A stretch of 61,712 nucleotides of DNA from a virus (lineage: Duplodnaviria; Caudoviricetes). The notes below the pieces were generated by a model. The model ran no database searches. It was not told the DNA's origin and was given only the letters and a program-made list of their open reading frames with translations. The DNA lies in the IMG/VR virus record IMGVR_UViG_3300027917_000003, positions 1-61,712 of that record; one strand, given 5' to 3'. Position numbers and translations under genes: made by a program. Positions 1 to 61,712 of the stretch are shown in pieces. Positions within the stretch are counted from its first letter, which is position 1. The number at the start of each line of letters is the position of its first letter.

Positions 1-99
1 TACTCCTTATTAGGTTCCAAGAACGCCGGACTTCATCGCCGTGTTGTTGAACGAGACGATGATGCGGTTGTACGCGGCGGTGTAGTCGTTGCCGGGGAT
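1..99. repeat. Terminal direct repeat, left copy (circular-assembly overlap)
   Basis: 1-99 identical to 61614-61712; the reading frame and RBS run across the junction into the capsid gene. Confidence 0.95.
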
Positions 100-699
100 G
101 GACTGGAGCGGGTTCGAGCCATCCGGGGCATAGTTGGCGAGGCCAACGATGCGGAAGGGATAGGTCGCCGCAGTGCCCATCACGCTGGTGCTGTCAGCGT
201 AGGCGGTCGAGATGCCGGTGGACACGTTGCCCGGCGTGGTGCCGAGGGTGTTCGTGTTGGTGCCGGTGCCCGTGCCGTAGGCCACGCCGATGTTCTCGCC
301 GATGTTGGCGACGCCAACGGCGGTGGAACCGGCCTGAACGATGAACTTCGCGTTCGGGTCGGTGATGACGTAAGCCTCAACGCCCGCGTTGGAGTTCACG
401 TCGCCGACGCCGGGGAAGTAGTTGGACCACACGGGGCGCTTCTGCGACACCGAGAGGTACTTGCAGCCGATGAACACGCCGACGAGGTAGCCGGAGCCAG
501 CCGCAGGGGTGTTGGTGGTGCTGTTGGTGCCGAGCTGGCAAATATAGCCAGTGCTCAACTGGGCGACGGGATCGCCAGAGAAGATCTGGGGATTGGTCGA
601 GCTGGAGGGAGAAATGGAGAGCGCGACCTGCTCATAGGTCGGGGCCGAACCAGTGCCCTGATACTGCTGGAAACCGTTGGGCGCATTGGTATTCGCCAT
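10..699 (-). CDS. Putative capsid decoration/minor head protein
   Basis: 229 aa, G/T/N-rich beta-type sequence; AGGAG RBS; directly upstream of the major capsid gene across the junction. Confidence 0.6.
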   Translation of the reverse strand: MANTNAPNGFQQYQGTGSAPTYEQVALSISPSSSTNPQIFSGDPVAQLSTGYICQLGTNSTTNTPAAGSGYLVGVFIGCKYLSVSQKRPVWSNYFPGVGDVNSNAGVEAYVITDPNAKFIVQAGSTAVGVANIGENIGVAYGTGTGTNTNTLGTTPGNVSTGISTAYADSTSVMGTAATYPFRIVGLANYAPDGSNPLQSIPGNDYTAAYNRIIVSFNNTAMKSGVLGT

Positions 700-839
700 G
701 ACGGGTTCTCCTTTTTACGGGAAAAGCTCGTCACTTCACACCGGGGAAGCTCAGAAGCCGGGGGTAGGCGAACCTCCCACGCCGGGGGGAGGTAAGGCAC
801 AGAGTGACCTTGAAGACGCAGCATATACACATTTGAAAC

Positions 840-869
840 AAAAGAAAAGGGGGCCCGTTACGGCCCCCT
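840..869 (-). terminator. Rho-independent terminator
   Basis: AGGGGGCC/GGCCCCCT stem followed by a U-rich tract on the minus strand. Confidence 0.75.
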
Positions 870-878
870 GATCGGTGC

Positions 879-1424
879 TTAGAGATCCTCGGGGATCGGC
901 ATGTCGAACGTCTTCTTGATGTTCGGGCGGACGCGGGGATCGTCGCGAGTGAAGGTGCCCTCGGGGGCGCCAGCGATCTGGGCCTCCTTGATGCGCACCT
1001 GCTCGCGGGCCTTGCGCAAGTCAATCCGGCGCACCTCCTCCGAGATCTCGGACGGGCGCTCCATGAGGACCATGCCTTTGCGCTCAATGGTGCCCTTGTC
1101 CCAATTGGAGGGCATCATTTGCGGGTGGCGTTTGGCCGGGACGGGCTCCCACCCCTCGCGGGCGAGCTGCACCGCGTAGGCGGGGTCCTCTTGGTTCCAA
1201 ATCGTGTGGCGCTTCCACTCGTAGGTCCAGCCGTCAGGAATGATGTCCTTCGGGATGTAGAACTCGTCGGTGCCCTCGTCCATGCCGCCGTTGTCGTTGC
1301 GGATTTGGGCCGCGCGGGCTGCGGCGCGGGCGCGGGGGTCTTCATCACGCAGTTCGGGTCTCATTGGGGTGCGCTCCGTGTTTGCCGACTTTTCGGCGAG
1401 GACTCGTTGGAATTTGTTGGTCAT
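879..1424 (-). CDS. Hypothetical head-module protein
   Basis: 181 aa, overlaps the scaffold stop (ATGA); lies between scaffold and capsid genes. Confidence 0.65.
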   Translation of the reverse strand: MTNKFQRVLAEKSANTERTPMRPELRDEDPRARAAARAAQIRNDNGGMDEGTDEFYIPKDIIPDGWTYEWKRHTIWNQEDPAYAVQLAREGWEPVPAKRHPQMMPSNWDKGTIERKGMVLMERPSEISEEVRRIDLRKAREQVRIKEAQIAGAPEGTFTRDDPRVRPNIKKTFDMPIPEDL

Positions 1425-2302
1425 TGCAGGCGCCCTTCCTTTTTGAGGAGCATCTTGTTGTCGTAGTAGGCCTTCTCGGACATGCCCATCGCGGCGGCAT
1501 GCTCCTTTTCAGCCGGGCTGAGGATGTAACCGTTGGACCGTGACCCAGTCCCGTTACCGCCGCGCGACACGGGCGCCGCCGGAGGAGCGTAGCGGCGCTG
1601 GGTCACCTTGGCGGCGCTGGACATGGCGTCGTCGTCCTGCTCCACCGGGGCGCGGCTGCGCAGGCGCAGGGTGTCCTCGATGGTGGCGAAATACTCGTCC
1701 GTGTCCGGCTGGAGCCCGTCGGCGACGGCCAGATTGTGGGCGGCGACCATCTTCTGGTACATGCGCGGGTCCGTTACGCACTGCGGATTGCGCCGGACCC
1801 AGTCAGCCGACCGGGGCGAGAGCTGCGAGGCCAGCTCCTCCACCGGGTCAGACCGGCGCGCAGGCTCCTGCGGCACGATCTTGGGCGCATTTTCCATGTG
1901 CGCCCGGCCCCTCTCCAGCTCCATGAGCTTCGCCGAGTTCATCGACAGGCTCTCTTGGATCTCCGCCGCCTTGGCGTAGTCGCCAACCGACAGGGCCTCG
2001 CTGTAGCTGTACTTGAGGATGTCGTTGTTGCGCTTCACCGTGTCGATGGCGTTCTTCACGAGCTGCAAGTTGGTGTCCTGCACCTCATTTTTGGCCTCGG
2101 CGGCGGTGTTGTAGGCCATTTTGGCCTGTTTTTCGGCCTCAATTCGGGCCATCCGCTCCTGTTCGAGCTTCAATTTCAGCTCTTGGATGCCCTCTTCGGG
2201 CTCAATTGCGTCAATTTGGGCCTTTTCGGGCGCGTCTTCGGCCTTCACGACCTCAACGGGGTCAATTTTGTCGTCTTCTGGCTTGTTTTCAGTGTCTGAC
2301 AT
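1421..2302 (-). CDS. Putative capsid scaffolding protein
   Basis: Acidic, helical/coiled-coil; start revised to MSDTENK after a GAGGA RBS; short C-terminal helix LSPAEKEHAAAMGMSEKAY; head-module position. Confidence 0.65.
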   Translation of the reverse strand: MSDTENKPEDDKIDPVEVVKAEDAPEKAQIDAIEPEEGIQELKLKLEQERMARIEAEKQAKMAYNTAAEAKNEVQDTNLQLVKNAIDTVKRNNDILKYSYSEALSVGDYAKAAEIQESLSMNSAKLMELERGRAHMENAPKIVPQEPARRSDPVEELASQLSPRSADWVRRNPQCVTDPRMYQKMVAAHNLAVADGLQPDTDEYFATIEDTLRLRSRAPVEQDDDAMSSAAKVTQRRYAPPAAPVSRGGNGTGSRSNGYILSPAEKEHAAAMGMSEKAYYDNKMLLKKEGRLQ

Positions 2303-2312
2303 GGGATTTTCC

Positions 2313-2723
2313 TCAGTAGACGGTGTCAGGGTGCGGGATGCGGGCGCGAATGGCGGCGTCATCGAACATCCGGCACAGAACGCCGTTGACGGTGATGTTC
2401 CACCCATCGCTGGGGCGGAAGACAATCCAGTCACCGACCTTCAAATTGAGGCCGCTGAACCACTTGCCGTCGCTCTCGACGAAGGCGGAGGGGCCGGTCT
2501 TGATGATCAGACCCACTTTGGACTGGTGGCGGTCCTCATCGCGGGCCTTGGCCGCCATGATGATGCCGCCCTTGGTCTTTTCGGGGCGGATATAGACCGC
2601 CACGAGCACTTGCGTGTTCAGCAACTCGACCTTGCTGATGTCGCCAAGGTCCTGAAGGAGCGCCTCCTTCGGATCGCTCTCGTGGAGCATGGCGATGTTG
2701 TGGTGTGCAGAGATGTTAGACAT
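2313..2723 (-). CDS. groES: GroES/Cpn10-like co-chaperonin
   Basis: Mobile-loop motif EKTKGGII, G..IKTGP, LKVGDWIVF. Confidence 0.8.
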   Translation of the reverse strand: MSNISAHHNIAMLHESDPKEALLQDLGDISKVELLNTQVLVAVYIRPEKTKGGIIMAAKARDEDRHQSKVGLIIKTGPSAFVESDGKWFSGLNLKVGDWIVFRPSDGWNITVNGVLCRMFDDAAIRARIPHPDTVY

Positions 2724-2734
2724 GGACCCCCTCC

Positions 2735-2947
2735 TTACTGGCCGCGTTCCTTGCGGTTACAGATCGTTGTTGCCTCGCCGCAAAACTCAAGGGCCATGCG
2801 GAGACCGGCGATAATTCCTACTTGGTGTCGGTAGGTTGGGAAATCAATCGTTGCCAGACCTGTGGAAAGGTTTTCCTTCCGGTCGTCGATGGCGTCGTCG
2901 ATTAATTTCTTCAGTTCGCGCTCAAAGAGCGTGTTGAACGTAAGCAT
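2735..2947 (-). CDS. Hypothetical protein
   Basis: 70 aa ORF with GAGGGG RBS, in operon. Confidence 0.7.
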   Translation of the reverse strand: MLTFNTLFERELKKLIDDAIDDRKENLSTGLATIDFPTYRHQVGIIAGLRMALEFCGEATTICNRKERGQ

Positions 2948-3051
2948 AGACCCCTCTTTGCTCCCCCTCGATGTAAGCGGGACGGCTGGTAGAGGGGGTC
3001 AAACCAGCCGTCCCTTTATCCGCAGGCAGTACCGATCTGCCCGCGAACTCT

Positions 3052-4272
3052 TTAGGCCCGGCGCTTCTGGATCTCGGTCTTCTCAAGGCGACCGACCCCA
3101 GAACCAGCGCCAGCGTCCATGTCCTTGTAGGAGCGATAGACCTTGCCACCGGCCTTGCGGCCCATCGGGGCGCCGCCAGCGGGCATGGGCATCGGCATGG
3201 GCATCGGCATGGGCATGGGGGCCGCAGCGGCGGGGGCGCCGCCCGGAGGCATGCCCATCGGCACGGGGACGCCGCCGGGACCGGCAGGACCGCCGGGAGC
3301 GCCGGGGCCAGTGGGCGGCACAGCGTCCATGCCGGGCTGCTTCTGGCCACCGTTGATGACAATGGCGATGTGGGTGCCCTTGGCCTTGCCGCCGGACTTG
3401 TAGCCCATCGGCTTACCGGCGCCCATGTTTGGCATCATCGGAGGCGCGGGCATGGCGGGGGCGGCGGCGACAGGCATCGCGTCGGGGCCGCCGAGGCCAC
3501 CGCCGTAATACTTGCCGGGGCGGTTCAGGCCCTTGAGCGTCTCGGCGAGGCGGGCGCGCTTGGCCAGCTTCGGGTCCTTGGAGTGCTCGGCCTTCTCCAG
3601 CTTCTTCTCGGGGATCTTCTTGCCCTCGGGGACGCCCAGCTCCTTGTGGAGCGCGCCCTTGTGCTTGATGGCCCCGGCGATCCACTTCTCGCCGCCTTCG
3701 GCCTTGCCGGTGCGGGCGGAAGGCTTCACCATCTTTTTGATGAGGGCCTTGTCCTCGGCCACGTCCTCGTGGACCTTGCCGCCCTTCTTGTAGACCTCTG
3801 CCTTGCCGCGCTTGGGCTTGGACAGGTCCTGATCGTGCTTGGCGATCTTCTTCTGTTCACCAAGGCTTACGCCGGGCTTGCCCGCAGGCATTTCCATCGG
3901 GCCGAACTTGACGTTGCCGCCAGCCTTGCGCTCGGCGCGGCCACCCGACTTCAGGGCGCCAATGTGCTTCTTGCCGGGGCGCTCGGCGTTCGCTTCCTTC
4001 TGGTCGCGATTGATGAGGCTGTCGGCGGTGATGGCGCGGCCACCGGACTTGCGGGGCTTGCGGCCCGCGTGGCAGTCCTCCTTCATGCCCTCAATCTTGC
4101 CGCCCGACTTGTAGGCGCGCTTGGAGATCGGGCGCATGCCCGTCTTCACGTCCGCATTCAGCGGCTCGGCGGGCGACCAGTCGGAGCTGTCCACCTTGCT
4201 GTCCTTCTCGCCGGACAGGCGCTTGGCCTTGCCCTTCATGGCCTCGCGGGCCTTTTTCGCCATCTCATACAT
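3052..4272 (-). CDS. Lys/Pro/Gly-rich putative internal head protein with repeated K-x-GG motifs
   Basis: GAGGAG RBS; about nine xKxGG-type motifs; Pro-Met repeat. Confidence 0.65.
   Translation of the reverse strand: MYEMAKKAREAMKGKAKRLSGEKDSKVDSSDWSPAEPLNADVKTGMRPISKRAYKSGGKIEGMKEDCHAGRKPRKSGGRAITADSLINRDQKEANAERPGKKHIGALKSGGRAERKAGGNVKFGPMEMPAGKPGVSLGEQKKIAKHDQDLSKPKRGKAEVYKKGGKVHEDVAEDKALIKKMVKPSARTGKAEGGEKWIAGAIKHKGALHKELGVPEGKKIPEKKLEKAEHSKDPKLAKRARLAETLKGLNRPGKYYGGGLGGPDAMPVAAAPAMPAPPMMPNMGAGKPMGYKSGGKAKGTHIAIVINGGQKQPGMDAVPPTGPGAPGGPAGPGGVPVPMGMPPGGAPAAAAPMPMPMPMPMPMPAGGAPMGRKAGGKVYRSYKDMDAGAGSGVGRLEKTEIQKRRA
3181..3219 (-). repeat. 6-bp tandem repeat encoding (Pro-Met)n
   Basis: GGCATG/GGCATC units encoding PMPMPMPMPMPMP. 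Confidence 0.8.
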
Positions 4273-4335
4273 GCTTTCGCTCCTCGGAGGTTACGGGCGT
4301 CCCCGTTGCTGCCTGAATGGATAGCTTGGGCAACA

Positions 4336-7300
4336 TCAAGCTTGCCGGGATACTAACATAAGGGCGCGATCAACGACAGAGCCGCCATGCTTGCGTCCCT
4401 CGGCGGCAGGAGAAGGTTCTTCGCCACCTTCTCGCATAAGCTCAGGAGCCATTGATCCCGCAGCCGTAACGCCTGCGGCGCCGTAGAGCGGGATCTCGCT
4501 GCGAACGAGGCCGCGACGGACGATCTCGTCTTTCGGCATGCCGGTGATGCGATGAGTGCGCTCAATGGCCTCGTTGACGATGCCAATCATTGGCTGCGCC
4601 TTGAAGCCGCCGGGCGTTTTCATGTCTTTAATGCCTGCCCAACCCACTTCTTGGAAGTAACGAGGATCGTAACCCATAGATCCGGCAAGATCGCTTAAAG
4701 CCCCTTCGTAATGACCGTAGCTTCCCGTGGGAGGCATACTCATTTTTGGGTCCCATGCGCCGCTCATCTGCTCGTCAATGGTCGGTGTTTTTTTGCCGAG
4801 GAAGTTGGCGGAAAAGTTGTACCTTTTGGGGTTTTCATAGGTCAGGCCTTCGCCCTCCATGATCATCTTGCGATACTGGTCCATGTTGTTTTGGATGCCG
4901 TATTTCCCGCCCGCGACCGGGAAAGGATACTCATAGGCCTTCGTCGGCATTGGCTCGCCGCGAGCGTGGAGATAGTTGCCGAAATGAGCCATCATCAAAT
5001 TAGATGTAGGATCTGCGCCGCCAGTGGTCGCTGCCATTGCGTCAGGGAATTTCTCCTTGAACATTTTGCGGCCCAACTCTGGGCCGTATTCATTGATAAA
5101 TTCACGCTCAAGCTGGCCCATGAAGTACCAATTTTCGGCCATCTCCTTTTGTTTCAAGCCGTGCTCGAAGCCCGCTTGGAGATTTTCCATTGCCTGCGGG
5201 TCGCGAGCTTTTTCCTCATAAGCAGCAATCGCCTTCGGCGACTTCATTTGCACAAGTTCGCGCGTGTTTGGCTGGATCTCAGGATAATGAGAGGGATCAA
5301 CGTCAAAACGCTCTGACAGCGGGAAGTAGGGCTCATAGTTCCCGGCGTTGATTTCCTTTTGAGCCGCGATGCGCGCCTTCTGAACAGCAATTGCTTCAGG
5401 GCTCAAGGTCTTAGCCAAGAACTCTTTGCCGGTTTTCTTGTCGATGGCCGGAACGGGCGGCACCATTTCAGGATAGCGTTCTGCAACTTGGGGGAAAACG
5501 CCGACTTTAGCCGGAGATTTTTCTGCCGCTTTGCGAACAAGCTTCAGCGCGGCGCCGGTCAACCCGCCGCCTTCAAAATGATCACGCATGTCTTCGCCTT
5601 TCATTACCTCGCCCCCACGGGCATGGGCGGACTGGCCGCGCAGGATGCTCTCGCGCATGGCGGGGGTGATGGTGATTTCGTGGACCGGCTGATTGTAGCC
5701 CTGATAGAGCAGGTCACGCGCCTTGTCAGCCTCGCGGAAGCTGCCAAACCTCGGCGACAATTCCGTAATGCCTTCGCGGTCTGGATGGCGCCCGGACACC
5801 CAATACTGGCCGCCCTCGTTTTCAATTTGGGCCGAGTAGGGCCATGAGTCGCCGGGAGCGAGGTTGCTCACATAGCCTCGGCCAACCTTGACGCTCGGAT
5901 CATGCTTTTTGGTCAGCAACTGGAGCCGCTTGGGAACCATCTCGTCGTAATAGCCGAGCATACCTTGGCCGCCGACAGTGAGGTCGAGGCCTTCGATGCT
6001 CTTGTGATTGCGTCCGCGATAGGACTTGCCCTCGTCGTTGACGATCTTGTTCGCCACGTCCTTGCCGAGGTATTGTTCCAGCTCTTTGGCGGTGAATACG
6101 TCTTGCGGAAGATCGACGCTGTCGCCTTCTTTGTTCACAATCCCCAAGCGGTAGGCGTCGTCGCCTTCTTTCATGTAGTCAATTGAGTTCACTTGATTGC
6201 TCAGGCTGTACCGCTTTGCCTGATCAGCGCCCTGCGTGAAGGCGACCTTGTCATAGCCATTGTCCACCGCGTCCTTGAGAATGCGCTTCAGGGTCAGGTC
6301 AGTCCATTGCTGGGTGTTGCCGACATACGGCCCCATAGGAACGCCAGTATCCTGCATTGCCTCTTGCTGCCTGCGAACGTCAATTAGACCTTGCAGGTCT
6401 TGGCTGGTCTGGCGCACTCGATTGACCGACGCTTCAAAGTCGGGGTGCGTCCTCAGTACCTCTTGGCGCATGGCCTCATGCGCTTGCTGGGCGCGATTGT
6501 ACTCACCGGGGGACATTGTCCTTGGGTCAGGCATCTTTTCAATAGATTGGTTGATCTGTTTGAGCAGTTCCTGATGGCTGTTCGCGGCCTCATTGTAGGC
6601 GTCCTCGGCGGCGCCAAGTTTGGCCTCGAACGCCGGATCTGCGGGCTTTATAAATCCAAAATCGGACGGCACAACTTTGGTGGCCTCTTCTTTTGAAAGG
6701 CCCCGCTCTTTCATCACGCGCTTGACTTCGTCGTTGCGGATGTCGCGAGCCGCCTGCGCCCAGTCGCTTTGCAGCTCATCCACAAGCATGATTTTTTCGC
6801 CGTTCGGGCCGATCTTGGTCTTCCGGCGGTAATGCGCGACGACGTTCTCGTCACCGGGCCAGTGGGAAGATCGGAACACAGGATTGCGTTCGGCGATCTC
6901 GCGTGGCGATACTATTGCACCTTCAGGAGCGGCGGCTTGCGCCTCTTCCCGTGTAGCAAACGTGCTCTTGCTGTTAGTTTGTGTAGCAGGGTCAAACCAT
7001 TCAAATGCAAAATCGCGTTCTTGCCTATTGGGCGCCATCAGCCGGACTTCGCGGTAGTCCTCGCCGCCGGGGGTGGAGTACCGCTCAAAGCGCGTCGGAG
7101 ACCCAGCAGATCCCTGCCAATTTTCGGCCCACAGGCGCAATTGGGTGTCGTTTTGGGGATGGCCGCCCTGCTCGACGATATACTTGTCGTAGAGGTCGTC
7201 GTAGTTGGCCCTAAACTCGGCGTCAGACATTTTCTTGCGGGAACCGCCCGATACGCGCTCGGTGATTTGCGGCATCGTGTCCATAAAGTGCTGGGCGATC

Positions 7301-8316
7301 TCCTCGCGGGTCACAATCGGGCGCCCGCCGAAGGTCTGGAGATAGCTCTCCATCTCAGGCCCCTTTACGCCCGCCTTCTCAAGCATCGAGCGGAATTGCT
7401 GCGGCGAGCCCTTGGCCTGCGACAACCCACGCGCCGCCTCGGCCCCGTGGCTGTAGAAGCCCAGCGGCGACAGTTCGCGGGGGATCGCCATGCGGGCGAC
7501 TTCCATCGCCTTGGACAGTTTGCTCGCCTCGGCGTCTTCGGGCGCCAGCATGGCTCCGGCTGCGGTGGCGGCGCCTGCGGCTCCGGGCGATGGCATGCGC
7601 ACCCTGTCCCACGGCTGCGTGGCCATCCGCTCCAGACTGCCCGCCCTAGCGAACGGCGTGACCATGCCCCGGACGCCGCCGGTCAGGGCCGCGTCGGCCA
7701 CCATCTCAGCCGCCTGCGCGTCCTTCAGGTTTCCCGTGATGCGCAGATATGGGTCGCGCACCAGAACGCGCTCCAAGGCCGTCAGCGGGGCCATGCCAGC
7801 GCCCAGAAACCCTCCGGCCATGCCGAGAGCCCCGGCGCCGTAGTTGCCCTCCTTGGCCGCTTTCCAGCCCTCCCTGATGGCTTCGGAGTTTTCGTCCATC
7901 GCCTCGCCCCAACGCTTCCAGTAGCTACCGGGGACGCGCTGCGGCATGTATTTGTCCCAGCCCGTGGGGGCGGCGGACATGAAGGTCTCGCCCTTCGGCA
8001 ACTCGCCCTCTACGCCCAAGGCGCGCGTCAGGCGCTCGCCCTCGGTCGATCCGGCGTCGGACCATGTGCGTTCGGCGGGATTGTAGGCGGGCTGGCGCGC
8101 GGCCTGCCGGACCACGCTCTCTGGCATTGGCATGTAGGAGAAGGTCGGTGGCGCGGGCGTGGGCTCCCTGCCCGACCCGCCAGCCTCGTCGGCGACGGGG
8201 ACCTTGCCACGGTAGATCGTCAGCGGGCGGGGCTGGTCAGGATCGACGTAGCTTCCGTCCTCGCCGTCGAAGTGGCGGCGGAGCATGTGGAGGGCATGAT
8301 CGACCGGGTCATCCAT
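4336..8316 (-). CDS. Large multi-domain (polyvalent-type) virion-associated protein
   Basis: 1326 aa next to the portal; LGFYS...GSPQQF and AHYR...G.K.MLVDELQSDW modules; C-terminal module with TID...Q..GW. Confidence 0.6.
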   Translation of the reverse strand: MDDPVDHALHMLRRHFDGEDGSYVDPDQPRPLTIYRGKVPVADEAGGSGREPTPAPPTFSYMPMPESVVRQAARQPAYNPAERTWSDAGSTEGERLTRALGVEGELPKGETFMSAAPTGWDKYMPQRVPGSYWKRWGEAMDENSEAIREGWKAAKEGNYGAGALGMAGGFLGAGMAPLTALERVLVRDPYLRITGNLKDAQAAEMVADAALTGGVRGMVTPFARAGSLERMATQPWDRVRMPSPGAAGAATAAGAMLAPEDAEASKLSKAMEVARMAIPRELSPLGFYSHGAEAARGLSQAKGSPQQFRSMLEKAGVKGPEMESYLQTFGGRPIVTREEIAQHFMDTMPQITERVSGGSRKKMSDAEFRANYDDLYDKYIVEQGGHPQNDTQLRLWAENWQGSAGSPTRFERYSTPGGEDYREVRLMAPNRQERDFAFEWFDPATQTNSKSTFATREEAQAAAPEGAIVSPREIAERNPVFRSSHWPGDENVVAHYRRKTKIGPNGEKIMLVDELQSDWAQAARDIRNDEVKRVMKERGLSKEEATKVVPSDFGFIKPADPAFEAKLGAAEDAYNEAANSHQELLKQINQSIEKMPDPRTMSPGEYNRAQQAHEAMRQEVLRTHPDFEASVNRVRQTSQDLQGLIDVRRQQEAMQDTGVPMGPYVGNTQQWTDLTLKRILKDAVDNGYDKVAFTQGADQAKRYSLSNQVNSIDYMKEGDDAYRLGIVNKEGDSVDLPQDVFTAKELEQYLGKDVANKIVNDEGKSYRGRNHKSIEGLDLTVGGQGMLGYYDEMVPKRLQLLTKKHDPSVKVGRGYVSNLAPGDSWPYSAQIENEGGQYWVSGRHPDREGITELSPRFGSFREADKARDLLYQGYNQPVHEITITPAMRESILRGQSAHARGGEVMKGEDMRDHFEGGGLTGAALKLVRKAAEKSPAKVGVFPQVAERYPEMVPPVPAIDKKTGKEFLAKTLSPEAIAVQKARIAAQKEINAGNYEPYFPLSERFDVDPSHYPEIQPNTRELVQMKSPKAIAAYEEKARDPQAMENLQAGFEHGLKQKEMAENWYFMGQLEREFINEYGPELGRKMFKEKFPDAMAATTGGADPTSNLMMAHFGNYLHARGEPMPTKAYEYPFPVAGGKYGIQNNMDQYRKMIMEGEGLTYENPKRYNFSANFLGKKTPTIDEQMSGAWDPKMSMPPTGSYGHYEGALSDLAGSMGYDPRYFQEVGWAGIKDMKTPGGFKAQPMIGIVNEAIERTHRITGMPKDEIVRRGLVRSEIPLYGAAGVTAAGSMAPELMREGGEEPSPAAEGRKHGGSVVDRALMLVSRQA

Positions 8317-8317
8317 C

Positions 8318-10612
8318 TCACTGCTCCGTCAGCGGCTGCTCGTTGCTCTCAAGGCGCTGGATCATGCCGGGCTCAATCAGGCTCTGCATGATCGGGAGGC
8401 CCTGCGGGTTCTTGGCCATGTCCTCGGCCAGCCGCACAGCCGCCAAACGCTCGCGGCTCTCGCGGTCGCGCTTGCGGTTCATGGCGTCCATCAGGCTGTC
8501 TTGCTGCTTTTCCTGAAGCTCCTGCTCCTTCAGCTTCAGTTCCGCCATCTTGATCTGGTCCTCAATGCTCGGGGGAGCATTAGGGTCGGCCTGCGGCTTG
8601 TCGCCCTGCGCCTTGGCCATCGCCTCAGCGGCCTTGACCTTGACCATCTCGGTCTTGGCGTCGGCCTCCTGCTTCTTGATGCCGACCATCGCCTTGGCGT
8701 ACTCGACCTCTGGCGGGGGCTTGGACGACAGCGCCGAGGGCGGCACCATGAACTGTTGCGGGTTGCTCCAGCCCATCGCCTGCAAGGCCGCAGTGTCGAT
8801 GGCGATGGGGTCATAGAGCGATGGGTTGCCCTGTTGGAGCTGCTTCAGGCCCATGATCTTCATCATGCGCTGCGCTTGGCTGGCCGTGTTCGGGTCGGCC
8901 TGCGGGGTCAACTCGCAGTTGTTGATGGCGGCCAAGAACGTCTGCTCGTCCCACTGGTAGGCAGGCTGGCGGTTGCGCTGCCAGAAGCTCTCGGGGTGCT
9001 CCCTGAAACACTGGACGAGCAGGCGGAACTCCTCGGCCTGCGCCGAGTGCATCCGCTTGTGGACGGCGTTCAGGACCTTCGTGGCTTGGTCGATCATGGC
9101 CAGCGTCGTGCCCACCGGGGCGTCGGCGCGGCCCTCGCCCACCTGCATCTCGCTCGTGCCGCCGACGCGCATGCCCGTCTCGGCCATGTTGCTGACGAGG
9201 TTCATCAGGGACTGGCCGGGCTCCTTGTAGGGCAGGGGCATGATGGCGTCGCGCAGCGGGGCGCCGCCGGTCTTGACCAGCGCGCCGCCGCCGGGCGGGA
9301 CGCGGAAGATGTTGGTGTTCTGGCGCCCGCCAGCGTCCGAGTACAAGAAGCCGGGGAAGTTGGCGTACATGCCCGCGTCGAGCATCTCGCGCCACGCCGC
9401 CGTGATGGCGTTGGTGGTGTTGCCGAGGATGTGGAGCAGGCCGATGTCGTAGAACCCGAGGCCGGGCACGAAGGTGTACTTGACGAAGTTTGTCCGCGCC
9501 TCGGGGAGGTCGTCGGTGTCCTCGTCATAGTTGCGGACGATGGACAGGATCTCGCGGGACGAGAGGTCAATGGTGACGCGGTAGGGCACTTCGAGGCCAC
9601 TGACCTTGCCCTTGTACTTGTGCTCGAAGCCGGGGATGTCCAGCTCGCAGTAGCACTCGTAGATCTCGCGGTCGCGGTCCTCGGGACGGAAGGAGCCCGC
9701 CGCAATCCCCTGCACCGAACGCTCCTCGCGCTGGGCGGAGTCGAGGTCCTGCTCCTTGGCCATCGGCAGGTCGATGTCGCGGTAGACCCCGAGGATCTGG
9801 AGGCGCCGCACGGTCGATGACCGCATCATCGAGCGGTGCGTGATCCGCTTGGCGTTCTTCAGGTCGGTCGCGGCGTTGTTGACGATCAGGTCATCGGCGT
9901 CAACGCTCTCGGACACCGGGCGCCCGCGCAGGGGGCAGAAGTAGACCTTCTTGAAGCTGGTGCCGCCGAAGCCGAGCATGAGCAGCATGCGGTCGGTGTC
10001 AGGGTAATACTCGGCGGCGGTCGTCGTCAGGTAGTGGTTGAGGTCCAACTCAAGCGCGTCGGCGAGCCGGTCCTCCTGAAGGTTGCTGTTGTTGTTGTCG
10101 TCCCGGATCTTCACCGGCCCATCGGTCGGGAGCAACTCTGACCGGGCATTGGCCTGAAAGCGCAGGACGGCCTCAAGCAGGAGCGGGTGGCGGACGCGGC
10201 TCATGCCCTCGACCGGGGCGCCGTCAGCCGAGCCACCGAGGCCGGGGATCTCCAGCTTCAGGCCGAGCAGCTTGATGCCCGTCGCCCGGCCCTCAATCCA
10301 CTCCTTGCGGCTCTCCAGATCGTCAGAGATCCCGCGCAGGAGGTCGTCGGCGATCTGGCCGAGCGCGCCTTGGTCGATGTCCTCGACCAAGTTCTCAAAC
10401 CAGCCGGTGGGCCTGCGGCTGGGCTCGCCGAGCAGGCTCTTGCCGTCGATGCTGATCTCGACCGAGCCGTCGGGGTACTCGATGCGCAGGACCGGCTCGT
10501 CGCTCTCGGCGGCCTCGGGGAGCTGATCGTCCTCAGCGGCGGCCACGTCGGGCATCCGCGTCTCCAGTCCGGGGAGGCGGATGTTGGGGTTTACGAGGCC
10601 GGGCAGTGGCAT
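8318..10612 (-). CDS. Portal protein (P22-like)
   Basis: 764 aa after TerL; HPLLLEAVLRFQA, FKKVY, PGLGFY, PVGTTLA; C-terminal coiled-coil barrel. Confidence 0.85.
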   Translation of the reverse strand: MPLPGLVNPNIRLPGLETRMPDVAAAEDDQLPEAAESDEPVLRIEYPDGSVEISIDGKSLLGEPSRRPTGWFENLVEDIDQGALGQIADDLLRGISDDLESRKEWIEGRATGIKLLGLKLEIPGLGGSADGAPVEGMSRVRHPLLLEAVLRFQANARSELLPTDGPVKIRDDNNNSNLQEDRLADALELDLNHYLTTTAAEYYPDTDRMLLMLGFGGTSFKKVYFCPLRGRPVSESVDADDLIVNNAATDLKNAKRITHRSMMRSSTVRRLQILGVYRDIDLPMAKEQDLDSAQREERSVQGIAAGSFRPEDRDREIYECYCELDIPGFEHKYKGKVSGLEVPYRVTIDLSSREILSIVRNYDEDTDDLPEARTNFVKYTFVPGLGFYDIGLLHILGNTTNAITAAWREMLDAGMYANFPGFLYSDAGGRQNTNIFRVPPGGGALVKTGGAPLRDAIMPLPYKEPGQSLMNLVSNMAETGMRVGGTSEMQVGEGRADAPVGTTLAMIDQATKVLNAVHKRMHSAQAEEFRLLVQCFREHPESFWQRNRQPAYQWDEQTFLAAINNCELTPQADPNTASQAQRMMKIMGLKQLQQGNPSLYDPIAIDTAALQAMGWSNPQQFMVPPSALSSKPPPEVEYAKAMVGIKKQEADAKTEMVKVKAAEAMAKAQGDKPQADPNAPPSIEDQIKMAELKLKEQELQEKQQDSLMDAMNRKRDRESRERLAAVRLAEDMAKNPQGLPIMQSLIEPGMIQRLESNEQPLTEQ

Positions 10613-10614
10613 GG

Positions 10615-10821
10615 TCAGCCCTCTTTGGACAGCAACAGTTCGATCTCGTCGCTGAAGCGGCGCAGACCTTCTTGGGCCGCGAGTGTATCAGACATGGCGT
10701 CTATCGTATAGACACGCACAAAATCGTTGGGCTCGTCGCCCCAGACCTCGACGCGGAAGCTGCCCATGCCGATGGCGGTGGGGTCGCGGAGGGGATCGAC
10801 GATGGCGCGGGCGGGGATCAT
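10615..10821 (-). CDS. Hypothetical protein
   Basis: 68 aa between TerL and portal. Confidence 0.6.
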   Translation of the reverse strand: MIPARAIVDPLRDPTAIGMGSFRVEVWGDEPNDFVRVYTIDAMSDTLAAQEGLRRFSDEIELLLSKEG

Positions 10822-10829
10822 GGCGGGCC

Positions 10830-12515
10830 TCAGATTGGATAGAGCGGGGCGGGTGCCTTGCCGACGTGGCGGCGCCCGGCGTCGATCTCAGCCATACGCT
10901 CTGGCGCCCGGACGAGCAAGCCCGTCTCGCGCAGGTGGCGCAGGGCCTGACTGACGGTGTCCACCAGATCGTCGTTCTTCCCCTTCGGGAAGACCTCGCA
11001 CTGGCGGATGACCTTGTCGGCCCACGTCCGGTCGGGGGCGTAGATCATGCCCTCGCTGAACAGGTGCTGGATGCTGTAGACGCGCGCCAGCTTGTCGAGG
11101 GCGCCGGGGTTGATGATCTGGACGGCCCAGTCCTCGTTCCCGTGCAGGCGTCGGATCTCCTGCGCCACGCTCAGGCCCGAGGCCTTGCCCTCGACGAGGA
11201 GCTTGTCCACCCGGAAGTTCCGGCAGGATTGAGCGACCTTGTCCACCAGCGCCGCCAGCTCCAGCTTCTCCTGCCACGCGCCCATCAGGAACACGCGGGG
11301 GACGCTCTCGGGGTTGTGGTCGAGTAGGTCGCGGATGCGGACGCCCTCGTCAAAGCTGGCGGCCTCCTCGGAGTTGTTCTTGAAGCGGCCACGGGCGTTG
11401 ACGAAGTTGTTGGCCCGGATGGCCGAGTAGTCGCTGGAGAAGATCCCCCAGACCGTGAGCGCCGAGAAGTCGTTCTCCTGCTTGGACGTGTAGGCCGTGT
11501 CCAAGCTGGCGATGATGTAGTCGAAGGGAGGATAATCTTCCTCGGCCCAGAGTTCCCACCAAGCGGCCTTGATGACCTCGCCGCCCCGAGGCGCTGGCTC
11601 TTGCTGGTGCTGCCCGGCGGTCGCGTAGGGGCCCATCGACTTCTCGTCGCGGTCCACGACCTCCATCGGGAAGCGGGCCGGGAAGAGCAGCTCGCCCTCG
11701 GACTGGCGCGGGTCTTCGATCCCGAGCATCGTGGGACGGGCCCGGACGGGGTCGTAGCGCATCGGGAGCATGACGTGGTCGTAGCCAAGCTGCTTATCGA
11801 GGATGACGCCTGACACGTCGTTCTCGTGCAGGCGCTGCATGATGACGATGATCGCGCTCTCGATGGGGCTTGTCAGGCGGCTCGGGATGGCCTCAAGGAA
11901 CGTCGTGACCTCGTTCTCGCGCATGGCCTCGGACGAGGCGCTGTCCACGCTGTGGGGGTCGTCGATGATGACCCTGTCGCCACGGATACCCGTCAGGCTC
12001 GTGATAGCCGTGGCGATGCGGAAGCCGCTCGCGCTGTTCACGAAGTTCAGCTTCTCGTTTTGGTCGCGGGCGAGGCGCACCCGACTGCCCCAGCGGCGCT
12101 GATACCACTCGGACGTGATCAGCTCGCGCATGCGGCGGCTGTCGCGGGCCGAAAGGTTCTCAATCTTGTGCGCCGCACAAACGTATCGCAGGTGCGGCAT
12201 GTTCCTCGGGCCCCACTCCCACGCTGGCCAGAAGACGTTGGTGATGAGCGACTTCATCGTGCCCGGCGGTACGTTGATCAGGAGGCGGTTGTAGAGGCGC
12301 CCGTCCTCCAGCTCGACGCCATCGGTGATGGCCATGAGGTGGGCGGCGATGAAGTCGATGTGCCACCCGTGGATGTAGGGCGCGCCGGGCTCAATGATGT
12401 GCCACGCTTGCTTGATGAACTCAACCAAGTCCTCCTCGGCCTCGGCGACCGAGATCTCGTAGAGCTGGCGCTCCACGTCGATCTTCTGCCCCTCAAACTC
12501 AATGACGCGGCCCAT
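10830..12515 (-). CDS. terL: Terminase large subunit
   Basis: Walker A-like INVPPGTMKS, Walker B IIDDP, IMQRLH, nuclease motifs SLDTA, VEGKASG, DDLVD. Confidence 0.95.
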   Translation of the reverse strand: MGRVIEFEGQKIDVERQLYEISVAEAEEDLVEFIKQAWHIIEPGAPYIHGWHIDFIAAHLMAITDGVELEDGRLYNRLLINVPPGTMKSLITNVFWPAWEWGPRNMPHLRYVCAAHKIENLSARDSRRMRELITSEWYQRRWGSRVRLARDQNEKLNFVNSASGFRIATAITSLTGIRGDRVIIDDPHSVDSASSEAMRENEVTTFLEAIPSRLTSPIESAIIVIMQRLHENDVSGVILDKQLGYDHVMLPMRYDPVRARPTMLGIEDPRQSEGELLFPARFPMEVVDRDEKSMGPYATAGQHQQEPAPRGGEVIKAAWWELWAEEDYPPFDYIIASLDTAYTSKQENDFSALTVWGIFSSDYSAIRANNFVNARGRFKNNSEEAASFDEGVRIRDLLDHNPESVPRVFLMGAWQEKLELAALVDKVAQSCRNFRVDKLLVEGKASGLSVAQEIRRLHGNEDWAVQIINPGALDKLARVYSIQHLFSEGMIYAPDRTWADKVIRQCEVFPKGKNDDLVDTVSQALRHLRETGLLVRAPERMAEIDAGRRHVGKAPAPLYPI

Positions 12516-12739
12516 CAGTAATCCGATCCCACCTGATCGACGAGGTAATGGTCGCCGGTCTCGGCGTCCACCAGCTCATACAATAGCATGGCCTTCTCGT
12601 GCGTGAACATCGCCGAGTAGATCAGGTCACCGTCCGGTGCCTCATAGCAGTAGCCGTCCCGGTTATCGAGTTCTCGGCGCCTGAGCCACCCGAACGTGTG
12701 GTGGAAGCCGCAGCGGACGATCATGGGCAAGTTGCTCAT
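12515..12739 (-). CDS. Hypothetical protein (74 aa, start MSNLPM)
   Basis: GGAGA RBS; overlaps flanking genes. Confidence 0.55.
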   Translation of the reverse strand: MSNLPMIVRCGFHHTFGWLRRRELDNRDGYCYEAPDGDLIYSAMFTHEKAMLLYELVDAETGDHYLVDQVGSDY

Positions 12740-12924
12740 TGCTTTCTCCCCATCGTGATGTTGATCTGGGCCCGGATGTCCTGATTGCGCCACGACCAGC
12801 ACTCGCCATCGTGCTGGAAGACGACCCAGACCAGATCCATCTCGACGCCATAGTCGATGACGATATGGGCCAGACCGGGGCCACGGGGCGTCTGGACGGG
12901 CAGGGGCGGGTTGAGCTGTAGCAT
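12736..12924 (-). CDS. Hypothetical protein
   Basis: 62 aa, coupled to the TerS stop. Confidence 0.65.
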   Translation of the reverse strand: MLQLNPPLPVQTPRGPGLAHIVIDYGVEMDLVWVVFQHDGECWSWRNQDIRAQINITMGRKQ

Positions 12925-13454
12925 CAGCCCTGCCCCTCCTTTGGGTCGTGCTCGATGATCTGCGCCTTGGCGGCCAGTAGGGCCTGCTTAAAGGCCTCAC
13001 GGGCCTCGGGCGACAGGACGCGCACGTCCACGGTCGTGTGCTGGACGTGGACCGTGGCGTCCCCGGTGATCTCGGTGTTGACGCGCGGGCCGAGGGTGCG
13101 CGGCGCCATCTTCTCCGCCCGCCACTGCGCGGTCGAGATCTTGAGGCGCTGCGAGTTCACGTTCTCCTCGGTCGTCGCGTCGGCCATCGCCTCGATCTTG
13201 TCGAGCAGGAAGTCGGCGAGCGCCTCCCTCGCGCGCGCGCACCGTGCATCGAAATCGGGGCGGGCCGCTCTCCACCGATACAACGCCGCACGGCTCGGCA
13301 TCATCGGATCAGAGCAGATCTGCGAAAAATTCTCGCCATTCATCATGCGCTCGCAGATGATGTCGCCGATCTCGTCAGTGTACGACGATGGACGGCCCAC
13401 CGGGCGCGCAGTGACGCTCGGTGGCTTGTTCGCGGGGACTGGTTTCTTGACCAT
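12924..13454 (-). CDS. terS: Terminase small subunit
   Basis: GRPSSYTDEIGDIICER...G..IC..P.MPS...LYRW HTH (Sf6/P22 TerS-like); upstream of TerL. Confidence 0.85.
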   Translation of the reverse strand: MVKKPVPANKPPSVTARPVGRPSSYTDEIGDIICERMMNGENFSQICSDPMMPSRAALYRWRAARPDFDARCARAREALADFLLDKIEAMADATTEENVNSQRLKISTAQWRAEKMAPRTLGPRVNTEITGDATVHVQHTTVDVRVLSPEAREAFKQALLAAKAQIIEHDPKEGQG

Positions 13455-13732
13455 TACAGCTTGACCTCGACGGTCGCGGCGTAAGATCCGAGGGGCGTCT
13501 TATCGAAGCTCTCGATGGCGCTCATGTAGAGGTCGAAGATCTCCTGCGCCTGAGCGCGCTCGTGCTGGGGCTTCTTGCGCTCCGCGATGACCTTTTTCAG
13601 GATCTTCACGTCGAAGCCGTTTCCCTTCGCCTCCTTGTAAATCTCTGAAATGTCGAGCGAAATGGCTGTTTTTTCGTCCTCCATCTTCTCGATGCGCTGG
13701 ACGATGGTGGCGATCTGATTGTTCGTGGACAT
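13454..13732 (-). CDS. gapR: GapR-like (DUF2312) nucleoid DNA-binding protein
   Basis: IVQRIEKMEDEK..IS.DI.EIYKEAKGNGFDVKILKKVIAERK; GGAGGG RBS. Confidence 0.85.
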   Translation of the reverse strand: MSTNNQIATIVQRIEKMEDEKTAISLDISEIYKEAKGNGFDVKILKKVIAERKKPQHERAQAQEIFDLYMSAIESFDKTPLGSYAATVEVKL

Positions 13733-13840
13733 GCTTACCCCTCCTAATATCAACAAGGCGGTCAGTGTCTCGCAATTCGCTGACCCGGTCAATGCGCCGG
13801 ATTTCTAGGCGCTCCGAAGCCCACCGAAATTATTTTTCAA

Positions 13841-13944
13841 AAAAGTTATCCACAGGGCTCAAACGCTGTAGACAGGCGAAATTATTTCGTCTACAAGTTT
13901 AATCACGGTCGCTGATGACCTGACTGATTGATATGGAGACTGAC
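13841..13944 (+). promoter_or_regulatory. Early promoter cassette 1 (DnaA box 13846-13854)
   Basis: TTATCCACA; TAGACA -35; CGAA-N5-TTCG; CACGGTCGCTGATGACC leader. Confidence 0.75.
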
Positions 13945-14259
13945 ATGACCAAGATCCTCAACGTGACCACCGGCCCCGCCAACGAACTGTTCCCCGGCTG
14001 CAAGGGTTTTGTCGTTGTCGCCGAGACCCGCAAGGGCGAGGTGTTCATCCACGAGCGCAGCGACCTTTCTCTGGCCCAGTGCAAGCGCCTTGCTGATCGC
14101 GTTCAGGTCGCTGGCGAGATTGATGAAAGCCGTTGGGTTTTCTGGCGCACTGTTTACGGCTCTGACGCCTTCCTCGCAGAAGAGGCGGACGTTCACTTCA
14201 TCCTCGGCGGCGGGGGTCGTTACGAAGATCTCCCCGATAGCCTTCGCTCTCTCGCTTAA
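13945..14259 (+). CDS. Early hypothetical protein
   Basis: GGAGA RBS; start at the second ATG. Confidence 0.75.
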   Translation: MTKILNVTTGPANELFPGCKGFVVVAETRKGEVFIHERSDLSLAQCKRLADRVQVAGEIDESRWVFWRTVYGSDAFLAEEADVHFILGGGGRYEDLPDSLRSLA

Positions 14260-14309
14260 TCCAACCGGGGGCTTCGGCCCCCGCCCACCCCAACCGAATG
14301 GAGATTGAT

Positions 14310-14573
14310 ATGCAACGCCAAGTCCCCACCAAAGACACCACTATCCTCGGCATCATGCGCACCGCCGCCTTCTCGACGGGCTTCCGGGAGGCGCAGGCTG
14401 GCAAGCCTATCCGCTATGACGCCTATGAGCATGACGCCAATGGCCAGTGGAACTATGAGCGCGGGCGCATGCTGGGCCTGATGTTTGGCGGCCCCCTGAA
14501 GGTGGGGCGGGCGATCAGTCGGGCCGCAGCCCTTCACTTCGCGATGGCTATTAAGCAGAAGGTCATCCTGTAA
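14310..14573 (+). CDS. Early hypothetical protein
   Basis: ATGGAGATTGATATG leader. Confidence 0.75.
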   Translation: MQRQVPTKDTTILGIMRTAAFSTGFREAQAGKPIRYDAYEHDANGQWNYERGRMLGLMFGGPLKVGRAISRAAALHFAMAIKQKVIL

Positions 14574-14683
14574 AAAAGTTATCCACAGGGTGCGAAAATG
14601 CTTCGCACCCTGTTGACAGGCGAAATTTCTTCGTGCTAAGAGTTATGCACGGTCGCTGATGACCTGACCTGATGGAGATTGAT
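14574..14683 (+). promoter_or_regulatory. Early promoter cassette 2 (DnaA box 14579-14587, TTGACA 14613-14618)
   Basis: Includes the perfect 12-bp inverted repeat ACAGGGTGCGAA/TTCGCACCCTGT. Confidence 0.85.
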
Positions 14684-15295
14684 ATGCCCCTGTTCATCGA
14701 AAACGAAGCCGCCTACGAAGCCGCCATCGAGCGCAACATCGCCAACAACCGCCGCAAGACCGGCGCCCGCAAGTTCGCTGCGCTGTTCGAGGACGCGACC
14801 GCCATCATCGACTTCGTCGAGACCCGCGTGTCCGACGCTCAGGTGGCGCACTGGGCTCGCTTCGGTCGCGGCATGGAGGAGGCCTCCTTCATCGACGCAT
14901 GCTGGGCTGGCCTTCAGACTTTCGGCGGCCTGACCGAAAAGCAGGGTCTGGCGGTGCGCTCGATCATCGCCAAGAACGCCGAGCGCAAGGCTCAGTATCG
15001 CGCCGAGGCCCTCACCAAGGTCCATGTGGGCACGGTCGGCGAGCGCCGCGACTTCGACCTGACCGTGCGCTTCGTGACTGACTTCGAGACCCAGTTCGGC
15101 ATCACCAACGTGTTCGTCATGGAGGACGCCGAGGGCAATGTGGTCGTCTACAAGGGCGCTGGGAGCCTCTACAACGCCGATGGCCAGTTCGCGGTGAAGG
15201 GCGACAAGATCTCGGTCAAGGCGACCGTGAAGGAGCATGGCGAGCGCGATGGCGTGAAGCAGACCATCATCGCCCGCCCGAAGCAGAAGATCTGA
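14684..15295 (+). CDS. Early protein with probable C-terminal OB-fold
   Basis: HVGTVGER...V...D.EGN.VVYK...GD...VKATVKEH...G.KQT. Confidence 0.65.
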   Translation: MPLFIENEAAYEAAIERNIANNRRKTGARKFAALFEDATAIIDFVETRVSDAQVAHWARFGRGMEEASFIDACWAGLQTFGGLTEKQGLAVRSIIAKNAERKAQYRAEALTKVHVGTVGERRDFDLTVRFVTDFETQFGITNVFVMEDAEGNVVVYKGAGSLYNADGQFAVKGDKISVKATVKEHGERDGVKQTIIARPKQKI

Positions 15296-15338
15296 GGGGC
15301 TTCGGCCCCTCCCCACCCCTATCCTGATGGAGATTGAT

Positions 15339-15686
15339 ATGAACACCGTAGCTATCAAAGCCGCTCTTACCTATCCCAAGACCAAGAAAGGTGATGTCGT
15401 CGTCATCGAGCTGACGAGCAGCTATACGACCGCCAAGCTCAAGACGGTAAAAACATCGTCTTATTTCCTCGCCAAGGTCACCAAGACCCGCAATGGGCTT
15501 GCAGTGGACTATACGAAAGCCGATGGCGCCAAGGGGATCGTAGACACACGCCACCGCGTCATGGTGATCAGCCAAGCCGAGACGCAGGCTGCGGCGCGAG
15601 ACATGTTCGGCGCCAGTTTGGCAGACTTCGACAACGTCGATCAGGCGAAAGAGGCGATCCTTCAAAGGGTGAAAGACCTGAGCTGA
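15339..15686 (+). CDS. Early hypothetical protein
   Basis: Conserved leader; codon bias matches the genome. Confidence 0.75.
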   Translation: MNTVAIKAALTYPKTKKGDVVVIELTSSYTTAKLKTVKTSSYFLAKVTKTRNGLAVDYTKADGAKGIVDTRHRVMVISQAETQAAARDMFGASLADFDNVDQAKEAILQRVKDLS

Positions 15687-15687
15687 A

Positions 15688-15798
15688 AATAGTTATCCAC
15701 AGGGTGCGAAAATGCTTCGCACCCTGTTGACAGGCGAAATTTCTTCGTGCTAAGGTTCAATCACGGTCGCTGATGACCTGAACTGATGGAGATTAGAG
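15688..15798 (+). promoter_or_regulatory. Early promoter cassette 3 (DnaA box 15693-15701, TTGACA 15727-15732, TAAGGT 15751-15756)
   Basis: Near-identical to cassette 2. Confidence 0.85.
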
Positions 15799-16026
15799 AT
15801 GACCAACCGCTTCCCCTACGCCACCAAGATGCTCAACCTCGGCAAGCATGGCTACATGCTCCGCATCACCATTTCTCTCGCCAAGATTGAAGAGACGAAG
15901 GCGGAGATGATGTTGGATAGCGATATGATCAACTCAGCGGAAGAGCTGATCCGCTACCTCAATGCGGAAATCATCCGCGAAGAGGCCGACGCCGAAGAGT
16001 GTTATACCGACTGGGCCTCCGACTAA
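15799..16026 (+). CDS. Early hypothetical protein
   Basis: GGAGA RBS. Confidence 0.7.
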   Translation: MTNRFPYATKMLNLGKHGYMLRITISLAKIEETKAEMMLDSDMINSAEELIRYLNAEIIREEADAEECYTDWASD

Positions 16027-16072
16027 CCGGGGGCTTCGGCCCCCTTCCACCTCAACCCTGATGGAGATTGAT

Positions 16073-16351
16073 ATGACCTTCGACTTCTACAACCTCGGCG
16101 AGAACAGCGTAAGCTTCACCTTCTCGGCCTCCGGCGAGACCCTCTGGGACCAGATGTGCGAGGCCATCGCCGATCACATCTTCGGCGCTGACCCTTACGC
16201 CGAGACGCCCGCCCGCGACTTCGTGGAGATCGTCGAGATGCAGACGCCTGACGAGGCCGAGTACGTCGAGGCCGTCTTCGTGAAGGGCAAGCTGGTCGGC
16301 TCCCTCGGCGGCCCCTTCTGGCTGGACCCCAGCGAGTATGTGAAGATCTAA
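16073..16351 (+). CDS. Early acidic hypothetical protein (start MTFDFY)
   Basis: Conserved leader. Confidence 0.7.
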   Translation: MTFDFYNLGENSVSFTFSASGETLWDQMCEAIADHIFGADPYAETPARDFVEIVEMQTPDEAEYVEAVFVKGKLVGSLGGPFWLDPSEYVKI

Positions 16352-16353
16352 AA

Positions 16354-16465
16354 AAAAGTTATCCACAGGATGCGAAAATGCTTCGCACCCTGTTGACAGG
16401 CGAAAATAGTTCGCGTAAGTTCAAACCACGGTCGAGATAGAGACCGCAACCTGATGGAGATTGAT
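16354..16465 (+). promoter_or_regulatory. Early promoter cassette 4 (DnaA box 16359-16367, TTGACA 16393-16398, TAAGTT 16416-16421)
   Basis: Same repeat family as cassettes 1-3. Confidence 0.85.
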
Positions 16466-16765
16466 ATGACCGCTCTTAACACCGTCGCCGCCACCGAAGT
16501 CTACCTCGCCGCCAAGGCCCAGTTCGACGCTGCCGAGACCGTCCTCAAGGCCGCCAAGAAGGATGTCGTGGACATCGTCGGCGGTTACGGTTTCCTCGAA
16601 GGCGAGACCGCCGACCTCGACATCGCCTTGCAGGCCCGCAAGTCCATCGACGAGAAGCTCCTCCTCCAGTTCCTGACGCAGGAGCAGATCGACGCCTGCA
16701 AGGTCGAGGGCGCCGCCTTCCCGGTCGTGCGCATCAAGGCCAAGAAGGTCAAGAAGGCGGCCTAA
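16466..16765 (+). CDS. Early hypothetical protein
   Basis: Conserved leader. Confidence 0.75.
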   Translation: MTALNTVAATEVYLAAKAQFDAAETVLKAAKKDVVDIVGGYGFLEGETADLDIALQARKSIDEKLLLQFLTQEQIDACKVEGAAFPVVRIKAKKVKKAA

Positions 16766-16814
16766 TCATCAACCGGGGGCTTCGGCCCCCACCCACCCCT
16801 GAAGGAGAATTGAT

Positions 16815-17024
16815 ATGTACTACGTTGTCCCCAAAGATCGCTCCGTCCTCAAGAGCCTCAAGACCTTCGAGACCCTCTACGAAGCCCGCCGCTTCGCGGA
16901 AGACACCAAGCTGGTGACCAGCGAAAACTACGACATCATCCGCATGGACCGGGTCTGGACCACCCAGACCTTCGACGAGGCCCACCTCGCCTCGCTCGAC
17001 ATCCCCCACATGGCCCGCGATTAA
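16815..17024 (+). CDS. Early hypothetical protein
   Basis: AAGGAG RBS after a UUCG hairpin. Confidence 0.7.
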   Translation: MYYVVPKDRSVLKSLKTFETLYEARRFAEDTKLVTSENYDIIRMDRVWTTQTFDEAHLASLDIPHMARD

Positions 17025-17077
17025 TATCCCTTGGGGAGGGCTCAGGCTCTCCCCAGTCCCACGCAATGGAGATTGAA

Positions 17078-17275
17078 ATGCAAAGCTTCCTCGACGCCTA
17101 TCGCGCCAACCCCACGGATATGAACGCCCTCAAGCTGGCGCATCATGCCAAGAAACACCCCCGCACTGCTGACGCCTTGCCTATGGTCGAGGCCGTTCTG
17201 ATCGAAAGGGCGCGTGAACAGCTCGCGCCCTTTGTCGCCAAGCTCAACGCCATCGTGATCGGGGAGTTCATCTAA
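17078..17275 (+). CDS. Early hypothetical protein
   Basis: ATGGAGATTGAAATG leader. Confidence 0.7.
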   Translation: MQSFLDAYRANPTDMNALKLAHHAKKHPRTADALPMVEAVLIERAREQLAPFVAKLNAIVIGEFI

Positions 17276-17610
17276 TGAGCGAGTTTGAAAAGATGATGAA
17301 GAACCTCAGAGAGATGGCGGAAGACGCCGAGGCGGGCGATGGCATCGACTACCTCCTCAACATCGAGGATTATGACGGTGATCGTTTCACCATTGCAAAG
17401 CCCTATCATGACGACACGCTTATGCTGCGCATTGAGAACGATGACCTGATCGCAGGGTTCATCGTTAACGCACCGCGCGCGATGGCCATCGTCGGATGCC
17501 TGATGAAGCTCATCGAGGAGTGGGATTTCAAAAAAGACATCCAAGAGCTGAAGAAAGACGCGGATTACCTCGACGGGATCTTTGATGACGAGGAAGGGGA
17601 GGACAAGTGA
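17275..17610 (+). CDS. Highly acidic hypothetical protein
   Basis: 111 aa, D/E-rich, translationally coupled. Confidence 0.65.
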   Translation: MSEFEKMMKNLREMAEDAEAGDGIDYLLNIEDYDGDRFTIAKPYHDDTLMLRIENDDLIAGFIVNAPRAMAIVGCLMKLIEEWDFKKDIQELKKDADYLDGIFDDEEGEDK

Positions 17611-17813
17611 TGCCTCACCCCGTCCACACGTCCATGAACCCTGACGGCACCTTCTCCGTCTTCTACTTCGACCGCCTGATAGGCTGGATCGCCAAGGGCG
17701 CCATGAAGCGCAGGGGCAAACCTATCTGGCGAGCCCTCACCACCCACGGCGACCTTCGCCACGCCCACTCACAGGCCTCTGCGCGGGCCGCACTACTGGA
17801 GATGATGCATTGA
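17607..17813 (+). CDS. Hypothetical protein
   Basis: Coupled ORF. Confidence 0.55.
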   Translation: MMPHPVHTSMNPDGTFSVFYFDRLIGWIAKGAMKRRGKPIWRALTTHGDLRHAHSQASARAALLEMMH

Positions 17814-18031
17814 CCCCTGACCAACTGAAAGACATCATGCACAAGCTTGACTTCACAACGGCTGATGTGGCGACCGTCATGGGCGTCACCCGCCGCACCG
17901 TCCAGCTCTGGCTGGCGGGGACCAGTCCCGTGCCCCTCTCCGCCGCGCTCGTGCTGGAAGGGATTTTCGAGGGCCTGCTCTCAATGGAATGGGTCGAGGA
18001 CAAGATCGTCCTCGCACTGCGGATCGCCTGA
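17810..18031 (+). CDS. XRE-family HTH protein
   Basis: MTPDQLK...TTADVATVMGVTRRTVQLWLAG..PVP; TTG start after GGAGA. Confidence 0.8.
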   Translation: MTPDQLKDIMHKLDFTTADVATVMGVTRRTVQLWLAGTSPVPLSAALVLEGIFEGLLSMEWVEDKIVLALRIA

Positions 18032-18057
18032 CGCCTAGAGGGGGTCGTCAGGCATAG

Positions 18058-18102
18058 GGGGCCGGGGGGCAGGTTCTGCGTTCCCCCGGCCCTTTTCTGT
18101 TT
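18058..18102 (+). terminator. Terminator closing the early operon
   Basis: GGGCCGGGGG/CCCCCGGCCC stem followed by TTTTCTGTTT at a convergent junction. Confidence 0.75.
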
Positions 18103-18767
18103 CAGGCCCCCGAAGGGGCCAACTCAAAAGGGACAGGGTCGTCTATGTGCGCCTTGCTGTCAGGGATGGCGTCCAGCGGATCTCTGGGAGGCCCTGAGAC
18201 CCGCTCCACCTGAGCGCCGGGGAAGGACGCCTTCACCGCCGCCAGCGTGGGATAGTTAGCCAGAAGCCTTCCCACCTCTGACATCGTGTAGACTTCGACG
18301 TGCCTGCCCTGCGCCACGACCAGACGTGCGTCCACGTCGTTTTTAACGACCGCCACGACCGTCCCGTCAGGCGTGACGGTCTCCCATACCTCGGGCGCCA
18401 ATAGATGGGCTCCAGCGGCCTCCGCAGCCCTGTCCAGAGCCCTCCAAGCCTTGATCATCCGGTCGGCCTCGGTCTTCACGTCCTGAAGGTTGCCGCGCCA
18501 GATCGCCTGATTGGTCTTGTAGCGTTGCCTGTCAAACCTTTCACGCAATTCACGATCTACAAGGAGGCGCAGGCGGTCCCGGCCCCACTTCTCCTCCATC
18601 GCCACGGCGACCATGTCGAGGTCGTCGAGATGCTCACGACCGGCGATGTAGGTGCCGGGCGTCATGTGCCAGTCCGGGAAGTCCCGGTCGGTCGTGGGGA
18701 CGCCGAAGTGGGTCCGGGTGCCCGGAGGCCACGGCTTGAAGTCATGCTTCTTGGGCGCCTTAGCCAT
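18102..18767 (-). CDS. Hypothetical protein
   Basis: 221 aa; GGAGG RBS. Confidence 0.7.
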   Translation of the reverse strand: MAKAPKKHDFKPWPPGTRTHFGVPTTDRDFPDWHMTPGTYIAGREHLDDLDMVAVAMEEKWGRDRLRLLVDRELRERFDRQRYKTNQAIWRGNLQDVKTEADRMIKAWRALDRAAEAAGAHLLAPEVWETVTPDGTVVAVVKNDVDARLVVAQGRHVEVYTMSEVGRLLANYPTLAAVKASFPGAQVERVSGPPRDPLDAIPDSKAHIDDPVPFELAPSGA

Positions 18768-19374
18768 TGGCCGCCTCCTTTTTCACGAGGCGCAGGCCGC
18801 TAATGCGCTTGTGCGTGTCGATCAGGGCGAACTCAATGACGCCGCAATCAATCAGGGCCGTGACGTATGACTTCGCCTTGGCGGCTGACACATTGAACTC
18901 CTCGGCGATCATATCGACGATGTAGCGCCCCAGCTTCTTGGTCTGAGACTTGTGCGAGAGCGGGAGCATGCCAGACGCCTTGCGCTCCAAGATGCTCTCA
19001 ATAACAAACTCCCTGACCTTCGGGGGGATATATATCGCCCTCGGGGGCGCCCCATCGTCTGCCGGGAGCGCCACGTCCCTGCCATTGGCCTGCGCCACGA
19101 CCCACTCGCGCATCTCGGGGTAAAACTCGACAAGCAGGACACTGTCGCTCGTCCCGGCCATGTATTCGCCCTTCACGCCGAGGCGCCACACGTTCTTCTT
19201 CGCCGGGCGGTCGAGGTACAGCTTGAGGCTCTTCCAGCCATCCTTCGAGTAGGCCGTACACTCGACCAGCCGCCAGTCACCCGCCTGCCTGATCGTCACC
19301 TCATGCGAGTGGACCCTCAACGTCGCGCCGCCCACCTTCACTAGCTCATAGTCCATTCTGACCCCCATCTTCAT
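18760..19374 (-). CDS. Protein whose C-terminal domain is paralogous to the primase-helicase C-terminus
   Basis: PLS..SQT.K.GRY...F...D......GL shared; start may be 19356. Confidence 0.7.
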   Translation of the reverse strand: MKMGVRMDYELVKVGGATLRVHSHEVTIRQAGDWRLVECTAYSKDGWKSLKLYLDRPAKKNVWRLGVKGEYMAGTSDSVLLVEFYPEMREWVVAQANGRDVALPADDGAPPRAIYIPPKVREFVIESILERKASGMLPLSHKSQTKKLGRYIVDMIAEEFNVSAAKAKSYVTALIDCGVIEFALIDTHKRISGLRLVKKEAANG

Positions 19375-19544
19375 TGCTAAGGTTAAAACGCTAACTCACA
19401 GTCTTCAGCGCGTCAATCCCGCACCAACTGCACCAACGCGGGCGAGGCCCGGAGCGGCAGCGCAGGGCCGACCCCGCCCCCTCCACAATGTCCGGTCTCT
19501 TAGAGGGGGCCGCGAAGCGCGCCCCTAGACCCTCCATTGACCCT

Positions 19545-19730
19545 TGCGGAACTCACACCCCGCCGAAGCGGGGGGTGTTAATGTAATACATTACACCCCA
19601 ACTCCACGCACAACCTCCGCAAGATTTTTTTCCTTTGCGGAAGATGTGCGGAGGTTGTGCGGAGGTTGTGCGGAGGTTGTCCATTTTCTCCCAGTTTTCT
19701 GGGGTTTTTAACCTCCGCACAAGTTCCGCA
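19545..19730. other. Putative replication origin (iterons plus palindrome)
   Basis: Non-coding; three tandem TGTGCGGAGGT at 19645-19677, inverted copies at 19608-19621 and 19710-19722; AT-centred palindrome at 19572-19599. Confidence 0.6.
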
Positions 19731-19946
19731 TCATTCCCACGCCCTTTTCGTGTCGTCGGGGTGGTAAGGGCGGTATTCCTGAAGGTCTCCCGGCACCAGC
19801 ATGAGGAAGTCCTCGGTGTGGTGCCAGACCAATTTCATGCCCTCTGGGGCGGTCAGGGAGTAGTCCTCAATGACCATGCAGGGTATCCACAGCCCCTTCA
19901 TCAGGCGGGTCTTCCAGCGGCGCTTGGAGATCTGTTTGAGGCGCAT
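19731..19946 (-). CDS. Hypothetical protein
   Basis: Coupled ORF. Confidence 0.55.
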   Translation of the reverse strand: MRLKQISKRRWKTRLMKGLWIPCMVIEDYSLTAPEGMKLVWHHTEDFLMLVPGDLQEYRPYHPDDTKRAWE

Positions 19947-20434
19947 CAGACCTTCCTCCGGGGATCTTGATAGTAGGCGTAAGTGTCCGGCGGCTGGGAC
20001 ATGAAGACGACATCGTCGGGGCCGTAGACGCGGTTGTCGGCGCCCTTGCCGATTGTCTGAACGGCGAAGGGAGCCGCTTCATGGTGCAGGCGGAAGGCCT
20101 GCGGCTCCGGGTGCTGGAAGAACCGCATGGCCTTCTCATCCGCCCGGCTCTCAATGGCCGCCGTCTGAAGGCCGGACATGGACAGGCGGTTGGTGGCGAG
20201 GCCGAGGCGCATATAGAAGCCCTCGCTCAGGAAGGCGAAGGGGTCGCCAGCCGTCTCCATGAGCTTCGTCTCGACCCACTCGCCGGTGACGAGGTCGCGG
20301 CCCCTGACGAGCATGTATGGCTCGAACGGGATGACCTTCACGGGCATCAGGTTCTGGGCGCTGACGATGGCGGGCGCCGCAAACAGGGACGCCATGCCGG
20401 TGAGGAAGCCCCTGCGTGATGATGTTAAGCTCAT
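19946..20434 (-). CDS. Protein with twin-arginine (Tat)-like signal
   Basis: SRRGFLTGMASLFAAPAIVSA. Confidence 0.7.
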   Translation of the reverse strand: MSLTSSRRGFLTGMASLFAAPAIVSAQNLMPVKVIPFEPYMLVRGRDLVTGEWVETKLMETAGDPFAFLSEGFYMRLGLATNRLSMSGLQTAAIESRADEKAMRFFQHPEPQAFRLHHEAAPFAVQTIGKGADNRVYGPDDVVFMSQPPDTYAYYQDPRRKV

Positions 20435-20652
20435 GCTATCTTCTCCCATCTCAGGTCAAGGGAATGTTCGGGCCAGACGTGATTGACCGTCCCGCAATGC
20501 TCACACGGAGCATATTCGTTGGTATACTCATGCTCGACGTGGATGCGCCACGGCCAGCGGTCGCGGATCTCGGCCTTGTAGCGGAAGTCCAGCTCGCCCG
20601 CCGAGGTCTTCGTGCAGGCGTTGCACTTGAAGCTGATGGGCTCAAGGGGCAT
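20431..20652 (-). CDS. Zn-ribbon protein
   Basis: CNAC...CEHC. Confidence 0.65.
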   Translation of the reverse strand: MPLEPISFKCNACTKTSAGELDFRYKAEIRDRWPWRIHVEHEYTNEYAPCEHCGTVNHVWPEHSLDLRWEKIA

Positions 20653-20831
20653 CAGTCATCTTTCCAATCCAGTACATTGCGGGCATGTTCCCCATTGCCG
20701 TTGAAGCCATTGTATTCTTCTTCAGCGTACTTTCGCAGCGCCGCCTCCAGCTTCTCAATGCGTGCTTTAAGGCGGTCAATCTCCGCGTTCTGCTCGTTGA
20801 GCAGCTTCTGGACCCGCGATGCTTCAGTCAT
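20652..20831 (-). CDS. Small coiled-coil protein (59 aa, not in the ORF track)
   Basis: MTEASRVQ...RIEKLEAALR...WKDD; GGAGGG RBS. Confidence 0.6.
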   Translation of the reverse strand: MTEASRVQKLLNEQNAEIDRLKARIEKLEAALRKYAEEEYNGFNGNGEHARNVLDWKDD

Positions 20832-21126
20832 CTTTCCCCTCCAGTGCTTTGCGGGCGATGAGTTTCATATTTTTAGATACGACGCAGCAATCCCAATCTG
20901 TAGACAGTTCCCGCAGCGCCGCCTCCAACTTCTCGATGCGGTCACGATAATGATCGCAATCAAGATCAGCACGGCTGTTCAACCGGACATTGGCCGCGAA
21001 AAGAACGCCGTTTTCTTCCACCAGCTTCTTGATGCGGTCGGCGCATTCCTTATAAACCCACGGGTGATAAACGGCGTCATTCAAATCGGCATAGCATTCC
21101 AGCCGCCTCACAAGATCATCAGACAT
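20824..21126 (-). CDS. Hypothetical coiled-coil protein
   Basis: MSDDLVRRL...ADRIKKL...RIEKLEAALR. Confidence 0.65.
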   Translation of the reverse strand: MSDDLVRRLECYADLNDAVYHPWVYKECADRIKKLVEENGVLFAANVRLNSRADLDCDHYRDRIEKLEAALRELSTDWDCCVVSKNMKLIARKALEGKDD

Positions 21127-21186
21127 CCAAGGTCTCCATCAGGGCTTTGACGACTTCCGCCGCGAGGGGCGGGACGATATGGGCCA

Positions 21187-21483
21187 TCAGACCTTCTCCG
21201 GCCCGTCAGGAAGAGGCATCCAATGGGTTGGCTCCGGCTCGAACATGTCCTCGCCATCATGGGTCGAGCCCCAACGCTCGACGACGACGCACCAGTCCAC
21301 GATCATGCACTCACCATCCCACCAGCCGAGGATAGCGGTCCCGTCCTTGGGGGCGGTTTCAATCGGTTGCCACGGGCTTCCGGCATAGCGCCGCTCGTCC
21401 GCCACCATCTTGTTGAGGGCAGTGGAGACTTCCGCCTCCACCTCCTCGCTGATCTCGGCAGGGATCACCTCACGCGGCGTCAT
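21187..21483 (-). CDS. DUF551-like protein
   Basis: WQPIETAPKDGT...PTHWMPLP. Confidence 0.75.
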   Translation of the reverse strand: MTPREVIPAEISEEVEAEVSTALNKMVADERRYAGSPWQPIETAPKDGTAILGWWDGECMIVDWCVVVERWGSTHDGEDMFEPEPTHWMPLPDGPEKV

Positions 21484-21958
21484 TAGCCACCTCCGGCGGA
21501 TCGGGAAGATGCATCCAGTGGGTCGGGGTCGTGTCCTCTGACCAGCTCCAGCCCGGCGTCATTTCTTCGTCGCCCTGCCAGAAATTATATGTCTCCCAGT
21601 GGCCGGGCTCGACAGTCCACTCACCATTCCCGTCCTTACCGGCCAAGATGATGATGGTGTTGTCCTTTGGCGCTGTGCTGATCGGCTTCCAGCACATCAT
21701 AAAGTATTTTCTTTCCTTCTTAACGGGCTCCTTCACAGGCTTCTCCGCCAGCGTCAAATTGAACCCGGCAAGGATATTTTTAAGCTCTTTCAAGCTCTTG
21801 GCGGCAAAGCCCGGAACGCGCATCCATTCAGCTTCGGTCCACTTCACGATGTCGCCAAGCGTCTCCATGTCTTCGCAAGCAACTCGATTTTTAATTCGGG
21901 CATGCAGTAGAGTGTCGGGAAGCTTGATGTCTTCAAAGCGAATATCCAAGGGGTTCAT
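21470..21958 (-). CDS. RNAP alpha-CTD-like domain fused to a DUF551-like domain
   Basis: RIKN....METLGDIVKWTEAEWMRVPGFAAKSLKELKNIL..FNLTL, then WKPISTAPKD...PTHWMHLP. Confidence 0.75.
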   Translation of the reverse strand: MNPLDIRFEDIKLPDTLLHARIKNRVACEDMETLGDIVKWTEAEWMRVPGFAAKSLKELKNILAGFNLTLAEKPVKEPVKKERKYFMMCWKPISTAPKDNTIIILAGKDGNGEWTVEPGHWETYNFWQGDEEMTPGWSWSEDTTPTHWMHLPDPPEVANDAA

Positions 21959-22206
21959 TGTGCTTCTCCCTCGGTCACCTTCGCAGCCTCGGTAGCGAAC
22001 TCCTCCAGATGCTCTTCAACGGCCTTGAAGACATGCTTCAAGTTGCCTGCCCAATTAGGCTGGCTGCTGGTGTTGAACATCGCCTCGGCCAAGATGAAGG
22101 CGAGACTGTTCATAATGACCGGGCCACCCTTGTCCTTGAGGATGATGCGAACCCGGCTCACCACTTTCTCGCATTCGCGCGCGAGACGCTCGTTATCAAA
22201 TTCCAT
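21955..22206 (-). CDS. Hypothetical protein
   Basis: Coupled ORF. Confidence 0.6.
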   Translation of the reverse strand: MEFDNERLARECEKVVSRVRIILKDKGGPVIMNSLAFILAEAMFNTSSQPNWAGNLKHVFKAVEEHLEEFATEAAKVTEGEAQ

Positions 22207-22218
22207 GAACTTTCCCCT

Positions 22219-24390
22219 CTAGTCGATTGATCCGATTACCTTAAGGCCTTGCATCTTCGTGTTCTTGTCCACGACCTCATAAGACAGAACTTGGTTAGAG
22301 AGCCACGTCTCCACCATCATATCGACCAGCTTTTCAGGCAGATCGAATTGCTGACCCAGAACCGCCGCCACATAGCGCCCCTGCTTGCGGGTCTGGGAAT
22401 AGCTTGAGAGCGGGCGCCCCGAGAACCACGCGACCCTAATCACATTGATCATGTCGCGGCAGACTTGTTTCTCGGGCCAGACGCTCTTGGGCGCCGCCTT
22501 CTCGTTCGCCTGCGCGGCGTAGAGACTGCCCTCGCCGGTGATGTCATTGACGACGACCTTCTTCAGTTCGAAGGGCAGGCGCCAGCCATCCTCGGCGCTC
22601 TTGATCTTGCGGGCGTGGATCTCGCCGACGCTCTCGCCCTCCTCGCGCTCGATGCCGAGCAGGAAGTCACCGGCGCCGTCGAAGACGGTCGAGCCGCGAA
22701 GGTTGCCAGCCCGGCTCGTGTGGTGGACGCCGACGACTGTCGCCCCGAAGGTCGTGCGGACGGCGTCGCAGGCGCCAATGAAGAGGGTCATGTCCTTCTG
22801 GAGGTTCTCGTCTGCGCCCGGCAAGACGCGGCTGACCGTGTCCACGAAGACCGTGACAGGCATCTCTCCCGCCAGCTTGCCAGCCTTGGCCACCGTGCGC
22901 AGGAGCCGCTCCACGTCCGCCTGAGCCATGAAATTGATGTTCTGGCGGATCAGGTAGAAGGGCAGGCCACGAACCTGAACGCCAGCCTCCCTCTCCCACG
23001 CGAGAATGCGGTTGCCGATGTCGCCAACGCCCTCGGACGAGATGTAGACGACCGGGCCAGACTTGTTGATCTTGCGTCCAAACCAGTCTGCGCGCTGGGC
23101 GCAGATCGACAGGCCCATGCCGATTGTGATGAAGCTCTTGCCGCATCCCGGAGGCCCGTAAACGAAACCGAGCGCGGTTTCGATCATCAGCTTGTCGATC
23201 AGGTACTTGGGCTTGGGGAGGGACAGGATGCCCTCCACGTCGAGCAGCTCATACTCGTCCTCGACTGTCGGTTTTACGACATCCACGAACAGCTCGCCCG
23301 TTTCCTCATCGACCTTGTAGAACTTGACGGGCTGCGGCTCATCGGCCTGATCGAAAGGGCGGCTGGGGCGCTCCACCTTCGCATGCTCTGCTACCTTGCC
23401 GTCCCACTGCTCAATGGCCAAGGTCCATTTGTGGCGGAACAGGCTGAACCCGCGACCCTCCCGTTCGAGGAGGTCAAAGTTCGAGGCGCCGGGCATATGC
23501 AGGCGGCTCTTCACCTTGCGCTCGTAGGTGGCGAAGGCGTCATTCATGGCCGTTTCGCTCTCCACCTTCGAGGGCGGAATGGGCGCGTCCCGATAGAGAT
23601 CGACGACCGCAGCCCACACGAGCTTGGTCATATAGTCCTCGCGGCCATCGACGATGTTGCCAAAGTTATCCACAGCTTTATTTGGTGACGCAGTTTTTTC
23701 GCCTGTTACACGGTTCACGCCACTTGACCCGCCATGCTCGATGGCGAGCTTCGTGATCTCGTCACAGAACCATTGTGGCGCTGTGGCGATCTCCATTTCC
23801 CACGGCTCGTGGCCCTCCTTCCAGCGGTAGGACTTGCCGCTCTCGTGGGTGCTGGGGGGCATCATGGCGAAGCCACCCTGCCCCCTGATGTCCACCCCGA
23901 TGCTTGTCTTGCATGTCGGGGGAACCCAGCCCAGAGGGGCGCGGAAGAAGAGCTGAACGCCTCCGCCGCCGGTGGCCTGCTCGACCGTGTCCAGCTCACC
24001 GGCGTTCTGTTTCATGTGAAACATGTCGTCCCACCACGCCTGCGCACGGACATCCTTGTGCAGGTCGAGATCCACGACGAAGATCCCATTGGAGCAGGCG
24101 CCCGCGATCAGGCCCATGTTGTTGCGGCGGGCATGCTCGCCATCCTCGCCATACCAACGCTCGAAGGTGAAGTCAGGGATCAGCTCGTTTTCCAATTCGC
24201 GCCACTTCGGCAACGCCGGGCGCTTCCATTGGTTCTTGTTTTCCCTGTGACTCATGGCCGGGACGACCTGCATCCCGTTGCCACGATACATGCGGGCCCA
24301 CTCTGCCGGATCAGCGAAGTCTGGGTCAAACGAAGCGTTCATATTAATTGTTCCATCATTTCCATCTGAAGGCAGCGACATCACGTCCAT
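22219..24390 (-). CDS. Bifunctional Prim-Pol primase / RepA-type (AAA_25) helicase
   Basis: NMGL..G...VVDLD, TGGGG.QLFF, VDIRGQGG..PPS; Walker A GPPGCGKS; VDT; VHHT; LRGS. Confidence 0.9.
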   Translation of the reverse strand: MDVMSLPSDGNDGTINMNASFDPDFADPAEWARMYRGNGMQVVPAMSHRENKNQWKRPALPKWRELENELIPDFTFERWYGEDGEHARRNNMGLIAGACSNGIFVVDLDLHKDVRAQAWWDDMFHMKQNAGELDTVEQATGGGGVQLFFRAPLGWVPPTCKTSIGVDIRGQGGFAMMPPSTHESGKSYRWKEGHEPWEMEIATAPQWFCDEITKLAIEHGGSSGVNRVTGEKTASPNKAVDNFGNIVDGREDYMTKLVWAAVVDLYRDAPIPPSKVESETAMNDAFATYERKVKSRLHMPGASNFDLLEREGRGFSLFRHKWTLAIEQWDGKVAEHAKVERPSRPFDQADEPQPVKFYKVDEETGELFVDVVKPTVEDEYELLDVEGILSLPKPKYLIDKLMIETALGFVYGPPGCGKSFITIGMGLSICAQRADWFGRKINKSGPVVYISSEGVGDIGNRILAWEREAGVQVRGLPFYLIRQNINFMAQADVERLLRTVAKAGKLAGEMPVTVFVDTVSRVLPGADENLQKDMTLFIGACDAVRTTFGATVVGVHHTSRAGNLRGSTVFDGAGDFLLGIEREEGESVGEIHARKIKSAEDGWRLPFELKKVVVNDITGEGSLYAAQANEKAAPKSVWPEKQVCRDMINVIRVAWFSGRPLSSYSQTRKQGRYVAAVLGQQFDLPEKLVDMMVETWLSNQVLSYEVVDKNTKMQGLKVIGSID

Positions 24391-24393
24391 CCC

Positions 24394-25125
24394 TTATGCG
24401 ACGACCCGGTATTCTCTTTGCGCGTCAATCCAGCCCTGATCCGCATTGACGAAGACGGGCTGGATAAAGATCTTCTTTACCTCCGCATTGCCCTTGCCAT
24501 AATGCTGGTGCCGAATGTGGCCACGGCGCAGGTGTGGGCGGACAGGACTTCCATTGCCAGACGAACGCATGGTCTCATTAATTTTGCCGATGCGAATTGT
24601 CGTGACTGAGGAATATTTTGAAATTGTTTTTTCGCGGCGGTTCCGCGAATTTGGTTTATTGCATGTCTCAACATCTTTCCTAATATTTTTTGTGGCCAAC
24701 AAAACTATCAATAAAGTTACGCAATCGCGCCCATAATCCTCGAACTCTTCAATCACCTCCATTCCACCGATATATGCAAAATGCGATTGTTCAACAGGGA
24801 TAAATTCGCTGCCTTTGTCAGATACTGAACATTTAACAGTTAATTTTCCGCTTTCCTCATGCGGCTTGTAATGAAACATAAAGTCGAGCCTGTTGTTTGT
24901 CTTATCAGACAAAACTTTTTGAAAATTTTCGCCTGACATTCCAGAAATAGCAGCGTCGAGGTTTTCCAAAAACTTCGGCTTTGCTTGAATACAAAATTCT
25001 TTGAAGGGCGGCAAAAACATACCAAGCTCGTGCATGTCTTTTGCCGTGCGGGTTATATCAAACATCGAAATTGAATTGAAAATTTCAGCCGAAAGTTTGA
25101 ACAGGGGGATACGCTTGTCGATCAT
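24394..25125 (-). CDS. AT-rich inserted gene with PHLRRGH motif
   Basis: Start MIDKR after an ATGGAGATTGATATG leader; low GC. Confidence 0.7.
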   Translation of the reverse strand: MIDKRIPLFKLSAEIFNSISMFDITRTAKDMHELGMFLPPFKEFCIQAKPKFLENLDAAISGMSGENFQKVLSDKTNNRLDFMFHYKPHEESGKLTVKCSVSDKGSEFIPVEQSHFAYIGGMEVIEEFEDYGRDCVTLLIVLLATKNIRKDVETCNKPNSRNRREKTISKYSSVTTIRIGKINETMRSSGNGSPVRPHLRRGHIRHQHYGKGNAEVKKIFIQPVFVNADQGWIDAQREYRVVA

Positions 25126-25138
25126 ATCAATCTCCATT

Positions 25139-25609
25139 TCAACGTGTTGCAGCATACCAAGCCATGCAGGCCGCATCGGCGCGGCCATCATCTTTCTTCC
25201 GGGCGAACAGGCCCGCGTAATTGGGAAACAGCTCACAGGCGCGCTGACGGGCGCCGTCCTTGCCCCCACGCACCGCCGCCGCCTTCTGCCACGCCTGCGG
25301 CTGCACGATGGTGACGGGGATCTTGTTGGCGGCGAGAACGCCCTCGACGAGGCCGACGCTGCGCCCGAAGGAGAAAACAGAACTGACGCCCTGCCCCGGC
25401 ATCGCCCCGACACGCTCCAGAACGGCGTGGGTGACGCCCTCGGCAATGTTGATGACGCTGGCGAGGCCGTGAGGGCTCACCTCTTTCTTGGTCTTTCCGT
25501 TCCGCTGGACCTCAAGGACAGGCATGTCGATGACGGACAGGTGGCCCTTCTCGGTGTCGAGGAAGGCGATGGCGCCATTCAGTCCGGGGTCGATGCCAAT
25601 GTAAATCAC
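25139..25609 (-). CDS. RuvC-like Holliday junction resolvase
   Basis: IGIDPG..GAIA, VLE, FSFG, P..W, DGRADA; GTG start. Confidence 0.85.
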   Translation of the reverse strand: MIYIGIDPGLNGAIAFLDTEKGHLSVIDMPVLEVQRNGKTKKEVSPHGLASVINIAEGVTHAVLERVGAMPGQGVSSVFSFGRSVGLVEGVLAANKIPVTIVQPQAWQKAAAVRGGKDGARQRACELFPNYAGLFARKKDDGRADAACMAWYAATR

Positions 25610-25809
25610 GCTGCGGTCCTTGCTGCCTCGTCGAGGGCTGTGAAGTGATCCCAATTGACCACGCCGCGCGTGGCCTCAATGATCTGCGGGCGCCAACGGT
25701 GGGGCACCATCTGACGGTGCTTCCACTTCATGCGGGCGTGGCGGCTGACGCCGAGCCTCTCCGCAGCGCGCAGGATCAGATCCCACTCGTAGTCAGTCTT
25801 CCTCATCAT
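25606..25809 (-). CDS. Cro-like HTH protein
   Basis: AAERLGVSRHARMKWKHR..VP..W...I; near the start of the leftward operon. Confidence 0.6.
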   Translation of the reverse strand: MMRKTDYEWDLILRAAERLGVSRHARMKWKHRQMVPHRWRPQIIEATRGVVNWDHFTALDEAARTAA

Positions 25810-25927
25810 GCACCTTCCAGAAGAAGTGGTAGATGGCCACCACAGCCCACGCACCATAAACAGCCAGCATGGCCACCGCAGAGATCGCGGCCATGCAGAG
25901 AAGCAGTATGGTGATGAACTCGGCCAC
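25793..25927 (-). CDS. Small membrane protein (44 aa)
   Basis: GTG start after GGAGG; MAEFITILLLCMAAISAVAMLAVYGAWAVVAIY. Confidence 0.55.
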   Translation of the reverse strand: MAEFITILLLCMAAISAVAMLAVYGAWAVVAIYHFFWKVHDEED

Positions 25928-25945
25928 GGCCCCCTCCAAGTGATT

Positions 25946-26040
25946 TGCGGAGGTTGAGACATTTTGTCTTCGAAGTCAACTAGGGGAAAAGACAAATTGT
26001 CCGTTGACATGGTTTCGCAAATCAGCCTACCCTGCAAACA
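25946..26040. promoter_or_regulatory. Divergent promoter/operator region
   Basis: TTGACA at 26004-26009 (+), TTGACT on (-); two GACA-N3-TGTC palindromes at 25958-25968 and 25991-26001. Confidence 0.65.
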
Positions 26041-26058
26041 GTTGAAATTGAGGTACAC

Positions 26059-26811
26059 ATGAAAAATCCATTCGAGGTCCACGACCTCCAGCACCTCTCC
26101 CCATCCGCCTGCAATCTCTTCGTCAACAGCCCGGCGATGTTCGTGCTTGAGAAATGCATGAAGAAGCGCAGCCCTGTCGGCGCCGCAGCCTATCGAGGCA
26201 CTGCCGTCGAGGCAGGGATCGTCGAGGGTCTTCTCAACGGCTCTGATGACGCCACCTGCGTGAAGCTGGCCGAGGCCGAGTTTGATAAGCTCACTGCGCT
26301 CTCGGGCGACAGCCGCCGCGAGAAAGAGGCGGCCGCCATTGGCGACATGGTCAAAATGGGCCTGTCCGAGCTGCGCGCCTATGGGAAGCCCACCTCGACG
26401 CAGGGCAAGATCGAATATCACATTGAGGGCCTGATGGTCCCGATGATCGGCTACTATGACTTGGAGTGGGCCAATCATGGCATCCTCACTGATATTAAAA
26501 CTACTCACGCACTCCCGTCGAAAATATCCACCAGCCACGCGAGGCAAGTTGCTCTCTATGTCGCTGCACGGGGCAACAATCTCGATGCGCGTCTCACCTA
26601 CGTCACCTCCAAAAAGGTGGCTACTTACCACTTGGAGAATGTGGAGCAGCATGTGCTGGCTCTGGAAAAGATTGCGCTGACGATCCAGCGTTTCCTGTCG
26701 ATCTCGAACGACCCCGCCGAACTGGCGGCCATCGTCGTGCCGGAGGTGGACAGCTTCTACTTTGCAGATCCGATGGCCCGTAAGGCAGCGTTTGACGTGT
26801 GGGGGCTGTGA
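26059..26811 (+). CDS. PD-(D/E)XK nuclease (phage exonuclease-like)
   Basis: HLSPS, GTAVE, GYYD..DIKT, QVALY. Confidence 0.8.
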   Translation: MKNPFEVHDLQHLSPSACNLFVNSPAMFVLEKCMKKRSPVGAAAYRGTAVEAGIVEGLLNGSDDATCVKLAEAEFDKLTALSGDSRREKEAAAIGDMVKMGLSELRAYGKPTSTQGKIEYHIEGLMVPMIGYYDLEWANHGILTDIKTTHALPSKISTSHARQVALYVAARGNNLDARLTYVTSKKVATYHLENVEQHVLALEKIALTIQRFLSISNDPAELAAIVVPEVDSFYFADPMARKAAFDVWGL

Positions 26812-27062
26812 TGGAAGATATTGAAATTCTGTGGAATGAAGACCTTCAATGCGGGCTTGAAGCGGTTCACTATCTCTTCAAAGAGAAGATAGTGTTTCTT
26901 GATCTGATGCCGCAAAACAGCACGGACATGAATGGGACAATTAAGTACTGCACAAAATTGTTCCCTGACGTTGCCCGCATTGATGTCAGGTCAAAGCTTC
27001 GCGAGCCCTACGTCTATTTCCTTGATGGAGGAGAATGGAAGGTGGGCCGTTACGCGGCATAA
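26811..27062 (+). CDS. Hypothetical protein (lower GC)
   Basis: Starts immediately at the upstream stop; AT-richer codons. Confidence 0.6.
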   Translation: MEDIEILWNEDLQCGLEAVHYLFKEKIVFLDLMPQNSTDMNGTIKYCTKLFPDVARIDVRSKLREPYVYFLDGGEWKVGRYAA

Positions 27063-27125
27063 AGTTTCGCCCATGTGGGCAAAGGCAAGGGGCCAGCCAT
27101 ATGGCCCCATCATGGAGTATGGAAA

Positions 27126-27800
27126 ATGGCACTTGGTTTCTCTTACGGCGGCACCGGCGGTGGCGCTGACTTCCTTCCCATCGTGAAGTTCGACGCCCGT
27201 GCGGGTCGTTTCTTCCGTGTGGACCGTGAGGATGGCGTATCTACGCCTCACGACATTACTCGTAACTTCAAGGCGGTCTTTGACTTCGAGAACCTCGAAG
27301 TGGGCTGGATCTCCTTCAACGCCGGGTCGGCGCCCGACTTCCAGATGGTCCCCTTCGGGTCGGCCTTCGGTGAGCGTCCCTCCGACGCCCACAAGCGCGG
27401 CATCCGCATGGCCGTCAAACTGTCTGGTGAGTGCGGCGGCGACTGTCGCGAGCTTGCAGGCACGTCTGCGGCCATGATGAAGGGCATCGACCTTCTGCAC
27501 GACGACTACATCGCTGGCGCCAGCGCCAACGCAGGCAAGCTGCCTGTCGTCGTCCTTGAGGACACGATCCCGATTGAGAGTGGTTCGGGGGCGAAGAAGT
27601 CCACGAACTATCAGCCTGTCTTCAAGATCGCTGGTTGGGTAAAGCGTCCCAGCGGCCTGAACGACAGCGCCCCGCAGGCTGACAAGTTCATTCAGCCTCA
27701 GATGTCGGCGCCCAAGGCCCCGCCGTCCACCGGATCGACCCGTGCCGCGCCTCCCAAGGCCAAGGCCGCAGTCGTCGATGACGATGAGGACTTCGGCTAA
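27126..27800 (+). CDS. Putative ssDNA-binding/recombination protein
   Basis: Follows the nuclease; Pro-rich linker and acidic aromatic tail DDDEDFG. Confidence 0.6.
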   Translation: MALGFSYGGTGGGADFLPIVKFDARAGRFFRVDREDGVSTPHDITRNFKAVFDFENLEVGWISFNAGSAPDFQMVPFGSAFGERPSDAHKRGIRMAVKLSGECGGDCRELAGTSAAMMKGIDLLHDDYIAGASANAGKLPVVVLEDTIPIESGSGAKKSTNYQPVFKIAGWVKRPSGLNDSAPQADKFIQPQMSAPKAPPSTGSTRAAPPKAKAAVVDDDEDFG

Positions 27801-27844
27801 TCAAACCGGGGCGGGCTTCGGCTCGCCCCATCACCAACTGGAGA

Positions 27845-28165
27845 GTGACATTGAAGTTTCTGCTCACGATGAACATGCCAGCCCACCGAGGTGGCCCCAT
27901 TCACCAAATCACCTGTGAGCATCCCGCAAAGAACCTCACCGAGTTCTGCGACGCCCTAGAAAAGAGCGAGTTCATCCTTGTCGAAGAGTTCTATCGAGAT
28001 ACCGAAGCGCCGGAAGGCTCAGACCCCTACTATTCGGTCGGTTTTACTGCGCTCAACTATCGTGTCATCGGCAAGATTAAAGAGCTGGGGACTGTCACGA
28101 CCGCCAAAAAGTCCATTAAATTTGGAGATAGATATGAACAGAACCTTCGAAAGGGTAACCTTTAA
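27845..28165 (+). CDS. Hypothetical protein
   Basis: GGAGAG RBS; start uncertain. Confidence 0.6.
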   Translation: MTLKFLLTMNMPAHRGGPIHQITCEHPAKNLTEFCDALEKSEFILVEEFYRDTEAPEGSDPYYSVGFTALNYRVIGKIKELGTVTTAKKSIKFGDRYEQNLRKGNL

Positions 28166-29123
28166 CGGTGAAGCCCACACCGCAGGGTACAAGGTAACGT
28201 GCTGCCGCTGCCAGAGTGTAGATAACATCGGCGCCGGTTCTCACTCCGGCAACTTACCGCCCGAGGTGATCAGTAAAAAGTTCACGCAGCGCGGGTGGCG
28301 CCTCGGCAAGCGTTTGAATTTGGACGTCTGCCCCCAGTGCATCACCAAAGAAAAAATCTCTCGCAAGTCGATCAAGCTCGGCGACTTGTCGAAGAATGAC
28401 GTGCAGGTGCTCGGCCTTGGGGCGGCGCCACCCCATCCCGTCGAAGAGAAGACCCTGACGATCATTGAGGCCATCAGGTTCGGATGGGCGAGCAAGCCCA
28501 CAATCTACCGTTACATCGCAGACGGCAGGCTTCCCTGCATAAAGGAGGACGGAAAAATGCTCCGCGTGAAAGAAAGTGACTTAGAGAGCGCCTTTAAAGA
28601 CATGCGCAGATCTGCTCCCCGGCCAGTCATTCACTTGAAGACCAAGCAGTCAGTGAATGAACCGGCACCGCCAGTTAATGACCCCAAGCCCCTATTGAAT
28701 GAAGGAGACGCCCCAGTGGCCACCATACCCATAGCCCCCATGACAAAGGAAGACCGGCGCATCATCTTCAGCGAGATTGACAGCCACTACCTCGACGAGC
28801 TGCGCGGCTATGCCAAGGACTGGGACGACCTGAAAGTGGCCACCGGGCTGAAGGTCCCCGTTGAGTGGGTCCGCGTCATCCGAGAAGATAATTTTGGCGC
28901 TGAGAAGGGAGACCAAATTGGCATTGAAATTGAGAAGCTCAAAGCGTCCAGCGCCGAGGCCGAGAAGCTGATCCAGACCATGCGCACTCTGTGGGAGGCG
29001 ATGGATAAGACTCTTGAAGAGTTTGAGGCCAAGCAGGCCGCCCTTTCCGAAGAGGCCACCAAAGTCCACGCCGCCATCGCGGACGCGAGGGGCAAGATCG
29101 ACGCCTACACCAACGGCAAATGA
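28134..29123 (+). CDS. Zn-ribbon + excisionase/MerR-like HTH + coiled-coil protein
   Basis: CCRC...CPQC; LTIIEA....SKPTIYRYIADGRLP. Confidence 0.65.
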   Translation: MNRTFERVTFNGEAHTAGYKVTCCRCQSVDNIGAGSHSGNLPPEVISKKFTQRGWRLGKRLNLDVCPQCITKEKISRKSIKLGDLSKNDVQVLGLGAAPPHPVEEKTLTIIEAIRFGWASKPTIYRYIADGRLPCIKEDGKMLRVKESDLESAFKDMRRSAPRPVIHLKTKQSVNEPAPPVNDPKPLLNEGDAPVATIPIAPMTKEDRRIIFSEIDSHYLDELRGYAKDWDDLKVATGLKVPVEWVRVIREDNFGAEKGDQIGIEIEKLKASSAEAEKLIQTMRTLWEAMDKTLEEFEAKQAALSEEATKVHAAIADARGKIDAYTNGK

Positions 29124-29134
29124 GGAGTGCAGAA

Positions 29135-29467
29135 ATGAACCACACTGATATTTTGACCCAGTCCGTTCTCACGCTCCGCGACCGTGACGCCCAGTATGGC
29201 AGCATGCAGGACACCATGATCCGTGCATGTGAGATCTTCGAGATGATCACTGGCAAGGAGCTGTCACCCTATCACGCCAACATCTTCATGCATGCTCTGA
29301 AGCTGGCGCGTGTCAGGACATCTCCCGGCAAGCTCGACAACTACATTGACGGCATCAACTATCTGGCCTTCGCTGGCGAGTTTGCCGTGCCCACGGGCAG
29401 CGCCGAAGAGATCGTCAACGCCGGGATGCGTGACCTCGTCGATCAGCTCAACACGCAGGAGGGCTAG
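29135..29467 (+). CDS. DUF6378-like protein
   Basis: RDAQYG...LKLAR...DNYIDGINYLA. Confidence 0.75.
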   Translation: MNHTDILTQSVLTLRDRDAQYGSMQDTMIRACEIFEMITGKELSPYHANIFMHALKLARVRTSPGKLDNYIDGINYLAFAGEFAVPTGSAEEIVNAGMRDLVDQLNTQEG

Positions 29468-29746
29468 ATGGAGATGGAGTTAAACGACAAGCATCTGACG
29501 ATGCTGCTCGCGGCGATTGGTCAGAAGCTCTCCAATTCTGAAGAGGAGGCATATGGGCCGAGCCTCGCCTGTGTCGCCAGCTTCGCCACGAAGCTCATCA
29601 CGACTGTCGTCGTCGGCCATGCTGACAGTCGCGAGGAGGCCCTTGAGGGCGTCCGCAGCGCCCTCGCAGACTGCGAGATAATGGTCAACAAGGCCTATGA
29701 CGTTATCGAACCGTTGTTGGCTATGAGAGATGGAAAGGCTCACTAA
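29468..29746 (+). CDS. Hypothetical protein
   Basis: In operon. Confidence 0.6.
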   Translation: MEMELNDKHLTMLLAAIGQKLSNSEEEAYGPSLACVASFATKLITTVVVGHADSREEALEGVRSALADCEIMVNKAYDVIEPLLAMRDGKAH

Positions 29747-30015
29747 TGTCTTACGCAAAAGGCGATCTCACCTGTGACGAGAAGCTCAGGGCGGCCTATG
29801 CCTACCTGATCAACGGCATCCCGCAGCACCACATTGCCGCCCTCTACGGCGTCAATCAGGGCCGCATTAGTGAGGCCGTGGCGCTCGTGGCCAAGGCATG
29901 CGGGTTCCCCATCAAGGGAGGCGCCGTGCAGGACGTGTCGGACGAGTTCGGCATGCCGTACACCCCGGCGGACGCCAGCTTCCTCAAGAATAGGACCACC
30001 CCGGAAAACAGGTAG
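29746..30015 (+). CDS. Small HTH protein
   Basis: GIPQHHIAALYGVNQGRISE. Confidence 0.65.
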   Translation: MSYAKGDLTCDEKLRAAYAYLINGIPQHHIAALYGVNQGRISEAVALVAKACGFPIKGGAVQDVSDEFGMPYTPADASFLKNRTTPENR

Positions 30016-30112
30016 TCCCAAATTGGTACAGCGTATGCGTGTCTGCGTTAATGAAATGGCGACTTCTCTGCCCTAGAGTGGGGAAGTCGCCGCCATTGAT
30101 ATGGAGATTGAC

Positions 30113-30358
30113 ATGGCCCGCATACAGGACAAGTTGAGGAAGACCAACCTCTTCATCGACCCCGCCTACCCCGTCAGCAAGAGTGTGCTGATCAACCCGG
30201 ACGGCCCCGCCGCCGCCGACTACATCGACAACCTCGTCCAGAAACTGAGCCATATCGCCCACCTCGCGATCAACAACATTGACGACGAGGCCGTGAAGGC
30301 CGACATCTGGAAGTCTTATTATGAAGCAGTGGGAGTTAAATATGACATTGAATGCTGA
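30113..30358 (+). CDS. Hypothetical protein
   Basis: ATGGAGATTGACATG leader. Confidence 0.65.
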   Translation: MARIQDKLRKTNLFIDPAYPVSKSVLINPDGPAAADYIDNLVQKLSHIAHLAINNIDDEAVKADIWKSYYEAVGVKYDIEC

Positions 30359-30426
30359 GTTTCAGATCGTTGGAGCCCTGATGCTCCTTGTGGCCGTCAA
30401 CATCATCATCGCGTGGGGGATGTAAC

Positions 30427-30675
30427 ATGAGAAAGCCGGAACGCTTTGCAGGCGAGGACTACCAAGGCGAGCGCCGCAAGGGCACACGCTTTGGAACCCT
30501 GTGGGCCAACTATGAGACAGGCGAAGCCGACGTGACGCTGACGCTTGAGTTCTGCGACGAGGACTGGCTGATGCGGGCCGATCTCTTGCAGGATGTCATT
30601 GGCCTGCTCAATCGCGAGTATGAAAAAGCCCTCAATGATATTGAGAGGGCTTTCCCGGTCAAAAAAAATGACTGA
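30427..30675 (+). CDS. Hypothetical protein (start MRKPER)
   Basis: In operon. Confidence 0.6.
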   Translation: MRKPERFAGEDYQGERRKGTRFGTLWANYETGEADVTLTLEFCDEDWLMRADLLQDVIGLLNREYEKALNDIERAFPVKKND

Positions 30676-31048
30676 CCTCGTTCAACAATTACGCGACCGG
30701 ATTGCGGAGCTGGAGGAAGAGATCCGCCAGATCCGCAACGACATGTTGCAGGACAGCAATGCCTTCACCCGCATCCTGTCGAAGCAGCAATCGGCATTGC
30801 TGGCGGCGATCTGTAAGAGGCCGACCGCCAACTATGCCTATCTCGACAACGTCACCGAGCATTTCGGTCTCTACAATCGATATGAGGGCGAGATGCACAT
30901 TACGCTCAGGACGCGGGTCGCTGTGTGGAAGCTTCGCAAGAAGCTGAAGCAGTACGGCATTGAGGTCCAGATCCTGCGCGGCACCGGCTACTACATTGAT
31001 GATGAGAACAGAGAGAAATTAAAGAAGCTGATGGAGGTGAAGGAATGA
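30668..31048 (+). CDS. Coiled coil + OmpR/CtrA-type winged-helix DNA-binding domain, no receiver domain
   Basis: LSKQQSALL...VAVWKLRKKL...I....RGTGYYI. Confidence 0.75.
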   Translation: MTDLVQQLRDRIAELEEEIRQIRNDMLQDSNAFTRILSKQQSALLAAICKRPTANYAYLDNVTEHFGLYNRYEGEMHITLRTRVAVWKLRKKLKQYGIEVQILRGTGYYIDDENREKLKKLMEVKE

Positions 31049-31149
31049 TCGCAATCATTGAGATCCTGCTCGTGGTATTGGCCTGCATGATACTGGCAGG
31101 CATCATCCTCTTCGTCGCTCGTATGATCGGAACCTTGTGGGGGAAGTGA
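31045..31149 (+). CDS. Small membrane peptide (34 aa)
   Basis: MIAIIEILLVVLACMILAGIILFVAR; GGAGG RBS. Confidence 0.5.
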   Translation: MIAIIEILLVVLACMILAGIILFVARMIGTLWGK

Positions 31150-31150
31150 G

Positions 31151-31435
31151 ATGACTGAATGGCAACCAATCGAAACCGCGCCAAAGGATGGAACACATTT
31201 TCTGTCAACATCCAGATATTTGGGTGGTGAAATTTTTATCTGCACTTGGAGCGACAGAACATTGGTTCACAGTGATGGAAAAGAGCATCACAGTGGTTGG
31301 TGGGTGGTTGGTATTCCTAAACGGTATTATGCTGGTTGGGGGCCATTTTATTCTCCAATCAAGCAAGATGACCTGATGCCTACCCACTGGATGCCTTTGC
31401 CTGCGCCGCCTAAAAGGGGGAAGAAAAATGGCTGA
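31151..31435 (+). CDS. DUF551-like protein
   Basis: WQPIETAPKDGT...PTHWMPLP. Confidence 0.75.
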   Translation: MTEWQPIETAPKDGTHFLSTSRYLGGEIFICTWSDRTLVHSDGKEHHSGWWVVGIPKRYYAGWGPFYSPIKQDDLMPTHWMPLPAPPKRGKKNG

Positions 31436-31712
31436 TCTCATCATGCCGCGCCGCAAGTTCCTCACGGGTCTCATGGGCCTTGTGGCGGCGCCTGCGGTCG
31501 TGAAGGCCGTCAACATCATGCCGGTGAAGTCCTTTGTTGAGCCGCAGCTCTATACGTTCCCGAATAGGGTGTGGGTGGCGCCTAGCAGCGGCGTCAACCT
31601 TGCCCAGATCCGCGAGCTGCTCATGCCCGGCCTTCGAAAGATGGTGGATGACATGTACACAGAGCATCCCGGCCAATGGAAGTCGATATTTTCGGGAGAG
31701 ACAGATGGTTAA
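31428..31712 (+). CDS. Tat-like signal fused to a capsid-N-terminus-like peptide
   Basis: RRKFL...AAPAVVKA; VNLAQIRELLMPGLR. Confidence 0.75.
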   Translation: MADLIMPRRKFLTGLMGLVAAPAVVKAVNIMPVKSFVEPQLYTFPNRVWVAPSSGVNLAQIRELLMPGLRKMVDDMYTEHPGQWKSIFSGETDG

Positions 31713-31893
31713 AAAACGCGAGCCTTTCATCGTCCACTGCGGCGAATGCAAACACGAATGGACGGCGCTCTATTCACCCATGCTGCTTGATAAGGTCGTC
31801 ACGATCACGATGTCGCTGCACTGCCCCACATGCGCCGCAGGCCCCATGCAGATCTTCTGCGGCCCCGCGCCGAAGGAGAAGGCCGATGGCTGA
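31705..31893 (+). CDS. Zn-ribbon protein
   Basis: CGEC...CPTC. Confidence 0.6.
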   Translation: MVKKREPFIVHCGECKHEWTALYSPMLLDKVVTITMSLHCPTCAAGPMQIFCGPAPKEKADG

Positions 31894-32185
31894 CCTTCAA
31901 GAAAAGTCCATTGAGCTGTGGCGTGAAGAGGCTTGGAAGCTTCACGCCGAGCTTCGAAAGATGGAAGACAAGGTCGCGGGTCTGATACGCCTTGCAGCGC
32001 AGCATATGGACGAGGAGAACAAGGCCCTCGCGCGCGTCGTGATGCTGGAGCAGGCCCTTGATGACGCCCTCGGGGAGTGGGAATACAACGCCACGACCTA
32101 CAAGAGTGATCCGCTTATCAAAAAACACGCGGATCTCGAACAGATCGCCCACTATCGCAAGTTGCTCAACGACAGGCTAAAGTAG
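31886..32185 (+). CDS. Hypothetical coiled-coil protein (start MADLQE)
   Basis: AAGGAG RBS. Confidence 0.6.
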   Translation: MADLQEKSIELWREEAWKLHAELRKMEDKVAGLIRLAAQHMDEENKALARVVMLEQALDDALGEWEYNATTYKSDPLIKKHADLEQIAHYRKLLNDRLK

Positions 32186-32244
32186 GCGTCCCGAAACCGC
32201 ATGGCCGATGGAGAGAATGGTCCTGCCCGCAACAGGAGTTGAGT

Positions 32245-32814
32245 ATGAACAAGATCGCGCTGGCCCTTGTGGCCTTCACCTTGGCGCTGCCCGCCGCCGC
32301 AGACGAAATGACTGCGGCAGAGTTCTTCGCCAGAGATAAGGCAAACAAATGGACCGGCGAGCTGGTCGCCCCGAGAAACCCCTATGGGAAGCTGGTGAAG
32401 CCGTCCAAGATGACGGCGGATAAGCAGAAGGTGATCGACGCCATTGCGCTTCACGTCACCGCCCAGATCGGCTCAAAGTGGGTGGACACGGCCATGCGGA
32501 TCGCGAAGCTGGAGAGCGGCTTTAGTTGCCGTGCGAAGGGTCCAAAGACCCGCCACGGCCACGCCAAGGGCGTCTTCCAGCTCATCGACAGTTCAGCGCG
32601 AACTTTAGGCTTTGACCCGGCGCAGATGTACGACTGCGATCAGAACATCCTCGCGGGGATTGCGCACATGAAGGCCTGCATTGATCTGGGCCATGTGAGC
32701 GAACCTCGCGAGATGGCGGCCTGTCATGTGGCGGGCTGGGCTAAATGGAATGTGAGGCTGGCTCGGCGCCCAGAGCTGTACAAGAGACGGTACGTTGCCC
32801 TCGCAATGAAATGA
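32245..32814 (+). CDS. Secreted lytic transglycosylase (SLT-like)
   Basis: Sec signal peptide; IAKLESGF, AKGVFQL, D.DQNI.AG. Confidence 0.8.
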   Translation: MNKIALALVAFTLALPAAADEMTAAEFFARDKANKWTGELVAPRNPYGKLVKPSKMTADKQKVIDAIALHVTAQIGSKWVDTAMRIAKLESGFSCRAKGPKTRHGHAKGVFQLIDSSARTLGFDPAQMYDCDQNILAGIAHMKACIDLGHVSEPREMAACHVAGWAKWNVRLARRPELYKRRYVALAMK

Positions 32815-32830
32815 TCAAATGGAGAATAAA

Positions 32831-33334
32831 ATGAGGACGCTTGAGGAACTCCACGCACATTACAAGGCCGTTCGCGCCAGATTAGATAACCCCGTTAAGA
32901 AGGAACCCGCAGTCCGCCTCATTTACCCGGAACCAGAACCGGCGCCGTACCCAGACCCCCTCGACGTTGTGGAAGTTGTTGAAGCCCTGCCGGAGGAGCC
33001 CATTGCCGCCCCTCCGGTGGCCACTGAGACCCCTGCAAGAAAGATCCTGTCAGAGGTAGCCGAGAAGCATGGAATGCCTCCCACGGTCTTCCGCAGCAAG
33101 AGCAGGGACGCAACCTATGTGCTGTGCCGTCAGGAGGCGGCTTATCGGCTCAAGACCGAGCTGTCTTTTTCCCTGAGCCAGATTGGCCGCCTGATGGGCC
33201 ACCGGGACCACACGACCGTCCTCCACGCCATCCGTCGATACGAAAAAAATCTCGCCCTCGGCTTGGGGCCTTGGGCGAGCAAGTGCGTCTCGAACGCCTG
33301 TGTCACTCAGGTGGAACCCACAGGCGCGACATGA
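32831..33334 (+). CDS. DnaA C-terminal (domain IV) DNA-binding protein
   Basis: ILSEVA..HG.....RSKSR....CRQEAAY....LSFSLSQIGRLMGHRDHTTVLHA; no AAA+ domain. Confidence 0.9.
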   Translation: MRTLEELHAHYKAVRARLDNPVKKEPAVRLIYPEPEPAPYPDPLDVVEVVEALPEEPIAAPPVATETPARKILSEVAEKHGMPPTVFRSKSRDATYVLCRQEAAYRLKTELSFSLSQIGRLMGHRDHTTVLHAIRRYEKNLALGLGPWASKCVSNACVTQVEPTGAT

Positions 33335-33561
33335 TCATGGATGATCTCAGCTCATCATGCAAGGAGGCCCTTCCCCAGTCGGGGGAGGGTCAACCCATAT
33401 TAGGGGTGACGATATTGGAGCTTCGGCTCTTTTCGTGCCGCTACATAATTGGCTCCGACGAAAACGTCGGGGCCATTTTTTGTGGGAGCCAGACGGCCAA
33501 GGGCTCCTACTGCCAGACCCACTACAGCCTGTGCTACATCAAGACCAAGCCGCTCACTTGA
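33331..33561 (+). CDS. GcrA C-terminal-domain-like protein
   Basis: TILEL...CRYIIG......FCG.....SYC..H...Y. Confidence 0.8.
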   Translation: MIMDDLSSSCKEALPQSGEGQPILGVTILELRLFSCRYIIGSDENVGAIFCGSQTAKGSYCQTHYSLCYIKTKPLT

Positions 33562-34150
33562 TATTCATAAAGCTGCTCAGGCAATAGCGCCCGAGGCCCT
33601 TCCACGGCTCGACGCCGTCCTTCATTTTGACTTGCGTGACGCCGTGGCGCAGGCAGGACGGGAAGATGATCAACATATTGTTCTCGACCAAAATTGTTTC
33701 GTCGAGGTCCGAGAAGACCAGATCGCCGCCCTCGAAATTCCGTGGCTCTTTGAAATGCCAAGAGAGCGCGGTGACCGTCGCTGTATCCGAGTGCGGTTTG
33801 TAGTGATCCGTGGCCTCGTAATAGCTCAACAAGGTCGTGTCTGCGTTCACCGCATTGATGCACTTGGTGAGCGGGTGCAGATCCGCAAAAGCCTTGAACA
33901 CGGGCGCCGAGAAAATTTTCCGGTTGACCTTCAGGATGTTTGACATCGAACGGTCGGCATAGATGTTGTCGAGGAAGACGCCCCTGTTCTTCTTCATCAT
34001 CGGATTGAGCTGGCCGGTGGCCTGCGGTGGCTGGAGCTTGTGCTTGTGCGTCAAGAACTCCAGCTCTTGCCAGATCAGGGCCTGTTCCTCATCGGTGTAG
34101 AAGTTTCGCACGAGTAGGTAGTAGGGGTGCGGCGTTTTAAGGATCTCCAT
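33554..34150 (-). CDS. 2OG-Fe(II) oxygenase
   Basis: Y..HSD, FEGGDL, IFPS..RH.V, R. Confidence 0.85.
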   Translation of the reverse strand: MEILKTPHPYYLLVRNFYTDEEQALIWQELEFLTHKHKLQPPQATGQLNPMMKKNRGVFLDNIYADRSMSNILKVNRKIFSAPVFKAFADLHPLTKCINAVNADTTLLSYYEATDHYKPHSDTATVTALSWHFKEPRNFEGGDLVFSDLDETILVENNMLIIFPSCLRHGVTQVKMKDGVEPWKGLGRYCLSSFMNIK

Positions 34151-34662
34151 TACAGGATCTCCTTCAACTTGAAGGCGACGGTGACGCGCAGATCGGTACA
34201 AAAGCGCGATGGATCAGCGCCAAAGTGATAGAGGGTGCTGTTGAACATGCATGCGCAGTTCCGTTTTGGATAGGCCGTGTGGGTCTGGCCGTCCTCAAAC
34301 ACAACAGTCTGGCCGCCCCACCTGACGTCCCACTCGGGGTTCACATAGAAGACGAAGGTCTTGTAAAGCTCTGGCGCATAAGTCTCGGGGTCAACGTCTG
34401 TATGGGCGTCGCCGGGGAGGCCGTGCGTCTGGCCATTGGCGTAGACGCGCTCAATCTCAAACTTCTTGCCGGTCAGTTCTTCAATCCGAAGGAGAAATTT
34501 GTCGTGGAAAAAAGGATCTGCGGAAAGGTCCATATACCAGAACTGGATCTGCGCCGGGCTCAGTTTGCTGAAGCCGCTGAACTTCCACTCGTTCCCGTGA
34601 AGGGTTTTGGCGACGACATAAGCGTAATCGTCCTCGGAGAGGACATCCTCAAACCACTGCAT
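34150..34662 (-). CDS. 2OG-Fe(II) oxygenase
   Basis: YANGQT..HTD, W...WGG.T, FNS...H, R.TVAFKL. Confidence 0.85.
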   Translation of the reverse strand: MQWFEDVLSEDDYAYVVAKTLHGNEWKFSGFSKLSPAQIQFWYMDLSADPFFHDKFLLRIEELTGKKFEIERVYANGQTHGLPGDAHTDVDPETYAPELYKTFVFYVNPEWDVRWGGQTVVFEDGQTHTAYPKRNCACMFNSTLYHFGADPSRFCTDLRVTVAFKLKEIL

Positions 34663-34676
34663 ATTGACCCCCTCGG

Positions 34677-35552
34677 TCAGCTAGTCGTGGTCGAACCATA
34701 CACTGTGCCGGACACCCCGCCAACAAACCAGTTGGACCCAACCACTGAATAACCGGGGGCGCCACCGCTTGAGCCCGCCGAGCTTCCGTAATTTCCAAGC
34801 GAGCCGCCACTGGCGCCTGCCTGCGCGCCTTGGCCACCGCCACTGCCACCAGACCCTCCGCTGCTGACGCTGCCAGCCTGACCGTTCGCGGCCCCATAAT
34901 ATCCTGTCTGCCCGGCGGCGCCGCCTGCTCCGCCAACGTAGCCAGCGCCACCGCCGCCTCCGCCACCGGGTATGGGCCAGCGATTTTGGTTCTGCGTGTC
35001 CTGCGCCCAATTGCCGCCACTGCCCCCGCCGCCGCCGCTCCCGATCACGCCGGAGTTTTGCATTTGGATGAAGGCCTGCCCTTGGCCGATAGCGTAAATC
35101 GCATTTCCGCCGTTGAAGCCGCCCTGAAGGGTAAAGGCGCCGTGGCCACCGTCGCCGCCAGCGCCGACAATGTAGCCGGAATTTTGAATAACGAGAATGT
35201 CGCCATTGGAGAACGATGCGTTGAGGGCGTATGCGCCTGTGCTGCTCGCGCCAATCGTCCCGCTGTTGGTCACGACGCCATAGGTCTTGCCAGCCGCGTA
35301 ATGCCCCGAGCTGGTAAACGCCGAGACAAGATTGACGTCAGCGACCGTCCCGCCGTTTTGGTATTGAGCGTAGGCGTGGCCCTGAAGCTGGTTCATGGCG
35401 ATAGTCGTGCCAGACGTCGTCTGGACGCCCGTGTTCCCCGCAGACGCCACTCGGCGCACCAGATTGGCGTCCAGCGTGAGGGGCGCGGTCGCCTGCAACC
35501 CAAGCTCGGTATTGATGTCCGAAAAGCTGATGGCGCCAGTGGGGAGTGTCAT
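34677..35552 (-). CDS. Glycine-rich tail-fibre tip/adhesin
   Basis: TLPTGAISFSDINTELG N-terminus; polyglycine tracts as in gp38-type adhesins. Confidence 0.65.
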   Translation of the reverse strand: MTLPTGAISFSDINTELGLQATAPLTLDANLVRRVASAGNTGVQTTSGTTIAMNQLQGHAYAQYQNGGTVADVNLVSAFTSSGHYAAGKTYGVVTNSGTIGASSTGAYALNASFSNGDILVIQNSGYIVGAGGDGGHGAFTLQGGFNGGNAIYAIGQGQAFIQMQNSGVIGSGGGGGSGGNWAQDTQNQNRWPIPGGGGGGGAGYVGGAGGAAGQTGYYGAANGQAGSVSSGGSGGSGGGQGAQAGASGGSLGNYGSSAGSSGGAPGYSVVGSNWFVGGVSGTVYGSTTTS

Positions 35553-36454
35553 TACTTGCTCTCCAGAGCCTCGACCCGAGCGGCCAGTTCCTTGACGGCC
35601 TCAATCAGGACGCCCACGAGATTGCCGTAGGCGACGGACAGGACGCCATTGTTGTCCTGCACGACCTGCGGCACAACCTCTTGCACTTCCTGCGCGACGA
35701 CGCCGATGCCGGGCTGGCCGGTGTTGATCATCTCGAACGTCACGCCGCGCATTTTTTTGACGAGGCCGAGCGCATGCTCAATCGTCTGGATGTCGCGCTT
35801 CAGGCTGCGGTCAGAGAAGGCCGTAATGTTGCCAGCGGCAGTGATGGTGGTGCCTGCGGTGATGGCGGTCGTCGCCGCGATGGTCGTGCTGGAAGTTATG
35901 GCATTGGCCGCCATAGTGGCAGTCACGGTGACTGCATTCGCCGTCAGCGTCGTGCCGTTGAACGTCAGGTTGGACGAGCCGGTCAGGACGTTGGCCGAGT
36001 TGTAGATGACCTGACCGCTGGTGCCAGCCGCCGAAGTCACGGCGGCGATGTTGGTGCCGTCCGAATAAATGAAGGAGCGCGTTCCCTGCGCGACTGACAC
36101 TGAGGAGCCGCCGCCACTGACGGGCGAGAAAGTGACGGTGAAGGCGCCGCTGGTATTATTGTAAACGATCCAGCTCCCGCCCACGATGCCAGTGGATGCG
36201 GCGTTCAAAGGCAGCGTATAGACGGCGTTGCCGGTCATCGCGCCCGTGATGTTGATAATCAGGCTCTGGGTCTGCGTGATCGACAGGGCGACGGTGCCGA
36301 CCGAGCCCACCGCACTGAGGGACAGGACGCCGCCCAAGGCCGCGTCGATGATGTCCCAGTCGGAGTTGATTGGCCCAGACCAGCCCGTGGGGTTCGAGGC
36401 GTACTCGTTGTAGATGGGCTTTTCGATCTTCTTGTTGGGCGTATAGTTGGGCAT
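35552..36454 (-). CDS. Tail fibre with intramolecular chaperone (S74) domain
   Basis: FSDRSLKRDI...GVVAQEVQ.V.P.VV...V.YGNL..LIEAVKEL. Confidence 0.85.
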   Translation of the reverse strand: MPNYTPNKKIEKPIYNEYASNPTGWSGPINSDWDIIDAALGGVLSLSAVGSVGTVALSITQTQSLIINITGAMTGNAVYTLPLNAASTGIVGGSWIVYNNTSGAFTVTFSPVSGGGSSVSVAQGTRSFIYSDGTNIAAVTSAAGTSGQVIYNSANVLTGSSNLTFNGTTLTANAVTVTATMAANAITSSTTIAATTAITAGTTITAAGNITAFSDRSLKRDIQTIEHALGLVKKMRGVTFEMINTGQPGIGVVAQEVQEVVPQVVQDNNGVLSVAYGNLVGVLIEAVKELAARVEALESK

Positions 36455-36464
36455 CGAGGGCTCC

Positions 36465-38942
36465 TCAGATGTGCTTGTTGGCGACTTCCAGAGCGCGGGC
36501 GACCGTGTCGTCGCTCTCGTTCAGAAGGGCCTCGGTGCTTTGGGTGACCTGCTTTTTCGCGGCCTTGGACAATGCCATGAGGTTGACGGCGCCGCCAGTG
36601 GCGCGGCCCTCGCGGTTGCCGGGGCCTCGAATAGTCAACGGGCGGTCAGAGTAGGCATCTCTGAGCTGGCCACCAATGTCCTTAACATTTTCCTCAAGGC
36701 TTGGCTCCGCAGTCGCGGCGAGGGGTAGCGCCGTGCGCCCTGCGGGGAAGCGATAAGGACGGGCCACGTTCGCGGGCGGGCGATTGGCGAGGTAAGTCTG
36801 GACCGGCGCAGTGCCCTTGATCATGCGGACGCCGCCGGGAATGGACCCAACCGCGCTGAGGACGGCGGCAAGTTTGGGGTCAATTTCAGCGAGCTGCGTC
36901 ATGGCCACGCCAACGACTGAAGGCGCGGCGGCGAGCGCAGCATTTCCCCAAAAGCCCAAACGGCTCGCCGCTTCCTCTGGCGGCATCTGGCCCGCACGGC
37001 GCATGACATCGGCGTAGCGGGTCATGGCGCCGCGCTCGGCGGGCGTCAGGAAGCGGCGAGAGAACTCAGCCCCTTTGCCGGTCAACATTTGGTCAATGTT
37101 GGCCGCCACACGGGCGAAGTCACCAGCCCCAGTGGCCGCTTCGCCCACCGCTGTCGGCATGCGCGGCGTCATCACTTGCTGCATGTAGGACCGCTTGATC
37201 GTGTCCAACTCCGGGGAGTTGGGGCCGAGCGCCCGGCGCAGTTGCAGCATGGTCTTGATGGCCTGCCGCTTCAGATCCGCGTCGCCCGAGGAGGCGAAAT
37301 TAAACATGGCGTTGCCGACGTCGTCGGCGCTCTTTGTCCCGTCGAGGACGCTGCGCATCAGCCTGCCCGCGTCCTCGCCGGTCTTTCTGATGCCAAAGCG
37401 GCCCTGATATTCGGCATAAAGCCTGCGGGCGTTGCGCCAGTCATTGACAACATTCGGGTTGCCCGAGAAGGCGCCGTTGTTGATGTTCTGTTCGATCCGC
37501 CGGTCAAACTCGTCAATCAAACGACGGACGGCCCGGCGGTCGGCGTCGCTTGTCGCTGCCCCGAGCGCCTCATTGAGAAGCTTGCGGCCCGCCTCGACGC
37601 CCTGAAACGTCCGGTGGATCACAGACACGCCGGGCGCTACTTGAATGGGAGCGCCGAGCACGGTGTCCAGCTTTGAGGCTGCGGCCCGCGCGGCGTCGTT
37701 CCCGACGATGGACAAGTTCCTTGGATCAACCGCGAGCCCCTGCATGATCTTGTCGCCAAGATTGGAGATGGACTCACGGGTAAATGTGCCGGGCGTGTTC
37801 TCGGCCACGGCGTAGGCCTGCCCATAGGCGCGGCGCAGGGCGTCCGCCTCGCGATTGCCAGCCTCGACGGCGGCGGTCACGGCGTCCCTGACGGACGGCT
37901 GCGCGCCACCGGCGACCGTCTGGGCGGCCTCCGCCGCTTGTTGGGCCTGCGGCGCGTAGTTGCCGTGCTGGGCCTCGCGCTCCAACTGTGCCGCCTCGCC
38001 GGTGACCATGCCGCGCTTGGGCGTGATGCCGAACTCACGGAAGGGCGCCTCTGCGGCGGCTGCGGGCGTCACTCCGCGCTGTTCAAAGGTCTGGCGCAGT
38101 TGCGGGGCCAGTGTGGCGATCTCCTGATCAGTGAGGCCCGCAGCCCGCGCAGCGGCCATTGCCTCGTCAGTGAGTGCTCCCGACCGGTCCACGACGGGCT
38201 TTCCGCCAAACAAAAGGCGAGTGATGCCGGACGTGGCCCGCTCAAGAATGGGGGCCGCCACGGCGCCGCCAAGGGTTCCAACGACGGCGCCCTTCACGGC
38301 GTCACCAATGTCGCCCTCCGCCGCGCCACCGGAAATGCCGCCATATACGCCCCCAGTGAGGCCGCCAGAGACCGCAGGGCCATATTGTGTCCCCACGGCG
38401 GGCAAAGTCTTTGCGCCGAGCAGGATGCCGCCAGCGGTGCCCGCAGCCCCGTAGCCGGGCTCAATGGTGCTGGCCGCCGCCACCTTGCGCTCGGCCTCCT
38501 TTTTGGCCTCAACGAGCGGCATGTCGGCGTAACGCTCGTAGCCGGAAATGCCGAGTTTGCCAGCGCCCTTGGCGAGGGCGGCGGGGATGTAGGGGAACAC
38601 GCCAGCGGTCATGGCGTCGGCTGCGGAGCCAGAGGCCGCCAGAGCCTTCTGCATCCACGGCTCCATGTGGCCGAGTTCCATTTTGGCGCCCGCCAGCTTG
38701 CTCAGGCGCTCGTCCTCGGCCCGCTTCTGCTCGCCCTCAATCGCGGGCAACATTTTCTTTTCGAGGACGTCGCCCATGCGCCGAGGCGTCAGGGGGCGGA
38801 CCACTTGGGCGTGGACGGCCTCCCCGACAGGAATTTCGGGGATGGCGGCTGGGGCCGCTCCCAGATCAAACGAGAACGGCTCCTGCTTTTTGGGCTCTGG
38901 CCCAAACGGATCGTAGGGGGTGCCGAGGTCGAGTTCCGCCAT
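36465..38942 (-). CDS. Putative ejection/internal virion protein
   Basis: Ala/Gly-rich helical protein with hydrophobic segments; podoviral position. Confidence 0.6.
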   Translation of the reverse strand: MAELDLGTPYDPFGPEPKKQEPFSFDLGAAPAAIPEIPVGEAVHAQVVRPLTPRRMGDVLEKKMLPAIEGEQKRAEDERLSKLAGAKMELGHMEPWMQKALAASGSAADAMTAGVFPYIPAALAKGAGKLGISGYERYADMPLVEAKKEAERKVAAASTIEPGYGAAGTAGGILLGAKTLPAVGTQYGPAVSGGLTGGVYGGISGGAAEGDIGDAVKGAVVGTLGGAVAAPILERATSGITRLLFGGKPVVDRSGALTDEAMAAARAAGLTDQEIATLAPQLRQTFEQRGVTPAAAAEAPFREFGITPKRGMVTGEAAQLEREAQHGNYAPQAQQAAEAAQTVAGGAQPSVRDAVTAAVEAGNREADALRRAYGQAYAVAENTPGTFTRESISNLGDKIMQGLAVDPRNLSIVGNDAARAAASKLDTVLGAPIQVAPGVSVIHRTFQGVEAGRKLLNEALGAATSDADRRAVRRLIDEFDRRIEQNINNGAFSGNPNVVNDWRNARRLYAEYQGRFGIRKTGEDAGRLMRSVLDGTKSADDVGNAMFNFASSGDADLKRQAIKTMLQLRRALGPNSPELDTIKRSYMQQVMTPRMPTAVGEAATGAGDFARVAANIDQMLTGKGAEFSRRFLTPAERGAMTRYADVMRRAGQMPPEEAASRLGFWGNAALAAAPSVVGVAMTQLAEIDPKLAAVLSAVGSIPGGVRMIKGTAPVQTYLANRPPANVARPYRFPAGRTALPLAATAEPSLEENVKDIGGQLRDAYSDRPLTIRGPGNREGRATGGAVNLMALSKAAKKQVTQSTEALLNESDDTVARALEVANKHI

Positions 38943-38943
38943 A

Positions 38944-41900
38944 TTAGCCCCCAAGTCCGAAGTAGCGCAGCGAGCGCGGCCCGTAGTGGCTGACGACCCA
39001 CTTCTTCTCCGCGTCAGACAGTTTGGCGCCGTCGCGCAGGAGCCACTCGCCGACAGTCATTGGCTGCGCCCTGCCAGCGGCGATGTCCTCCCGACTGACC
39101 TTCTTGCCATCACGGGAAAGCCAGAACTGCTTGCCGTCCTCTTTGACGGGAATGCCTTCGAGGTACATGCGCTCCAAGGCCTTCTTGTCGTCTTGATAGA
39201 TGGGGTCGCGGGTTTTGTCGAAGCGGGCGTTTAGGTCCGCCCAAGACCCGCTCCTGTTCGCAGAAATGGCGTCTTTTGTGCCACTCTCGGCCCGGTCCTT
39301 AAACGCTTGGAAGTAGTCGTTCTTGTCGATTTCGCGCTGGGTTTCAACGCTCATACCGGCGAGGAGCTTGGCGATGCCTTTGGCTGAATTGGCATCAGAC
39401 ACATAGCCCTTTCCAATGGCGTCCAATGCGCTGACAGCTTTGTAGTCTTTTTTGTCCACTGCGACTTCGCGCAGGCGACTGACGTACTTGCGAGCCTCTT
39501 CAGCGTCAGCCAATTTTGCAGCATCAAACGGCCCTTCATTGAATTGAAGAACTCTGGCGATGTTGTCGAGATACCGCCCGAGCGGCACAAAAATGTCGCG
39601 CAGGGGGCCGGGCGCCAGCGGGCCGGTGCGAGGCGCTCCGGCCAAAGAAGCTGCCATAGGCATGAATTGCGACTTGAACTCAGACGCGCCCTTCGCAGCC
39701 TCTTGCTGTGGCGTGTAGATGTCCTTGTTTTCCGCATGCCAAGCCGGAGCCTTATCCTTCGACTCTTCGCGCCATTTAGCGGCAAGCTTGACGTCTTCCT
39801 CGCTCAATTGTCCGGGAGCGGCGGCGGGCGTAGTCGTAGCCGCTGGGGGTGCGCCGGGGGCTTCAGGAGCGGCGGGAGCGGGCCTTTCTTCCGTCTTTGC
39901 GGTGGTGGTTGTGGTCTGATCGGGCGCGGGAGCGCCCGGCTCACGCTTGACTGCCCCCTCAGTCTTCTTGGCGCCCTCGCCATACCCGGCGGCTTCTTGC
40001 CGAATTTCGGCAATTCTGCCCGGTTCAAGGCCGAAGGTCTCGCCCTTCTCAATACGGTCCAGAGCCTCGGACAGGCGGATGGCGCGCTCCTCGCCCGTCT
40101 TGGGGTCACTGTAGAAGAACAGGCGCGTGTTGGTTGTGGGCTCAATGAAGATGCGGGCGCGTGTCGTCTGGGCCTTCGTGAGGCCCGTCTCCGCCTTCGC
40201 CTTCTCAATGTCCGCCTGTTGCTTCTGCAAGCTTGTGTAGGCGCTCGCGCCGCCCACAAGGCCCTCGCCAATGGCGCCGCCAAGAGTGGGCCGCTGTGAG
40301 GCCAGCATCGAGCCGATGCCAGCCAGCGCGGGAACCCAGAGGTTCTCGGAGGACAGAGCCGCCTTGGTGCTCGGGCTCATGCTCTCGGGGAACAGGCCGG
40401 AAGTGAGGTGCTGGATCGGGGAGCGGTCTGCGCCGCCAGCGACGCCAGCGGCACGGGCTGCGGGAGGCTTGCCGCCAGCGACACCGGCGCCAGCGCCATT
40501 GACGGACATGACTTTCATGGCCTCGGCGGCAGTGCGCGGGTTACCCTTTGCGTCAAAGAACCAAGTCGGGTTTGCCTCCACCGCCGCCGGTGACGCCAGC
40601 GTGTGGGCCGGGACGTCAGGGTTCTTGGCGAGCGTCTTCGCGAACGCAGGACCACCGCTCACCCCCAGCTTCCACCCGAGCGTCAGGGCGTCGGGCGTCA
40701 CAGGGATCTCGTTCGCCTGCATCTTTTCAGCGAGTGTGCGCGCGTGATACGGGATCGCGCGCATTTGCGCCTCGGCGTTAAAGCGGTCAGCCGGGGTCAG
40801 GTCGCGAAGCTCGGGGTGCTTGATGATGTCCTCCCAAGTCCCCTTGGTGATTTGACCGGGGCCAAACGCACTGCTCGCACCGGCGGCGTTTGGAACATTG
40901 CGCCCGCCACTCTCGGCCTGAATGTTCTTGGGCATCCACTCCTTGATCAATGCCTCAATTTCTTCAGGCGACTTGCGGACAAATCCCTCATTCGCGTACC
41001 CGTGGCGGGCCTCAATGCGGCCACCCTTGGCCGCGAACAATGTGGCCAGACCCAGCAACGGCAGAGCGACGGGCGCGGCGGCCATTAGGCCAGCGCCAGC
41101 GCCCCCAAGAGCGCCCATGAGCCCCGCGCCCTCAGCGGCGGCGCCAGCCGCCCCGAGGCCCGCCGCAGCCTCACCAGCGCCCGCAGCGGTGGCTGCGGCC
41201 TCTCCGGCCCCGCCCAGAAGGCCGGGTATTTTGGAGGCGCCCTGAAGGGCAGAGCCTGCGGAGAGGAGCTTAGACGCGGGCGATGGGCCTGACGAGCTGG
41301 GCAACGAGGCGGGCTGGAGGCCCTTGGAGGGCTCGTGCTTGATGGCCGCAGCCTTGGCCAAGGGGTCTTCGTCCTTGTCGCCCGCATAGGGCATGACATA
41401 GCTGCCGTCGCTGCCATCGTAGTGGCCACGGATCAACCCGCCGTGCGCGGCCCTTGAGAGGAGGCCCGCGTCTTCGGCCTGTTTGATTTTAAGGAGGCGA
41501 TCAGCCTCTTGCGCCCGCGCGAGTGTTTTTTCTTGATCAAGGGTCGCCTGCGACTTTGCAAAGTCGGGCCGATTTTCCCACGCCGATTTTCCCAAGCCAG
41601 CCAGTTTGGAGCCCGTTTCAGCCGCGCTGATTGTCTGGGCCAGCCCAGAAGGCTGTTGCTTCATAATGTTTTCTTGCTTGGGCAGACCAGTCGAGCCGCT
41701 GCGGGGCTGCATGGCGTAACCATACGGGCCAGCGAGCCCCTTCGCCGCCATCTGTTGATAGTAGGCGATGGCCGGATTGACGTAGCTGCCCATCTCGCCG
41801 TTGAAACCGTGACGCTCGCCGTCGGCCAGTCCGCCCGCGCTGAAGCTCTCAGTGTAGGGAGTGGCGCTCAAGTTGGGCGCGGCGCTGGCCATTTGCACGG

Positions 41901-43284
41901 GCTGTCCGCCAGCCGCAGCGATTTTGGTGTCCAAGTCCTTCATCAGCCAGTCGCGGTAGGCGGGGTCGCCTCCGGGGCCGCTGCCGGGCAGACTGGCGCG
42001 TTGGGCGCGCATTCCCTCAAGGGCGCCGAGCGTCAGGCCCGTGGCCTTGGGCGCCATCATGCCGCTGACGTCATAGGCCTGCGCCATGATCGGCAGGCCC
42101 TCGGACCCGGCGAACTTGTGGACGGCGCCGAGCCCCTGAAGGCCGATGGGCAGCGCGCTGCGCTTGGCGGTCGGGCCCGCAATGTCCCACTTCTCTCCGC
42201 CAATGGGCATGGCCTGATCGCCCTGCACGGGGCCACCGTCGTCCTTGTGAATGGCGTCGTCGGTGGCCTTCTTGTAGTCCACGGTCTTGTAGCCGCCCGC
42301 GAGGCCCACGGCCTCGGGGTGGTGCTTCTCGACGTCCTGCGCCAAGAGGCCGATCTGGGTGCGGTGATCGCCCTTGTAGTTGTAGCGGTAGATCGGCTGG
42401 CCGTCGTCCGTCTCGCCGACGCGCTGGACGTTTTCCTTGAGGCGCTCGTCCGAGAAGAACCCGGCGGGCTGCGTCCCGGTGACCGTCTGGCCAGAGATGG
42501 GGCCGGTGCCCTCGGCGATGCCCGCCAGCATCTGCGCCATCTGAATGGGGTAGGCGCGCTCTTGTTGGAACTGGTTGTAGAGCGCCTGCAAGCCAGCCTG
42601 TTGGGTTTGCTGCTCGGTGGCGCCAGCGCCCAATTGGGCCTGCGCACCGGCGAGGCCCGCCGCCTGAGCGCCCGTGCCGAGCGCCCCAAACTGGGCGCCA
42701 GCGGACATGAGGCGCTGGAGATTGGCCTGCTCCGCCGTCAGGCCCAAGCCCTGTTGCTGAATGGCCGTCTGGAGGGCCTGATTGTAGGCCTGTTGGTAAA
42801 TCGGGGCCATCGCCTGCGACGTGCCGAGCGCCTGTTGGCGGGCCAGATTGGCCGCCACGATGCCCGAGCGGTCGCCGCCATAGGAGCGCATTGACTGCGG
42901 GTTCATCAGGCCGGAGCGTTCTGTGGCCTGTTGCTGTTGCAGGGCCTGAAGGGTCGGCGCGGCGACGGCCTGCGTGTAGGGGTTGTAGTATTGACCGACG
43001 TTAAGATTGCCGGGGGTGACGCCCTGCGCGCCGAGGCCTGTCAGGGCGGCGGCGGCGCCATAGTAGGGCTGCGCGGCCCCGGCCATTGCATTGACGTTCT
43101 GGATGCCCGCCTGTTGCGTGGCCGTCAGGGGAGCCACGAAGGCGTTCGGGTTCTGGCTGTATTGCTGGAAGGGCGTATTGGCGACCGTCTCGGCGCGGGC
43201 ATTGACGGCGTTGTAGCGCGCCATGACCTCCGGTGGGATCTCGGTCTTCTGTGTGGTCTGTTGTGTCTTGCCGCCGCCGCCCAT
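38944..43284 (-). CDS. Large ejection protein with S74 chaperone and lysozyme-like domains
   Basis: Gln-rich N-terminus; SDERLKENV; AESGG......SSAFGPGQITKGTW. Confidence 0.7.
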   Translation of the reverse strand: MGGGGKTQQTTQKTEIPPEVMARYNAVNARAETVANTPFQQYSQNPNAFVAPLTATQQAGIQNVNAMAGAAQPYYGAAAALTGLGAQGVTPGNLNVGQYYNPYTQAVAAPTLQALQQQQATERSGLMNPQSMRSYGGDRSGIVAANLARQQALGTSQAMAPIYQQAYNQALQTAIQQQGLGLTAEQANLQRLMSAGAQFGALGTGAQAAGLAGAQAQLGAGATEQQTQQAGLQALYNQFQQERAYPIQMAQMLAGIAEGTGPISGQTVTGTQPAGFFSDERLKENVQRVGETDDGQPIYRYNYKGDHRTQIGLLAQDVEKHHPEAVGLAGGYKTVDYKKATDDAIHKDDGGPVQGDQAMPIGGEKWDIAGPTAKRSALPIGLQGLGAVHKFAGSEGLPIMAQAYDVSGMMAPKATGLTLGALEGMRAQRASLPGSGPGGDPAYRDWLMKDLDTKIAAAGGQPVQMASAAPNLSATPYTESFSAGGLADGERHGFNGEMGSYVNPAIAYYQQMAAKGLAGPYGYAMQPRSGSTGLPKQENIMKQQPSGLAQTISAAETGSKLAGLGKSAWENRPDFAKSQATLDQEKTLARAQEADRLLKIKQAEDAGLLSRAAHGGLIRGHYDGSDGSYVMPYAGDKDEDPLAKAAAIKHEPSKGLQPASLPSSSGPSPASKLLSAGSALQGASKIPGLLGGAGEAAATAAGAGEAAAGLGAAGAAAEGAGLMGALGGAGAGLMAAAPVALPLLGLATLFAAKGGRIEARHGYANEGFVRKSPEEIEALIKEWMPKNIQAESGGRNVPNAAGASSAFGPGQITKGTWEDIIKHPELRDLTPADRFNAEAQMRAIPYHARTLAEKMQANEIPVTPDALTLGWKLGVSGGPAFAKTLAKNPDVPAHTLASPAAVEANPTWFFDAKGNPRTAAEAMKVMSVNGAGAGVAGGKPPAARAAGVAGGADRSPIQHLTSGLFPESMSPSTKAALSSENLWVPALAGIGSMLASQRPTLGGAIGEGLVGGASAYTSLQKQQADIEKAKAETGLTKAQTTRARIFIEPTTNTRLFFYSDPKTGEERAIRLSEALDRIEKGETFGLEPGRIAEIRQEAAGYGEGAKKTEGAVKREPGAPAPDQTTTTTAKTEERPAPAAPEAPGAPPAATTTPAAAPGQLSEEDVKLAAKWREESKDKAPAWHAENKDIYTPQQEAAKGASEFKSQFMPMAASLAGAPRTGPLAPGPLRDIFVPLGRYLDNIARVLQFNEGPFDAAKLADAEEARKYVSRLREVAVDKKDYKAVSALDAIGKGYVSDANSAKGIAKLLAGMSVETQREIDKNDYFQAFKDRAESGTKDAISANRSGSWADLNARFDKTRDPIYQDDKKALERMYLEGIPVKEDGKQFWLSRDGKKVSREDIAAGRAQPMTVGEWLLRDGAKLSDAEKKWVVSHYGPRSLRYFGLGG

Positions 43285-43298
43285 ATTATACCTCGACT

Positions 43299-43790
43299 TT
43301 ATTCAGCGGCGTGTTTCCACTCGCCAGTTTGGACGCCATAGAGGAAGTAGGCGCCCGACGGTTGGCCGAAAATGCGCTCATACATGCGGACCTTGCCAGC
43401 CGTTCGCTGACTGGACAGGACGCCAATGGTGAGGGGCATTTTAAGCTCATCGGCCACTTTCTTCGCGAACTCGCACAGTTTCCTAGCGCGCCCACCCTTC
43501 GCGGCCCTGAAGTCCGGGTGGATGAAGACGGCGCGCTCTTCCAGCATGTCTTGGTCACTATACCAGATGTTGCCAATCCTCAAAAGGATGGCCCCCTGCG
43601 GCTTCTCGCCGGGAACCCCGACGATGCCCATAATGCCCCGGTCGCGGTTCAGGGCGGGCCAGATCTCGTGCAGGAGACGGATGGGGTTTGGCTCCACAAA
43701 TCCGTTCTCGTCGCAGGCGGCCATCGCCAAGTCCATCATGTCGTGGACGTCTTCTGGTTTACCGACCCATACTTTCAGTTCGTCAGACAT
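43299..43790 (-). CDS. GNAT-fold acetyltransferase-like protein
   Basis: FIHPDFR..GGRARKL..FAK...Y.R.F. Confidence 0.65.
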   Translation of the reverse strand: MSDELKVWVGKPEDVHDMMDLAMAACDENGFVEPNPIRLLHEIWPALNRDRGIMGIVGVPGEKPQGAILLRIGNIWYSDQDMLEERAVFIHPDFRAAKGGRARKLCEFAKKVADELKMPLTIGVLSSQRTAGKVRMYERIFGQPSGAYFLYGVQTGEWKHAAE

Positions 43791-43801
43791 TGAGATCCCC
43801 C

Positions 43802-44365
43802 TCAGTCTTTCTTCGGACCCGGCAGCTTCTTGAGCGTGTCGATCAGTTCCTTGCGCGTGTCCGTGATCCACTTGTCGAGCGCACGGTGGCCCGCGTCAAT
43901 GTCTCCGCCGCCCGCCCAGATCACTTCGTCGGGCGAGAGGACGTATTCTCCACCGGCGGCGACAATAGGGACGGGTTCTCCGACGGGCGCCCCGGTGATG
44001 CCGCCCTCGGCGTATGAGCCCTTGGGGGCGCCACGGAACATGTGTTTGACGGCCCGGAAGCCCGCCATCGTGTTGCCCTCGCCCAGTGACGACACGATGT
44101 CGGCGGGGATGACGTAGGCGCCCGACGGCACGTTCATGGGGAGGTGGTCGGTGCGCCCGGCCACGGGGCTGTGAATGGGGCCGAGGTGGACGCCGGAGGC
44201 CGCAGGAGTGGCCTTGGGCTTCTGCATGGGGCCACCCTCCGCCTTGGAGTTGCGGGCGGTGTTGAGGGCCGCAGCGACGGCCTGCGCCTGCGGGTGACCG
44301 GCGTGGACCATCTCGGCGATGTTGTGGCTGATCGTGGCCTGCGAGGAACCCTTAGTCAGTGGCAT
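43802..44365 (-). CDS. Virion-associated protein with duplicated G(A/E)YV module
   Basis: [17 protein letters not shown] and [14 protein letters not shown]. Confidence 0.6.
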
Positions 44366-44372
44366 GGCGTCC

Positions 44373-44774
44373 TCATGGGTTGGGGCTATATGAGACGCAG
44401 AATTGCAAGCCCGCTGCACCGCCCACGAGGACAATTCCGTTGGAGTAAGTGAGGGCCAATGGATAGAAGCCTGCGGGAGATGACGGTGTCACATACAGGA
44501 GATTGGTTGCGGCGATGCCGCCAGTTGTCGCGGAGTCATAAATTGAAGCGGTTGAAGAGCCTGAGTGAACAACAACAGAAATACCATAAATTTTGCCAGA
44601 TCCAGCGATAACCAAAACAGGTGAGGTCGCGACGGTTGCAGATGTTTCCGATGGCCCCGACCATCCAGAAATTGTAACGATATTATCGGAGATGGCCTGA
44701 AGGATGCGGTTCAGGCCGTTGATCGCCACGACGCCGTTTTTTTGCGTAGTGAGGATGTCATCAAGACTAGCCAT
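44373..44774 (-). CDS. Hypothetical structural protein
   Basis: Coupled to the tail tubular gene. Confidence 0.65.
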
Positions 44775-47080
44775 CAGTACTTTCCATCTTGCTGGACGCG
44801 GTAGCGGATGTTGCCTATGCGCCAGAACGAGCCGAGGTCATCGCTCTCGACCTTGATCGACACAAGGCGCCCGCGCATTCTCGGCGTAACGAAGGTCGTG
44901 GCCTGCGTCAATGAGAAGGGCCCATAGGCGGTGGGGGTCTGGCCGGGGTAATCTGTGGCGTAGAAGGTCAGACTCACCGTGGCGTTTTGGGCGCCGCCGT
45001 AATAGCCCCACTTCATGTCGGGCCAGACCTGATCGACAAACATCTTCACGTCCGCGTCGCTCAAAGCGAAGTAGCCGGTCTCGAAGCTGGCGTTGATGGG
45101 CTGGCCGTTGGCGTCGGGCGAGGTCTCGTGCTGGTAGATATTGGTGTCCGTACCGGCGCCAATGGGCGGCCCAAGAACGCTCTGATTGATCCACGCCGTA
45201 CGGGCCAGCGAGCCAAAGTCCCACTGGTCGAGCGTGATGTTGTACTTCACATAGGCGTTGATCTCGCCGCCATTGCTATTGGTCGGGTAGTACCAAGCGA
45301 TCTCGTTGAACTGGGAGTTTGCGGCCACGCGGATCTTGTCGAGATTGTCCGTGTCGAGGTCTTGGAAAATGACGTCCCACACGGGGCACTTCACCGTCTC
45401 GACGCCGTTGGGCGACAGCCTGAAGAACTGGCTCTGACCCATCCAGTAGACGATGCCGCCGACCGAAGTCGCCGCCTTGCGGCCAATGAGGCCGCAGCCA
45501 GTGCCAAGCTCGTTGAATTGGTAGACATAGGGCTGGCCGACGTATTGCATGGCCCAGACGCCGAGGTCGGTCCAGATCAGGCCCTGTTGCGGGCCTTGGA
45601 TGCACTGCACAATCCGCGAGCCCTTGGGGATGCGGAAGGACCCGGCCTGATTGGTCGTCTGCGCGATCCAGTCGCCATAATTATCAACGTCGCACCAGCG
45701 CAAGAGGAGCTGGTCCTGAATGCCGTTGAAGGTCGAGCCCCAAGCAATGATTTGCCGCTGAGGCATGGCGACGAAGATGCCGCTGTTGAGTACGGGCGCA
45801 GTCGGGATGATCGTAGCGACCGGATTGTTGGTCGTGGGCGACCACTGATAAATGCCGCCGCCCGAGGCCGTTGCCGTCACCGGCTGGCCCGGAGGGATCA
45901 TCAGGGGACACGACAAGAGGGTCTCGCCCCAGTTGTCGAGCGTCCAGTCCACGACACTAATGGGCGTCCCGGTCCCGGATGAGGGCGGGATGCCGGAGCC
46001 AAAGCCACCGCTCCCGTAGCCGCCGACGCCATAGCCCGAATTGGCCGCGAGGGGGCCAATTCCGTTGTAGTAGACGTATTGGGCGAGGCCGCCGTTTTCT
46101 GACGCCACTTGAACGAAGATCGTGCCTGCCTGCGTTTGCGGGCCGTATGTTCCGGCGGCTATGGCATAGGAGACCGTCCCAGCACCTGACGCCGTGACCG
46201 TAAAGGTTCCGTTAAATACGGCAGGCAAAACATTGGCGACCACAATCGTGCTGCCGACCGGGATCGTGTAGGACGTTGAATAGGTCAGGGTCGCCACGCC
46301 AGCGGCGCCGGTCGCCGACAGAGTCGGCGTTGTGGTCGCTGACGACGCCGCCGAAATTGTGAAGATGTTAGCGGGCGTCGTGGGGTCGAGGGCAGAGATT
46401 GTGTAATTGCCGAAGAGGGTAATTGTCCCGGCAGTCGTGGAGACGAGGATCGGGAACGTATCGCCGACCTGATACCCGTGATTGGCGAGCGTCACGTTGA
46501 CAGTGGAGGCGCCGCTGACAAAAGTGAACGATGGGATGGTCGCGGTCGTCGAAGTTGACGTCGCATAGACCGGGGCACCGAGGGCGTCAACGGCCTGAAT
46601 TTGGAACTGGCTCGTGCTGACAGGCGTGACGGCGTAGACGCCGAAGAGGATCAGGCCACCGACGCTGATCTGCGTCTGGATGTCCACCGTGTCGTAGGCG
46701 TCGAGATTGCTGCCAGACGCCGTGATTGTGACGGTGCTACTGCCGAGAGTGGTCGAGGCGGCGACGGCGACATCCGCCTCGGTCGTCTGAGGCGTAATCG
46801 TCCGAAGGCCGCCCTGCGTGATGACGCTAAGGGACGCCTCGGCGCCGGACGCCAGCCACGCATTGCCGTTGATGTCTTCCCACGCGAGCAGGCAGCGAAC
46901 GATTGAGCCAATTGAGCTGGGATAGAATTGGGTCCAGCCGCCGAGCTTCTGCACCAGCCCCAAACCCTGCCGGTCGGGGATGAACCGGATCAGGTTCGTG
47001 ATCGAGATCGCGGCCTCGTTGAGGGCGAGGGTCCGGTTCTGATCGACGCCGGGAATGAGCTTCAGCGAGCTGTGGGGCAT
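44774..47080 (-). CDS. Tail tubular / head-stabilisation protein (P22 gp10-like)
   Basis: 768 aa beta-rich; LLRWCD...W......AGSFR, PRMRGR, WRIG.R. Confidence 0.7.
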   Translation of the reverse strand: MPHSSLKLIPGVDQNRTLALNEAAISITNLIRFIPDRQGLGLVQKLGGWTQFYPSSIGSIVRCLLAWEDINGNAWLASGAEASLSVITQGGLRTITPQTTEADVAVAASTTLGSSTVTITASGSNLDAYDTVDIQTQISVGGLILFGVYAVTPVSTSQFQIQAVDALGAPVYATSTSTTATIPSFTFVSGASTVNVTLANHGYQVGDTFPILVSTTAGTITLFGNYTISALDPTTPANIFTISAASSATTTPTLSATGAAGVATLTYSTSYTIPVGSTIVVANVLPAVFNGTFTVTASGAGTVSYAIAAGTYGPQTQAGTIFVQVASENGGLAQYVYYNGIGPLAANSGYGVGGYGSGGFGSGIPPSSGTGTPISVVDWTLDNWGETLLSCPLMIPPGQPVTATASGGGIYQWSPTTNNPVATIIPTAPVLNSGIFVAMPQRQIIAWGSTFNGIQDQLLLRWCDVDNYGDWIAQTTNQAGSFRIPKGSRIVQCIQGPQQGLIWTDLGVWAMQYVGQPYVYQFNELGTGCGLIGRKAATSVGGIVYWMGQSQFFRLSPNGVETVKCPVWDVIFQDLDTDNLDKIRVAANSQFNEIAWYYPTNSNGGEINAYVKYNITLDQWDFGSLARTAWINQSVLGPPIGAGTDTNIYQHETSPDANGQPINASFETGYFALSDADVKMFVDQVWPDMKWGYYGGAQNATVSLTFYATDYPGQTPTAYGPFSLTQATTFVTPRMRGRLVSIKVESDDLGSFWRIGNIRYRVQQDGKY

Positions 47081-47083
47081 GGG

Positions 47084-48061
47084 TTAGCCCCTCGATGGCG
47101 TGGCGGCTGTGGCGGGGCCCTGCGACGACCAGCCCGATGACTCGAACTGTTTGCGGGCCTCCTCGACGAGGGCGCTCTTCAGGAGGGCCTGATACTGGCT
47201 CTCGTAGGTCACGGCCATTTGCGGGTCGTCATTGGCGCGGCCAAAGTTGCGCTGGTAGGCGCTGATGTAAATCATCGAGGCCATGATGAAGACGTCGGGC
47301 AGGTAGAGGCTGATGAATGTCGTCGAGGCTCCATTCGCCACCGTGCCAATCGTCGTGGCGGTCGTGGCCGTGATCGGGATCGTGATGGTCGTGGAACCGG
47401 TCACAGTTATCTGGTACGCGCCATTCCAGCCCGAGGGCGAGAAGCCCGCCACCCAGACGGTCTGGCCAGACGTCAGGCCGTGCGCCGAGGCGAAGGTGAT
47501 ATTGCCGCCGGTCGTCGCCGAGGTGACGGCGGGCAGATAGCCCAGCGAGTTCGGACGATAAGTGCCAACGACCTCGACCGGATAGGCCTGATCTGGCACG
47601 GGCCCGACGAAGAAGAGGGTCTCGTTGAAGGGCACGAAATACTTGGGCTGGCCTCGGTTGGCGCTCAAGGACGAGCCATAGACGGCGTCGAGGAACTCTT
47701 TCGTCGTCGGCAAGAGCGGGACGCGGACGCAGGCGTCTGGGTCAGTCGTGGCCGCAGGGTCACCATTGGCGTCCGTCAGGAGATTGATCTGGTCGCTGAC
47801 GACGAATGTGCCCTGCGCCGGGTCCGTGTTCGAGGACAGGTTGATGTTGAAATTGAGGTTCCTGTTGCCGGGCGTCAGGACGAAGCTGGCGCCGTGCAGG
47901 GACGTCGAAGTGAACATGAAGTTGATGTCACGGTACATCCGATTTTCGGCGTAGGTGATCATCTGGGGCAGGATGGCCTGAAAGGCGACGTCGCTGGACG
48001 CCACGACGGCCATCGTGGAGATCTGATCGACGTAGGTGGAGTAGGTAAGGCCAGTGGTCAT
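47084..48061 (-). CDS. Head-tail adaptor-like protein with inserted beta domain
   Basis: ITYAENR..R, G.PKYF, GPVPD..Y; AHGLTSGQTV insert. Confidence 0.6.
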   Translation of the reverse strand: MTTGLTYSTYVDQISTMAVVASSDVAFQAILPQMITYAENRMYRDINFMFTSTSLHGASFVLTPGNRNLNFNINLSSNTDPAQGTFVVSDQINLLTDANGDPAATTDPDACVRVPLLPTTKEFLDAVYGSSLSANRGQPKYFVPFNETLFFVGPVPDQAYPVEVVGTYRPNSLGYLPAVTSATTGGNITFASAHGLTSGQTVWVAGFSPSGWNGAYQITVTGSTTITIPITATTATTIGTVANGASTTFISLYLPDVFIMASMIYISAYQRNFGRANDDPQMAVTYESQYQALLKSALVEEARKQFESSGWSSQGPATAATPSRG

Positions 48062-48091
48062 GGGAGCCCCGCGTTGCCCGATTTATACCAT

Positions 48092-48280
48092 TTATTTCGA
48101 GCCGTGACACCACCCCTCGCGGCGCGCATTGTTTTGCTTGACCTCCGCAATCGTTTGATCGGTGTCCTTTTTGGACCAAGAGACGTCGCGCCAGACGGCG
48201 CAGACGGCGTCGTCATTTGCGCTCATTGGGATCGTCATCGCGCAGCCGCTCAGGGCTAACATCGACAGCACTGCCAGCAT
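48092..48280 (-). CDS. o-spanin (lipoprotein)
   Basis: Lipobox LALSGC; overlaps the i-spanin gene. Confidence 0.7.
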   Translation of the reverse strand: MLAVLSMLALSGCAMTIPMSANDDAVCAVWRDVSWSKKDTDQTIAEVKQNNARREGWCHGSK

Positions 48281-48443
48281 TGATCGCATTTTGAGTTCTC
48301 CTGAGCGCATCGGCCAAGGCGGCGGCCTCAAGTTCGGCCACCGCGTCCTGTTTGATTTTGTGAATGCCAAAGCCGATCAGGGCGAACACGAGAACGGCCA
48401 GAGCGGCGTACCGACCCACGGGCGTGAAGAGAAAACTAAACAC
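48213..48443 (-). CDS. i-spanin
   Basis: GTG start; N-terminal TM then helical domain; follows the endolysin. Confidence 0.7.
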   Translation of the reverse strand: MFSFLFTPVGRYAALAVLVFALIGFGIHKIKQDAVAELEAAALADALRRTQNAINAGSAVDVSPERLRDDDPNERK

Positions 48444-49167
48444 CGTCCCTCTCCATGTTCTTGCTGCGCCAATACCAGATCGCAGCGCCGAGGCAAATGA
48501 TTGTGGCCATGATGAGGAAGTTTGGATTGCGGAGAAGAGTAGCGAATTGAGTTGCCACGTCAGCCGCGTCCTGCGCCTGCGCGACCACCTCCTTAGCCGC
48601 CCCAAGCCCCCCGAGGCCAGCCGTGACCAGCGCCGCATTACCCTGCTTGCTCTCTGCCATTGTTCGAGCAGGAACAGGATCGGGACTGGCGCGTTGTTCT
48701 TGTTCATCCTTCGGAGCATCTGCAATCCACCACGCGCCCTCGGCTTGGCGGCGGCGGACCAAGCCGGGGAGCGATTTTTTCTCGGGGCCACCCTTGGTCC
48801 ACTTCATCAATTCCGCCGGAACGTCATCGAACTGCGCGGCGTTGACCTTCTTGAGGAGGGTCGAAGATTGCAGCGCGCCGACGCCAGCATTGTAGGCAAA
48901 GTCCACAAGGACATCGAACTGGTTCTGAGTGACCGGCTGCTTCAGGAGCGCGGACACGGCCTGTTCAAATTTAATGAGGTCTGAGGCGAGAATTGTGTTG
49001 GCCTGCCCCTGCGTGATCCGCATGCCCTCGGTGACTTCGGGGGCGCCAGCCGCAGACGTGTGTCCGTAGCCAATCGTGAGCACATTCGCCGGGCAACGGT
49101 AGCTCGACAATTTGCAGCCTTCGAATGGCTTGAGGAGGGCGTCGATGCCGCCTTGGCTCATTTTCAT
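48436..49167 (-). CDS. Endolysin (GH24 lysozyme) with C-terminal hydrophobic segments
   Basis: FEG...Y.CPA..TIGYGHT, QNQFD.LV.F.YN.G, GLVRRR.AE. Confidence 0.9.
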   Translation of the reverse strand: MKMSQGGIDALLKPFEGCKLSSYRCPANVLTIGYGHTSAAGAPEVTEGMRITQGQANTILASDLIKFEQAVSALLKQPVTQNQFDVLVDFAYNAGVGALQSSTLLKKVNAAQFDDVPAELMKWTKGGPEKKSLPGLVRRRQAEGAWWIADAPKDEQEQRASPDPVPARTMAESKQGNAALVTAGLGGLGAAKEVVAQAQDAADVATQFATLLRNPNFLIMATIICLGAAIWYWRSKNMERDGV

Positions 49168-49176
49168 GGGAGCGCC

Positions 49177-49407
49177 CTATTTATCTTGTTTCGCGTCCAG
49201 CTTGTCATAGATCCGCTTGAACATGTCCTCAATGTGGTCCATGCGCTTGTCCATGTCGTCTTTGAGGACGTAGGACTTGGGCAGATCGGCCTCAATGCGG
49301 TGAAGGTCTTCCTTCAGCTTTTGGACGGCTTCCCAGAGCTGGCGGCCAAACCAACCGGCGACGGCGAGAGCGGCGCTAAGGGCCAAGTTGATGGTTGACT
49401 GGTCCAT
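49177..49407 (-). CDS. Putative holin / TM coiled-coil protein
   Basis: One N-terminal TM helix; upstream of the endolysin. Confidence 0.55.
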   Translation of the reverse strand: MDQSTINLALSAALAVAGWFGRQLWEAVQKLKEDLHRIEADLPKSYVLKDDMDKRMDHIEDMFKRIYDKLDAKQDK

Positions 49408-49421
49408 AGCGCCGCCACTCC

Positions 49422-49595
49422 TTATTCGGCCTGCACGGGCTCGTCAGCGGCCTTGGGGGCCAGTTGCTCGTCCGCCTGCGCCTTGATGTTGGCGATGATG
49501 TCGGCGACCTCGGCGAACGGGCGCTGCCCGAGCGCAGTCATCACGATATTCCACTGCGCCACAGTCAAGGTAATCGACACGCTGATCTGTTCCAT
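49422..49595 (-). CDS. Small hypothetical protein (57 aa, not in the ORF track)
   Basis: MEQISVSITLTVAQWNIVMTALGQRPFAEV... Confidence 0.6.
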   Translation of the reverse strand: MEQISVSITLTVAQWNIVMTALGQRPFAEVADIIANIKAQADEQLAPKAADEPVQAE

Positions 49596-49596
49596 T

Positions 49597-50055
49597 TTAC
49601 ACCCCTCTGAAGTTTGGATCTGTGGGCCACTTCAGGCCCGTGACGACTGACACGAGAGCCTCGACGTCAGTCGCCTGCGTAATTAGATCCTTGTTCAGGC
49701 CGCAGTCAATGCGGACCTGATCGCGGTACGCAGACCAGTCGGCGGGGATGTCGGCGCCTGTCTCGATCTTGCGCGTCACCATCCAGTCGGACGGGGCGAG
49801 GAGCGTGTAGGCGATCTGATTGACGTTGGTGGTCCAGTTCGCCTTGAGCGTGTCGAGATCCTTTGGATTGCCCGGCCCCCAGTAGAAACGGTCGTCGTAC
49901 CAAGTCTGCGCCTCGTCAACTTCGGTGATGCCGATGGCGAGCTTCTCCTCAAGAGAGGTGAGCCGCAACCAGTTGGCCGGGTACTGAATGTCGCCCGCCG
50001 TGAAGGGCGTGTCGAGCGGGAGCGGTTGGCCGTTGAGCATGAACATGGTCATCAC
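49597..50055 (-). CDS. Tail-fibre assembly chaperone
   Basis: YPANWL, LAPSDW, W.AYR..VR, WP. Confidence 0.7.
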   Translation of the reverse strand: MMTMFMLNGQPLPLDTPFTAGDIQYPANWLRLTSLEEKLAIGITEVDEAQTWYDDRFYWGPGNPKDLDTLKANWTTNVNQIAYTLLAPSDWMVTRKIETGADIPADWSAYRDQVRIDCGLNKDLITQATDVEALVSVVTGLKWPTDPNFRGV

Positions 50056-52925
50056 CGTGCTAGAGCGTATTTGAACGGATTTTCAGCGAAGGCGGCGTAG
50101 ATTTGCGTAGCCCCCGAGCTATTAAGATCAGAGGCTGTTGTGCGCAGTTTGAACCCGTTGGAAAGAAAATCAATAATTCCACCGGAACCACTTTCTGCGT
50201 TTGAAAGATTTGGGTACAAAGTTTCATTCATGACATTGTATGTAGCGCGAGACGAGTCCCAAACATACCAACTTGTTATTGCCGTTCCTTTTACCATCAC
50301 CCAGCGCGGCCTAAAGCCCGTGTAGATGAACGGCCCGTCAGTGCTGCCATTGCCGGTGTAGCTGCCAAATGCGGAGTAGCCACTTATCGGCGTCCAGCAA
50401 TAAGCGACATAAGTAGTCCCGTTCTGATTGCCGCCATTGTTTGATGTGCCGTCAGCAAGAGCCAGTGTGGAAGATGTCAACGATGATTGGCCGCTAAGCA
50501 AGTACGGGTCATTGCTCGCGGAAAGAGCGCCGGTAGTGTTTAAAAACAAGTGATAGGCATAATTTAAGCCCTGCGTGGCATAGGCGGCGACGTACCAATT
50601 TTCAGCGACATTACGTTTCTTGATGATAACGAATTGAGGGAGCGTCGAAAGTCCATGCCCAACACTCGCCCCGGAGGCTCCAGTTCCAGTCCACGTCACC
50701 ACACTAAACCCAGCCGTCGCGTTCACGGACACGGTGCTGGTGATGGTTCCGCTGGTGTTGGTGGACGTTGAACCACCTGCTTTCCACTGCCAAGCAATGT
50801 AAGTGTTGGTGTTGAAGTTAACACCCGCACTTGAACTGAGCGAAAACCCATTCGAATTAAATGCGGTTAGCGTGTTTCCGGCGGTGGCCTCTGCGGCGGT
50901 TGAGTCAGAAATCAAATAATTGGACACGCCACGAACTGCGTCGAAAAGATAATTGCTGGTCGCTGAATTGCGAGCCTTCAACCAAACCAGATCGGGCTGG
51001 AACGACACGGAAGTCGTCGTATTATTGCTGTTGAGGATGCTCTGCGTTGAGCCATTGCCCGTATACGTCGTCGCCGCCATGACCGTCGCGCCATTGGCGA
51101 TGGTGGGCGTCGGGAGGTTGTAGGCATTCAGCGCGACGAAGCCGGTGGGCGGTGTGTACACGAAACCTTGCTGCCCAAAATTAACGTATTGTGTTGTTGT
51201 ATTGGTGCCGCCAGAAGTCCTGAAGCACGGGAGATAAGTCCCCGCATTTGTGATTGTGTAAGTCGCCGATGTGCCGGTCGAGGGGTTGCCAGTGACCCAT
51301 GTGTTGTTAATTCCAAACCAGACCTTGCTATTAGTCAGGTCAACCGCAACTTGCAGCACAACAGGAGACGTAGGAGTTGTTCCCCGCGCAGTAGCTGTCG
51401 CGTTGTTGTAAGTGTATATTGTCGTGCTTCCGCCAATATAAATGCTATAGGAGTCGGCGGATTGGCCGGGGTATGTAGTTAAAGCTACGGTGTCTTTTGA
51501 TATACCAATCTGCGTTGACCCTTGAGTTGAGTCCCAGTTAGAAGTGATTTCCCAGTAAAACTTTCCAGAGGAAAAACCCATTGTGGCGGGTCTTTGCCCG
51601 GTCGATGCTGTTCCAGAAAGAACCAAATTTGCGGCAGAAACAGTACCTGCCGATGTGGGCGCAATGGGGTTCAGAACCGCATAATTCGCCACCGTCGCGC
51701 TGGTCAGCGTCGGCGAGTCCAGCATGGGGTCGTAGGTCGTGCCAGCGGTGGTGCTGATATTGAAAGGATTCCAGTTCTTTTTGTACCCGCCAAGCGCGAC
51801 GGACACTTGCGTAAAGTCCGCGCCAGTGGTGCCGGTGCCGACAACATCAACAAAGAGGACGATATAAGTGGTCGTCGCAGTCGCGACAAACGTGCCCTGC
51901 AAGCCGGTCGGCGCACCGGCCTGCGTTGTCGAAGCAAGAGTGACGGCATTCGTTCCGTTATAGGCGGCGGTATCCGCTTTGATGAGAGATATTGTCCTAG
52001 CTGTTCCGCCTATGCTCGCCGCCGTAAGATATGCCTGCGCATAGTACGTCTGCCCAACGACCGTAGTAATGGCCGTATAAGCACTAACGAGGTTGTTGGT
52101 AGAGTTTGCAACGCGGATGTTATGAGTGGACAGCCAAGTGACCGAAGGGCTACCAGCGCCCGTCGCAGTCCACCCAGTGACGTTGCTGACGAACATGCCG
52201 TTCGACACCAATTCCGGGTTGGTATTGGAGTAGTCGTAGGCGAGCGTCTCGGCGCTGGAAGTGCTGCTAAATGGCAGATAGAAGCCGTTGGTGCCATAGC
52301 TGCCGGTGTAGCGGGCGGGTTGCCAGACGCCATTGGTGCTGTACGCGCCGAAGCTGGAGGGCGTGAGTTGCTGGGCATTGATGACGTTTACTTCGGCAAG
52401 GTAAGCGTCAAGATAGTTGGTTGACGAGGCAGCGTCCTTTCCAATGTAATGCGCGTAGGCGCCGCCTACCGCTCCAGCGTTGAAGGAGTTTGTGTATACA
52501 GTTGTAACGAATGAGGTTATTTGGACCCCATTAACGTACATTTTTACGCCATTTGTGTATGAAGCCTGCGTAAGGTTAATCGCAATAACAATATGATACC
52601 ATGAGGACGGGTCACGGAAGACTTGAGTCGTTACGATATTTTGGCTGTCAGTTCCCCAAATATTGTAAAACCCAAGCCTGTCTGAAGAGTCAAAATAAAT
52701 TTCTTCATAGTATCCCGTCTGATAATAAGCGCCAAAAAGCACTTGAGTTGCGCCAAGCGCGCCACGCTTTACCCAGCCACTCCAAGTCCAAGTTGATTGA
52801 CTGCCACCACTCAAAAACGTCCGACTCAAGTAAGCACTTGCAGACGAGCGAAAGCGCAGCGAGTTGTTGATGTTATAACCGCCGGAGGCTTGCAGGAGCG
52901 GCGTGACTTGGTTCGGGAGGGTCAT
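50052..52925 (-). CDS. Tail fibre with LamG/ConA-like and SPRY-like domains
   Basis: SLRF, TWSGWVKR, RDPSSWYH, SSGKFYWE, NFGQ, FQPDLVW.K.R. Confidence 0.8.
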   Translation of the reverse strand: MTLPNQVTPLLQASGGYNINNSLRFRSSASAYLSRTFLSGGSQSTWTWSGWVKRGALGATQVLFGAYYQTGYYEEIYFDSSDRLGFYNIWGTDSQNIVTTQVFRDPSSWYHIVIAINLTQASYTNGVKMYVNGVQITSFVTTVYTNSFNAGAVGGAYAHYIGKDAASSTNYLDAYLAEVNVINAQQLTPSSFGAYSTNGVWQPARYTGSYGTNGFYLPFSSTSSAETLAYDYSNTNPELVSNGMFVSNVTGWTATGAGSPSVTWLSTHNIRVANSTNNLVSAYTAITTVVGQTYYAQAYLTAASIGGTARTISLIKADTAAYNGTNAVTLASTTQAGAPTGLQGTFVATATTTYIVLFVDVVGTGTTGADFTQVSVALGGYKKNWNPFNISTTAGTTYDPMLDSPTLTSATVANYAVLNPIAPTSAGTVSAANLVLSGTASTGQRPATMGFSSGKFYWEITSNWDSTQGSTQIGISKDTVALTTYPGQSADSYSIYIGGSTTIYTYNNATATARGTTPTSPVVLQVAVDLTNSKVWFGINNTWVTGNPSTGTSATYTITNAGTYLPCFRTSGGTNTTTQYVNFGQQGFVYTPPTGFVALNAYNLPTPTIANGATVMAATTYTGNGSTQSILNSNNTTTSVSFQPDLVWLKARNSATSNYLFDAVRGVSNYLISDSTAAEATAGNTLTAFNSNGFSLSSSAGVNFNTNTYIAWQWKAGGSTSTNTSGTITSTVSVNATAGFSVVTWTGTGASGASVGHGLSTLPQFVIIKKRNVAENWYVAAYATQGLNYAYHLFLNTTGALSASNDPYLLSGQSSLTSSTLALADGTSNNGGNQNGTTYVAYCWTPISGYSAFGSYTGNGSTDGPFIYTGFRPRWVMVKGTAITSWYVWDSSRATYNVMNETLYPNLSNAESGSGGIIDFLSNGFKLRTTASDLNSSGATQIYAAFAENPFKYALAR

Positions 52926-52928
52926 GGG

Positions 52929-55900
52929 TTACCCGATGTTCAGAATGGCGGTGACGGTGATGCTCGTCGAGGTGCGCACCGTGTAGACGAGAGCATCAGT
53001 CGCGCTGGCGGTCGTTGTCAAGGTCGGCGCGGTGCCGCCGGGGAATTTCCAGTAGGCGCCGTAGGCGAGCGTCCTGCTACCCGTGCCGTCCTGCGTGACG
53101 TAGATGATGCCGGACTGGCCGACAGTCATGTTCGTCGGATTGGCGAGCGTCCGGTTGCCACCCAGCGTCACCGAGAAGTTGTTGCCGGTGCTGAAGTCTG
53201 GCGTAATAGTCGTGCCGTCCGTGAGGGCGTAGATGTTGCTGGCCGAGTTGCCGTTGACGTAGAGCTTCGCCGACACGCCTGAAGTGGCGATGTTGAGGTT
53301 GCCGGTTGAGTCAATATTAACGAGGCTATATGTCCCGTTATTATAGGTGCGCAGGGCAAGGGACGAATTTCCTGAAGTGCTTGTTATGGCGTCAATGTAG
53401 CAGAGGCCGCTGGATGTCGGGTAGAGGTAAATTCCGAAGCTATTAGTAGTGCCTGACAGCGCCGTGGTCTGCTTGAGGATTGACAGCGATGCGGGGTTCA
53501 CAGGTGCGCTGGAGCCAATGTTGACGTTGCCGCTGGCGTCGATGCGCATACGTTCTGTTGCGCCGCCACTTAAAAACGCAAGCGCATTTGAAGAGCGAAT
53601 AGCAAAGTCAGAAGCTGTTGCAGTTCCAAGAGAAGAACCTTGCCCAATAAAGCCTGTGTAAGAAGCGTTATTGAATACAGAGTAATTTCCGTAAACTTGA
53701 AACTTTTCAGCAAAAGCTTGTGTCGTTGCCCCCACCAACAAACTGCCGCTGGCGTCGATGCGCATTGCTTCTGACCAAGAGATTGTGCCTCCTGCTGTTC
53801 CAGAAGCAGCGTAAGACCAAATATGCGTCCCGTTGTAGAATTGATACTTAGAAGCGCCGACACTGCTATACAGATATTTGCTTGTGCCTATGGCGCTGAT
53901 CCAAGCATTAGACGCAATTGAAGCATCGCCGCCAACAATGTTTACGCTGGCCGCATTTCCAATGCTGACTTCTAGGCCCTTATATGTTCCAGAAACCCAA
54001 GCTTGCGGAGTAACCCCAATCCCCACGTTGCCGCTGGAGTCGATGCGCATACGTTCGGTAAGAGACCCTGCATTTGGCCTAGTCTGAAAGAAAATTTCGC
54101 CAGCGTCATTGCTTCCAACAGATTGGCTGCGGATAGACGCGTTAACTGTGCCACCAGTTCGCTTAAAATCTACCGCTGCAACATTTCCTGAAGCGGTATT
54201 CCCAGTGATTGTGACAATAGAGTCTCCAGCATTTAAGACTTCTAATTTGCTGCTAGGCGAACCAGTTCCAATCCCCACGTTGCCGGACGTATTGATCGTC
54301 ATCGCGGTCGTAGCGCCAGCGTTGCCAACCTTGAAGAGGATGCTGTCGCTGGTGCCGACGCCGGAAGTGGATTGCAGCGTCAAGGAAGACGAGGCAGCCG
54401 TTCCGCCGTAAACAATCGGCGTCGTCACGGAAGTGGCGAAGGAGGGCGATCCAGAAGTAGCGATGCTGATCGACCCAGCGCCATTGGTGATGGCGATGTT
54501 GGTGCCCTGTGTCAGCGCGGCGAGCGTATAGCCCGCCCCTGCGGTGCTGCCGATCAGGAGCTGGCCGTCAGTCGGGGTCGTGGACAGATTGGTGCCGCCA
54601 TTGGCAATGGGCAGGACGCCGCTCACATGCGTCGTCAGGTCGATCTTGCCCCACGAGGGCGCAACACCGACGCCCCCGGAGATGAGAGCGTTGCCCGTAG
54701 CCACGTCCGCCAGCTTGGACAGGGTCGTCGTGCCCGAAGCGTAGATCAAATCGCCGATGGTGTAAGACGAGATGTTCGTGCCGCCGTTGGCGACGGGGAG
54801 GACGCCCGAGAGGCTCGTGGCGCTCACCTGCGACCATGTGGGGGCCGCAGACGCGCCCGCAGAGGTCAGGACGTAGCCGCTGGTGCCGTAGGTGGCGCCG
54901 CCGATGCCGAGCTGCCCGGACGGCCCAATCCTGAACCGCTCGACCGGGCTAGTCGCACCAAGCGCAGTCGTATGGAACGACATATACGTCCCTTGCGCCG
55001 TGTCGGTGAAGGCCTCCGCCGCCTCCATGTCGATGCGAACGACTGAGTTGCTGGAGAAGCCCGTCGCGCCGTAGCCGCGCCCGGTGACCTCGACGAGGAT
55101 GTCGTCGGTCTGGGAGGCTGTGGGGGCAGCGCCAGTGCCGCGAGCCTGACGGCCCGTGTAGGCGGCGTAGTTGCCCGTTCCGTAGGCGTCCTGCGTGATG
55201 CGGGTGTTGGCCGCATTCGCGCCCATGATGTAGAGGTCAGTGCCCGCAGGCAGGGACGCCGCCGAGGGCACCGCCGCCGTCTGCGTGTTCGACACAATCG
55301 TCATGTTCGCATTGGGAACAGCCGAGTTGATGCCGAGGCGGTTGTTGGTGTCGTCCCAGAACAGGTGCGCATTGTCCTGCGCATAGGTGCCAGACGGCCC
55401 AGCGAAGACCACAGAGCCCGCCGTAAAGGCGGTGGAGGTGCCGGTGCCGCCGTTGGCGACGGGCAGCGTCCCGGTCACGCCAGCGGTCAGGGAGAGTTGC
55501 CCAAAAGACGGATTGGCGCTCGCGCCATTCGAAAGCAGCGCATAACCGCTCGTGCCGGGCGAGGCGAAGGCGACGTTGCCAGTGCCGTTGCCGAGCATGA
55601 CGCCATACTGCGTCAGAGTCGTCAGGCCCGTGCCGCCGAAAGGCACAGTGACCGTGTTGAGGCTGATGACAGAGCCGACCTTGTTCAGGGGCGCGGTGAC
55701 CGTGACGCTGGACGAGGACGAGGTCTGCGCCCAAGTGAGGGCCGTGGACCCCACCGTGATGGTGCCGGTGGTGGTCATCACCCAGCCGGTCGAGGCGTTT
55801 ACCGAGCCGCTAGTGACAAAAGTAGCCGCGCCCGTCTCAATGTAATTGGGTCCGGTGCCGACCGTGTTGAAGTCGGCGGCGCGGGTCAATTGCCAATTTG

Positions 55901-57386
55901 CGGAGCCCGATCCCTGATTGGTGACAACATAAATGCCGTTCTGGAGGCCAGAGGACTGGTCTTTGACAAGGACACGAGTGGCGTTCGTAACGTCAGAGGC
56001 GAGGAACGTGTAGCCATCAACGACAAGGACAGACGCCGCCCCGGATTGAGTAATAGTCGCGTTAACGCCGCCAGTGCCGTTGCTATAGGTGACAGAGCCA
56101 AGATCAGCGGTCGTCGCGTAGCTTGATTGAGTGTGGTAGGTCGTGTTCGAAACTGTGGCGACCTGATTGTCCACATATTGCTTGGTGGACGCTTCAAGGG
56201 CCGCAGTCGGGTCCTGCGTCAGGGTGACAGTTGTCAGCCCTGCGAGTGTCGAGGTGGTGGCGCCCAGCGCCACAGTAGTGCTACCAATGGTGACGGTGCT
56301 GTTGGTCAGGCCAGCGTTCGGGATCGTGGACACGGCGGTGAAGGCGCCGACGCCGTTGCCAACGAGGTAGCCTGTCAGGCTCGTCGCGCCAGTACCGCCG
56401 TTGGCGACGCCGAGGGTGCCCGAGACGTGCGTGGTGAGGCCGATCTTGCCCCACGAGGGCGTGGCGCCCACGCCGCCGGAGATGAGGGCGTTGCCGGTGG
56501 CGACGTCATTGAGGCGCGCAAGCGTCGAAGAGCTGTCGGCGTAAAGGATGTCGCCGGTCGTGTAGGAAGCGAAGCCTGTGCCGCCCTGCGGGGCCGACAG
56601 GGGCGTCGTGAGGCCAGACAGGCTGGTGATGTCGCTATTGGCGCCAGAAGCCGCCGCGCCGAGGTTTGTGCGGGCTCCAGAGGCTGTTGAGGCCCCGGTG
56701 CCACCATAGGCCACCGCAATCGGGGTGCCCTGCCACGTCCCGCCCGAAATCGTGCCGAGCGTCACCGTGCCACTGGCGGACAGATCCGTGAACGCTCCCG
56801 TGGAGGGCGTCGTGGCCCCGATGGGCGTCTGATTGATCGTTGAGGTAGAAATCGCCACGCCGCTGATCGTGCCGCCCGTGATGGCGACTGCGTTGGCGTT
56901 CTGCGTGGCCATCGAGCCAAGGCTGAGGTTTGTCCAAGTGGGGGCGCCACCCGCACCGGCGCCGGTCAGGACATAGCCTAGTGGGCCAGCGCCAAGCTGC
57001 AACCAGTCGGACGCGCCACGGTACAGGAGGCCGCCCTGCGCCGAGCCAATGCTGTCGAGGGCGGTGCTGACGGTCGAGTAGACCGGCTGGGAGGAGCCGC
57101 CCGTGAAATTGCCCATGATTGTATTGTTGGGCATTGCCGCGAGGTAGGCATTGGTCACGCTGTTCAGGGGCAGCGAAATGGTGACGGCGTTGCTGACCGT
57201 GGTCGATGACAGGGGCGACGTGGCCGTGACGGAAGTAATCGTCGAGACCGGGTACTGGGCCTGTGTATAGGTGGCGATTTGAGCGGCTGTGACCCGGACG
57301 CTGGAACCGGCCTGAACTGCCTCAAGCTGTTCGCTCCCGTTGAGCGCAGTGGCCGGTGTGAGGTTCGGGATCTGTGAGACGCTCAT
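52929..57386 (-). CDS. Long tail fibre
   Basis: T/G/S-rich; repeated ANGGT and ERMRID.SGNVGIG units. Confidence 0.85.
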   Translation of the reverse strand: MSVSQIPNLTPATALNGSEQLEAVQAGSSVRVTAAQIATYTQAQYPVSTITSVTATSPLSSTTVSNAVTISLPLNSVTNAYLAAMPNNTIMGNFTGGSSQPVYSTVSTALDSIGSAQGGLLYRGASDWLQLGAGPLGYVLTGAGAGGAPTWTNLSLGSMATQNANAVAITGGTISGVAISTSTINQTPIGATTPSTGAFTDLSASGTVTLGTISGGTWQGTPIAVAYGGTGASTASGARTNLGAAASGANSDITSLSGLTTPLSAPQGGTGFASYTTGDILYADSSSTLARLNDVATGNALISGGVGATPSWGKIGLTTHVSGTLGVANGGTGATSLTGYLVGNGVGAFTAVSTIPNAGLTNSTVTIGSTTVALGATTSTLAGLTTVTLTQDPTAALEASTKQYVDNQVATVSNTTYHTQSSYATTADLGSVTYSNGTGGVNATITQSGAASVLVVDGYTFLASDVTNATRVLVKDQSSGLQNGIYVVTNQGSGSANWQLTRAADFNTVGTGPNYIETGAATFVTSGSVNASTGWVMTTTGTITVGSTALTWAQTSSSSSVTVTAPLNKVGSVISLNTVTVPFGGTGLTTLTQYGVMLGNGTGNVAFASPGTSGYALLSNGASANPSFGQLSLTAGVTGTLPVANGGTGTSTAFTAGSVVFAGPSGTYAQDNAHLFWDDTNNRLGINSAVPNANMTIVSNTQTAAVPSAASLPAGTDLYIMGANAANTRITQDAYGTGNYAAYTGRQARGTGAAPTASQTDDILVEVTGRGYGATGFSSNSVVRIDMEAAEAFTDTAQGTYMSFHTTALGATSPVERFRIGPSGQLGIGGATYGTSGYVLTSAGASAAPTWSQVSATSLSGVLPVANGGTNISSYTIGDLIYASGTTTLSKLADVATGNALISGGVGVAPSWGKIDLTTHVSGVLPIANGGTNLSTTPTDGQLLIGSTAGAGYTLAALTQGTNIAITNGAGSISIATSGSPSFATSVTTPIVYGGTAASSSLTLQSTSGVGTSDSILFKVGNAGATTAMTINTSGNVGIGTGSPSSKLEVLNAGDSIVTITGNTASGNVAAVDFKRTGGTVNASIRSQSVGSNDAGEIFFQTRPNAGSLTERMRIDSSGNVGIGVTPQAWVSGTYKGLEVSIGNAASVNIVGGDASIASNAWISAIGTSKYLYSSVGASKYQFYNGTHIWSYAASGTAGGTISWSEAMRIDASGSLLVGATTQAFAEKFQVYGNYSVFNNASYTGFIGQGSSLGTATASDFAIRSSNALAFLSGGATERMRIDASGNVNIGSSAPVNPASLSILKQTTALSGTTNSFGIYLYPTSSGLCYIDAITSTSGNSSLALRTYNNGTYSLVNIDSTGNLNIATSGVSAKLYVNGNSASNIYALTDGTTITPDFSTGNNFSVTLGGNRTLANPTNMTVGQSGIIYVTQDGTGSRTLAYGAYWKFPGGTAPTLTTTASATDALVYTVRTSTSITVTAILNIG

Positions 57387-57886
57387 GTCAGCGGTCCTGT
57401 CTGCGGAACGGTCGTATTAGCATAAGGCAAGCCCGGATCGTTGTCACCGGGAGCATTAGGATCAGTGCCCGGCTGCGTGTTGAGGCCGCCCGGCGGCTCG
57501 CCAGTTTGCTGCGTGACGCGGGTCTGGTAAGTCTGCGTGATGCGCGTGGCGCCCCTGATCACCGGAATGCCCGTGATCGGATCGACCGTGTTCTGCCCCG
57601 AGGTCGTGCGCGTGTTCTGCTCCGCCGTGACGAAGTCCTGAATGCGCGGGTTCTGGATCGGCACGGGATCGGCGGGGATCACGATGGCGCGGAGCTGCTC
57701 CTGCGGCGTGTCATAGCAGGGGTTGCAGACAAGCAGGCGCTTGTTGATCAGTGAGGCGCCAGCCCAGTCAAACTGCCACTTGAGATCCACATGGTTGTAG
57801 CGGAAGCCGCAGCGGTCACATATCGCATGTGCCTGCGGCGACGTTGCGCTTGTTCTGGCCCGACCGGCTTGAGAGGCATATCCCAT
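57383..57886 (-). CDS. Zn-finger structural-module protein
   Basis: CDRCGF...VCNPCYD.PQ. Confidence 0.7.
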   Translation of the reverse strand: MGYASQAGRARTSATSPQAHAICDRCGFRYNHVDLKWQFDWAGASLINKRLLVCNPCYDTPQEQLRAIVIPADPVPIQNPRIQDFVTAEQNTRTTSGQNTVDPITGIPVIRGATRITQTYQTRVTQQTGEPPGGLNTQPGTDPNAPGDNDPGLPYANTTVPQTGPLT

Positions 57887-57895
57887 AGGGCCTCC

Positions 57896-58597
57896 TTACG
57901 GCCTGTAGTAGCCCGAAATCTGGGGTGAAATGTACTGCGCAGCCGTTTCCACGTTCTGCTCGGCGGCAATGTTGTAGGCCTCGTCGGCCATAGGCTTCAA
58001 GAGCTGGACCTTATCCGGCGCCCAGATGATGGCCAGCCGGGTCGCAAGATTATAGGCGAAAGCCTCCATCCAGAGATAGGGGATCTCGACCTGCGTCCCG
58101 TTCGACAGATTGGCGTCCTGCAACTGGCGGACGCGATAATACTTGAGATATTGCGCGCTCGTTCCGTCAGGGACGGGCCAGAGAGTGACGGTCGGGTTCG
58201 GCGAGATCAGGCGGTCAAACCAGAACGTCGTCGTGAAGCCCTGCGTCTCCTTGTTTGGGTAGCTCGCATATTCGGTGCGGCTCACCGGCAGGATGATGCG
58301 GTCGATAGGCTGTCCGTTGCCATTGTCGATGACCATGTAGGCGTCGAGCATGGTGACGGTGTTGAGTTCGACGTCATAAGTCGCCTGCCCGGCGACGAGC
58401 GGCTCGGTGACCAGATCCACGGCCCACAGGTTGACGCCTCTGTTGCTCCAGTTCGAGCACAGCATGTTGGCGGCCATGCGAGCCGCCTCCAGATGCTCCT
58501 GAAGCAGGGACGTGTTCCTGAGCCCGATGAGATTGTACGCATAGAGCGTGATCTCGCCGAGCGACGGATTAAAGTTCCAAGTGCCGCTCGTGGCCAT
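57896..58597 (-). CDS. Putative head-completion/adaptor protein
   Basis: W.NRG.NLW, SR.EY...PNK, LWPVPD, P..W.EA. Confidence 0.65.
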   Translation of the reverse strand: MATSGTWNFNPSLGEITLYAYNLIGLRNTSLLQEHLEAARMAANMLCSNWSNRGVNLWAVDLVTEPLVAGQATYDVELNTVTMLDAYMVIDNGNGQPIDRIILPVSRTEYASYPNKETQGFTTTFWFDRLISPNPTVTLWPVPDGTSAQYLKYYRVRQLQDANLSNGTQVEIPYLWMEAFAYNLATRLAIIWAPDKVQLLKPMADEAYNIAAEQNVETAAQYISPQISGYYRP

Positions 58598-58607
58598 CTT
58601 CTATCCC

Positions 58608-58931
58608 TTAGACGGGGCCAGCTTGGACGATGTTGGCCGTGACTGCGCCGGTCCCGCTGGTGATGTTGATCGAAATGGCGCGGCAGGGGACCGTGATGGC
58701 GCCGCCGACAGACGTCGTCGCGGCGCTGAAGCCCGTGGCCACATACCAAGTCGCCGTCGCAGCCGAATAGCCGTCAGCGTTCGGATCATCAAGAGAATAC
58801 TCAATGTTGAACGTGGGGGCGCCGGAGGTGACCTTGGTGCCGACGCCGACATTAAAAGGCGTCTGGAAGTCGTCCACGACGCGGATGGCGCTGCGGCCAG
58901 AGTTCGTTTGGCTGATGCTACCAAGCTGCAT
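58608..58931 (-). CDS. Hypothetical structural protein (start MQLGS)
   Basis: Beta-rich; late operon. Confidence 0.65.
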   Translation of the reverse strand: MQLGSISQTNSGRSAIRVVDDFQTPFNVGVGTKVTSGAPTFNIEYSLDDPNADGYSAATATWYVATGFSAATTSVGGAITVPCRAISINITSGTGAVTANIVQAGPV

Positions 58932-58932
58932 G

Positions 58933-59403
58933 TTACTTCCCCTTGCTGCGAGCCGCAGCGGCATTATGGTATGATCCTTTTTCTTTCAGATAAGCTGATG
59001 CTTTTTCTAAAAGAATTTGACTGTCACGGGCCATTCCTAGCATTGAATTACATTTCAAACAAAGGATACCCCTAAATTTTCCAGTTTCGTGATTGTGGTC
59101 AATTGCATAACCACGACGCCTATTATTATACACTAAAAGATCAGGAAGAACCTCTTCGCAAATAGCGCAATTGCCATTTTGAGCCTCAAGAGCATCATTG
59201 AGTTCTTTAACGGTTAAATCGTATTTATATTTCAAATGTTGCTCCAGACGTTTCTTAGGTGTTCTGCTGCCCCATCTATTTTTCTGCCGTTCCTTGCTAC
59301 ACTCAATGCAAAGGCTCTGGCTTTTCCAAAACTCGCTTATGAGCTTAACAGAATTGCAGCCATTGCATCGTTTCAGAGAGGCGATAGCAAGAACTCCCGT
59401 CAT
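58933..59403 (-). CDS. Endonuclease VII-family (HNH-type) homing endonuclease
   Basis: CNGC...CIEC; Q.G.CAIC; IDHNH.TG..RGILC..CN..LG; AT-rich. Confidence 0.85.
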   Translation of the reverse strand: MTGVLAIASLKRCNGCNSVKLISEFWKSQSLCIECSKERQKNRWGSRTPKKRLEQHLKYKYDLTVKELNDALEAQNGNCAICEEVLPDLLVYNNRRRGYAIDHNHETGKFRGILCLKCNSMLGMARDSQILLEKASAYLKEKGSYHNAAAARSKGK

Positions 59404-59567
59404 TTCTTCTGGCCCGCTCTTGCTGCGGCAATATTGTCAACAGCGTTGGGATAGGGACGGCCTGCGGCGCGGGCGTTAGCCTTGGCAGACTGAACCTGTT
59501 TACGGTTCAGGTGCTTCACCTTCGCGTCCTTGGGAGCATCTTTCTCCCAGAAAGGCTTCTTTTCCAT
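59400..59567 (-). CDS. Small basic protein (55 aa, not in the ORF track)
   Basis: MEKKPFWEK...AKANARAAGRPYPNAVDNIAAAR. Confidence 0.7.
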   Translation of the reverse strand: MEKKPFWEKDAPKDAKVKHLNRKQVQSAKANARAAGRPYPNAVDNIAAARAGQKK

Positions 59568-59568
59568 C

Positions 59569-59808
59569 TCAGCAATCCCACTTCCTGAGCGACTTGTTGA
59601 TGCGGCTGTTGGGATCTGCCGCCTTCGCGGAGCCCGTCAGCTTGCGCTTCATGCCGGTCATTCTAGCACAGAAGCTGTCCTTGCGAGAACCGCCTTCAGG
59701 CTGCGGGCGCTTGATGTCGTGGCCCTCGGCCTTCAACGAAGCGCGACCCTTGGCGTTCAAGCCGCCGTTGGGATTTTTACCCTCTTTGCGTGTCCAAGCA
59801 CCAGACAT
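59569..59808 (-). CDS. Small basic protein (start MSGAWTRKEG)
   Basis: KNP.GGLN.KGR...SFCARM...DPNSR...LRKWDC; GGAGG RBS. Confidence 0.75.
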   Translation of the reverse strand: MSGAWTRKEGKNPNGGLNAKGRASLKAEGHDIKRPQPEGGSRKDSFCARMTGMKRKLTGSAKAADPNSRINKSLRKWDC

Positions 59809-59875
59809 CGTGACCTCCATGCGAATGCGGGGGCACGAATGCCCCCGCTGCTCTACCAAGACGGGGAGGACGCTC

Positions 59876-60121
59876 TTAGTAGTGCGAAGCCTTGCCACGG
59901 GGCGTACCAGCGCCCGAAGCGGAAGACATGACGCTGCCGCCGCTCTTGCGGGGCTTGCGACCGGCGTGGGCGGAGGACATAACGCCCTCGGCCTTCATGC
60001 CCACTTTGCCGCCCTTCTTGAAGGCGTCCTTGGTGTTCATGGCCTCAGAAGCAACATTGCTGTTACCGCCAGAGTAGGCCGTGTGCTTCATAGCACCAGT
60101 CTTTGCAGCTTTACCCTTCAT
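59876..60121 (-). CDS. Small Lys-rich protein with KxGG motifs
   Basis: FKKGGKV, RKSGGSV; GGAGG RBS. Confidence 0.65.
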   Translation of the reverse strand: MKGKAAKTGAMKHTAYSGGNSNVASEAMNTKDAFKKGGKVGMKAEGVMSSAHAGRKPRKSGGSVMSSASGAGTPRGKASHY

Positions 60122-60137
60122 GTGAGCCTCCTATGGC

Positions 60138-60590
60138 TTAGGCGTTTTCGGCTTGGATGTAGCGGACGATCAGATCGCCAACGCCAGCGCCAGTGTTTGC
60201 GGAAAGAGCGTAAATGATCACGTCAGACGTGCCGACATTGGACCAAACGCCCACGCGAGTTGCGCTGGCGCCGGGACCGGCAGAAGTCTGCCCGATGGTG
60301 CCGAGGCTCTGCGCAGAAACAAGCTCGTTGGAAGTCGCGCTCGTTCCGATGCTGATGGTTGCGGCGGCGCCGTTCCAAGCCGTAGACACCAAGAACTGGA
60401 CGTTCAAGATGTGGCTGTTGGCCGGGATGACGATAGACGTGGCGTAGGCCGAGGCAGTGCCAGCCTGCGTGATGGACGCAGTCTGCGCCATAGCTACGAA
60501 GCCGACGTTCTTGATGGTGCCGGGCGTAGTGCCGGTGGTGTCAAGGACATCGCCAGCCTTGATAGGGCCAGTGAAGGTTACAATCCCCAT
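60138..60590 (-). CDS. Structural protein downstream of the capsid gene
   Basis: TFTGPIKAG N-terminus; IPANS.I; AGGAG RBS. Confidence 0.7.
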   Translation of the reverse strand: MGIVTFTGPIKAGDVLDTTGTTPGTIKNVGFVAMAQTASITQAGTASAYATSIVIPANSHILNVQFLVSTAWNGAAATISIGTSATSNELVSAQSLGTIGQTSAGPGASATRVGVWSNVGTSDVIIYALSANTGAGVGDLIVRYIQAENA

Positions 60591-60597
60591 GATGGGT

Positions 60598-60660
60598 CTC
60601 CTGCACGATGAGATCACGCCGTCTGTGCAGCGTCCGCTAGGCCGGTCTGCGTGATCGGAT
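60598..60660 (-). ncRNA. Structured RNA, candidate Mu-gpT-DE-type element
   Basis: GAUCACGC/GCGUGAUC stem plus CUGCAC/GUGCAG pseudoknot, immediately downstream of a gpT-like capsid gene. Confidence 0.5.
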
Positions 60661-60664
60661 GCCT

Positions 60665-60695
60665 AGAAAGAAGGGCGGGACCGAAGCCCCGCCCC
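60665..60695 (-). terminator. Terminator after the major capsid gene
   Basis: GC-rich stem, cUUCGg loop, UUCUUUCU tail. Confidence 0.75.
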
Positions 60696-60701
60696 AATGG
60701 C

Positions 60702-61607
60702 TTAGGTCGGGAACGCACCGTAGATAGCGCGCCAGTTGTAGTAGCCGAAGCTGTACCGCTCGTAGCCCTTGACCAACAGGTTGTCAGTCGTGAAGTCAAC
60801 CTGCATGTCTGTTTCAAACTTGATACGTTCCATATAGGAAAGGCCATCAATGTTAGTCAACAGGAACCATGCGCGGGCAGACGTAAGGTAATCGTTAACC
60901 ATGTAACCCTCCGGGAGACCTCCCGCAGTGGACATGATAGCGTTCACGTCATTATCTGCCGTGCCGGGGCGCAGTTCGGTCTTCGTCAGGCGGATCGCGA
61001 CCGGCTCAAGAGCGGGCGGGATCACCAGACGGCGACCGCGAGCAAACACCTTCAGACCGGCCTGATCACGGAAGTTCGTGCGGATGGCGATCATGCCAGC
61101 CAGCAACGTGCTCTCGTTGAGGTCGTTGGTGGTGTAGTTCGAGATCGTCGTGCCATCAATCGGGTGGGCCGAGTTGACGAGCGACACGCCGTCACCACCA
61201 ACCGCCGCGTTGTAGGTTGTCGCGGTATTGAGGATGTTGGCGCCGTAGATTTCCTTGGTCTGGGCAAAGGACTGCGTCAGGCCGAGGTTGGAGGGAGCAA
61301 ACTGGCTCTTGTAGAGGTTGTCGTCGATGGCTTTGCGAGTGATCGCATAGCCAAGGCCGATTTCCGTGTGCTCCTGATTGTACACGAAACGCTCGCCAGC
61401 GCCGTTGTCGAACGCGGTCTGGCCGCCTTCGGTCTTGAGCTGGGCGTAGCCCAAAAAGCGCATCTCAGCGGTGCGCTCCAGAGCCATCTTGGAGTCGTGC
61501 TTGGTGAAGATCTTGTCGTACTGCGACGGGATCTGCTCGTACTGACCTTCAACGCCCCGGAGGCCGGGGAGGAGAAGATCTTTGATCGCTGAAAGATTAA
61601 CAGCCAT
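60702..61607 (-). CDS. Major capsid protein (Mu gpT-like HK97 fold)
   Basis: LLLPGL, K.EG...FD, GYAIT..AI.DNLY, DG.SL....HP, LVIPP.L, ERYSFG..WR. Confidence 0.9.
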   Translation of the reverse strand: MAVNLSAIKDLLLPGLRGVEGQYEQIPSQYDKIFTKHDSKMALERTAEMRFLGYAQLKTEGGQTAFDNGAGERFVYNQEHTEIGLGYAITRKAIDDNLYKSQFAPSNLGLTQSFAQTKEIYGANILNTATTYNAAVGGDGVSLVNSAHPIDGTTISNYTTNDLNESTLLAGMIAIRTNFRDQAGLKVFARGRRLVIPPALEPVAIRLTKTELRPGTADNDVNAIMSTAGGLPEGYMVNDYLTSARAWFLLTNIDGLSYMERIKFETDMQVDFTTDNLLVKGYERYSFGYYNWRAIYGAFPT

Positions 61608-61613
61608 TGATCC

Positions 61614-61712
61614 TACTCCTTATTAGGTTCCAAGAACGCCGGACTTCATCGCCGTGTTGTTGAACGAGACGATGATGCGGTTGTACGCGGCGGTGTAGTC
61701 GTTGCCGGGGAT
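61614..61712. repeat. Terminal direct repeat, right copy
   Basis: Identical to 1-99. Confidence 0.95.

Follow-up and report, generated by a model that had tools for sequence, protein, structure and literature searches.

Conserved DnaA boxes in repeated promoter-like cassettes of an uncultured phage encoding a DnaA domain IV-only protein

Why would an uncultured phage place perfect recognition sites of the replication initiator DnaA in front of a repeated promoter-like cassette, and which protein would read them there? The 61.6-kb phage genome is complete in the window, by which we mean the whole stretch of 61,712 nucleotides analyzed here. Pfam scans of the window returned no RNA polymerase, sigma factor or DNA polymerase, and no tRNA genes were found; given the missing DNA polymerase match, the phage must rely on host replication proteins. 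A search of GenBank phages with nucleotides 13000-20000 as the query retrieved no related cassette region, as the four weak matches each covered 1-3% of the query.

DnaA boxes and cassette architecture

The 9-mer consensus of the DnaA box has been given as TTATnCACA, with position 5 free (PMC5742627). This consensus is matched exactly at five TTATCCACA sites in the window, against an expectation of 0.07, and none of 100 shuffles reached five or more. The relaxed form TTATNCACA recovered the identical five sites (0.60 expected), and AGTTATCCACAGG occurs four times in the forward and never in the reverse orientation. Four of the boxes had been reported in the initial annotation as lying just upstream of a -35 element, and all four were recovered on the + strand in that arrangement (Table 1), with gaps to the -35 element of 14, 25, 25 and 25 bp and box-to-box distances of 733, 1114 and 666 bp. 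The cassettes are duplicated units (repeat families D1 and D7) that run in the order of stop codon, A-run, DnaA box, hairpin, -35 element, 17-bp spacer with a palindrome, -10 element, conserved leader, Shine-Dalgarno sequence and ATG; only the first cassette of the four lacks the hairpin. The hairpin of the second cassette is likely a terminator or insulator of the upstream unit.

The -35 element is TTGACA in three of the four cassettes and TAGACA in the other, always followed by a 17-bp spacer, and the -10 hexamers (TACAAG, CTAAGA, CTAAGG and TAAGTT) are weak, which explains why a generic sigma-70 promoter scan made no call at the four cassette sites. Conservation across relatives supports the cassettes as putative sigma70-type promoters; both labels that this block carries, "promoter" and "early", are what we infer from its sequence. 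The box centers would then lie approximately 55 to 76 bp upstream of the start site. All four cassettes carry a CGAA-N5-TTCG palindrome between the -35 and -10 elements, a position that makes it a better candidate for an off-switch than displacement at the DnaA box.

The fifth exact box, absent from the initial annotation, is preceded on the - strand by a stretch resembling a degenerate cassette core (GTAACAGGCGAAA). It is retained in the window and in G005, G006, G009 and G011:C128. The surrounding 100-bp block, considered as a candidate origin or internal promoter, is 87-97% invariant among four sequences, and other coding blocks of the same gene are equally conserved.

Table 1. Positions of the boxes, putative promoters, hairpins and genes discussed, numbered from the first nucleotide of the window.
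Feature	Position	Strand	Remarks
GapR-like DNA-binding protein	13454..13792	-	Points away from cassette 1; likely start is 13733, preceded by AGGAGG
DnaA box 1	13846..13854	+	TTATCCACA; divergent region between GapR-like gene and first cassette gene; 14 bp to -35; no hairpin
Cassette 1 core promoter (putative)	13869..13897	+	TAGACA, 17-bp spacer with CGAAATTATTTCG, TACAAG; kept in first cassettes of relatives
Block of ~12 small genes driven by the four cassettes (putative)	13933..18031	+	Only functional assignment is an HTH protein (17810-18031)
DnaA box 2	14579..14587	+	Immediately 3' of the upstream gene's stop codon and A-run
Hairpin 2	14585..14613	+	12-bp stem, 5-nt loop, CGAA-N5-TTCG central; -20.8 kcal/mol
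Cassette 2 core promoter (putative)	14613..14641	+	TTGACA, 17-bp spacer with CGAAATTTCTTCG, CTAAGA
DnaA box 3	15693..15701	+	Exact TTATCCACA
Hairpin 3 and cassette 3 core promoter (putative)	15699..15755	+	Hairpin 15699-15727; TTGACA 15727-15732; CTAAGG 15750-15755
DnaA box 4	16359..16367	+	Exact TTATCCACA
Hairpin 4 and cassette 4 core promoter (putative)	16365..16421	+	Hairpin 16365-16393; TTGACA 16393-16398; TAAGTT 16416-16421
Fifth exact DnaA box	23666..23674	+	Antisense within Prim-Pol/AAA_25 (primase-helicase) gene, 22219-24390, - strand
P0001, DnaA domain IV-only protein	32819..33334	+	171 aa; helix 8-23, disordered Pro-rich linker 24-71, domain IV 72-147
P0122, GcrA sigma70-interacting-domain-only protein	33331..33561	+	76 aa; overlaps the domain IV stop codon by ATGA (33331-33334)

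Conservation of the box and its distribution among phages

To survey relatives, cassettes were located by the core promoter alone, with the box left out of the search, which yielded 40 unique cassettes. The exact box is present in 28 of these, and three differ from it at position 5 only (TTATTCACA twice and TTATACACA once, which are all of the single-mismatch variants). The remaining nine have no box; one carries a word with two mismatches at the box position, the others carry none, and the first cassettes of the more distant subclade are among them. The flanks of the box drift while the box itself stays, and the hairpin stems between box and -35 element vary in sequence and still pair at -14 to -24 kcal/mol. 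In box-seeded cassettes, A occupies position -2 in 34/34, G occupies -1 and +10 in 97%, and G occupies +11 in 91%. Loss of the box from homologous cassettes had been named beforehand as a finding that would speak against a role for it, and the box proved to be conserved there. The box is probably a true DnaA-type (domain IV) recognition site under selection, serving as a modular upstream input to the promoter and not as part of the core promoter.

The gap between box and -35 element measures 14-15 bp in ten cassettes, 25 bp in 12 and 29-32 bp in nine, forming three classes. Helical phasing of the box relative to the -35 element was considered and set aside, as these gaps represent two phase classes. 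Spacing that is not phase-locked would be tolerated better by a flexibly tethered reader than by a rigid one.

The expectation that boxes and the domain IV gene should occur together in relatives was borne out on every contig of sufficient length: exact boxes accompany the gene in the window, G005 and G011:C128, and a position-5 variant does so on G010:C124, but these all belong to a single clade and therefore do not constitute an independent test. Four further cassette-bearing fragments (G001-G004) gave no domain IV match, which carries no weight because they are 22-57% complete and do not extend to where the gene would be expected. Three GenBank phages with a domain IV gene contain no exact box, and their counts of TTATNCACA are 0, 0 and 1. 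A sample of GapR phages, comprising 43 records of at least 35 kb drawn from 80 loci, includes seven that carry domain IV; four of the seven contain TTATNCACA (nine sites, versus three of the reversed control word), as do 9 of the remaining 36 records (nine sites, and nine for the control). On inspection, none of the nine sites in the domain-carrying records lies in a cassette layout, and box enrichment in such records outside the clade is weak at best. Phage domain IV genes are much more widespread than box-bearing cassettes, which suggests that an older role of the protein was aimed at host DnaA boxes.

A domain IV-only protein and its putative GcrA-type partner

The assignment of a DnaA domain IV to the open reading frame at 32831-33334, made in the initial annotation, was corroborated by a match of P0001 to Pfam Bac_DnaA_C (PF08299) with 59.9 bits (cut-off 31.5, E 2.5e-16). 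The likely start is 32831, the second ATG, which follows GGAG by 7 nt and suits the family alignment better than 32819. The structure model of P0001, with pLDDT of 88-96 over residues 72-147, superposes on the DnaA domain IV-DNA complex (PDB 1j1v_A) with an rmsd of 1.3 A over 77 columns and a TM of 0.77 on the target; the E-value of this match, 1.4e-3, is just over the 0.001 line, and the top ten matches are all DnaA. Residues R96 and T132 align with R399 and T435, two box-binding residues of Escherichia coli DnaA whose substitutions R399A and T435M are described as abolishing box binding (PMC5742627). Together with D130, H131 and T133 (corresponding to D433, H434 and T436), they are invariant across 46 family members; the domain IV search itself returned 241 homologues. 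A full-length DnaA initiator was rejected as an identity for P0001, which at 171 residues matches domain IV only and is devoid of domains I to III and the AAA+ ATPase. The N-terminal HYK-VR-RL helix is also found in phage homologues that have no adjacent GcrA gene, so its partner need not be P0122.

The gene that follows encodes P0122, which matches the GcrA profile (PF07750) with 32.3 bits (cut-off 26.9) over profile positions 101-146 only and aligns with the GcrA sigma70-interacting domain in PDB 5yix_B and 7ye1_G. Its zinc ligands, C36-X14-C51-X9-C61-X2-H64, have the spacing of GcrA and are invariant in 18 homologues. Of the six GcrA residues at which substitution disrupted sigma70 binding, four are kept, one is conservatively replaced (W to Y) and one is changed (F to A). 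P0122 was not accepted as a full GcrA, since the N-terminal DNA-binding domain (residues 1-45) is missing. The ATGA-overlapping pair was found in all seven relatives whose locus continues beyond the domain IV stop codon and includes a following open reading frame, and GcrA matches adjoin domain IV on G010:C124 and G011:C128 as well. Among the seven other GapR phages with a domain IV gene, three have a GcrA-family gene on the same strand, separated from it by 0.2 to 3 kb. By its ATGA overlap, the domain IV gene is translationally coupled to the gene of a predicted GcrA sigma70-docking domain, an arrangement that favors activation by the two phage proteins over simple displacement. A complex prediction for P0001 and P0122 (alignments A1 and A2) gave a score of 0.00, which speaks neither for nor against binding.

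Candidate readings of the boxes and relation to known systems

Phage gene expression is probably tied to DnaA-type proteins, as judged from the boxes in front of the cassettes and the domain IV protein. Our preferred, though tentative, reading has P0001 recognizing the boxes as upstream regulatory sites, probably with the sigma70 docker P0122 as a two-part activator. The repeated cassette would divide the rightward block at 13.9-18.0 kb into four transcription units insulated from one another. On entry of the phage DNA, the perfect boxes should first be bound by host DnaA, which would later have to give way to the phage protein. P0001, composed of an N-terminal helix, a flexible linker of approximately 50 residues and the DNA-reading domain, would then read the box, while P0122, co-translated with it, would hold RNA polymerase-sigma70 and complete a split activator. 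With the domain IV gene 16 to 19 kb from the cassettes, last in another operon, the promoters would be delayed rather than immediate-early if P0001 reads them. The bolder form of this proposal, a "GcrA with a swapped head" assembled by the phage from parts of two host cell-cycle regulators, in which domain IV reads the boxes and the GcrA zinc domain docks sigma70, with host DnaA acting first to sense the replication state before the takeover, is on the unlikely side. Against a split activator, the bridge from box to sigma region 2 appears geometrically demanding, given box centers roughly 55 to 76 bp upstream of the putative start and the limited reach of GcrA: Wu et al. argue that the full-length protein, whose linker spans some 64 residues, is unable to contact DNA on the upstream side of the -35 element while bound to sigma region 2 (Wu 2018, PMC5887438). 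Near-consensus -35 elements (TTGACA in 3/4) mean that the cassette promoters may not need an activator. Reading by P0001 is further opposed by the 9/40 cassettes that have no box-like word, among them the first cassettes in the distant subclade, and by the spread of phage domain IV genes far beyond box-bearing cassettes.

The circuit suggested in the initial annotation, in which host DnaA activates the cassettes on entry, so that expression follows the host DnaA level, until the phage domain IV protein displaces it and activation stops, is in our estimate unlikely, though a serious rival. Any DnaA should bind perfect consensus boxes, their location ahead of the core promoter would let a bound protein leave RNA polymerase unobstructed, and P0001, which retains the DNA-reading domain and none of domains I to III, has the design of a competitor; the wide occurrence of domain IV genes in cassette-less phages fits a competitor at DnaA sites in general. 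There is also precedent in the host CtrA sites of alphaproteobacterial phage promoters, reported with EMSA and reporters (PMC9437464). However, this circuit gives no reason for the conserved coupling of the P0001 gene to one for a sigma70-docking domain, for the invariance of the N-terminal P0001 helix or for the palindrome already present between the -35 and -10 elements. The variable, non-phased spacing would be awkward for an activator that touches RNA polymerase from a fixed face, and -35 elements this close to consensus make a strict requirement for an activator less likely.

An improbable alternative is that the boxes have no transcriptional role and act as a sink for host DnaA on replicating phage DNA or as a replication mark, present at cassettes merely because whole cassettes were duplicated. 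The cassettes are clearly duplicated, a conserved fifth box lies outside them in the primase-helicase gene, and a phage without a DNA polymerase match in Pfam scans requires host replication proteins. Nevertheless, the titration architecture that had been proposed by analogy with datA did not hold: high-affinity boxes are common to both, whereas the minimal datA is described as a 183-bp stretch holding three boxes together with an IHF site (PMC5742627) and the phage has single boxes 666 to 1114 bp apart, a spacing unlike that of datA or an origin. P0001 would moreover compete for the boxes, release host DnaA and counteract a sink, and each box is kept despite the drift of its neighbors, at a constant place relative to hairpin and promoter. 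A DnaA-dependent origin, expected as a tight box cluster with an AT-rich unwinding element, was likewise discarded, the boxes being dispersed and an iteron cluster lying elsewhere; this candidate iteron-type origin, at 19646-19720 (19.6-19.7 kb), comprises three copies of GTGCGGAGGTT and an inverted copy, with T-runs.

Still less probable is a boundary function, whereby box and hairpin close the upstream unit and a bound DnaA-type protein serves as a roadblock, joining the hairpin in preventing read-through into the next one. In internal cassettes the box invariably has the stop codon of the upstream gene on one side and, on the other, a stable hairpin, which begins inside or right after the box in every case and, having no T-run, looks like a weak terminator by itself. 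The first cassette has a box, yet no + strand gene upstream and no hairpin, which tells against a boundary; the first cassettes of the distant subclade have no box, so this argument cuts both ways. Finally, it is very improbable that the word is read by another protein, such as a phage HTH protein, and resembles a DnaA box by chance: conservation does exceed the 9-mer (-2, -1, +10 and +11) and the phage encodes several small HTH proteins, but the exact consensus match, variation only at the one free position and a cognate reading domain encoded by the same genomes make coincidence unlikely.

DnaA acts at phage lambda pR. Additionally, some of the approximately 300 DnaA boxes of the chromosome are described as serving transcriptional regulation (PMC5742627). 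The phage cassettes resemble such chromosomal promoters in having single high-affinity boxes, which regulate transcription there; they differ in forming a repeated, strictly conserved phage module that is accompanied by the phage's own truncated reader. Sites for a host cell-cycle master regulator in phage promoters, coupling expression to host state, are also known from "lytic deferment", in which host CtrA sites occur in alphaproteobacterial phage promoters (Mascolo 2022, PMC9437464). The regulator there is CtrA, whereas DnaA-box promoters were sought and not seen in cultured phages: that study reports that DnaA, GcrA and SciP motifs were scanned too, with no positional asymmetry in any phage subset (PMC9437464).

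The preferred reading, a DnaA-type reader paired with a polymerase-docking protein, has its closest likeness in GafA, which activates the gene transfer agent promoters of Rhodobacter capsulatus through a DnaA-like N-terminal DNA-binding domain and binds RNA polymerase (PMC9638019). In Hyphomicrobiales, GafA is described as two genes, a small DnaA-like one followed by an RNA-polymerase-binding one (Sherlock and Fogg 2022, PMC9638019), and this layout is matched in the phage, where a small DnaA-like gene is directly followed by a predicted RNA-polymerase-binding gene. Both cases would combine a virus-like element of an alphaproteobacterium, a DnaA-like reader with a polymerase holder and the same split gene order. 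GafA, however, binds the omega subunit via a DUF6456-type region, for which the Pfam scans gave no match, whereas the second phage gene encodes a GcrA sigma70-docking zinc domain; and the DnaA-like domain of GafA has no more than a remote similarity to DnaA, in contrast to the clear Bac_DnaA_C membership of P0001 and the exact DnaA consensus of its candidate sites. We regard the relation as one of analogy and not of membership. GcrA of Caulobacter crescentus is described as equipping RNA polymerase with a flexibly tethered DNA reader (Haakonsen 2015, PMC4647560; Wu 2018, PMC5887438). P0122 shares its CCCH zinc ligands and most key interface residues; in contrast to GcrA, it is missing the DNA-binding domain and the greater part of the linker, the putative DNA reader is a distinct protein belonging to a different family, and the boxes lie upstream of the -35 element, where Wu et al. 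place no GcrA sites (PMC5887438).

Our literature searches turned up no account of cassettes of this kind, nor of domain IV-only phage proteins that act at phage promoters. An abundant uncultured clade carries the exact DnaA code in a promoter cassette, apparently as a selected module, and encodes a DnaA reading head and a GcrA sigma70 dock on two small proteins. Should the proposed reading of the sites be correct, expression of phage genes would be tied to the host replication initiator, and if the swapped-head version holds, the pair would represent a natural split activator that uses the DNA code of that initiator. The parts are small and defined (a 9-bp site and proteins of about 170 and 76 aa), so that they lend themselves to direct tests and to use as tools. 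With regard to the host, GapR and GcrA point to an alphaproteobacterium. Two related contigs of approximately 60 kb fall in bins that bear Opitutae MAG titles, and the GcrA matches in those bins lie on phage-like contigs only.

Promoter cassettes and the placement of the DnaA box

The four perfect DnaA boxes (TTATCCACA) that the initial annotation had reported at early promoters were recovered at their positions, each embedded in AGTTATCCACAGG and preceding a TAGACA or TTGACA by 14 or 25 bp. A fifth copy, absent from that list, lies within the primase-helicase gene, bringing the observed number in the window to five against 0.07 expected. The block around it is 87–97% invariant in a comparison of four relatives, and on the minus strand the box comes after sequence that looks like a degenerate cassette core; the block may act as an internal promoter whose start site falls at the box, or its conservation may be no more than that of the encoded protein.

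In an internal cassette, the upstream gene's stop codon and an A-run come first, then the box and a perfect hairpin without a T-run (12-bp stem, -14 to -21 kcal/mol). Next stands the -35 element, which a 17-bp spacer separates from a weak -10 element, and after these come a conserved leader (CACGGTCGC...) and GGAGATTGATATG. The first cassette, divergent from the GapR-like gene, has the box and no hairpin. Because their -10 hexamers are weak, the cassette promoters were not called by a generic sigma-70 scan; they may resemble alphaproteobacterial housekeeping promoters. Additionally, in each cassette unit the first gene is followed by a GC-rich TTCG-loop hairpin (GGGGCTTCGGCCCC) without a T-run; these hairpins may serve as RNA stabilisers or weak terminators.

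A second conserved element of the cassettes is the palindrome CGAA-N5-TTCG, of which the genome holds seven copies against 1.56 expected, all in cassettes, with one in each -35/-10 spacer and one at each hairpin centre. It is also retained in relatives and probably serves a second, different, dimeric regulator as its operator. We read the spacer copy as standing where a bound repressor would block RNA polymerase, and a phage-encoded HTH protein is a candidate reader.

Conservation of the box and its co-occurrence with the gene pair

Scanning viral contigs for the pattern, and fetching loci by way of the GapR-like gene, the domain IV gene and others, yielded many fragments of related phages. 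Since a box-seeded census would be circular, cassettes were located by the core promoter and Shine-Dalgarno sequence alone. An exact box was present in 28 of 40 unique cassettes, and three others carried a single mismatch, always at position 5 (TTATTCACA twice, TTATACACA once), the one position that the DnaA consensus TTATnCACA leaves free (excerpt of PMC5742627). One cassette had a two-mismatch word at the box position, a further two-mismatch call inside a hairpin was spurious, and seven had nothing box-like, most of these being the first cassettes of phages in a more distant subclade. The box is kept in homologous cassettes, and the conservation on which the initial annotation had staked its claim holds. 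The sequence between box and -35 element drifts among relatives, and hairpin stems differ yet still pair. The gap falls into classes of 14–15 (10 cassettes), 25 (12) and 29–32 (9); thus, the box is not fixed to one helix face. From these sequence comparisons, we conclude that the box is likely under selection of its own, that its substitution pattern would be expected of a domain IV-type reader, and that it is a modular input outside the core promoter. The boxes are probably DnaA-type sites that act on the cassettes.

Boxes and the gene pair described below occur together on every contig long enough, namely the window, G005, G011:C128 and G010:C124. All four belong to one clade and share ancestry, so this co-occurrence is not an independent test. 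G005 has two cassette boxes and the primase box, G011:C128 is identical in this respect, and G010:C124 has one cassette with the variant TTATTCACA. Outside the clade, the domain IV gene is present without cassettes; hence its older role may have been aimed at host DnaA boxes, and the promoter boxes may be a later addition in this clade. Separately, in two IMG/VR loci on unrelated GapR-phage contigs (L091 and L097) an exact box has similar surroundings (CGGTTATCCACAGG, then TGGACAA...GTCCT), which may represent another conserved DnaA-box element.

The domain IV protein as a candidate reader and the coupled GcrA-like gene

The domain IV protein reported for this phage is real: P0001 (171 aa) scores well over the Bac_DnaA_C threshold and can be aligned with domain IV of E. 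coli DnaA (1j1v). Its model has a single N-terminal helix (residues 8–23) and a Pro-rich linker that is disordered; domain IV is modelled with confidence and can be overlaid on the DnaA-DNA complex at 1.3 A. Equivalents of R399, D433, H434, T435 and T436 are invariant across 46 homologues, and in E. coli R399A and T435M abolish box binding (excerpt of PMC5742627). The N-terminal helix equals the DNA-binding helix in its degree of conservation. Its HYK-VR-RL motif (H-Y-K/A-x-V-R/W-x-R-L/I, residues 7–21) is common to the L022, L020 and P0119 homologues; because it recurs in homologues from unrelated phages, the helix probably holds a partner. Some carriers of the motif have no adjacent GcrA gene. 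The domain IV family is large in metagenomes, with 241 matches, none of them characterised.

The ORF of P0122 (76 aa) and the stop codon of the domain IV gene overlap at ATGA. The protein matches the C-terminal region only of Pfam GcrA, aligns to the GcrA sigma70-interacting domain (5yix, 7ye1) and keeps all four zinc ligands at the published spacing, together with four of the six GcrA residues whose substitution broke sigma70 binding (excerpt of PMC5887438). The pair occurs in all seven relatives where the locus is visible and also on the two ~60-kb contigs G010:C124 and G011:C128, and a GcrA-family gene lies near the domain IV gene in three of seven other GapR phages with domain IV.

Known systems offer partial parallels. 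The phage pair resembles GafA from the gene transfer agent of Rhodobacter, which combines a DnaA-like reader with an RNA-polymerase binder and in Hyphomicrobiales is divided between two genes (excerpts of PMC9638019); GcrA itself is a close precedent for the sigma70 dock of P0122 (PMC5887438, in excerpt). Host CtrA sites in phage promoters are a close precedent for DnaA boxes in cassettes, and that study, as excerpted, also looked for DnaA motifs in cultured phages, which showed no pattern (PMC9437464). No description of such DnaA-box promoter cassettes was found in the excerpts of the literature searched. The design is a real, conserved and unusual regulatory arrangement.

As to mechanism, we tentatively favour the possibility that P0001 and P0122 would act at the boxes as a split activator of the cassette promoters: their genes are coupled, the tether is flexible, variable spacing is tolerated, and GafA offers a precedent. 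The contact between the two proteins is proposed, and the distance from box to sigma region 2, the good -35 elements and the cassettes without a box argue against this reading. The circuit of the initial annotation, in which host DnaA activates through the boxes until the phage protein displaces it and turns early genes off, is less likely but plausible; host DnaA would be first to meet the perfect boxes, and such a handover could be combined with the split activator. A DnaA sink or replication role is improbable: the cassette box element is not the datA-like titration locus that had been suggested, and the boxes were rejected as a replication origin, for which an iteron cluster is the better candidate. 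Slightly less probable still is a roadblock at the transcription-unit boundary, where internal boxes lie behind a stop codon, and the least credible reading, a conserved word read by an unrelated protein, sits poorly with the substitutions at position 5. The mechanism is amenable to direct test, involving a 9-bp site and two small proteins.

Genome context and other control regions

The record is a complete virus of 61,712 bases with a 99-base terminal repeat and 60% G+C. Pfam and PHROG scans of the window identified an SU10-type portal with adaptors, terminase, lysozyme, a Prim-Pol/AAA_25 primase-helicase and a GapR-like protein, but no match to an integrase, RNA polymerase, sigma factor or DNA polymerase, nor did the window yield any tRNA gene. 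With neither a phage RNA polymerase nor a sigma factor seen, the phage therefore needs host RNA polymerase throughout. We infer that the rightward block at 13.9–18.0 kb holds 'early' genes. The iteron cluster, which lies apart from the DnaA boxes, is likely where phage replication originates. Two relatives, G010:C124 and G011:C128, are phage-sized (58.6 and 61.0 kb) and come from bins titled Opitutae MAGs; GcrA-family matches in those bins are confined to phage-like contigs, which casts doubt on the binning or on the host assignment.

Positions of features in the window
Feature	Position	Details
DnaA boxes in cassettes	13846, 14579, 15693, 16359	TTATCCACA
Fifth DnaA box	23666	TTATCCACA
Fifth DnaA box block	23613-23717	primase-helicase gene, between Prim-Pol and AAA_25 domains
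CGAA-N5-TTCG	13877-13889, 14593-14605, 14621-14633, 15707-15719, 15735-15747, 16373-16385, 16401-16413	
TTCG-loop hairpins	14268-14281, 15296-15309, 16030-16043, 16776-16789	GGGGCTTCGGCCCC
Rightward gene block	13.9-18.0 kb	~12 small genes, functions unknown
HTH protein	17810-18031	candidate reader of CGAA-N5-TTCG
Iteron cluster	19600-19730, intergenic	GTGCGGAGGTT x3 tandem at 19646-19678, inverted copy at 19710, flanking T-runs; candidate origin 19646-19720
Second divergent control region	25940-26060	GACA-N3-TGTC at 25958 and 25991
RNA polymerase alpha C-terminal-domain-like region fused to DUF551	21470-21958 (-)	162 aa; 24.5 bits vs cut-off 23.8
Further DUF551-like tails	21187-21483, 31151-31435	
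2OG-Fe(II) oxygenase genes	33554-34662 (-)	tandem pair at start of structural arm
GroES-like gene	2313-2723	

The second divergent control region has no DnaA box. Its palindromes adjoin a TTGACA, which suggests that the replication block and the 26–33.5 kb block answer to a different regulator.

Follow-up and report, generated by a model that had tools for sequence, protein, structure and literature searches.

Genes and features of the locus

The window analysed here, 61,712 nt in length, is a whole phage genome, in which two overlapping plus-strand genes encode an isolated DnaA domain IV (the DnaA-IV protein) and the sigma-70-interacting zinc domain of GcrA (SID). An earlier sequence-only reading had combined this pair with a receiver-less winged helix, a GapR-like gene and an alpha-CTD fusion into a joint toolkit of truncated cell-cycle regulators. 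All five genes exist where that reading had placed them, with end coordinates that include the stop codon (Table 1).

Table 1 Features of the phage genome discussed in the text
Feature	Coordinates	Strand	Description
GapR-family nucleoid protein	13454..13732	-	92 aa; first gene of the leftward terS-terL-portal block
Promoter module 1	13839..13897	+	A-tract, DnaA box 13846-13854, 14-nt spacer, TAGACA (-35) 13869-13874
Small-gene operon	13933..18031	+	Eleven or more genes (ORF call); four DnaA-box modules as predicted promoters
Promoter module 2	14572..14641	+	A-tract, DnaA box 14579-14587, TTGACA 14613-14618 (25 nt after the box)
Promoter module 3	15686..15755	+	Layout of module 2; DnaA box 15693-15701, TTGACA 15727-15732
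Promoter module 4	16352..16421	+	Layout of module 2; DnaA box 16359-16367, TTGACA 16393-16398
alpha-CTD-DUF551 fusion	21470..21958	-	162 aa; RNA polymerase alpha C-terminal domain at residues ~14-72
Fifth exact DnaA box	23666..23674	+	Antisense within the primase-helicase gene; outside the promoter modules
Winged-helix protein	30668..31048	+	126 aa; N-terminal coiled-coil helix and OmpR/PhoB-type wHTH, without receiver domain
DnaA-IV protein	32831..33334	+	167 aa (171 aa from alternative start 32819); N-terminal helix with TLEELHAHYKAVRARL, Pro-rich linker, DnaA domain IV, disordered tail
SID-only protein	33331..33561	+	76 aa; GcrA sigma-70-interacting zinc domain without the GcrA DNA-binding domain
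Intrinsic-terminator-like hairpin	33450..33485	+	11-bp stem, loop AAAA, then TTTTTTGTGG (terminator scan)

A standalone DnaA domain IV

The isolated domain IV recognised by the sequence-only reading is borne out by a Pfam match to Bac_DnaA_C of 59.9 bits (cut-off 31.5) over residues 75-140, and by a match to E. coli DnaA domain IV (PDB 1j1v_A) at E 9.8e-6. The start at 32831 is preferred, since a GGAG lies 8 nt upstream of it and homologues open with MRTLEEL or MMTLEEL. In the AlphaFold model a helix spans residues 8-23, residues 24-71 are of low confidence, and the domain at residues 72-147 has a pLDDT of about 90 or more; TLEELHAHYKAVRARL is a conserved motif of the N-terminal helix, and the Pro-rich linker of some 48 residues is disordered. 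Base-specific contacts of E. coli DnaA are described at residues 399, 423, 432-435 and 438-439 (PMC5043019, PMC5742627), which in an ungapped alignment with 1j1v_A fall on R96, S120, R129, D130, H131, T132, L135 and H136 of the phage protein. Seven of these eight base-reading residues, as described, are identical in the two proteins, and R96, D130, H131 and T132 are invariant in an alignment of 33 family members.

The phage protein thus has in common with DnaA domain IV (PF08299; PDB 1J1V) both the HTH fold and nearly all base-contact residues, and its genome offers the consensus 9-mer as a candidate target; it probably binds DNA. In contrast to DnaA, it has neither domains I-III nor an AAA+ ATPase, and so would not be expected to oligomerise or to unwind an origin as DnaA does, whereas the conserved N-terminal helix and Pro-rich linker are its own. 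The succession of helix, long disordered linker and DNA-binding domain resembles the layout described for GcrA (DNA-binding domain, linker, SID; PMC5887438). Standalone viral Bac_DnaA_C clusters are included in the ESM Atlas, and a literature search by title or abstract found no study of such proteins.

The sigma-docking domain of GcrA on a chain of its own

The gene that follows, whose start overlaps the DnaA-IV stop codon (ATGA), matches the Pfam GcrA family at 32.3 bits (cut-off 26.9), over profile positions 101-146 of 155 only, and PDB 5yix_B at E 2.3e-5, in agreement with the GcrA C-terminal Cys/His domain that had been proposed here. Like Caulobacter crescentus GcrA (PF07750; PDB 5YIX, 7YE1), it has a C-terminal CCCH zinc domain, the motif C-X14-C-X9-C-X2-H being retained exactly with the spacing given in PMC5887438, but it lacks the N-terminal DNA-binding domain and the long linker (GcrA has 173 aa) and is a CRY[IV]-type variant rather than of the CKWPIG type. 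According to PMC5887438, it is the N-terminal part of GcrA (residues 1-45) that binds DNA and the C-terminal zinc domain (108-173) that binds sigma-70 region 2; the sequence-only reading had placed the sigma contact in the N-terminus and had thereby reversed the two ends. Its claim that each regulator kept its DNA-binding part and lost its regulatory part accordingly fits the DnaA-IV protein, with its base-reading residues, and does not fit GcrA, of which the polymerase-docking part rather than the DNA-binding part appears to be retained. With only the docking part left, the SID protein should be unable to read methylated GANTC or to compete at GANTC sites.

Mutations described as breaking sigma-70 binding in GcrA affect W120, G129, F130, F132, Y142 and Y151 (PMC5887438), at which positions the phage protein has Y, G, A, F, Y and Y; four of these six residues are therefore identical and one is a conservative change, while the Ala in place of F130, together with differences at P125 and A150, speaks against the two genes acting as a pair on the polymerase. 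The aromatic positions are kept in 24 SID genes. GcrA without its N-terminal domain is reported still to reach sigma-70 promoters (PMC4647560), and the SID protein probably binds sigma as well.

The domain appears from its distribution to be a portable module. Among the best 150 cluster representatives, 38 have a length of at most 110 aa. In others the same CRY-type SID is fused with the DNA-binding domain of GcrA itself, or with a region that matches HTH_38, HTH_23 or Myb-like domains weakly and below threshold. A fusion of DnaA-IV and SID was found neither among 33 SID relatives scanned nor among 28 longer DnaA-IV relatives, all of them full-length DnaA, and 50,697 deposited phage records gave no match to the SID at E<=1e-3. 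The phiCbK gene gp222 and its relatives (Gill et al. 2012, PMC3556154) are likewise phage-borne members of the GcrA family, thought to manipulate host cell-cycle transcription, but they are described there as whole GcrA homologues, whereas here the sigma-docking domain stands alone and is paired with a DnaA-IV gene.

The terminator-like hairpin lies within the SID coding sequence, 76 nt upstream of the stop codon. Hairpin and T-run were found in eight of the 11 SID genes examined; of the 9 pairs that RNAalifold predicts, 4 show pair-keeping changes on both sides, and the T-run codons ATT-TTT-TGT have an expected joint usage of 0.015.

Linkage of the DnaA-IV and SID genes

Comparison across relatives suggests that the overlapping gene pair, 32831-33561, is the conserved unit. 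In all 12 relatives with at least 54% identity the SID gene directly follows the DnaA-IV gene. Where the DnaA-IV protein has the N-terminal motif H-x-HY-x-AV-R, 22 of 27 viral loci also have a nearby SID gene on the same strand, as against 3 of the 53 loci without the motif (Fisher p 5e-12, with kinship of the loci ignored), and as a control the SID motif gave 0 matches on opposite strands in 916 kb. The SID gene is placed directly downstream at 12 loci, 0.3-2 kb downstream at 4 and 0.2-1 kb upstream at 9. The linkage may partly stem from inherited synteny, and the five motif-bearing loci that show no SID gene, two of which are followed by less than 450 nt of sequence, count against a functional pair.

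The winged helix, GapR and alpha-CTD genes

With Trans_reg_C the winged-helix protein scores 15.1 bits, below the Pfam cut-off of 26.2. A profile of 37 of its relatives matches OmpR/PhoB-family PDB chains (E 0.0014 to 0.09), 26 of these 37 match Trans_reg_C at E<=0.1, and the top Foldseek matches of the AlphaFold model (pLDDT 77.5) are the DNA-binding domains of AdeR, ArlR and ToxR (E 0.01, probability 1.0); relatives number 201 at E<=0.001. The family profile and the Foldseek matches thus identify a winged helix of OmpR/PhoB type, preceded by a coiled coil at the N-terminus. Of the OmpR/CtrA-type label given earlier, the fold and the missing receiver stand, albeit on a sub-threshold sequence score, and the tie to CtrA does not: the Pfam, profile and Foldseek comparisons revealed no CtrA-specific features. 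The phage genome has 0 TTAA-N7-TTAA sites, a count that carries no weight either way with 0.09 expected.

The GapR-like gene and the alpha-CTD fusion, both on the minus strand, were rightly recognised. The former matches GapR_DNA-bd at 83.9 bits (Pfam) and PDB GapR chains at E 2.6e-21 (6cfy_A) to 1.5e-13, with Caulobacter GapR (6jyk_A) at E 1.2e-17; the latter matches RNA_pol_A_CTD at 24.5 bits (cut-off 23.8) and DUF551 at 20.7 bits (Pfam), as well as RNA polymerase alpha chains (best 9zum_A, E 7.4e-8; Caulobacter 7ye1_A, E 1.1e-6). The sequence-only reading had named two computational checks. In the profile and structure searches Bac_DnaA_C, GcrA and GapR came out above cut-off and Trans_reg_C below; co-occurrence across related phages was found for DnaA-IV with SID and not for the other three genes. 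The winged helix is present in 2 of the 8 close relatives with upstream DNA and in G001, the one complete relative, in which GapR and the alpha-CTD fusion have no match. The idea of a joint toolkit hence shrinks to the co-inherited DnaA-IV gene and GcrA tail; the winged helix, GapR and alpha-CTD-DUF551, which vary more from one relative to the next, would be additional DNA or polymerase modules of host origin and do not belong to a fixed kit. The phage does seem, as claimed, to be without a replicative polymerase of its own: no DNA polymerase family was matched among 51 proteins (PHROGs, E<=1e-5) or 32 proteins (Pfam), and these comparisons detected only a Prim-Pol/AAA_25 primase-helicase.

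DnaA boxes in predicted phage promoters

The genome contains five exact TTATCCACA boxes, all on the plus strand, where 0.07 +/- 0.26 are expected, and none of 100 shuffled genomes reached this number. Four of them are intergenic and belong to a single operon; TTGACA or TAGACA follows each of them closely. Module 1 occupies the divergent gap between the GapR gene and the small-gene operon, and its -35 is followed by a 17-nt spacer with a CGAAA..TTTCG palindrome and then by TACAAG, which we infer to be the -10; module 2 contains the hairpin GGGTGCGAA-AATGC-TTCGCACCC. Leaders and ribosome sites (GATGGAGATTGATATG) recur along the operon, which also contains GGGGCTTCGGCCCC hairpins (repeat families D2, D3, D5 and D7). 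Its proteins gave no Pfam match above cut-off, with one sub-threshold match to HTH_23, and in PHROGs they match function-unknown families only.

In the records of 10 relatives there are nine exact boxes, against none for a reversed-pattern control, and the modules recur in G003 (two copies), G004 and G010, and with one mismatch in G001. The distance from box to -35 falls into classes of 14 nt (three modules), 25 nt (five) and 35 nt (one, in a relative), whose spacer sequences are unrelated to one another; the steps of 11 and 10 nt mean that the box stays on one helical face, as far as three spacing classes show. Three of the four modules in the window are copies of one repeat (family D1), so that the boxes do not represent four independent events. 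An E. coli-type promoter scan did not call the four modules, because their -10 is not TATAAT-like. In all four predicted promoters the -35 is consensus or near-consensus, and an activator may therefore be unneeded.

A possible transcription-factor pair and its alternatives

We tentatively suggest that the DnaA-IV and SID proteins may well be a pair of phage transcription factors that target the host's sigma-70 polymerase at promoters with DnaA boxes, the gene pair being a device by which the phage would steer that polymerase. Domain IV would read the phage boxes, which precede the -35 by 14 or 25 bp, making the DnaA-IV protein a transcription factor at the four repeated promoters of the small-gene operon; this geometry favours a role in activation or timing over one in repression. 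As a sigma-70-docking domain without a DNA-binding domain, the SID protein should ride on the sigma-70 holoenzyme. It could there form with the DnaA-IV protein, through a putative contact, a two-piece counterpart of GcrA, with DNA reader and polymerase anchor on separate chains, or it could fill GcrA's site on sigma-70 and so blunt GcrA-dependent transcription of the host. Against the pair stands G001, which keeps both genes while its single box carries a mismatch (TTATCCATA) and one of its modules is boxless.

In a corrected form, the sequence-only reading would instead direct these proteins at the host: the DnaA-IV protein would block or mimic DnaA at boxes of the host oriC and DnaA regulon, the SID would displace GcrA from sigma-70 and the winged helix would act on a host regulon, together holding the cell cycle where it serves a phage that depends on the host replisome. 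A protein that keeps the base-reading residues and lacks the AAA+ domain could indeed bind any DnaA box, unregulated, and a SID-only protein should, from what is described of GcrA, compete with it for one sigma-70 surface; the phage has no detected DNA polymerase gene besides the Prim-Pol primase domain, and its GapR and alpha-CTD copies point to a wider borrowing of host chromosome and transcription parts. We nevertheless think this unlikely, as a purely host-directed decoy has no need of placed and phased boxes in the phage genome, no comparison connected the winged helix with CtrA, and the gene set is not co-inherited as a kit. Since the boxes lie in the phage's own predicted promoters, phage transcription would be at least one target of the DnaA-IV protein, with which effects on the host are compatible.

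The phage boxes, being of the universal high-affinity consensus, might just as well be targets of host DnaA, which counts against the pair. In a model built on this, host DnaA would tie the small-gene operon to the replication state of the host until the phage DnaA-IV protein, made later, displaces it and the promoters become switched off or host-independent, the SID having a separate role. With -35 elements of this strength, early in infection the promoters may be able to fire with host polymerase and no further help, and CtrA is known to time phage genes in alphaproteobacterial phages (PMC9437464). This model seems to us rather improbable, since the tight linkage of the two genes and the conserved N-terminal helix and linker are left unexplained, and DnaA sites are described as lacking positional asymmetry in the phage genomes analysed in that study. 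Very improbable, in our view, is that the DnaA-IV protein binds a phage origin, formed by the boxes at 13.8-16.4 kb or by the one within the gene of the Prim-Pol/AAA_25 primase-helicase, to which it would recruit this enzyme. The phage does have this enzyme and no recognisable initiator, and the box in its gene adjoins a T-rich stretch and is kept in G002 and G003; however, the coding context is present in both relatives too, and conservation of a box within conserved coding sequence is uninformative. Moreover, distances of 666-1114 bp separate the four intergenic boxes, each of which is tied to a promoter, and this does not resemble an origin cluster; a role in transcription is also indicated by the linkage to a sigma-70-binding domain.

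In phage T4, the small sigma-70 binder AsiA and the DNA-binding activator MotA redirect host polymerase to a class of phage promoters, AsiA binding sigma region 4 and MotA reading a box at -30. The pair proposed here would likewise join a small sigma-70 binder to a separate activator, although, with no homology implied, its docking domain is GcrA-type (region 2) and its box lies upstream of an intact -35.

A DnaA-like HTH that serves as a sigma-70-contacting activator, sometimes divided over two genes, is described for the gene-transfer-agent activators GafA of Rhodobacter capsulatus and GafY/GafZ of Caulobacter, GafY contacting sigma-70 (PMC9638019, PMC11150451). As described, this type of activator binds upstream of sigma-70 promoters, as is proposed here for the DnaA-IV protein, and in many Hyphomicrobiales it consists of two genes, a small DnaA-like one and then one for its partner. 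The site reported for GafZ is palindromic and falls in the spacer from -35 to -10, where a palindrome is found in the phage modules too. The phage partner is a GcrA SID, directed at sigma region 2, and not GafZ. The DnaA-IV protein also belongs clearly to Bac_DnaA_C and keeps the box-reading residues, while for GafA the match to DnaA is called tentative.

Protein 1 carries DnaA domain IV and protein 2 the putative sigma-docking domain of GcrA

The gene read from sequence alone as an isolated DnaA domain IV does encode this domain: protein 1 (DnaA-IV) matches Bac_DnaA_C (PF08299) in Pfam with 59.9 bits against a gathering score of 31.5, over profile positions 3-68 of 69, and the domain IV of E. 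coli DnaA in the PDB (1j1v_A, E 9.8e-6). It lacks the AAA+ domain III and domain I, with no match to Bac_DnaA or AAA. The start at 32831 is likely, as it has a GGAG 8 nt before it and agrees with the N-termini of relatives, MRTLEEL or MMTLEEL. Residues 1-71 of the 167-residue protein consist of a helix and a disordered linker; the AlphaFold model places the helix at 8-23 and a Pro-rich, low-confidence linker at 24-71, models domain IV (72-147) with confidence and ends in a disordered tail. The base-specific contacts of E. coli DnaA are made by residues 399, 423, 432-435 and 438-439 according to the available text of PMC5043019 and PMC5742627, and in an ungapped alignment with 1j1v_A these map to R96, S120, R129, D130, H131, T132, L135 and H136. 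All are identical except for P423, which is Ser in protein 1, and four of the seven identical residues are invariant across the DnaA-IV family. Co-variation of the H/N residue at the position of E. coli H439 with the box sequence has a single genome to go by, G001 (a complete related virus whose TerL is 87% identical), where the residue is N and the box reads TTATCCATA.

The DnaA-IV family comprises 241 relatives at E<=0.001 in metagenomes. The 120 listed of these are 155-180 aa long and match 89-100% of the query, so that the family is conserved beyond domain IV; the N-terminal stretch TLEELHAHYKAVRARL, modelled as the helix, is nearly invariant. All 28 longer relatives were ordinary DnaA and none was fused to a SID, an absence that is weak given the word-based search. 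A scan of genome contigs with DnaA-IV gave domain-IV-level matches only (<=56% identity), mostly to chromosomal DnaA or distant small proteins, and tblastn against deposited phages found 14 records matching domain IV alone (<=46% identity). Standalone viral Bac_DnaA_C clusters already exist in automatic annotation.

Protein 2 corresponds to the SID, the sigma-70-interacting zinc domain of GcrA. It matches the Pfam GcrA family (PF07750) with 32.3 bits against a gathering score of 26.9, at profile positions 101-146 of 155 only, and the crystallised GcrA fragment 5yix_B in the PDB (E 2.3e-5), which confirms the GcrA C-terminal Cys/His domain proposed to overlap DnaA-IV. In GcrA, residues 1-45 form the DNA-binding domain and residues 108-173 the SID, a loop-rich fold with a CCCH zinc site (C-X14-C-X9-C-X2-H) that binds sigma-70 region 2, and mutation of W120, G129, F130, F132, Y142 or Y151 breaks this binding (PMC5887438, available text); in vivo, GcrA is still found at sigma-70 promoters once its N-terminal domain is removed (PMC4647560, available text). 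The phage protein has its zinc residues C36, C51, C61 and H64 at exactly this spacing, and of the six essential sigma-contact positions four are identical (G129, F132, Y142, Y151), one is conservatively replaced (W120 by Y) and one is changed (F130 to A). The part of GcrA that reads methylated GANTC (residues 1-45) is absent, the phage protein starting about 24 residues before the zinc domain. With the zinc spacing and most sigma-contact positions kept, the SID protein can thus be considered a polymerase-docking module without a DNA reader. The sequence-only reading held that each truncated regulator keeps its DNA-binding part; this is borne out for DnaA-IV, with seven of eight base-contact residues, and has to be revised for GcrA, where the binder of sigma-70 was kept and the DNA-binding domain is missing.

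Searching the full library with the SID returned 228 cluster representatives at E<=0.001. Among the best 150 of these, 38 are no longer than 110 aa, so that SID-only proteins form a class. The phage type has CRY[IV] where GcrA has CKWPIG, and CRY[IV]-type SIDs are also found joined to GcrA's own DNA-binding domain or to other segments that match HTH_38, HTH_23 or Myb-like domains weakly and below threshold. In P0247, P0272 and P0300 such a segment stands N-terminal to the SID in place of GcrA's DNA-binding domain, joins which suggest that the SID may serve as a reusable polymerase anchor. No Bac_DnaA_C-SID fusion occurred among the 33 SID relatives scanned. In deposited phages, tblastn of the SID gave no match, and blastn of 28000-35900 matched tail-fibre DNA only, with no close phage.

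The two genes form a conserved unit

Of nine close viral loci, seven include DNA downstream of DnaA-IV, and in each of these the SID gene comes after it; the winged helix is found in two of the eight with upstream DNA. A profile search returned 80 DnaA-IV loci, which we split by the presence (27) or absence (53) of the N-terminal motif H-x-HY-x-AV-R. A same-strand SID gene was found at 22 of the 27 motif-bearing loci versus 3 of the 53 others, and the SID pattern matched 0 times on the opposite strands (916 kb). The corresponding Fisher p of 5e-12 overstates independence, because the loci are related. More telling is that the linkage survives three arrangements: the SID gene comes immediately after DnaA-IV at 12 loci, 0.3-2 kb further on at 4, and 0.2-1 kb upstream of it at 9. 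In G001, the winged helix, DnaA-IV and SID lie in one operon, and there is no match to GapR, the alpha-CTD fusion or the window's primase-helicase. Linkage, arrangements and the content of G001 together identify the DnaA-IV/SID pair as a conserved unit, of which the winged helix is a frequent companion. Of the regulators in the proposed toolkit, it is thus DnaA-IV and SID that travel together; GapR and alpha-CTD gave no match in the one complete relative.

DnaA boxes lie in repeated, putative promoter modules

The consensus box TTATCCACA occurs in five exact copies in the window, all on the plus strand, against 0.07 expected, a count reached in none of 100 shuffles. Four of the five occur between genes of the small-gene operon, each as part of a module composed, in order, of an A-tract, the box, a spacer, TTGACA or TAGACA, a 17-nt stretch, a -10-like hexamer and a conserved leader. 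The spacer forms a hairpin with a 9-bp stem in three of the four, and the 17-nt stretch carries a CGAAA..TTTCG palindrome. The core TTGACAGGCGAAA, allowing one mismatch, occurs in the window only at the four module sites, and three of the modules are copies of one repeat. An E. coli-type promoter scan did not call any of the four; we assign them as promoters because TTGACA recurs, and because of where it lies and how it is conserved, and infer their -10 hexamers and start sites. All 24 sequencing runs listed for 13700-16500 are DNA metagenomes, none of them RNA.

The ten related virus records contain nine exact boxes, compared with none for a reversed-pattern control. Four are in modules (two in G003, one each in G004 and G010), two are copies in the primase gene and three have other contexts. 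G001 has one module with the box TTATCCATA and one without a box. The box stands 14 nt from the -35 in three modules, 25 nt in five and 35 nt in one, and spacer sequences are unrelated between these classes. Successive classes differ by 11 and 10 nt, so that the box stays on the same side of the helix. This phasing, seen across three classes only, is what one would expect if a factor contacted the polymerase. In the distant relative G006 (locus L180, DnaA-IV 29% identical), an exact box at position 1501 on the reverse strand is followed by TTGACG after 26 nt and by TTGACA after 35 nt, apparently between genes; of the two distances, that of 35 nt agrees in phase with the spacing classes of the modules.

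The fifth exact box of the window has counterparts with the same coding context in the related records G002 and G003, and could be either a chance product of conserved codons or the mark of an origin. Between the small genes, tetraloop hairpins of the form GGGGCTTCGGCCCC are repeated, and a leader with the ribosome site CCTGATGGAGATTGATATG is shared, together making up repeat families D2, D3 and D5; a ribosome site resembling CCTGATGGAGATTGATATG also precedes gene 30101.

A terminator-like hairpin lies within the SID gene

The SID reading frame contains a strong hairpin followed by a T-run, resembling an intrinsic terminator. Both are found in 8 of 11 SID genes, namely that of the window and those of the viral loci L010, L011, L012, L014, L015, L019 and L020, and four of the nine hairpin pairs show pair-preserving changes on both sides. 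In the window the T-run is written with the codons ATT-TTT-TGT, whose joint usage in this genome is rare (0.015). It is kept in all eight hairpin-bearing genes, and the hairpin-less L016 and L017 use TTC there. Since the SID stop overlaps that of a convergent 2OG-oxygenase gene by 8 nt, the hairpin probably serves as terminator of the operon, placed within a reading frame.

How the pair may act

That the boxes are bound by protein 1, which would regulate the four promoters while protein 2 docks on sigma-70, is a proposal drawn from sequence to which we give a little less than an even chance. The upstream, phased placement of the boxes suggests that protein 1 may be an activator or a timer. Speaking against promoter regulation by protein 1, the modules already possess a good -35, and G001, which carries the pair, has just one box, itself imperfect; the boxes could instead be read by host DnaA. 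The two proteins might act as one split, GcrA-like activator, or they might act separately, in which case the SID would block host GcrA. A complex prediction from the DnaA-IV and SID alignments scored 0.00 (mark 0.32), which is neither support for nor counter-evidence against their association. A host-directed model is possible too, in which DnaA-IV and, once the model is corrected to make it a binder of sigma-70, the SID would be aimed at the host, as the idea of truncated cell-cycle mimics had it.

One could also speculate, although we regard this as rather unlikely, that the pair is a two-chain phage counterpart of GcrA, re-aiming the host holoenzyme at DnaA-box promoters through a terminator-gated docking subunit. 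The zinc domain would then dock on sigma-70 region 2, and the DnaA-box reader, on a separate chain, would be tethered via its conserved N-terminal helix and 48-residue linker. The holoenzyme would thereby gain a new DNA specificity, for DnaA-box promoters, and the amount of the docking subunit would be gated by the intrinsic terminator in its own coding sequence. If this two-chain reading were true, it would constitute a new route of sigma appropriation, made from two host cell-cycle regulators.

The closest characterised precedent for a DnaA-like HTH as transcription factor is found in gene transfer agents, in GafA and GafY/GafZ; GafY contacts sigma-70, and many Hyphomicrobiales encode the DnaA-like part on its own, in a small gene that precedes the partner gene (PMC9638019, PMC11150451, available text). 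The likeness of phage protein 1 to GafA and GafY, beside which we set it by description, is functional and architectural only. The AsiA/MotA pair of T4 provides a functional analogy to the DnaA-IV/SID pair. Phage homologues of GcrA are already published (PMC3556154, available text), and the available text of a survey of alphaproteobacterial phages reports no positional asymmetry of DnaA sites (PMC9437464). In the open-access literature, supplements aside, we found no report of SID-only proteins, of a DnaA-IV/SID pair or of phage DnaA-box promoter modules, nor anything on GapR/DUF2312 in phage; for truncated phage GcrA the matches were uninformative.

Phage GcrA homologues have been known since phiCbK, and the DnaA-IV/SID case offers a cleaner entry point to their mode of action, as a natural separation-of-function allele in which the sigma-docking domain stands alone beside a DnaA-box reader. 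The candidate cis sites, with helical phasing in three spacing classes, lead to direct experimental predictions. If the pair cooperates, the unusual mode of activation by GcrA, with an anchor on sigma region 2 and a movable DNA reader, would be modular enough to be rebuilt by phages with a different reader, and DnaA domain IV would join the heads of transcription factors, as proposed for GafA. If the SID blocks GcrA, it would represent a ready-made inhibitor of an essential alphaproteobacterial regulator. Either way, both families are abundant in metagenomes (241 relatives and 228 representatives, E<=0.001).

Further regulators: winged helix, GapR and alpha-CTD

The winged helix scores below threshold for Trans_reg_C (PF00486; 15.1 bits, gathering score 26.2). 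Among its 37 relatives, 26 match this family at E<=0.1 (best 0.00043), and a profile of the 37 reaches OmpR/PhoB-family chains with E 0.0014. The top Foldseek matches of its AlphaFold model (pLDDT 77.5) are the DNA-binding domains of AdeR, ArlR and ToxR (E 0.01, probability 1.0; TM 0.45/0.56 over 80 columns), with no match reaching E<=0.001. Residues 1-27 form one long helix, a coiled coil, in the position of the receiver domain; no receiver domain was found, and no CtrA family in NCBIfam at E<=0.01. Of the proposed receiver-less OmpR/CtrA-type winged helix, the OmpR/PhoB-type likeness and the missing receiver thus remain and the tie to CtrA falls away. The window contains no CtrA site of the form TTAA-N7-TTAA, which says nothing either way at an expectation of 0.09. 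In every module, an inverted repeat conserved in relatives, GGCGAA..TTCG[CT][CG], takes up the spacer from the -35 to the -10-like hexamer. It resembles the operator of a dimeric protein, and the coiled-coil winged helix is one candidate binder.

GapR and the alpha-CTD fusion, both on the minus strand, are real. GapR (PF10073) reaches 83.9 bits in Pfam against a gathering score of 22.6 and matches solved GapR chains with E 2.6e-21 to 1.5e-13 (6cfy_A, 2.6e-21; 6jyk_A, 1.2e-17), and lies below the NCBIfam equivalog cut-off (81.1 vs 140). The alpha-CTD (PF03118) scores 24.5 bits in Pfam against 23.8, and the top 33 of its 35 PDB matches at E<=1 are RNAP alpha subunits, the best with E 7.4e-8. Caulobacter chains are among the best matches of both, which is only a hint as to the host.

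Genome organisation

The window is an entire virus record of 61,712 bases whose ends are identical over 99 bp, indicating that the phage genome is closed and measures about 61.6 kb. Among its genes, PHROGs and Pfam recognise small and large terminase, portal, major head protein, tail fibres and endolysin, as well as a Prim-Pol/AAA_25 primase-helicase, a RuvC-like resolvase and a PD-(D/E)XK nuclease. No DNA polymerase is among these matches, in agreement with the earlier view of a phage without a replicative polymerase of its own. Rfam returned no family and ARAGORN no tRNA in the window.

Positions of features in the window
Feature	Position	Strand	Context
DnaA-IV gene	32831-33334	+
SID gene	33331-33561	+	start shares ATGA with the stop codon of DnaA-IV
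Terminator-like hairpin and T-run	33450-33485	+	within the SID reading frame
Winged-helix gene	30668-31048
DnaA boxes of the modules	13846, 14579, 15693, 16359	+	intergenic gaps
Inverted repeats	13875-13891, 14619-14635, 15733-15749, 16399-16415		window modules
Fifth exact DnaA box	23666-23674	+	antisense within the primase-helicase gene, adjoins a T-rich stretch
GGGGCTTCGGCCCC hairpin/leader repeats	14267-14330, 15296-15359, 16030-16093, 16776-16822, 17035-17098		small-gene operon 13933-18031
Leftward structural block	starts GapR-terS-terL at 13792, wraps round the record ends to 33554	-	ORF layout
Small-gene block	13933-18031	+	ORF layout
Replication block	18102-25939	-	ORF layout
Block with the DnaA-IV/SID pair	26059-33561	+	ORF layout
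Primase-helicase gene	22219-24390	-
957-aa ORF	50052-52925	-
First 2OG-Fe(II) oxygenase gene	33554-34201	-	far end of leftward block; convergent with the SID gene, 8-nt overlap
Second 2OG-Fe(II) oxygenase gene	34150-34662	-	far end of leftward block; adjacent to and overlapping the first
DUF551-type domain	21187-21483	-
DUF551-type domain	21470-21958	-
DUF551-type domain	31151-31435	+
Divergent gap	25940-26059		between replication block and regulator operon

Six-base palindromes are widely avoided: 24 of the 64 are missing from the window, 12 of them with an expectation of at least 10 (CCGCGG 0 observed vs 61 expected, CCCGGG 0 vs 55, CTCGAG 0 vs 48). GANTC is found at 25 sites versus 277 +/- 15 expected. 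G001 also lacks many six-base palindromes, and its GANTC is far less depleted (about 78 sites vs about 128 expected from 4-mer context). The absent palindromes and the weaker depletion in G001 argue for restriction-site avoidance, and a link of GANTC depletion to CcrM/GcrA was therefore rejected.

The three DUF551-type domains of the genome, of which that at 21470-21958 is fused to the alpha-CTD, all score slightly under the Pfam cut-off (20.0-21.7 bits vs 22). An E. coli-type scan gave no clear promoter for operon 26059-33561, and the divergent gap before it has no DnaA box. This gap carries a TTGACA and the palindromes GACATTTTGTC and GACAAATTGTC, and is probably the promoter and operator of the operon.

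Follow-up and report, generated by a model that had tools for sequence, protein, structure and literature searches.

A small leader-bearing gene in a non-structural operon

The window, by which we mean the whole stretch of 61,712 nucleotides analysed here, corresponds to a virus record that is complete and bears terminal repeats; it represents a complete, 61.7-kb, podovirus-like phage. A long block on the minus strand encodes the small and large terminase subunits, the portal, the major capsid protein, an ejection protein of 1446 aa and the tail fibres, and a second minus-strand block carries a primase-helicase. On the plus strand, an operon extending from about 27.0 to 33.5 kb encodes HTH proteins, a DUF6378 protein, the small leader-bearing protein that is the subject of this work, an SLT transglycosylase and a DnaA-C-like HTH protein. 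The transglycosylase is itself exported-looking. Integrase and lysogeny genes were not found among the subset of window ORFs that was scanned, nor was an assembly-gene context found around the leader gene. The coordinates of the relevant features are collected in Table 1.

The ORF described in the earlier note exists and encodes the 94-residue protein quoted there. Its ATG overlaps the stop codon of an upstream ORF (31151..31435), which weakly resembles Pfam DUF551 (E 0.0013, below the cut-off), and its own stop codon overlaps the start of the next ORF, which encodes a cysteine-rich protein of 62 residues. The purine-rich run just upstream of the ATG would act in ribosome binding. Together, the overlapping starts and stops and this purine-rich run fit a translationally coupled gene of the plus-strand operon, and we conclude that the gene is genuine, accessory and coupled in translation to its neighbors. 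A terminator-like hairpin downstream probably marks the end of the operon. As had been remarked, the gene is far from the head genes, residing in a non-structural operon; our guess, made from gene order alone, is that this operon is expressed at a non-late stage. Searches of Pfam, PHROGs and NCBIfam placed the small protein in no family, and blastn of positions 29000-34000 of the window against GenBank phages returned no match. The Atlas model has a pLDDT of 0.52, and the part of the protein behind the leader is a small passenger, probably disordered or unfolded.

Table 1. Positions of the leader genes, the capsid gene and associated features in the window
Feature	Position	Strand	Basis
Shine-Dalgarno-like purine-rich run, 5-6 bases 5' of the ATG	31413..31422	+	read from sequence
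Gene for leader, linker and capsid-arm copy, 94 aa (P0002)	31428..31712	+	ORF list and translation
Twin-arginine-type leader, residues 1-27	31428..31508	+	invariant columns in 30 relatives
Residues 28-54, conserved start I-M-P-V-K followed by a variable linker	31509..31589	+	alignments of relatives
Residues 55-89, diverged copy of the capsid N-terminal arm	31590..31694	+	BLASTP, shuffles, hhalign, capsid HMM
Terminator-like hairpin, 11-bp stem followed by a T run	33450..33475	+	consensus match only
Second leader gene, 167 aa (Atlas copy starts at residue 6)	19946..20449	-	motif scan, leader profile E 1.4e-15
Major capsid protein gene, 301 aa (P0001), HK97 fold	60702..61607	-	phrog_371, AF2, Foldseek
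Capsid residues 2-35, N-terminal arm resembled by the small protein	61503..61604	-	BLASTP, hhalign

Resemblance of the C-terminal segment to the capsid arm

The protein encoded at the capsid locus matches phrog_371, annotated as 'major head protein' (E 2.1e-11). Searching its sequence against the PDB gave nothing useful. An AF2 model based on a 69-sequence alignment of five capsid lineages (alignment A5) reached a pLDDT of 80.5 and a pTM of 0.75, and replaced a model from a shallow alignment of 21 close sequences, for which the pLDDT was 31. The best PDB matches of the model in Foldseek were HK97-fold capsids, among them HK97 Head I (2fs3_A, E 2.5e-12), with the GTA and Mu capsids detected as well. 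In the model, residues 2-35 form a helix (5-11), an extended stretch and another helix (30-33), and residues 79-129 comprise a strand (81-89) and a long helix, the spine helix (104-127). In alignment A5, the columns that are near-invariant belong to the N-terminal arm, the tip of the E-loop, the strand with the spine helix, and a motif of the form G-D-G...H-P.

BLASTP aligned residues 55-89 of the small protein with capsid residues 2-35 (16/35 identical, 24/35 positive, one gap, 35.4 bits, E 5e-8), in agreement with the identities counted in the earlier note. The Smith-Waterman score of the two proteins is 75, which was reached in none of 5000 shuffles of the small protein (mean 27.3, sd 4.3, maximum 59) and in none of 2000 shuffles of the capsid (maximum 49), so that the alignment stands against shuffled controls from either side. 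Moreover, when the C-terminal part of the small protein was compared with all six-frame ORFs of at least 50 aa in the window, the capsid was the best partner, with a score of 78 against 40 for the next. The small protein also matches an HMM of the 69 capsids at positions 4-39 of 303 (i-E 1.3e-5). The resemblance is confined to the arm: with 94 aa compared with the 301 aa of the capsid, the small protein contains none of the E-loop, P-domain and A-domain that complete the HK97 fold.

A word-indexed search recovered 164 relatives of the small protein; among the 120 matches listed, length ranges from 87 to 104 aa and identity from 47 to 90%. The capsid-like segment is retained in these homologs: 106/121 close relatives match the 69-capsid HMM at i-E<0.01, always in the N-terminal arm, compared with 0 when their C-termini were shuffled. 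An hhalign comparison of 30 relatives with the 69 capsids, the kind of profile alignment proposed in the earlier note, paired positions 54-92 of the small protein with capsid positions 1-38 over 39 columns (probability 92.9%, E 3.7e-7). Across the 30 relatives, L58, R62, E63, L65, P67 and Y77 of the arm motif are invariant, and G68, M72 and D74 are conserved at >=90%. In the BLASTP register, L65, P67, G68 and Y77 correspond to capsid L12, P14, G15 and Y23. Five columns of the N-arm are near-invariant across the 69 aligned capsids; the small protein retains these four and lacks G21.

At the DNA level, only about 53 of the 108 aligned positions are identical between the arm copy and the phage's own capsid gene, and no long identical run is present. 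This rules out recent gene conversion from that gene and bears out the earlier view that the segment is not a recent duplication: by this measure, the capsid-arm copy is old. The search for longer proteins sharing words with residues 50-94 found none, and a near-identical source capsid was not turned up, which is weak evidence. The linker of the small protein has no significant match; an apparent similarity of Y-T-F-P-N-R-V-W-V-A to capsid residues 285-294, noticed by eye, had E 7.2 and no HMM match, and was not counted. Prediction of a complex between the capsid (alignment A5) and residues 50-94 of the small protein returned a score of 0.00, 'no answer', which counts neither for nor against binding.

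A common leader with exchangeable passengers

Twin-arginine signals follow the consensus S/T-R-R-x-F-L-K within the first ~15 residues, and a short, weakly hydrophobic h-region leads into a c-region, which contains a basic residue and a small-x-small site for the peptidase. The leader of the small protein has P-R-R-K-F-L-T at residues 7-13, close to the N-terminus as the consensus prescribes, then a hydrophobic stretch rich in G, A, P, V and L (14-25) and V-K-A at 25-27, so that both the h-region and the c-region can be read from the sequence. The protein matched no Tat HMM (Pfam at E<=1, NCBIfam at E<=10) and does not reach the curated cut-offs of PF10518 or TIGR01409. For 27 of 150 distant representatives of the leader family described below, Pfam TAT_signal (PF10518) matched at E<=0.1; the five that were inspected scored 14.1-19.6 bits, compared with the cut-off of 22.7. 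The Tat label we use is one of motif features and not of a passed model. Tat-signal families also appear among the Atlas feature neighbours, at 0.85-0.89, and are leads only.

The leader is conserved to a striking degree. In the 30 relatives, P7, R8, R9, K10, F11, L12, G14, L15, G17, A20, A21, P22, A23, V25, K26, M31 and P32 are invariant and A27 is conserved at >=90%, and in the 150 distant representatives R8 is invariant, with R9, F11, G14 and A20-A23 at >=90%. The motif I/L-M-P-V-K/R, which follows the presumed cleavage site, is nearly invariant; a plain signal peptide seldom shows such conservation, and the leader may thus have a further role. Amino acid identity is 0.86 in the leader and 0.59 in the arm motif, and identity at the third codon positions of conserved residues is 0.59 and 0.56, respectively. 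Because third-position identity is the same in both parts, the constraint acts on the protein and not on the DNA, and for the same reason (0.59, as in the rest of the gene) we rejected the idea that the leader is a DNA recombination handle. Compared with the Tat signal peptides of bacterial periplasmic proteins (PF10518), the leader shares R-R-x-F-L, the short G/A/P-rich stretch, the basic residue and the small-x-small site, but it is phage-encoded and conserved beyond what a signal peptide needs, including the five residues past the presumed cut. The passenger differs too, being a 40-130-aa piece of a virion protein and not a cofactor enzyme, and export here is a prediction from sequence.

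A profile of the 30 relatives, run against 1.84 billion representative proteins, found 2826 clusters at E<=1e-3. The best 150 of these 2826 clusters are represented by proteins of 58-191 aa throughout, which share only their first 35-45 residues and have variable tails. By these matches, small phage proteins with this leader make up a very large family, in which the leader is the module that stays constant. Surveying fusions of a Tat-type leader with a capsid arm, as the earlier note had proposed, upheld the architecture and did away with the notion of a one-off, since the leader is common to 2826 clusters. The small protein combines both marks of a leader-plus-virion-piece family, namely, a conserved leader of 35-40 aa on a small phage protein and a tail in which the origin from a virion protein can be recognised. 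Within the window, the leader profile identified two genes, this one (E 4.6e-26) and a second on the minus strand (E 1.4e-15). For the latter, no virion-derived tail was found: its C-terminal 130 aa scored 45 against all window ORFs, compared with a shuffle maximum of 62, the protein matched no PHROG family, and an Atlas search with its tail found nothing.

The pieces carried behind the leader were characterized with two capsid HMMs. The close-capsid HMM matched 26/150 representatives at i-E<0.01, on capsid positions 2-38 or 79-129, with a few proteins holding both pieces, in non-native order. A broader capsid HMM matched 22/150 at <0.01, comprising 15 N-arms, five strand-plus-spine-helix pieces, one E-loop followed by an N-arm, and one C-terminal strand; the other 128 distant representatives had no match to this capsid family at i-E<0.01. 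At the looser threshold of <0.1, seven proteins contain two pieces, and the N-arm comes last in all seven. The linker differs between relatives, and in some of them it includes a second capsid piece. Other tails come from other virion proteins. In one representative (P0233), residues 62-113 match a P22-type coat protein, that of Pseudomonas phage PAE2, at its residues 2-53 (61.5% identity, E 2e-13); in another (P0197), residues 44-77 match phrog_9953, 'major head protein', at positions 7-40 (E 2.8e-8). The PAE2 coat CDS begins three bases before the match to P0233. A tail-collar domain follows the leader in 3/150 representatives (best E 1e-8) and lectin-like pieces in another 3/150; the majority of tails in the family are unmatched. 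Judging from these alignments, the capsid sequence families that have supplied N-terminal arms number at least three (with positions 2-38, 2-53 and 7-40, respectively), a pattern that chance capture of random gene pieces hardly explains.

To assign arm copies to a source, we typed them against the first 45 residues of the five capsid lineages, a comparison in which shuffled tails reach at most 41. The arm of the small protein scored 83 against the phage's own lineage and 48-63 against the four others. The 121 close relatives divide by nearest lineage into 63 assigned to that of Caulobacter phage GB2A, 53 to that of the window and five to a third. The nearest lineage need not be that of the resident capsid: in one sister genome (G004), the capsid is 95% identical to that of the window, and the leader protein scores 86 against a GB2A-lineage capsid and 37 against its own. 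In another (G001, capsid 87% identical), the same slot holds a copy of capsid residues 79-128 (44% identity, E 6.3e-7; Smith-Waterman score 102, shuffle maximum 53), and in a third (L007) arm-type and spine-type leader genes are located almost side by side. Identity between the copies and the capsid of the same phage is about 45%, whereas orthologous capsids are 85-99% identical. Thus, by these scores, the piece behind the leader is not always taken from the phage's own capsid. The original description of the gene as a Tat signal fused to the phage's own capsid N-terminus is correct here as to the motifs and as to the best-matching lineage (83 compared with 48-63), but no Tat HMM cut-off is reached, and the own capsid is not the rule, as the G004 protein demonstrates. 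Two further tails compared with their own genomes did not rise above shuffles (G002 protein, 45 with a maximum of 59; G007 protein, 42 with a maximum of 48). The best partner of the G002 tail is the N-terminal part of the G002 major head protein, which we regard as a hint.

The gene is patchily distributed. In related contigs the operon is syntenic, and the leader gene diverges from its neighbors: in one (L003) the neighbors are 95-98% identical to those of the window and the leader gene 68%, and in another (L004) two neighbors are 98-100% identical and the leader gene 61%. A search of relatives with the leader profile, for which recovery of both window genes served as positive control, found the leader in none of five GenBank phages (MW202675.1, HTVC023P, DSL-LC04, GB2A and QDWS535), the first of which has a capsid 85.5% identical to that of the window. 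At E<=0.01 it was equally not found in a set of 30 long IMG/VR records that the capsid searches had brought up and from which we selected, of which 14 are GB2A-type, five QDWS535-type, two HTVC023P-type, three DSL-LC04-type and six of the window's own type. In a scan of bacterial genomes, 334 pattern matches gave six confirmed loci. Each of the six lies on a metagenome-assembled contig, and one such contig is 61 kb long and phage-like. As judged from this distribution, the leader gene is accessory, patchy and dispensable, and occupies a swap-prone slot of a non-structural operon.

Possible roles of the leader protein

The reading we tentatively prefer, at less than even confidence, is that the small protein is a Tat-targeted mimic of the capsid docking arm that serves interference or exclusion rather than the building of the phage's own head. 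The leader would bring the protein to the host Tat translocon, where it would either cross the inner membrane or remain parked there. The arm peptide would act as a competitive mimic, occupying whichever factor ordinarily holds on to the arm of the capsid. The target would be related phages or another capsid-recognising factor, not the assembly of the phage's own heads. Interference or exclusion is favored over self-assembly because the gene is dispensable and fast-swapping and because its counterparts in sister genomes copy foreign capsid lineages.

That the arm is a docking element is suggested by comparison with phage P22. In P22 (PMC9965877), the C-terminal helices of the scaffold bind residues N4, D14, E15 and E18 of the coat N-arm together with R101 of the P-domain, and on maturation the arm turns into a loop that reaches into the neighboring subunit. 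The N-arm and the strand/spine pieces copied here are the same two structural elements that make assembly contacts in P22 (PMC9965877). The small protein aligns at positions 54-92 with positions 1-38 of an HK97-fold capsid, and relatives carry a P22-type arm; unlike such capsids, however, it has neither A- nor P-domain and so cannot form a shell. Certain considerations weigh against a docking-arm mimic, among them the lack of a Tat HMM match and the near-invariant motif past the presumed cleavage site. An exported peptide would miss scaffold and capsid in the cytoplasm unless held at the translocon or co-exported with its partner. In addition, the leader may tag proteins for export in general, with passengers of many kinds that have no relation to each other, since 128/150 representatives have no match to this capsid family and some bear tail-collar or lectin-like pieces.

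Known systems resemble this arrangement in parts. CpmB of SaPI1 is a small cytoplasmic protein of a satellite, the end of which mimics the capsid-binding peptide of the helper's scaffold. Likened by description only, the two would share a principle, a small accessory protein with a copied assembly docking peptide that competes with the real partner, but CpmB mimics the scaffold and has no export leader, whereas here it is the capsid side that is copied and placed behind a Tat-type leader. The Spackle and Imm proteins of T4 are periplasmic superinfection-exclusion proteins. HXS is a bacterial periplasmic effector that delays the entry of phage DNA (PMC13128918). Again by description only, the likeness would be that a small protein outside the cytoplasm could act on incoming virion parts; the difference is that Spackle, Imm and HXS are not built from virion fragments, and that HXS is a bacterial system.

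Among the alternatives, the one that fares best, although we consider it unlikely, is that the protein is simply an exported small protein for which the capsid ancestry was mere raw material, the leader being a general export tag. The passenger would then do its work in the envelope or the periplasm and independently of capsid binding, be it by acting on the envelope or by serving as a peptide signal. The leader does precede tail-collar (3/150) and lectin-like (3/150) tails and many unmatched ones, the second leader gene of the window has no capsid-like part, and the gene under study lies near that for the exported-looking SLT transglycosylase. However, 106/121 relatives keep the near-invariant positions of the capsid arm, and arms come from at least three capsid families, a pattern not readily ascribed to chance capture.

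Capsid proteins trigger several defence systems. The protein might accordingly be a decoy, as the earlier note had suggested: the motifs would bind the capsid sensor of an abortive-infection or comparable system before the real capsid appears, and the Tat leader would tether the sensor or carry it off as a hitchhiker. We judge this rather improbable. It would suit the use of precisely the most conserved capsid motifs (alignment A5) and the location of a fast-evolving, patchy gene in a non-structural operon, and Tat hitchhiking of partners that lack a signal is known (PMC4273604). Yet a decoy that binds the sensor would be expected to trigger it, and the arm in G004, which stems from a foreign capsid lineage, would be needless in a decoy for the phage's own capsid.

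A role as head-packaged cargo is improbable to a greater degree. Here the capsid piece would be a ticket into the procapsid via scaffold or shell, and the protein, injected with the DNA, would be sent by its Tat leader to the periplasm of the next host. Since the P22 scaffold binds the coat N-arm (PMC9965877), a copy of the arm could ride on the scaffold; against this, the gene is in a non-structural operon on the strand opposite to the virion genes, and the arm carried by G004 belongs to a lineage other than that of the G004 capsid.

We think it very improbable that the protein, tethered to the membrane, nucleates or regulates how the phage's own capsid assembles. Of the three proposals in the earlier note, a membrane-tethered nucleator is the least likely, the other candidates being a decoy and an inhibitor of competing phage assembly. 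In the window, the arm copy is indeed closest to the phage's own capsid lineage, and the leader would place the protein at the inner membrane, but relatives with 85-97% identical capsids make do without the leader gene (MW202675.1; 0/6 own-lineage genomes), and in sister genomes the slot is taken by other pieces or by arms of foreign capsid lineages. Finally, a functionless relic of illegitimate recombination that copied the 5' end of the capsid gene is scarcely credible: the small size and the lack of a Pfam, PHROGs or NCBIfam family would suit it, but 164 relatives have intact frames, amino acids are conserved where synonymous sites have diverged, and the gene is translationally coupled within its operon.

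A broader scheme, extending the preferred reading of a Tat-targeted docking-arm mimic to the whole family, is speculative, and we hold it to be rather doubtful. It would be a modular system of export-tagged mimics, in which one Tat leader is recombined with conserved virion motifs (the arm, the E-loop tip, the spine helix, the tail collar) and the products capture host sensors or the scaffold, capsid or ejection proteins of rivals, which are then dragged to or through the Tat translocon and thereby evicted, or else jam it, which would go beyond simple inhibition. Literature searches covering the full texts of articles found no description of phage proteins that join a Tat-type leader to pieces of the capsid or of other virion proteins. 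Tat-type leaders and capsid N-arms are each known singly; their combination as a large modular family is new, and no known system is alike. If the reading of these proteins as Tat-targeted mimics is right, a very common class of small phage genes (2826 clusters) would combine the host Tat pathway with mimicry of virion docking motifs. Conflicts among phages, or between phage and host, would then include a principle not described before, thousands of proteins now called 'hypothetical' would gain a function, and the capsid surfaces that partners or sensors recognise would be indicated.

Whatever the function, the leader family constitutes a natural library of Tat-compatible passengers made from fragments of structural proteins. 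Among its tails, the capsid arm and the strand with the spine helix have been chosen repeatedly.

Recurrence of the leader in the phage and its relatives

The window carries a second gene with the twin-arginine-type leader; the start of this protein is probably at residue 6, and its 130-aa tail found no match among the window, PHROGs or Atlas. Leader genes also occur as a nearly adjacent pair in one related contig (L007), where a 67-aa ORF in a different frame sits between the two genes, one with a tail corresponding to the capsid N-terminal arm and the other with a tail corresponding to the capsid strand plus spine helix. In P0240, a 122-aa representative of the leader family, two copies of the leader lie within a single chain; this internal repeat covers about 45 residues, and a lectin-like piece comes after it. 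A leader gene with 60% identity is encoded by L138, a contig of 61,008 bases from genome_contigs that was binned into an Opitutae metagenome-assembled genome. This length is approximately that of a whole phage genome of the window's type, and L138 is probably a phage contig binned together with a bacterium, therefore providing no evidence for the host.

Features discussed, with positions in the window unless stated
Feature	Position	Strand	Remarks
G/S/T/N-rich ORF	10-699	-	229 aa; directly upstream of capsid gene
Large ORF	4336-8316	-	1326 aa; between portal and capsid
Second leader gene	19946-20449	-	167 aa; same leader as 31428..31712 protein
Very hydrophobic ORF	31045-31149		34 aa; upstream of leader gene
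SLT-domain lytic transglycosylase	32239-32814	+	Pfam E 1.5e-6
Phage protein with DnaA C-terminal helix-turn-helix domain	32819-33334	+	Pfam Bac_DnaA_C E 2.5e-16
Leader gene pair	L007, 229-522 and about 706-1035	+	one related contig

Possible virion genes near the capsid gene

No helical scaffold candidate was found between the portal and capsid genes of the window. The G/S/T/N-rich ORF, which lacks a PHROG family and has a similar ORF at the same position in relatives, may encode a decoration, cement or scaffold-like protein. The 1326-aa ORF may encode a large internal protein of the virion; its sole match, to the endolysin family phrog_7348, is weak (E 1.7e-5, about 100 residues).

Operon neighbors of the leader gene

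A distance of 530 bases separates the leader gene from the downstream transglycosylase gene, whose product has a hydrophobic, signal-like N-terminal start; together with the hydrophobic 34-aa ORF, the transglycosylase might have a role in lysis. The gene for the DnaA-C-domain protein is the last in the operon.
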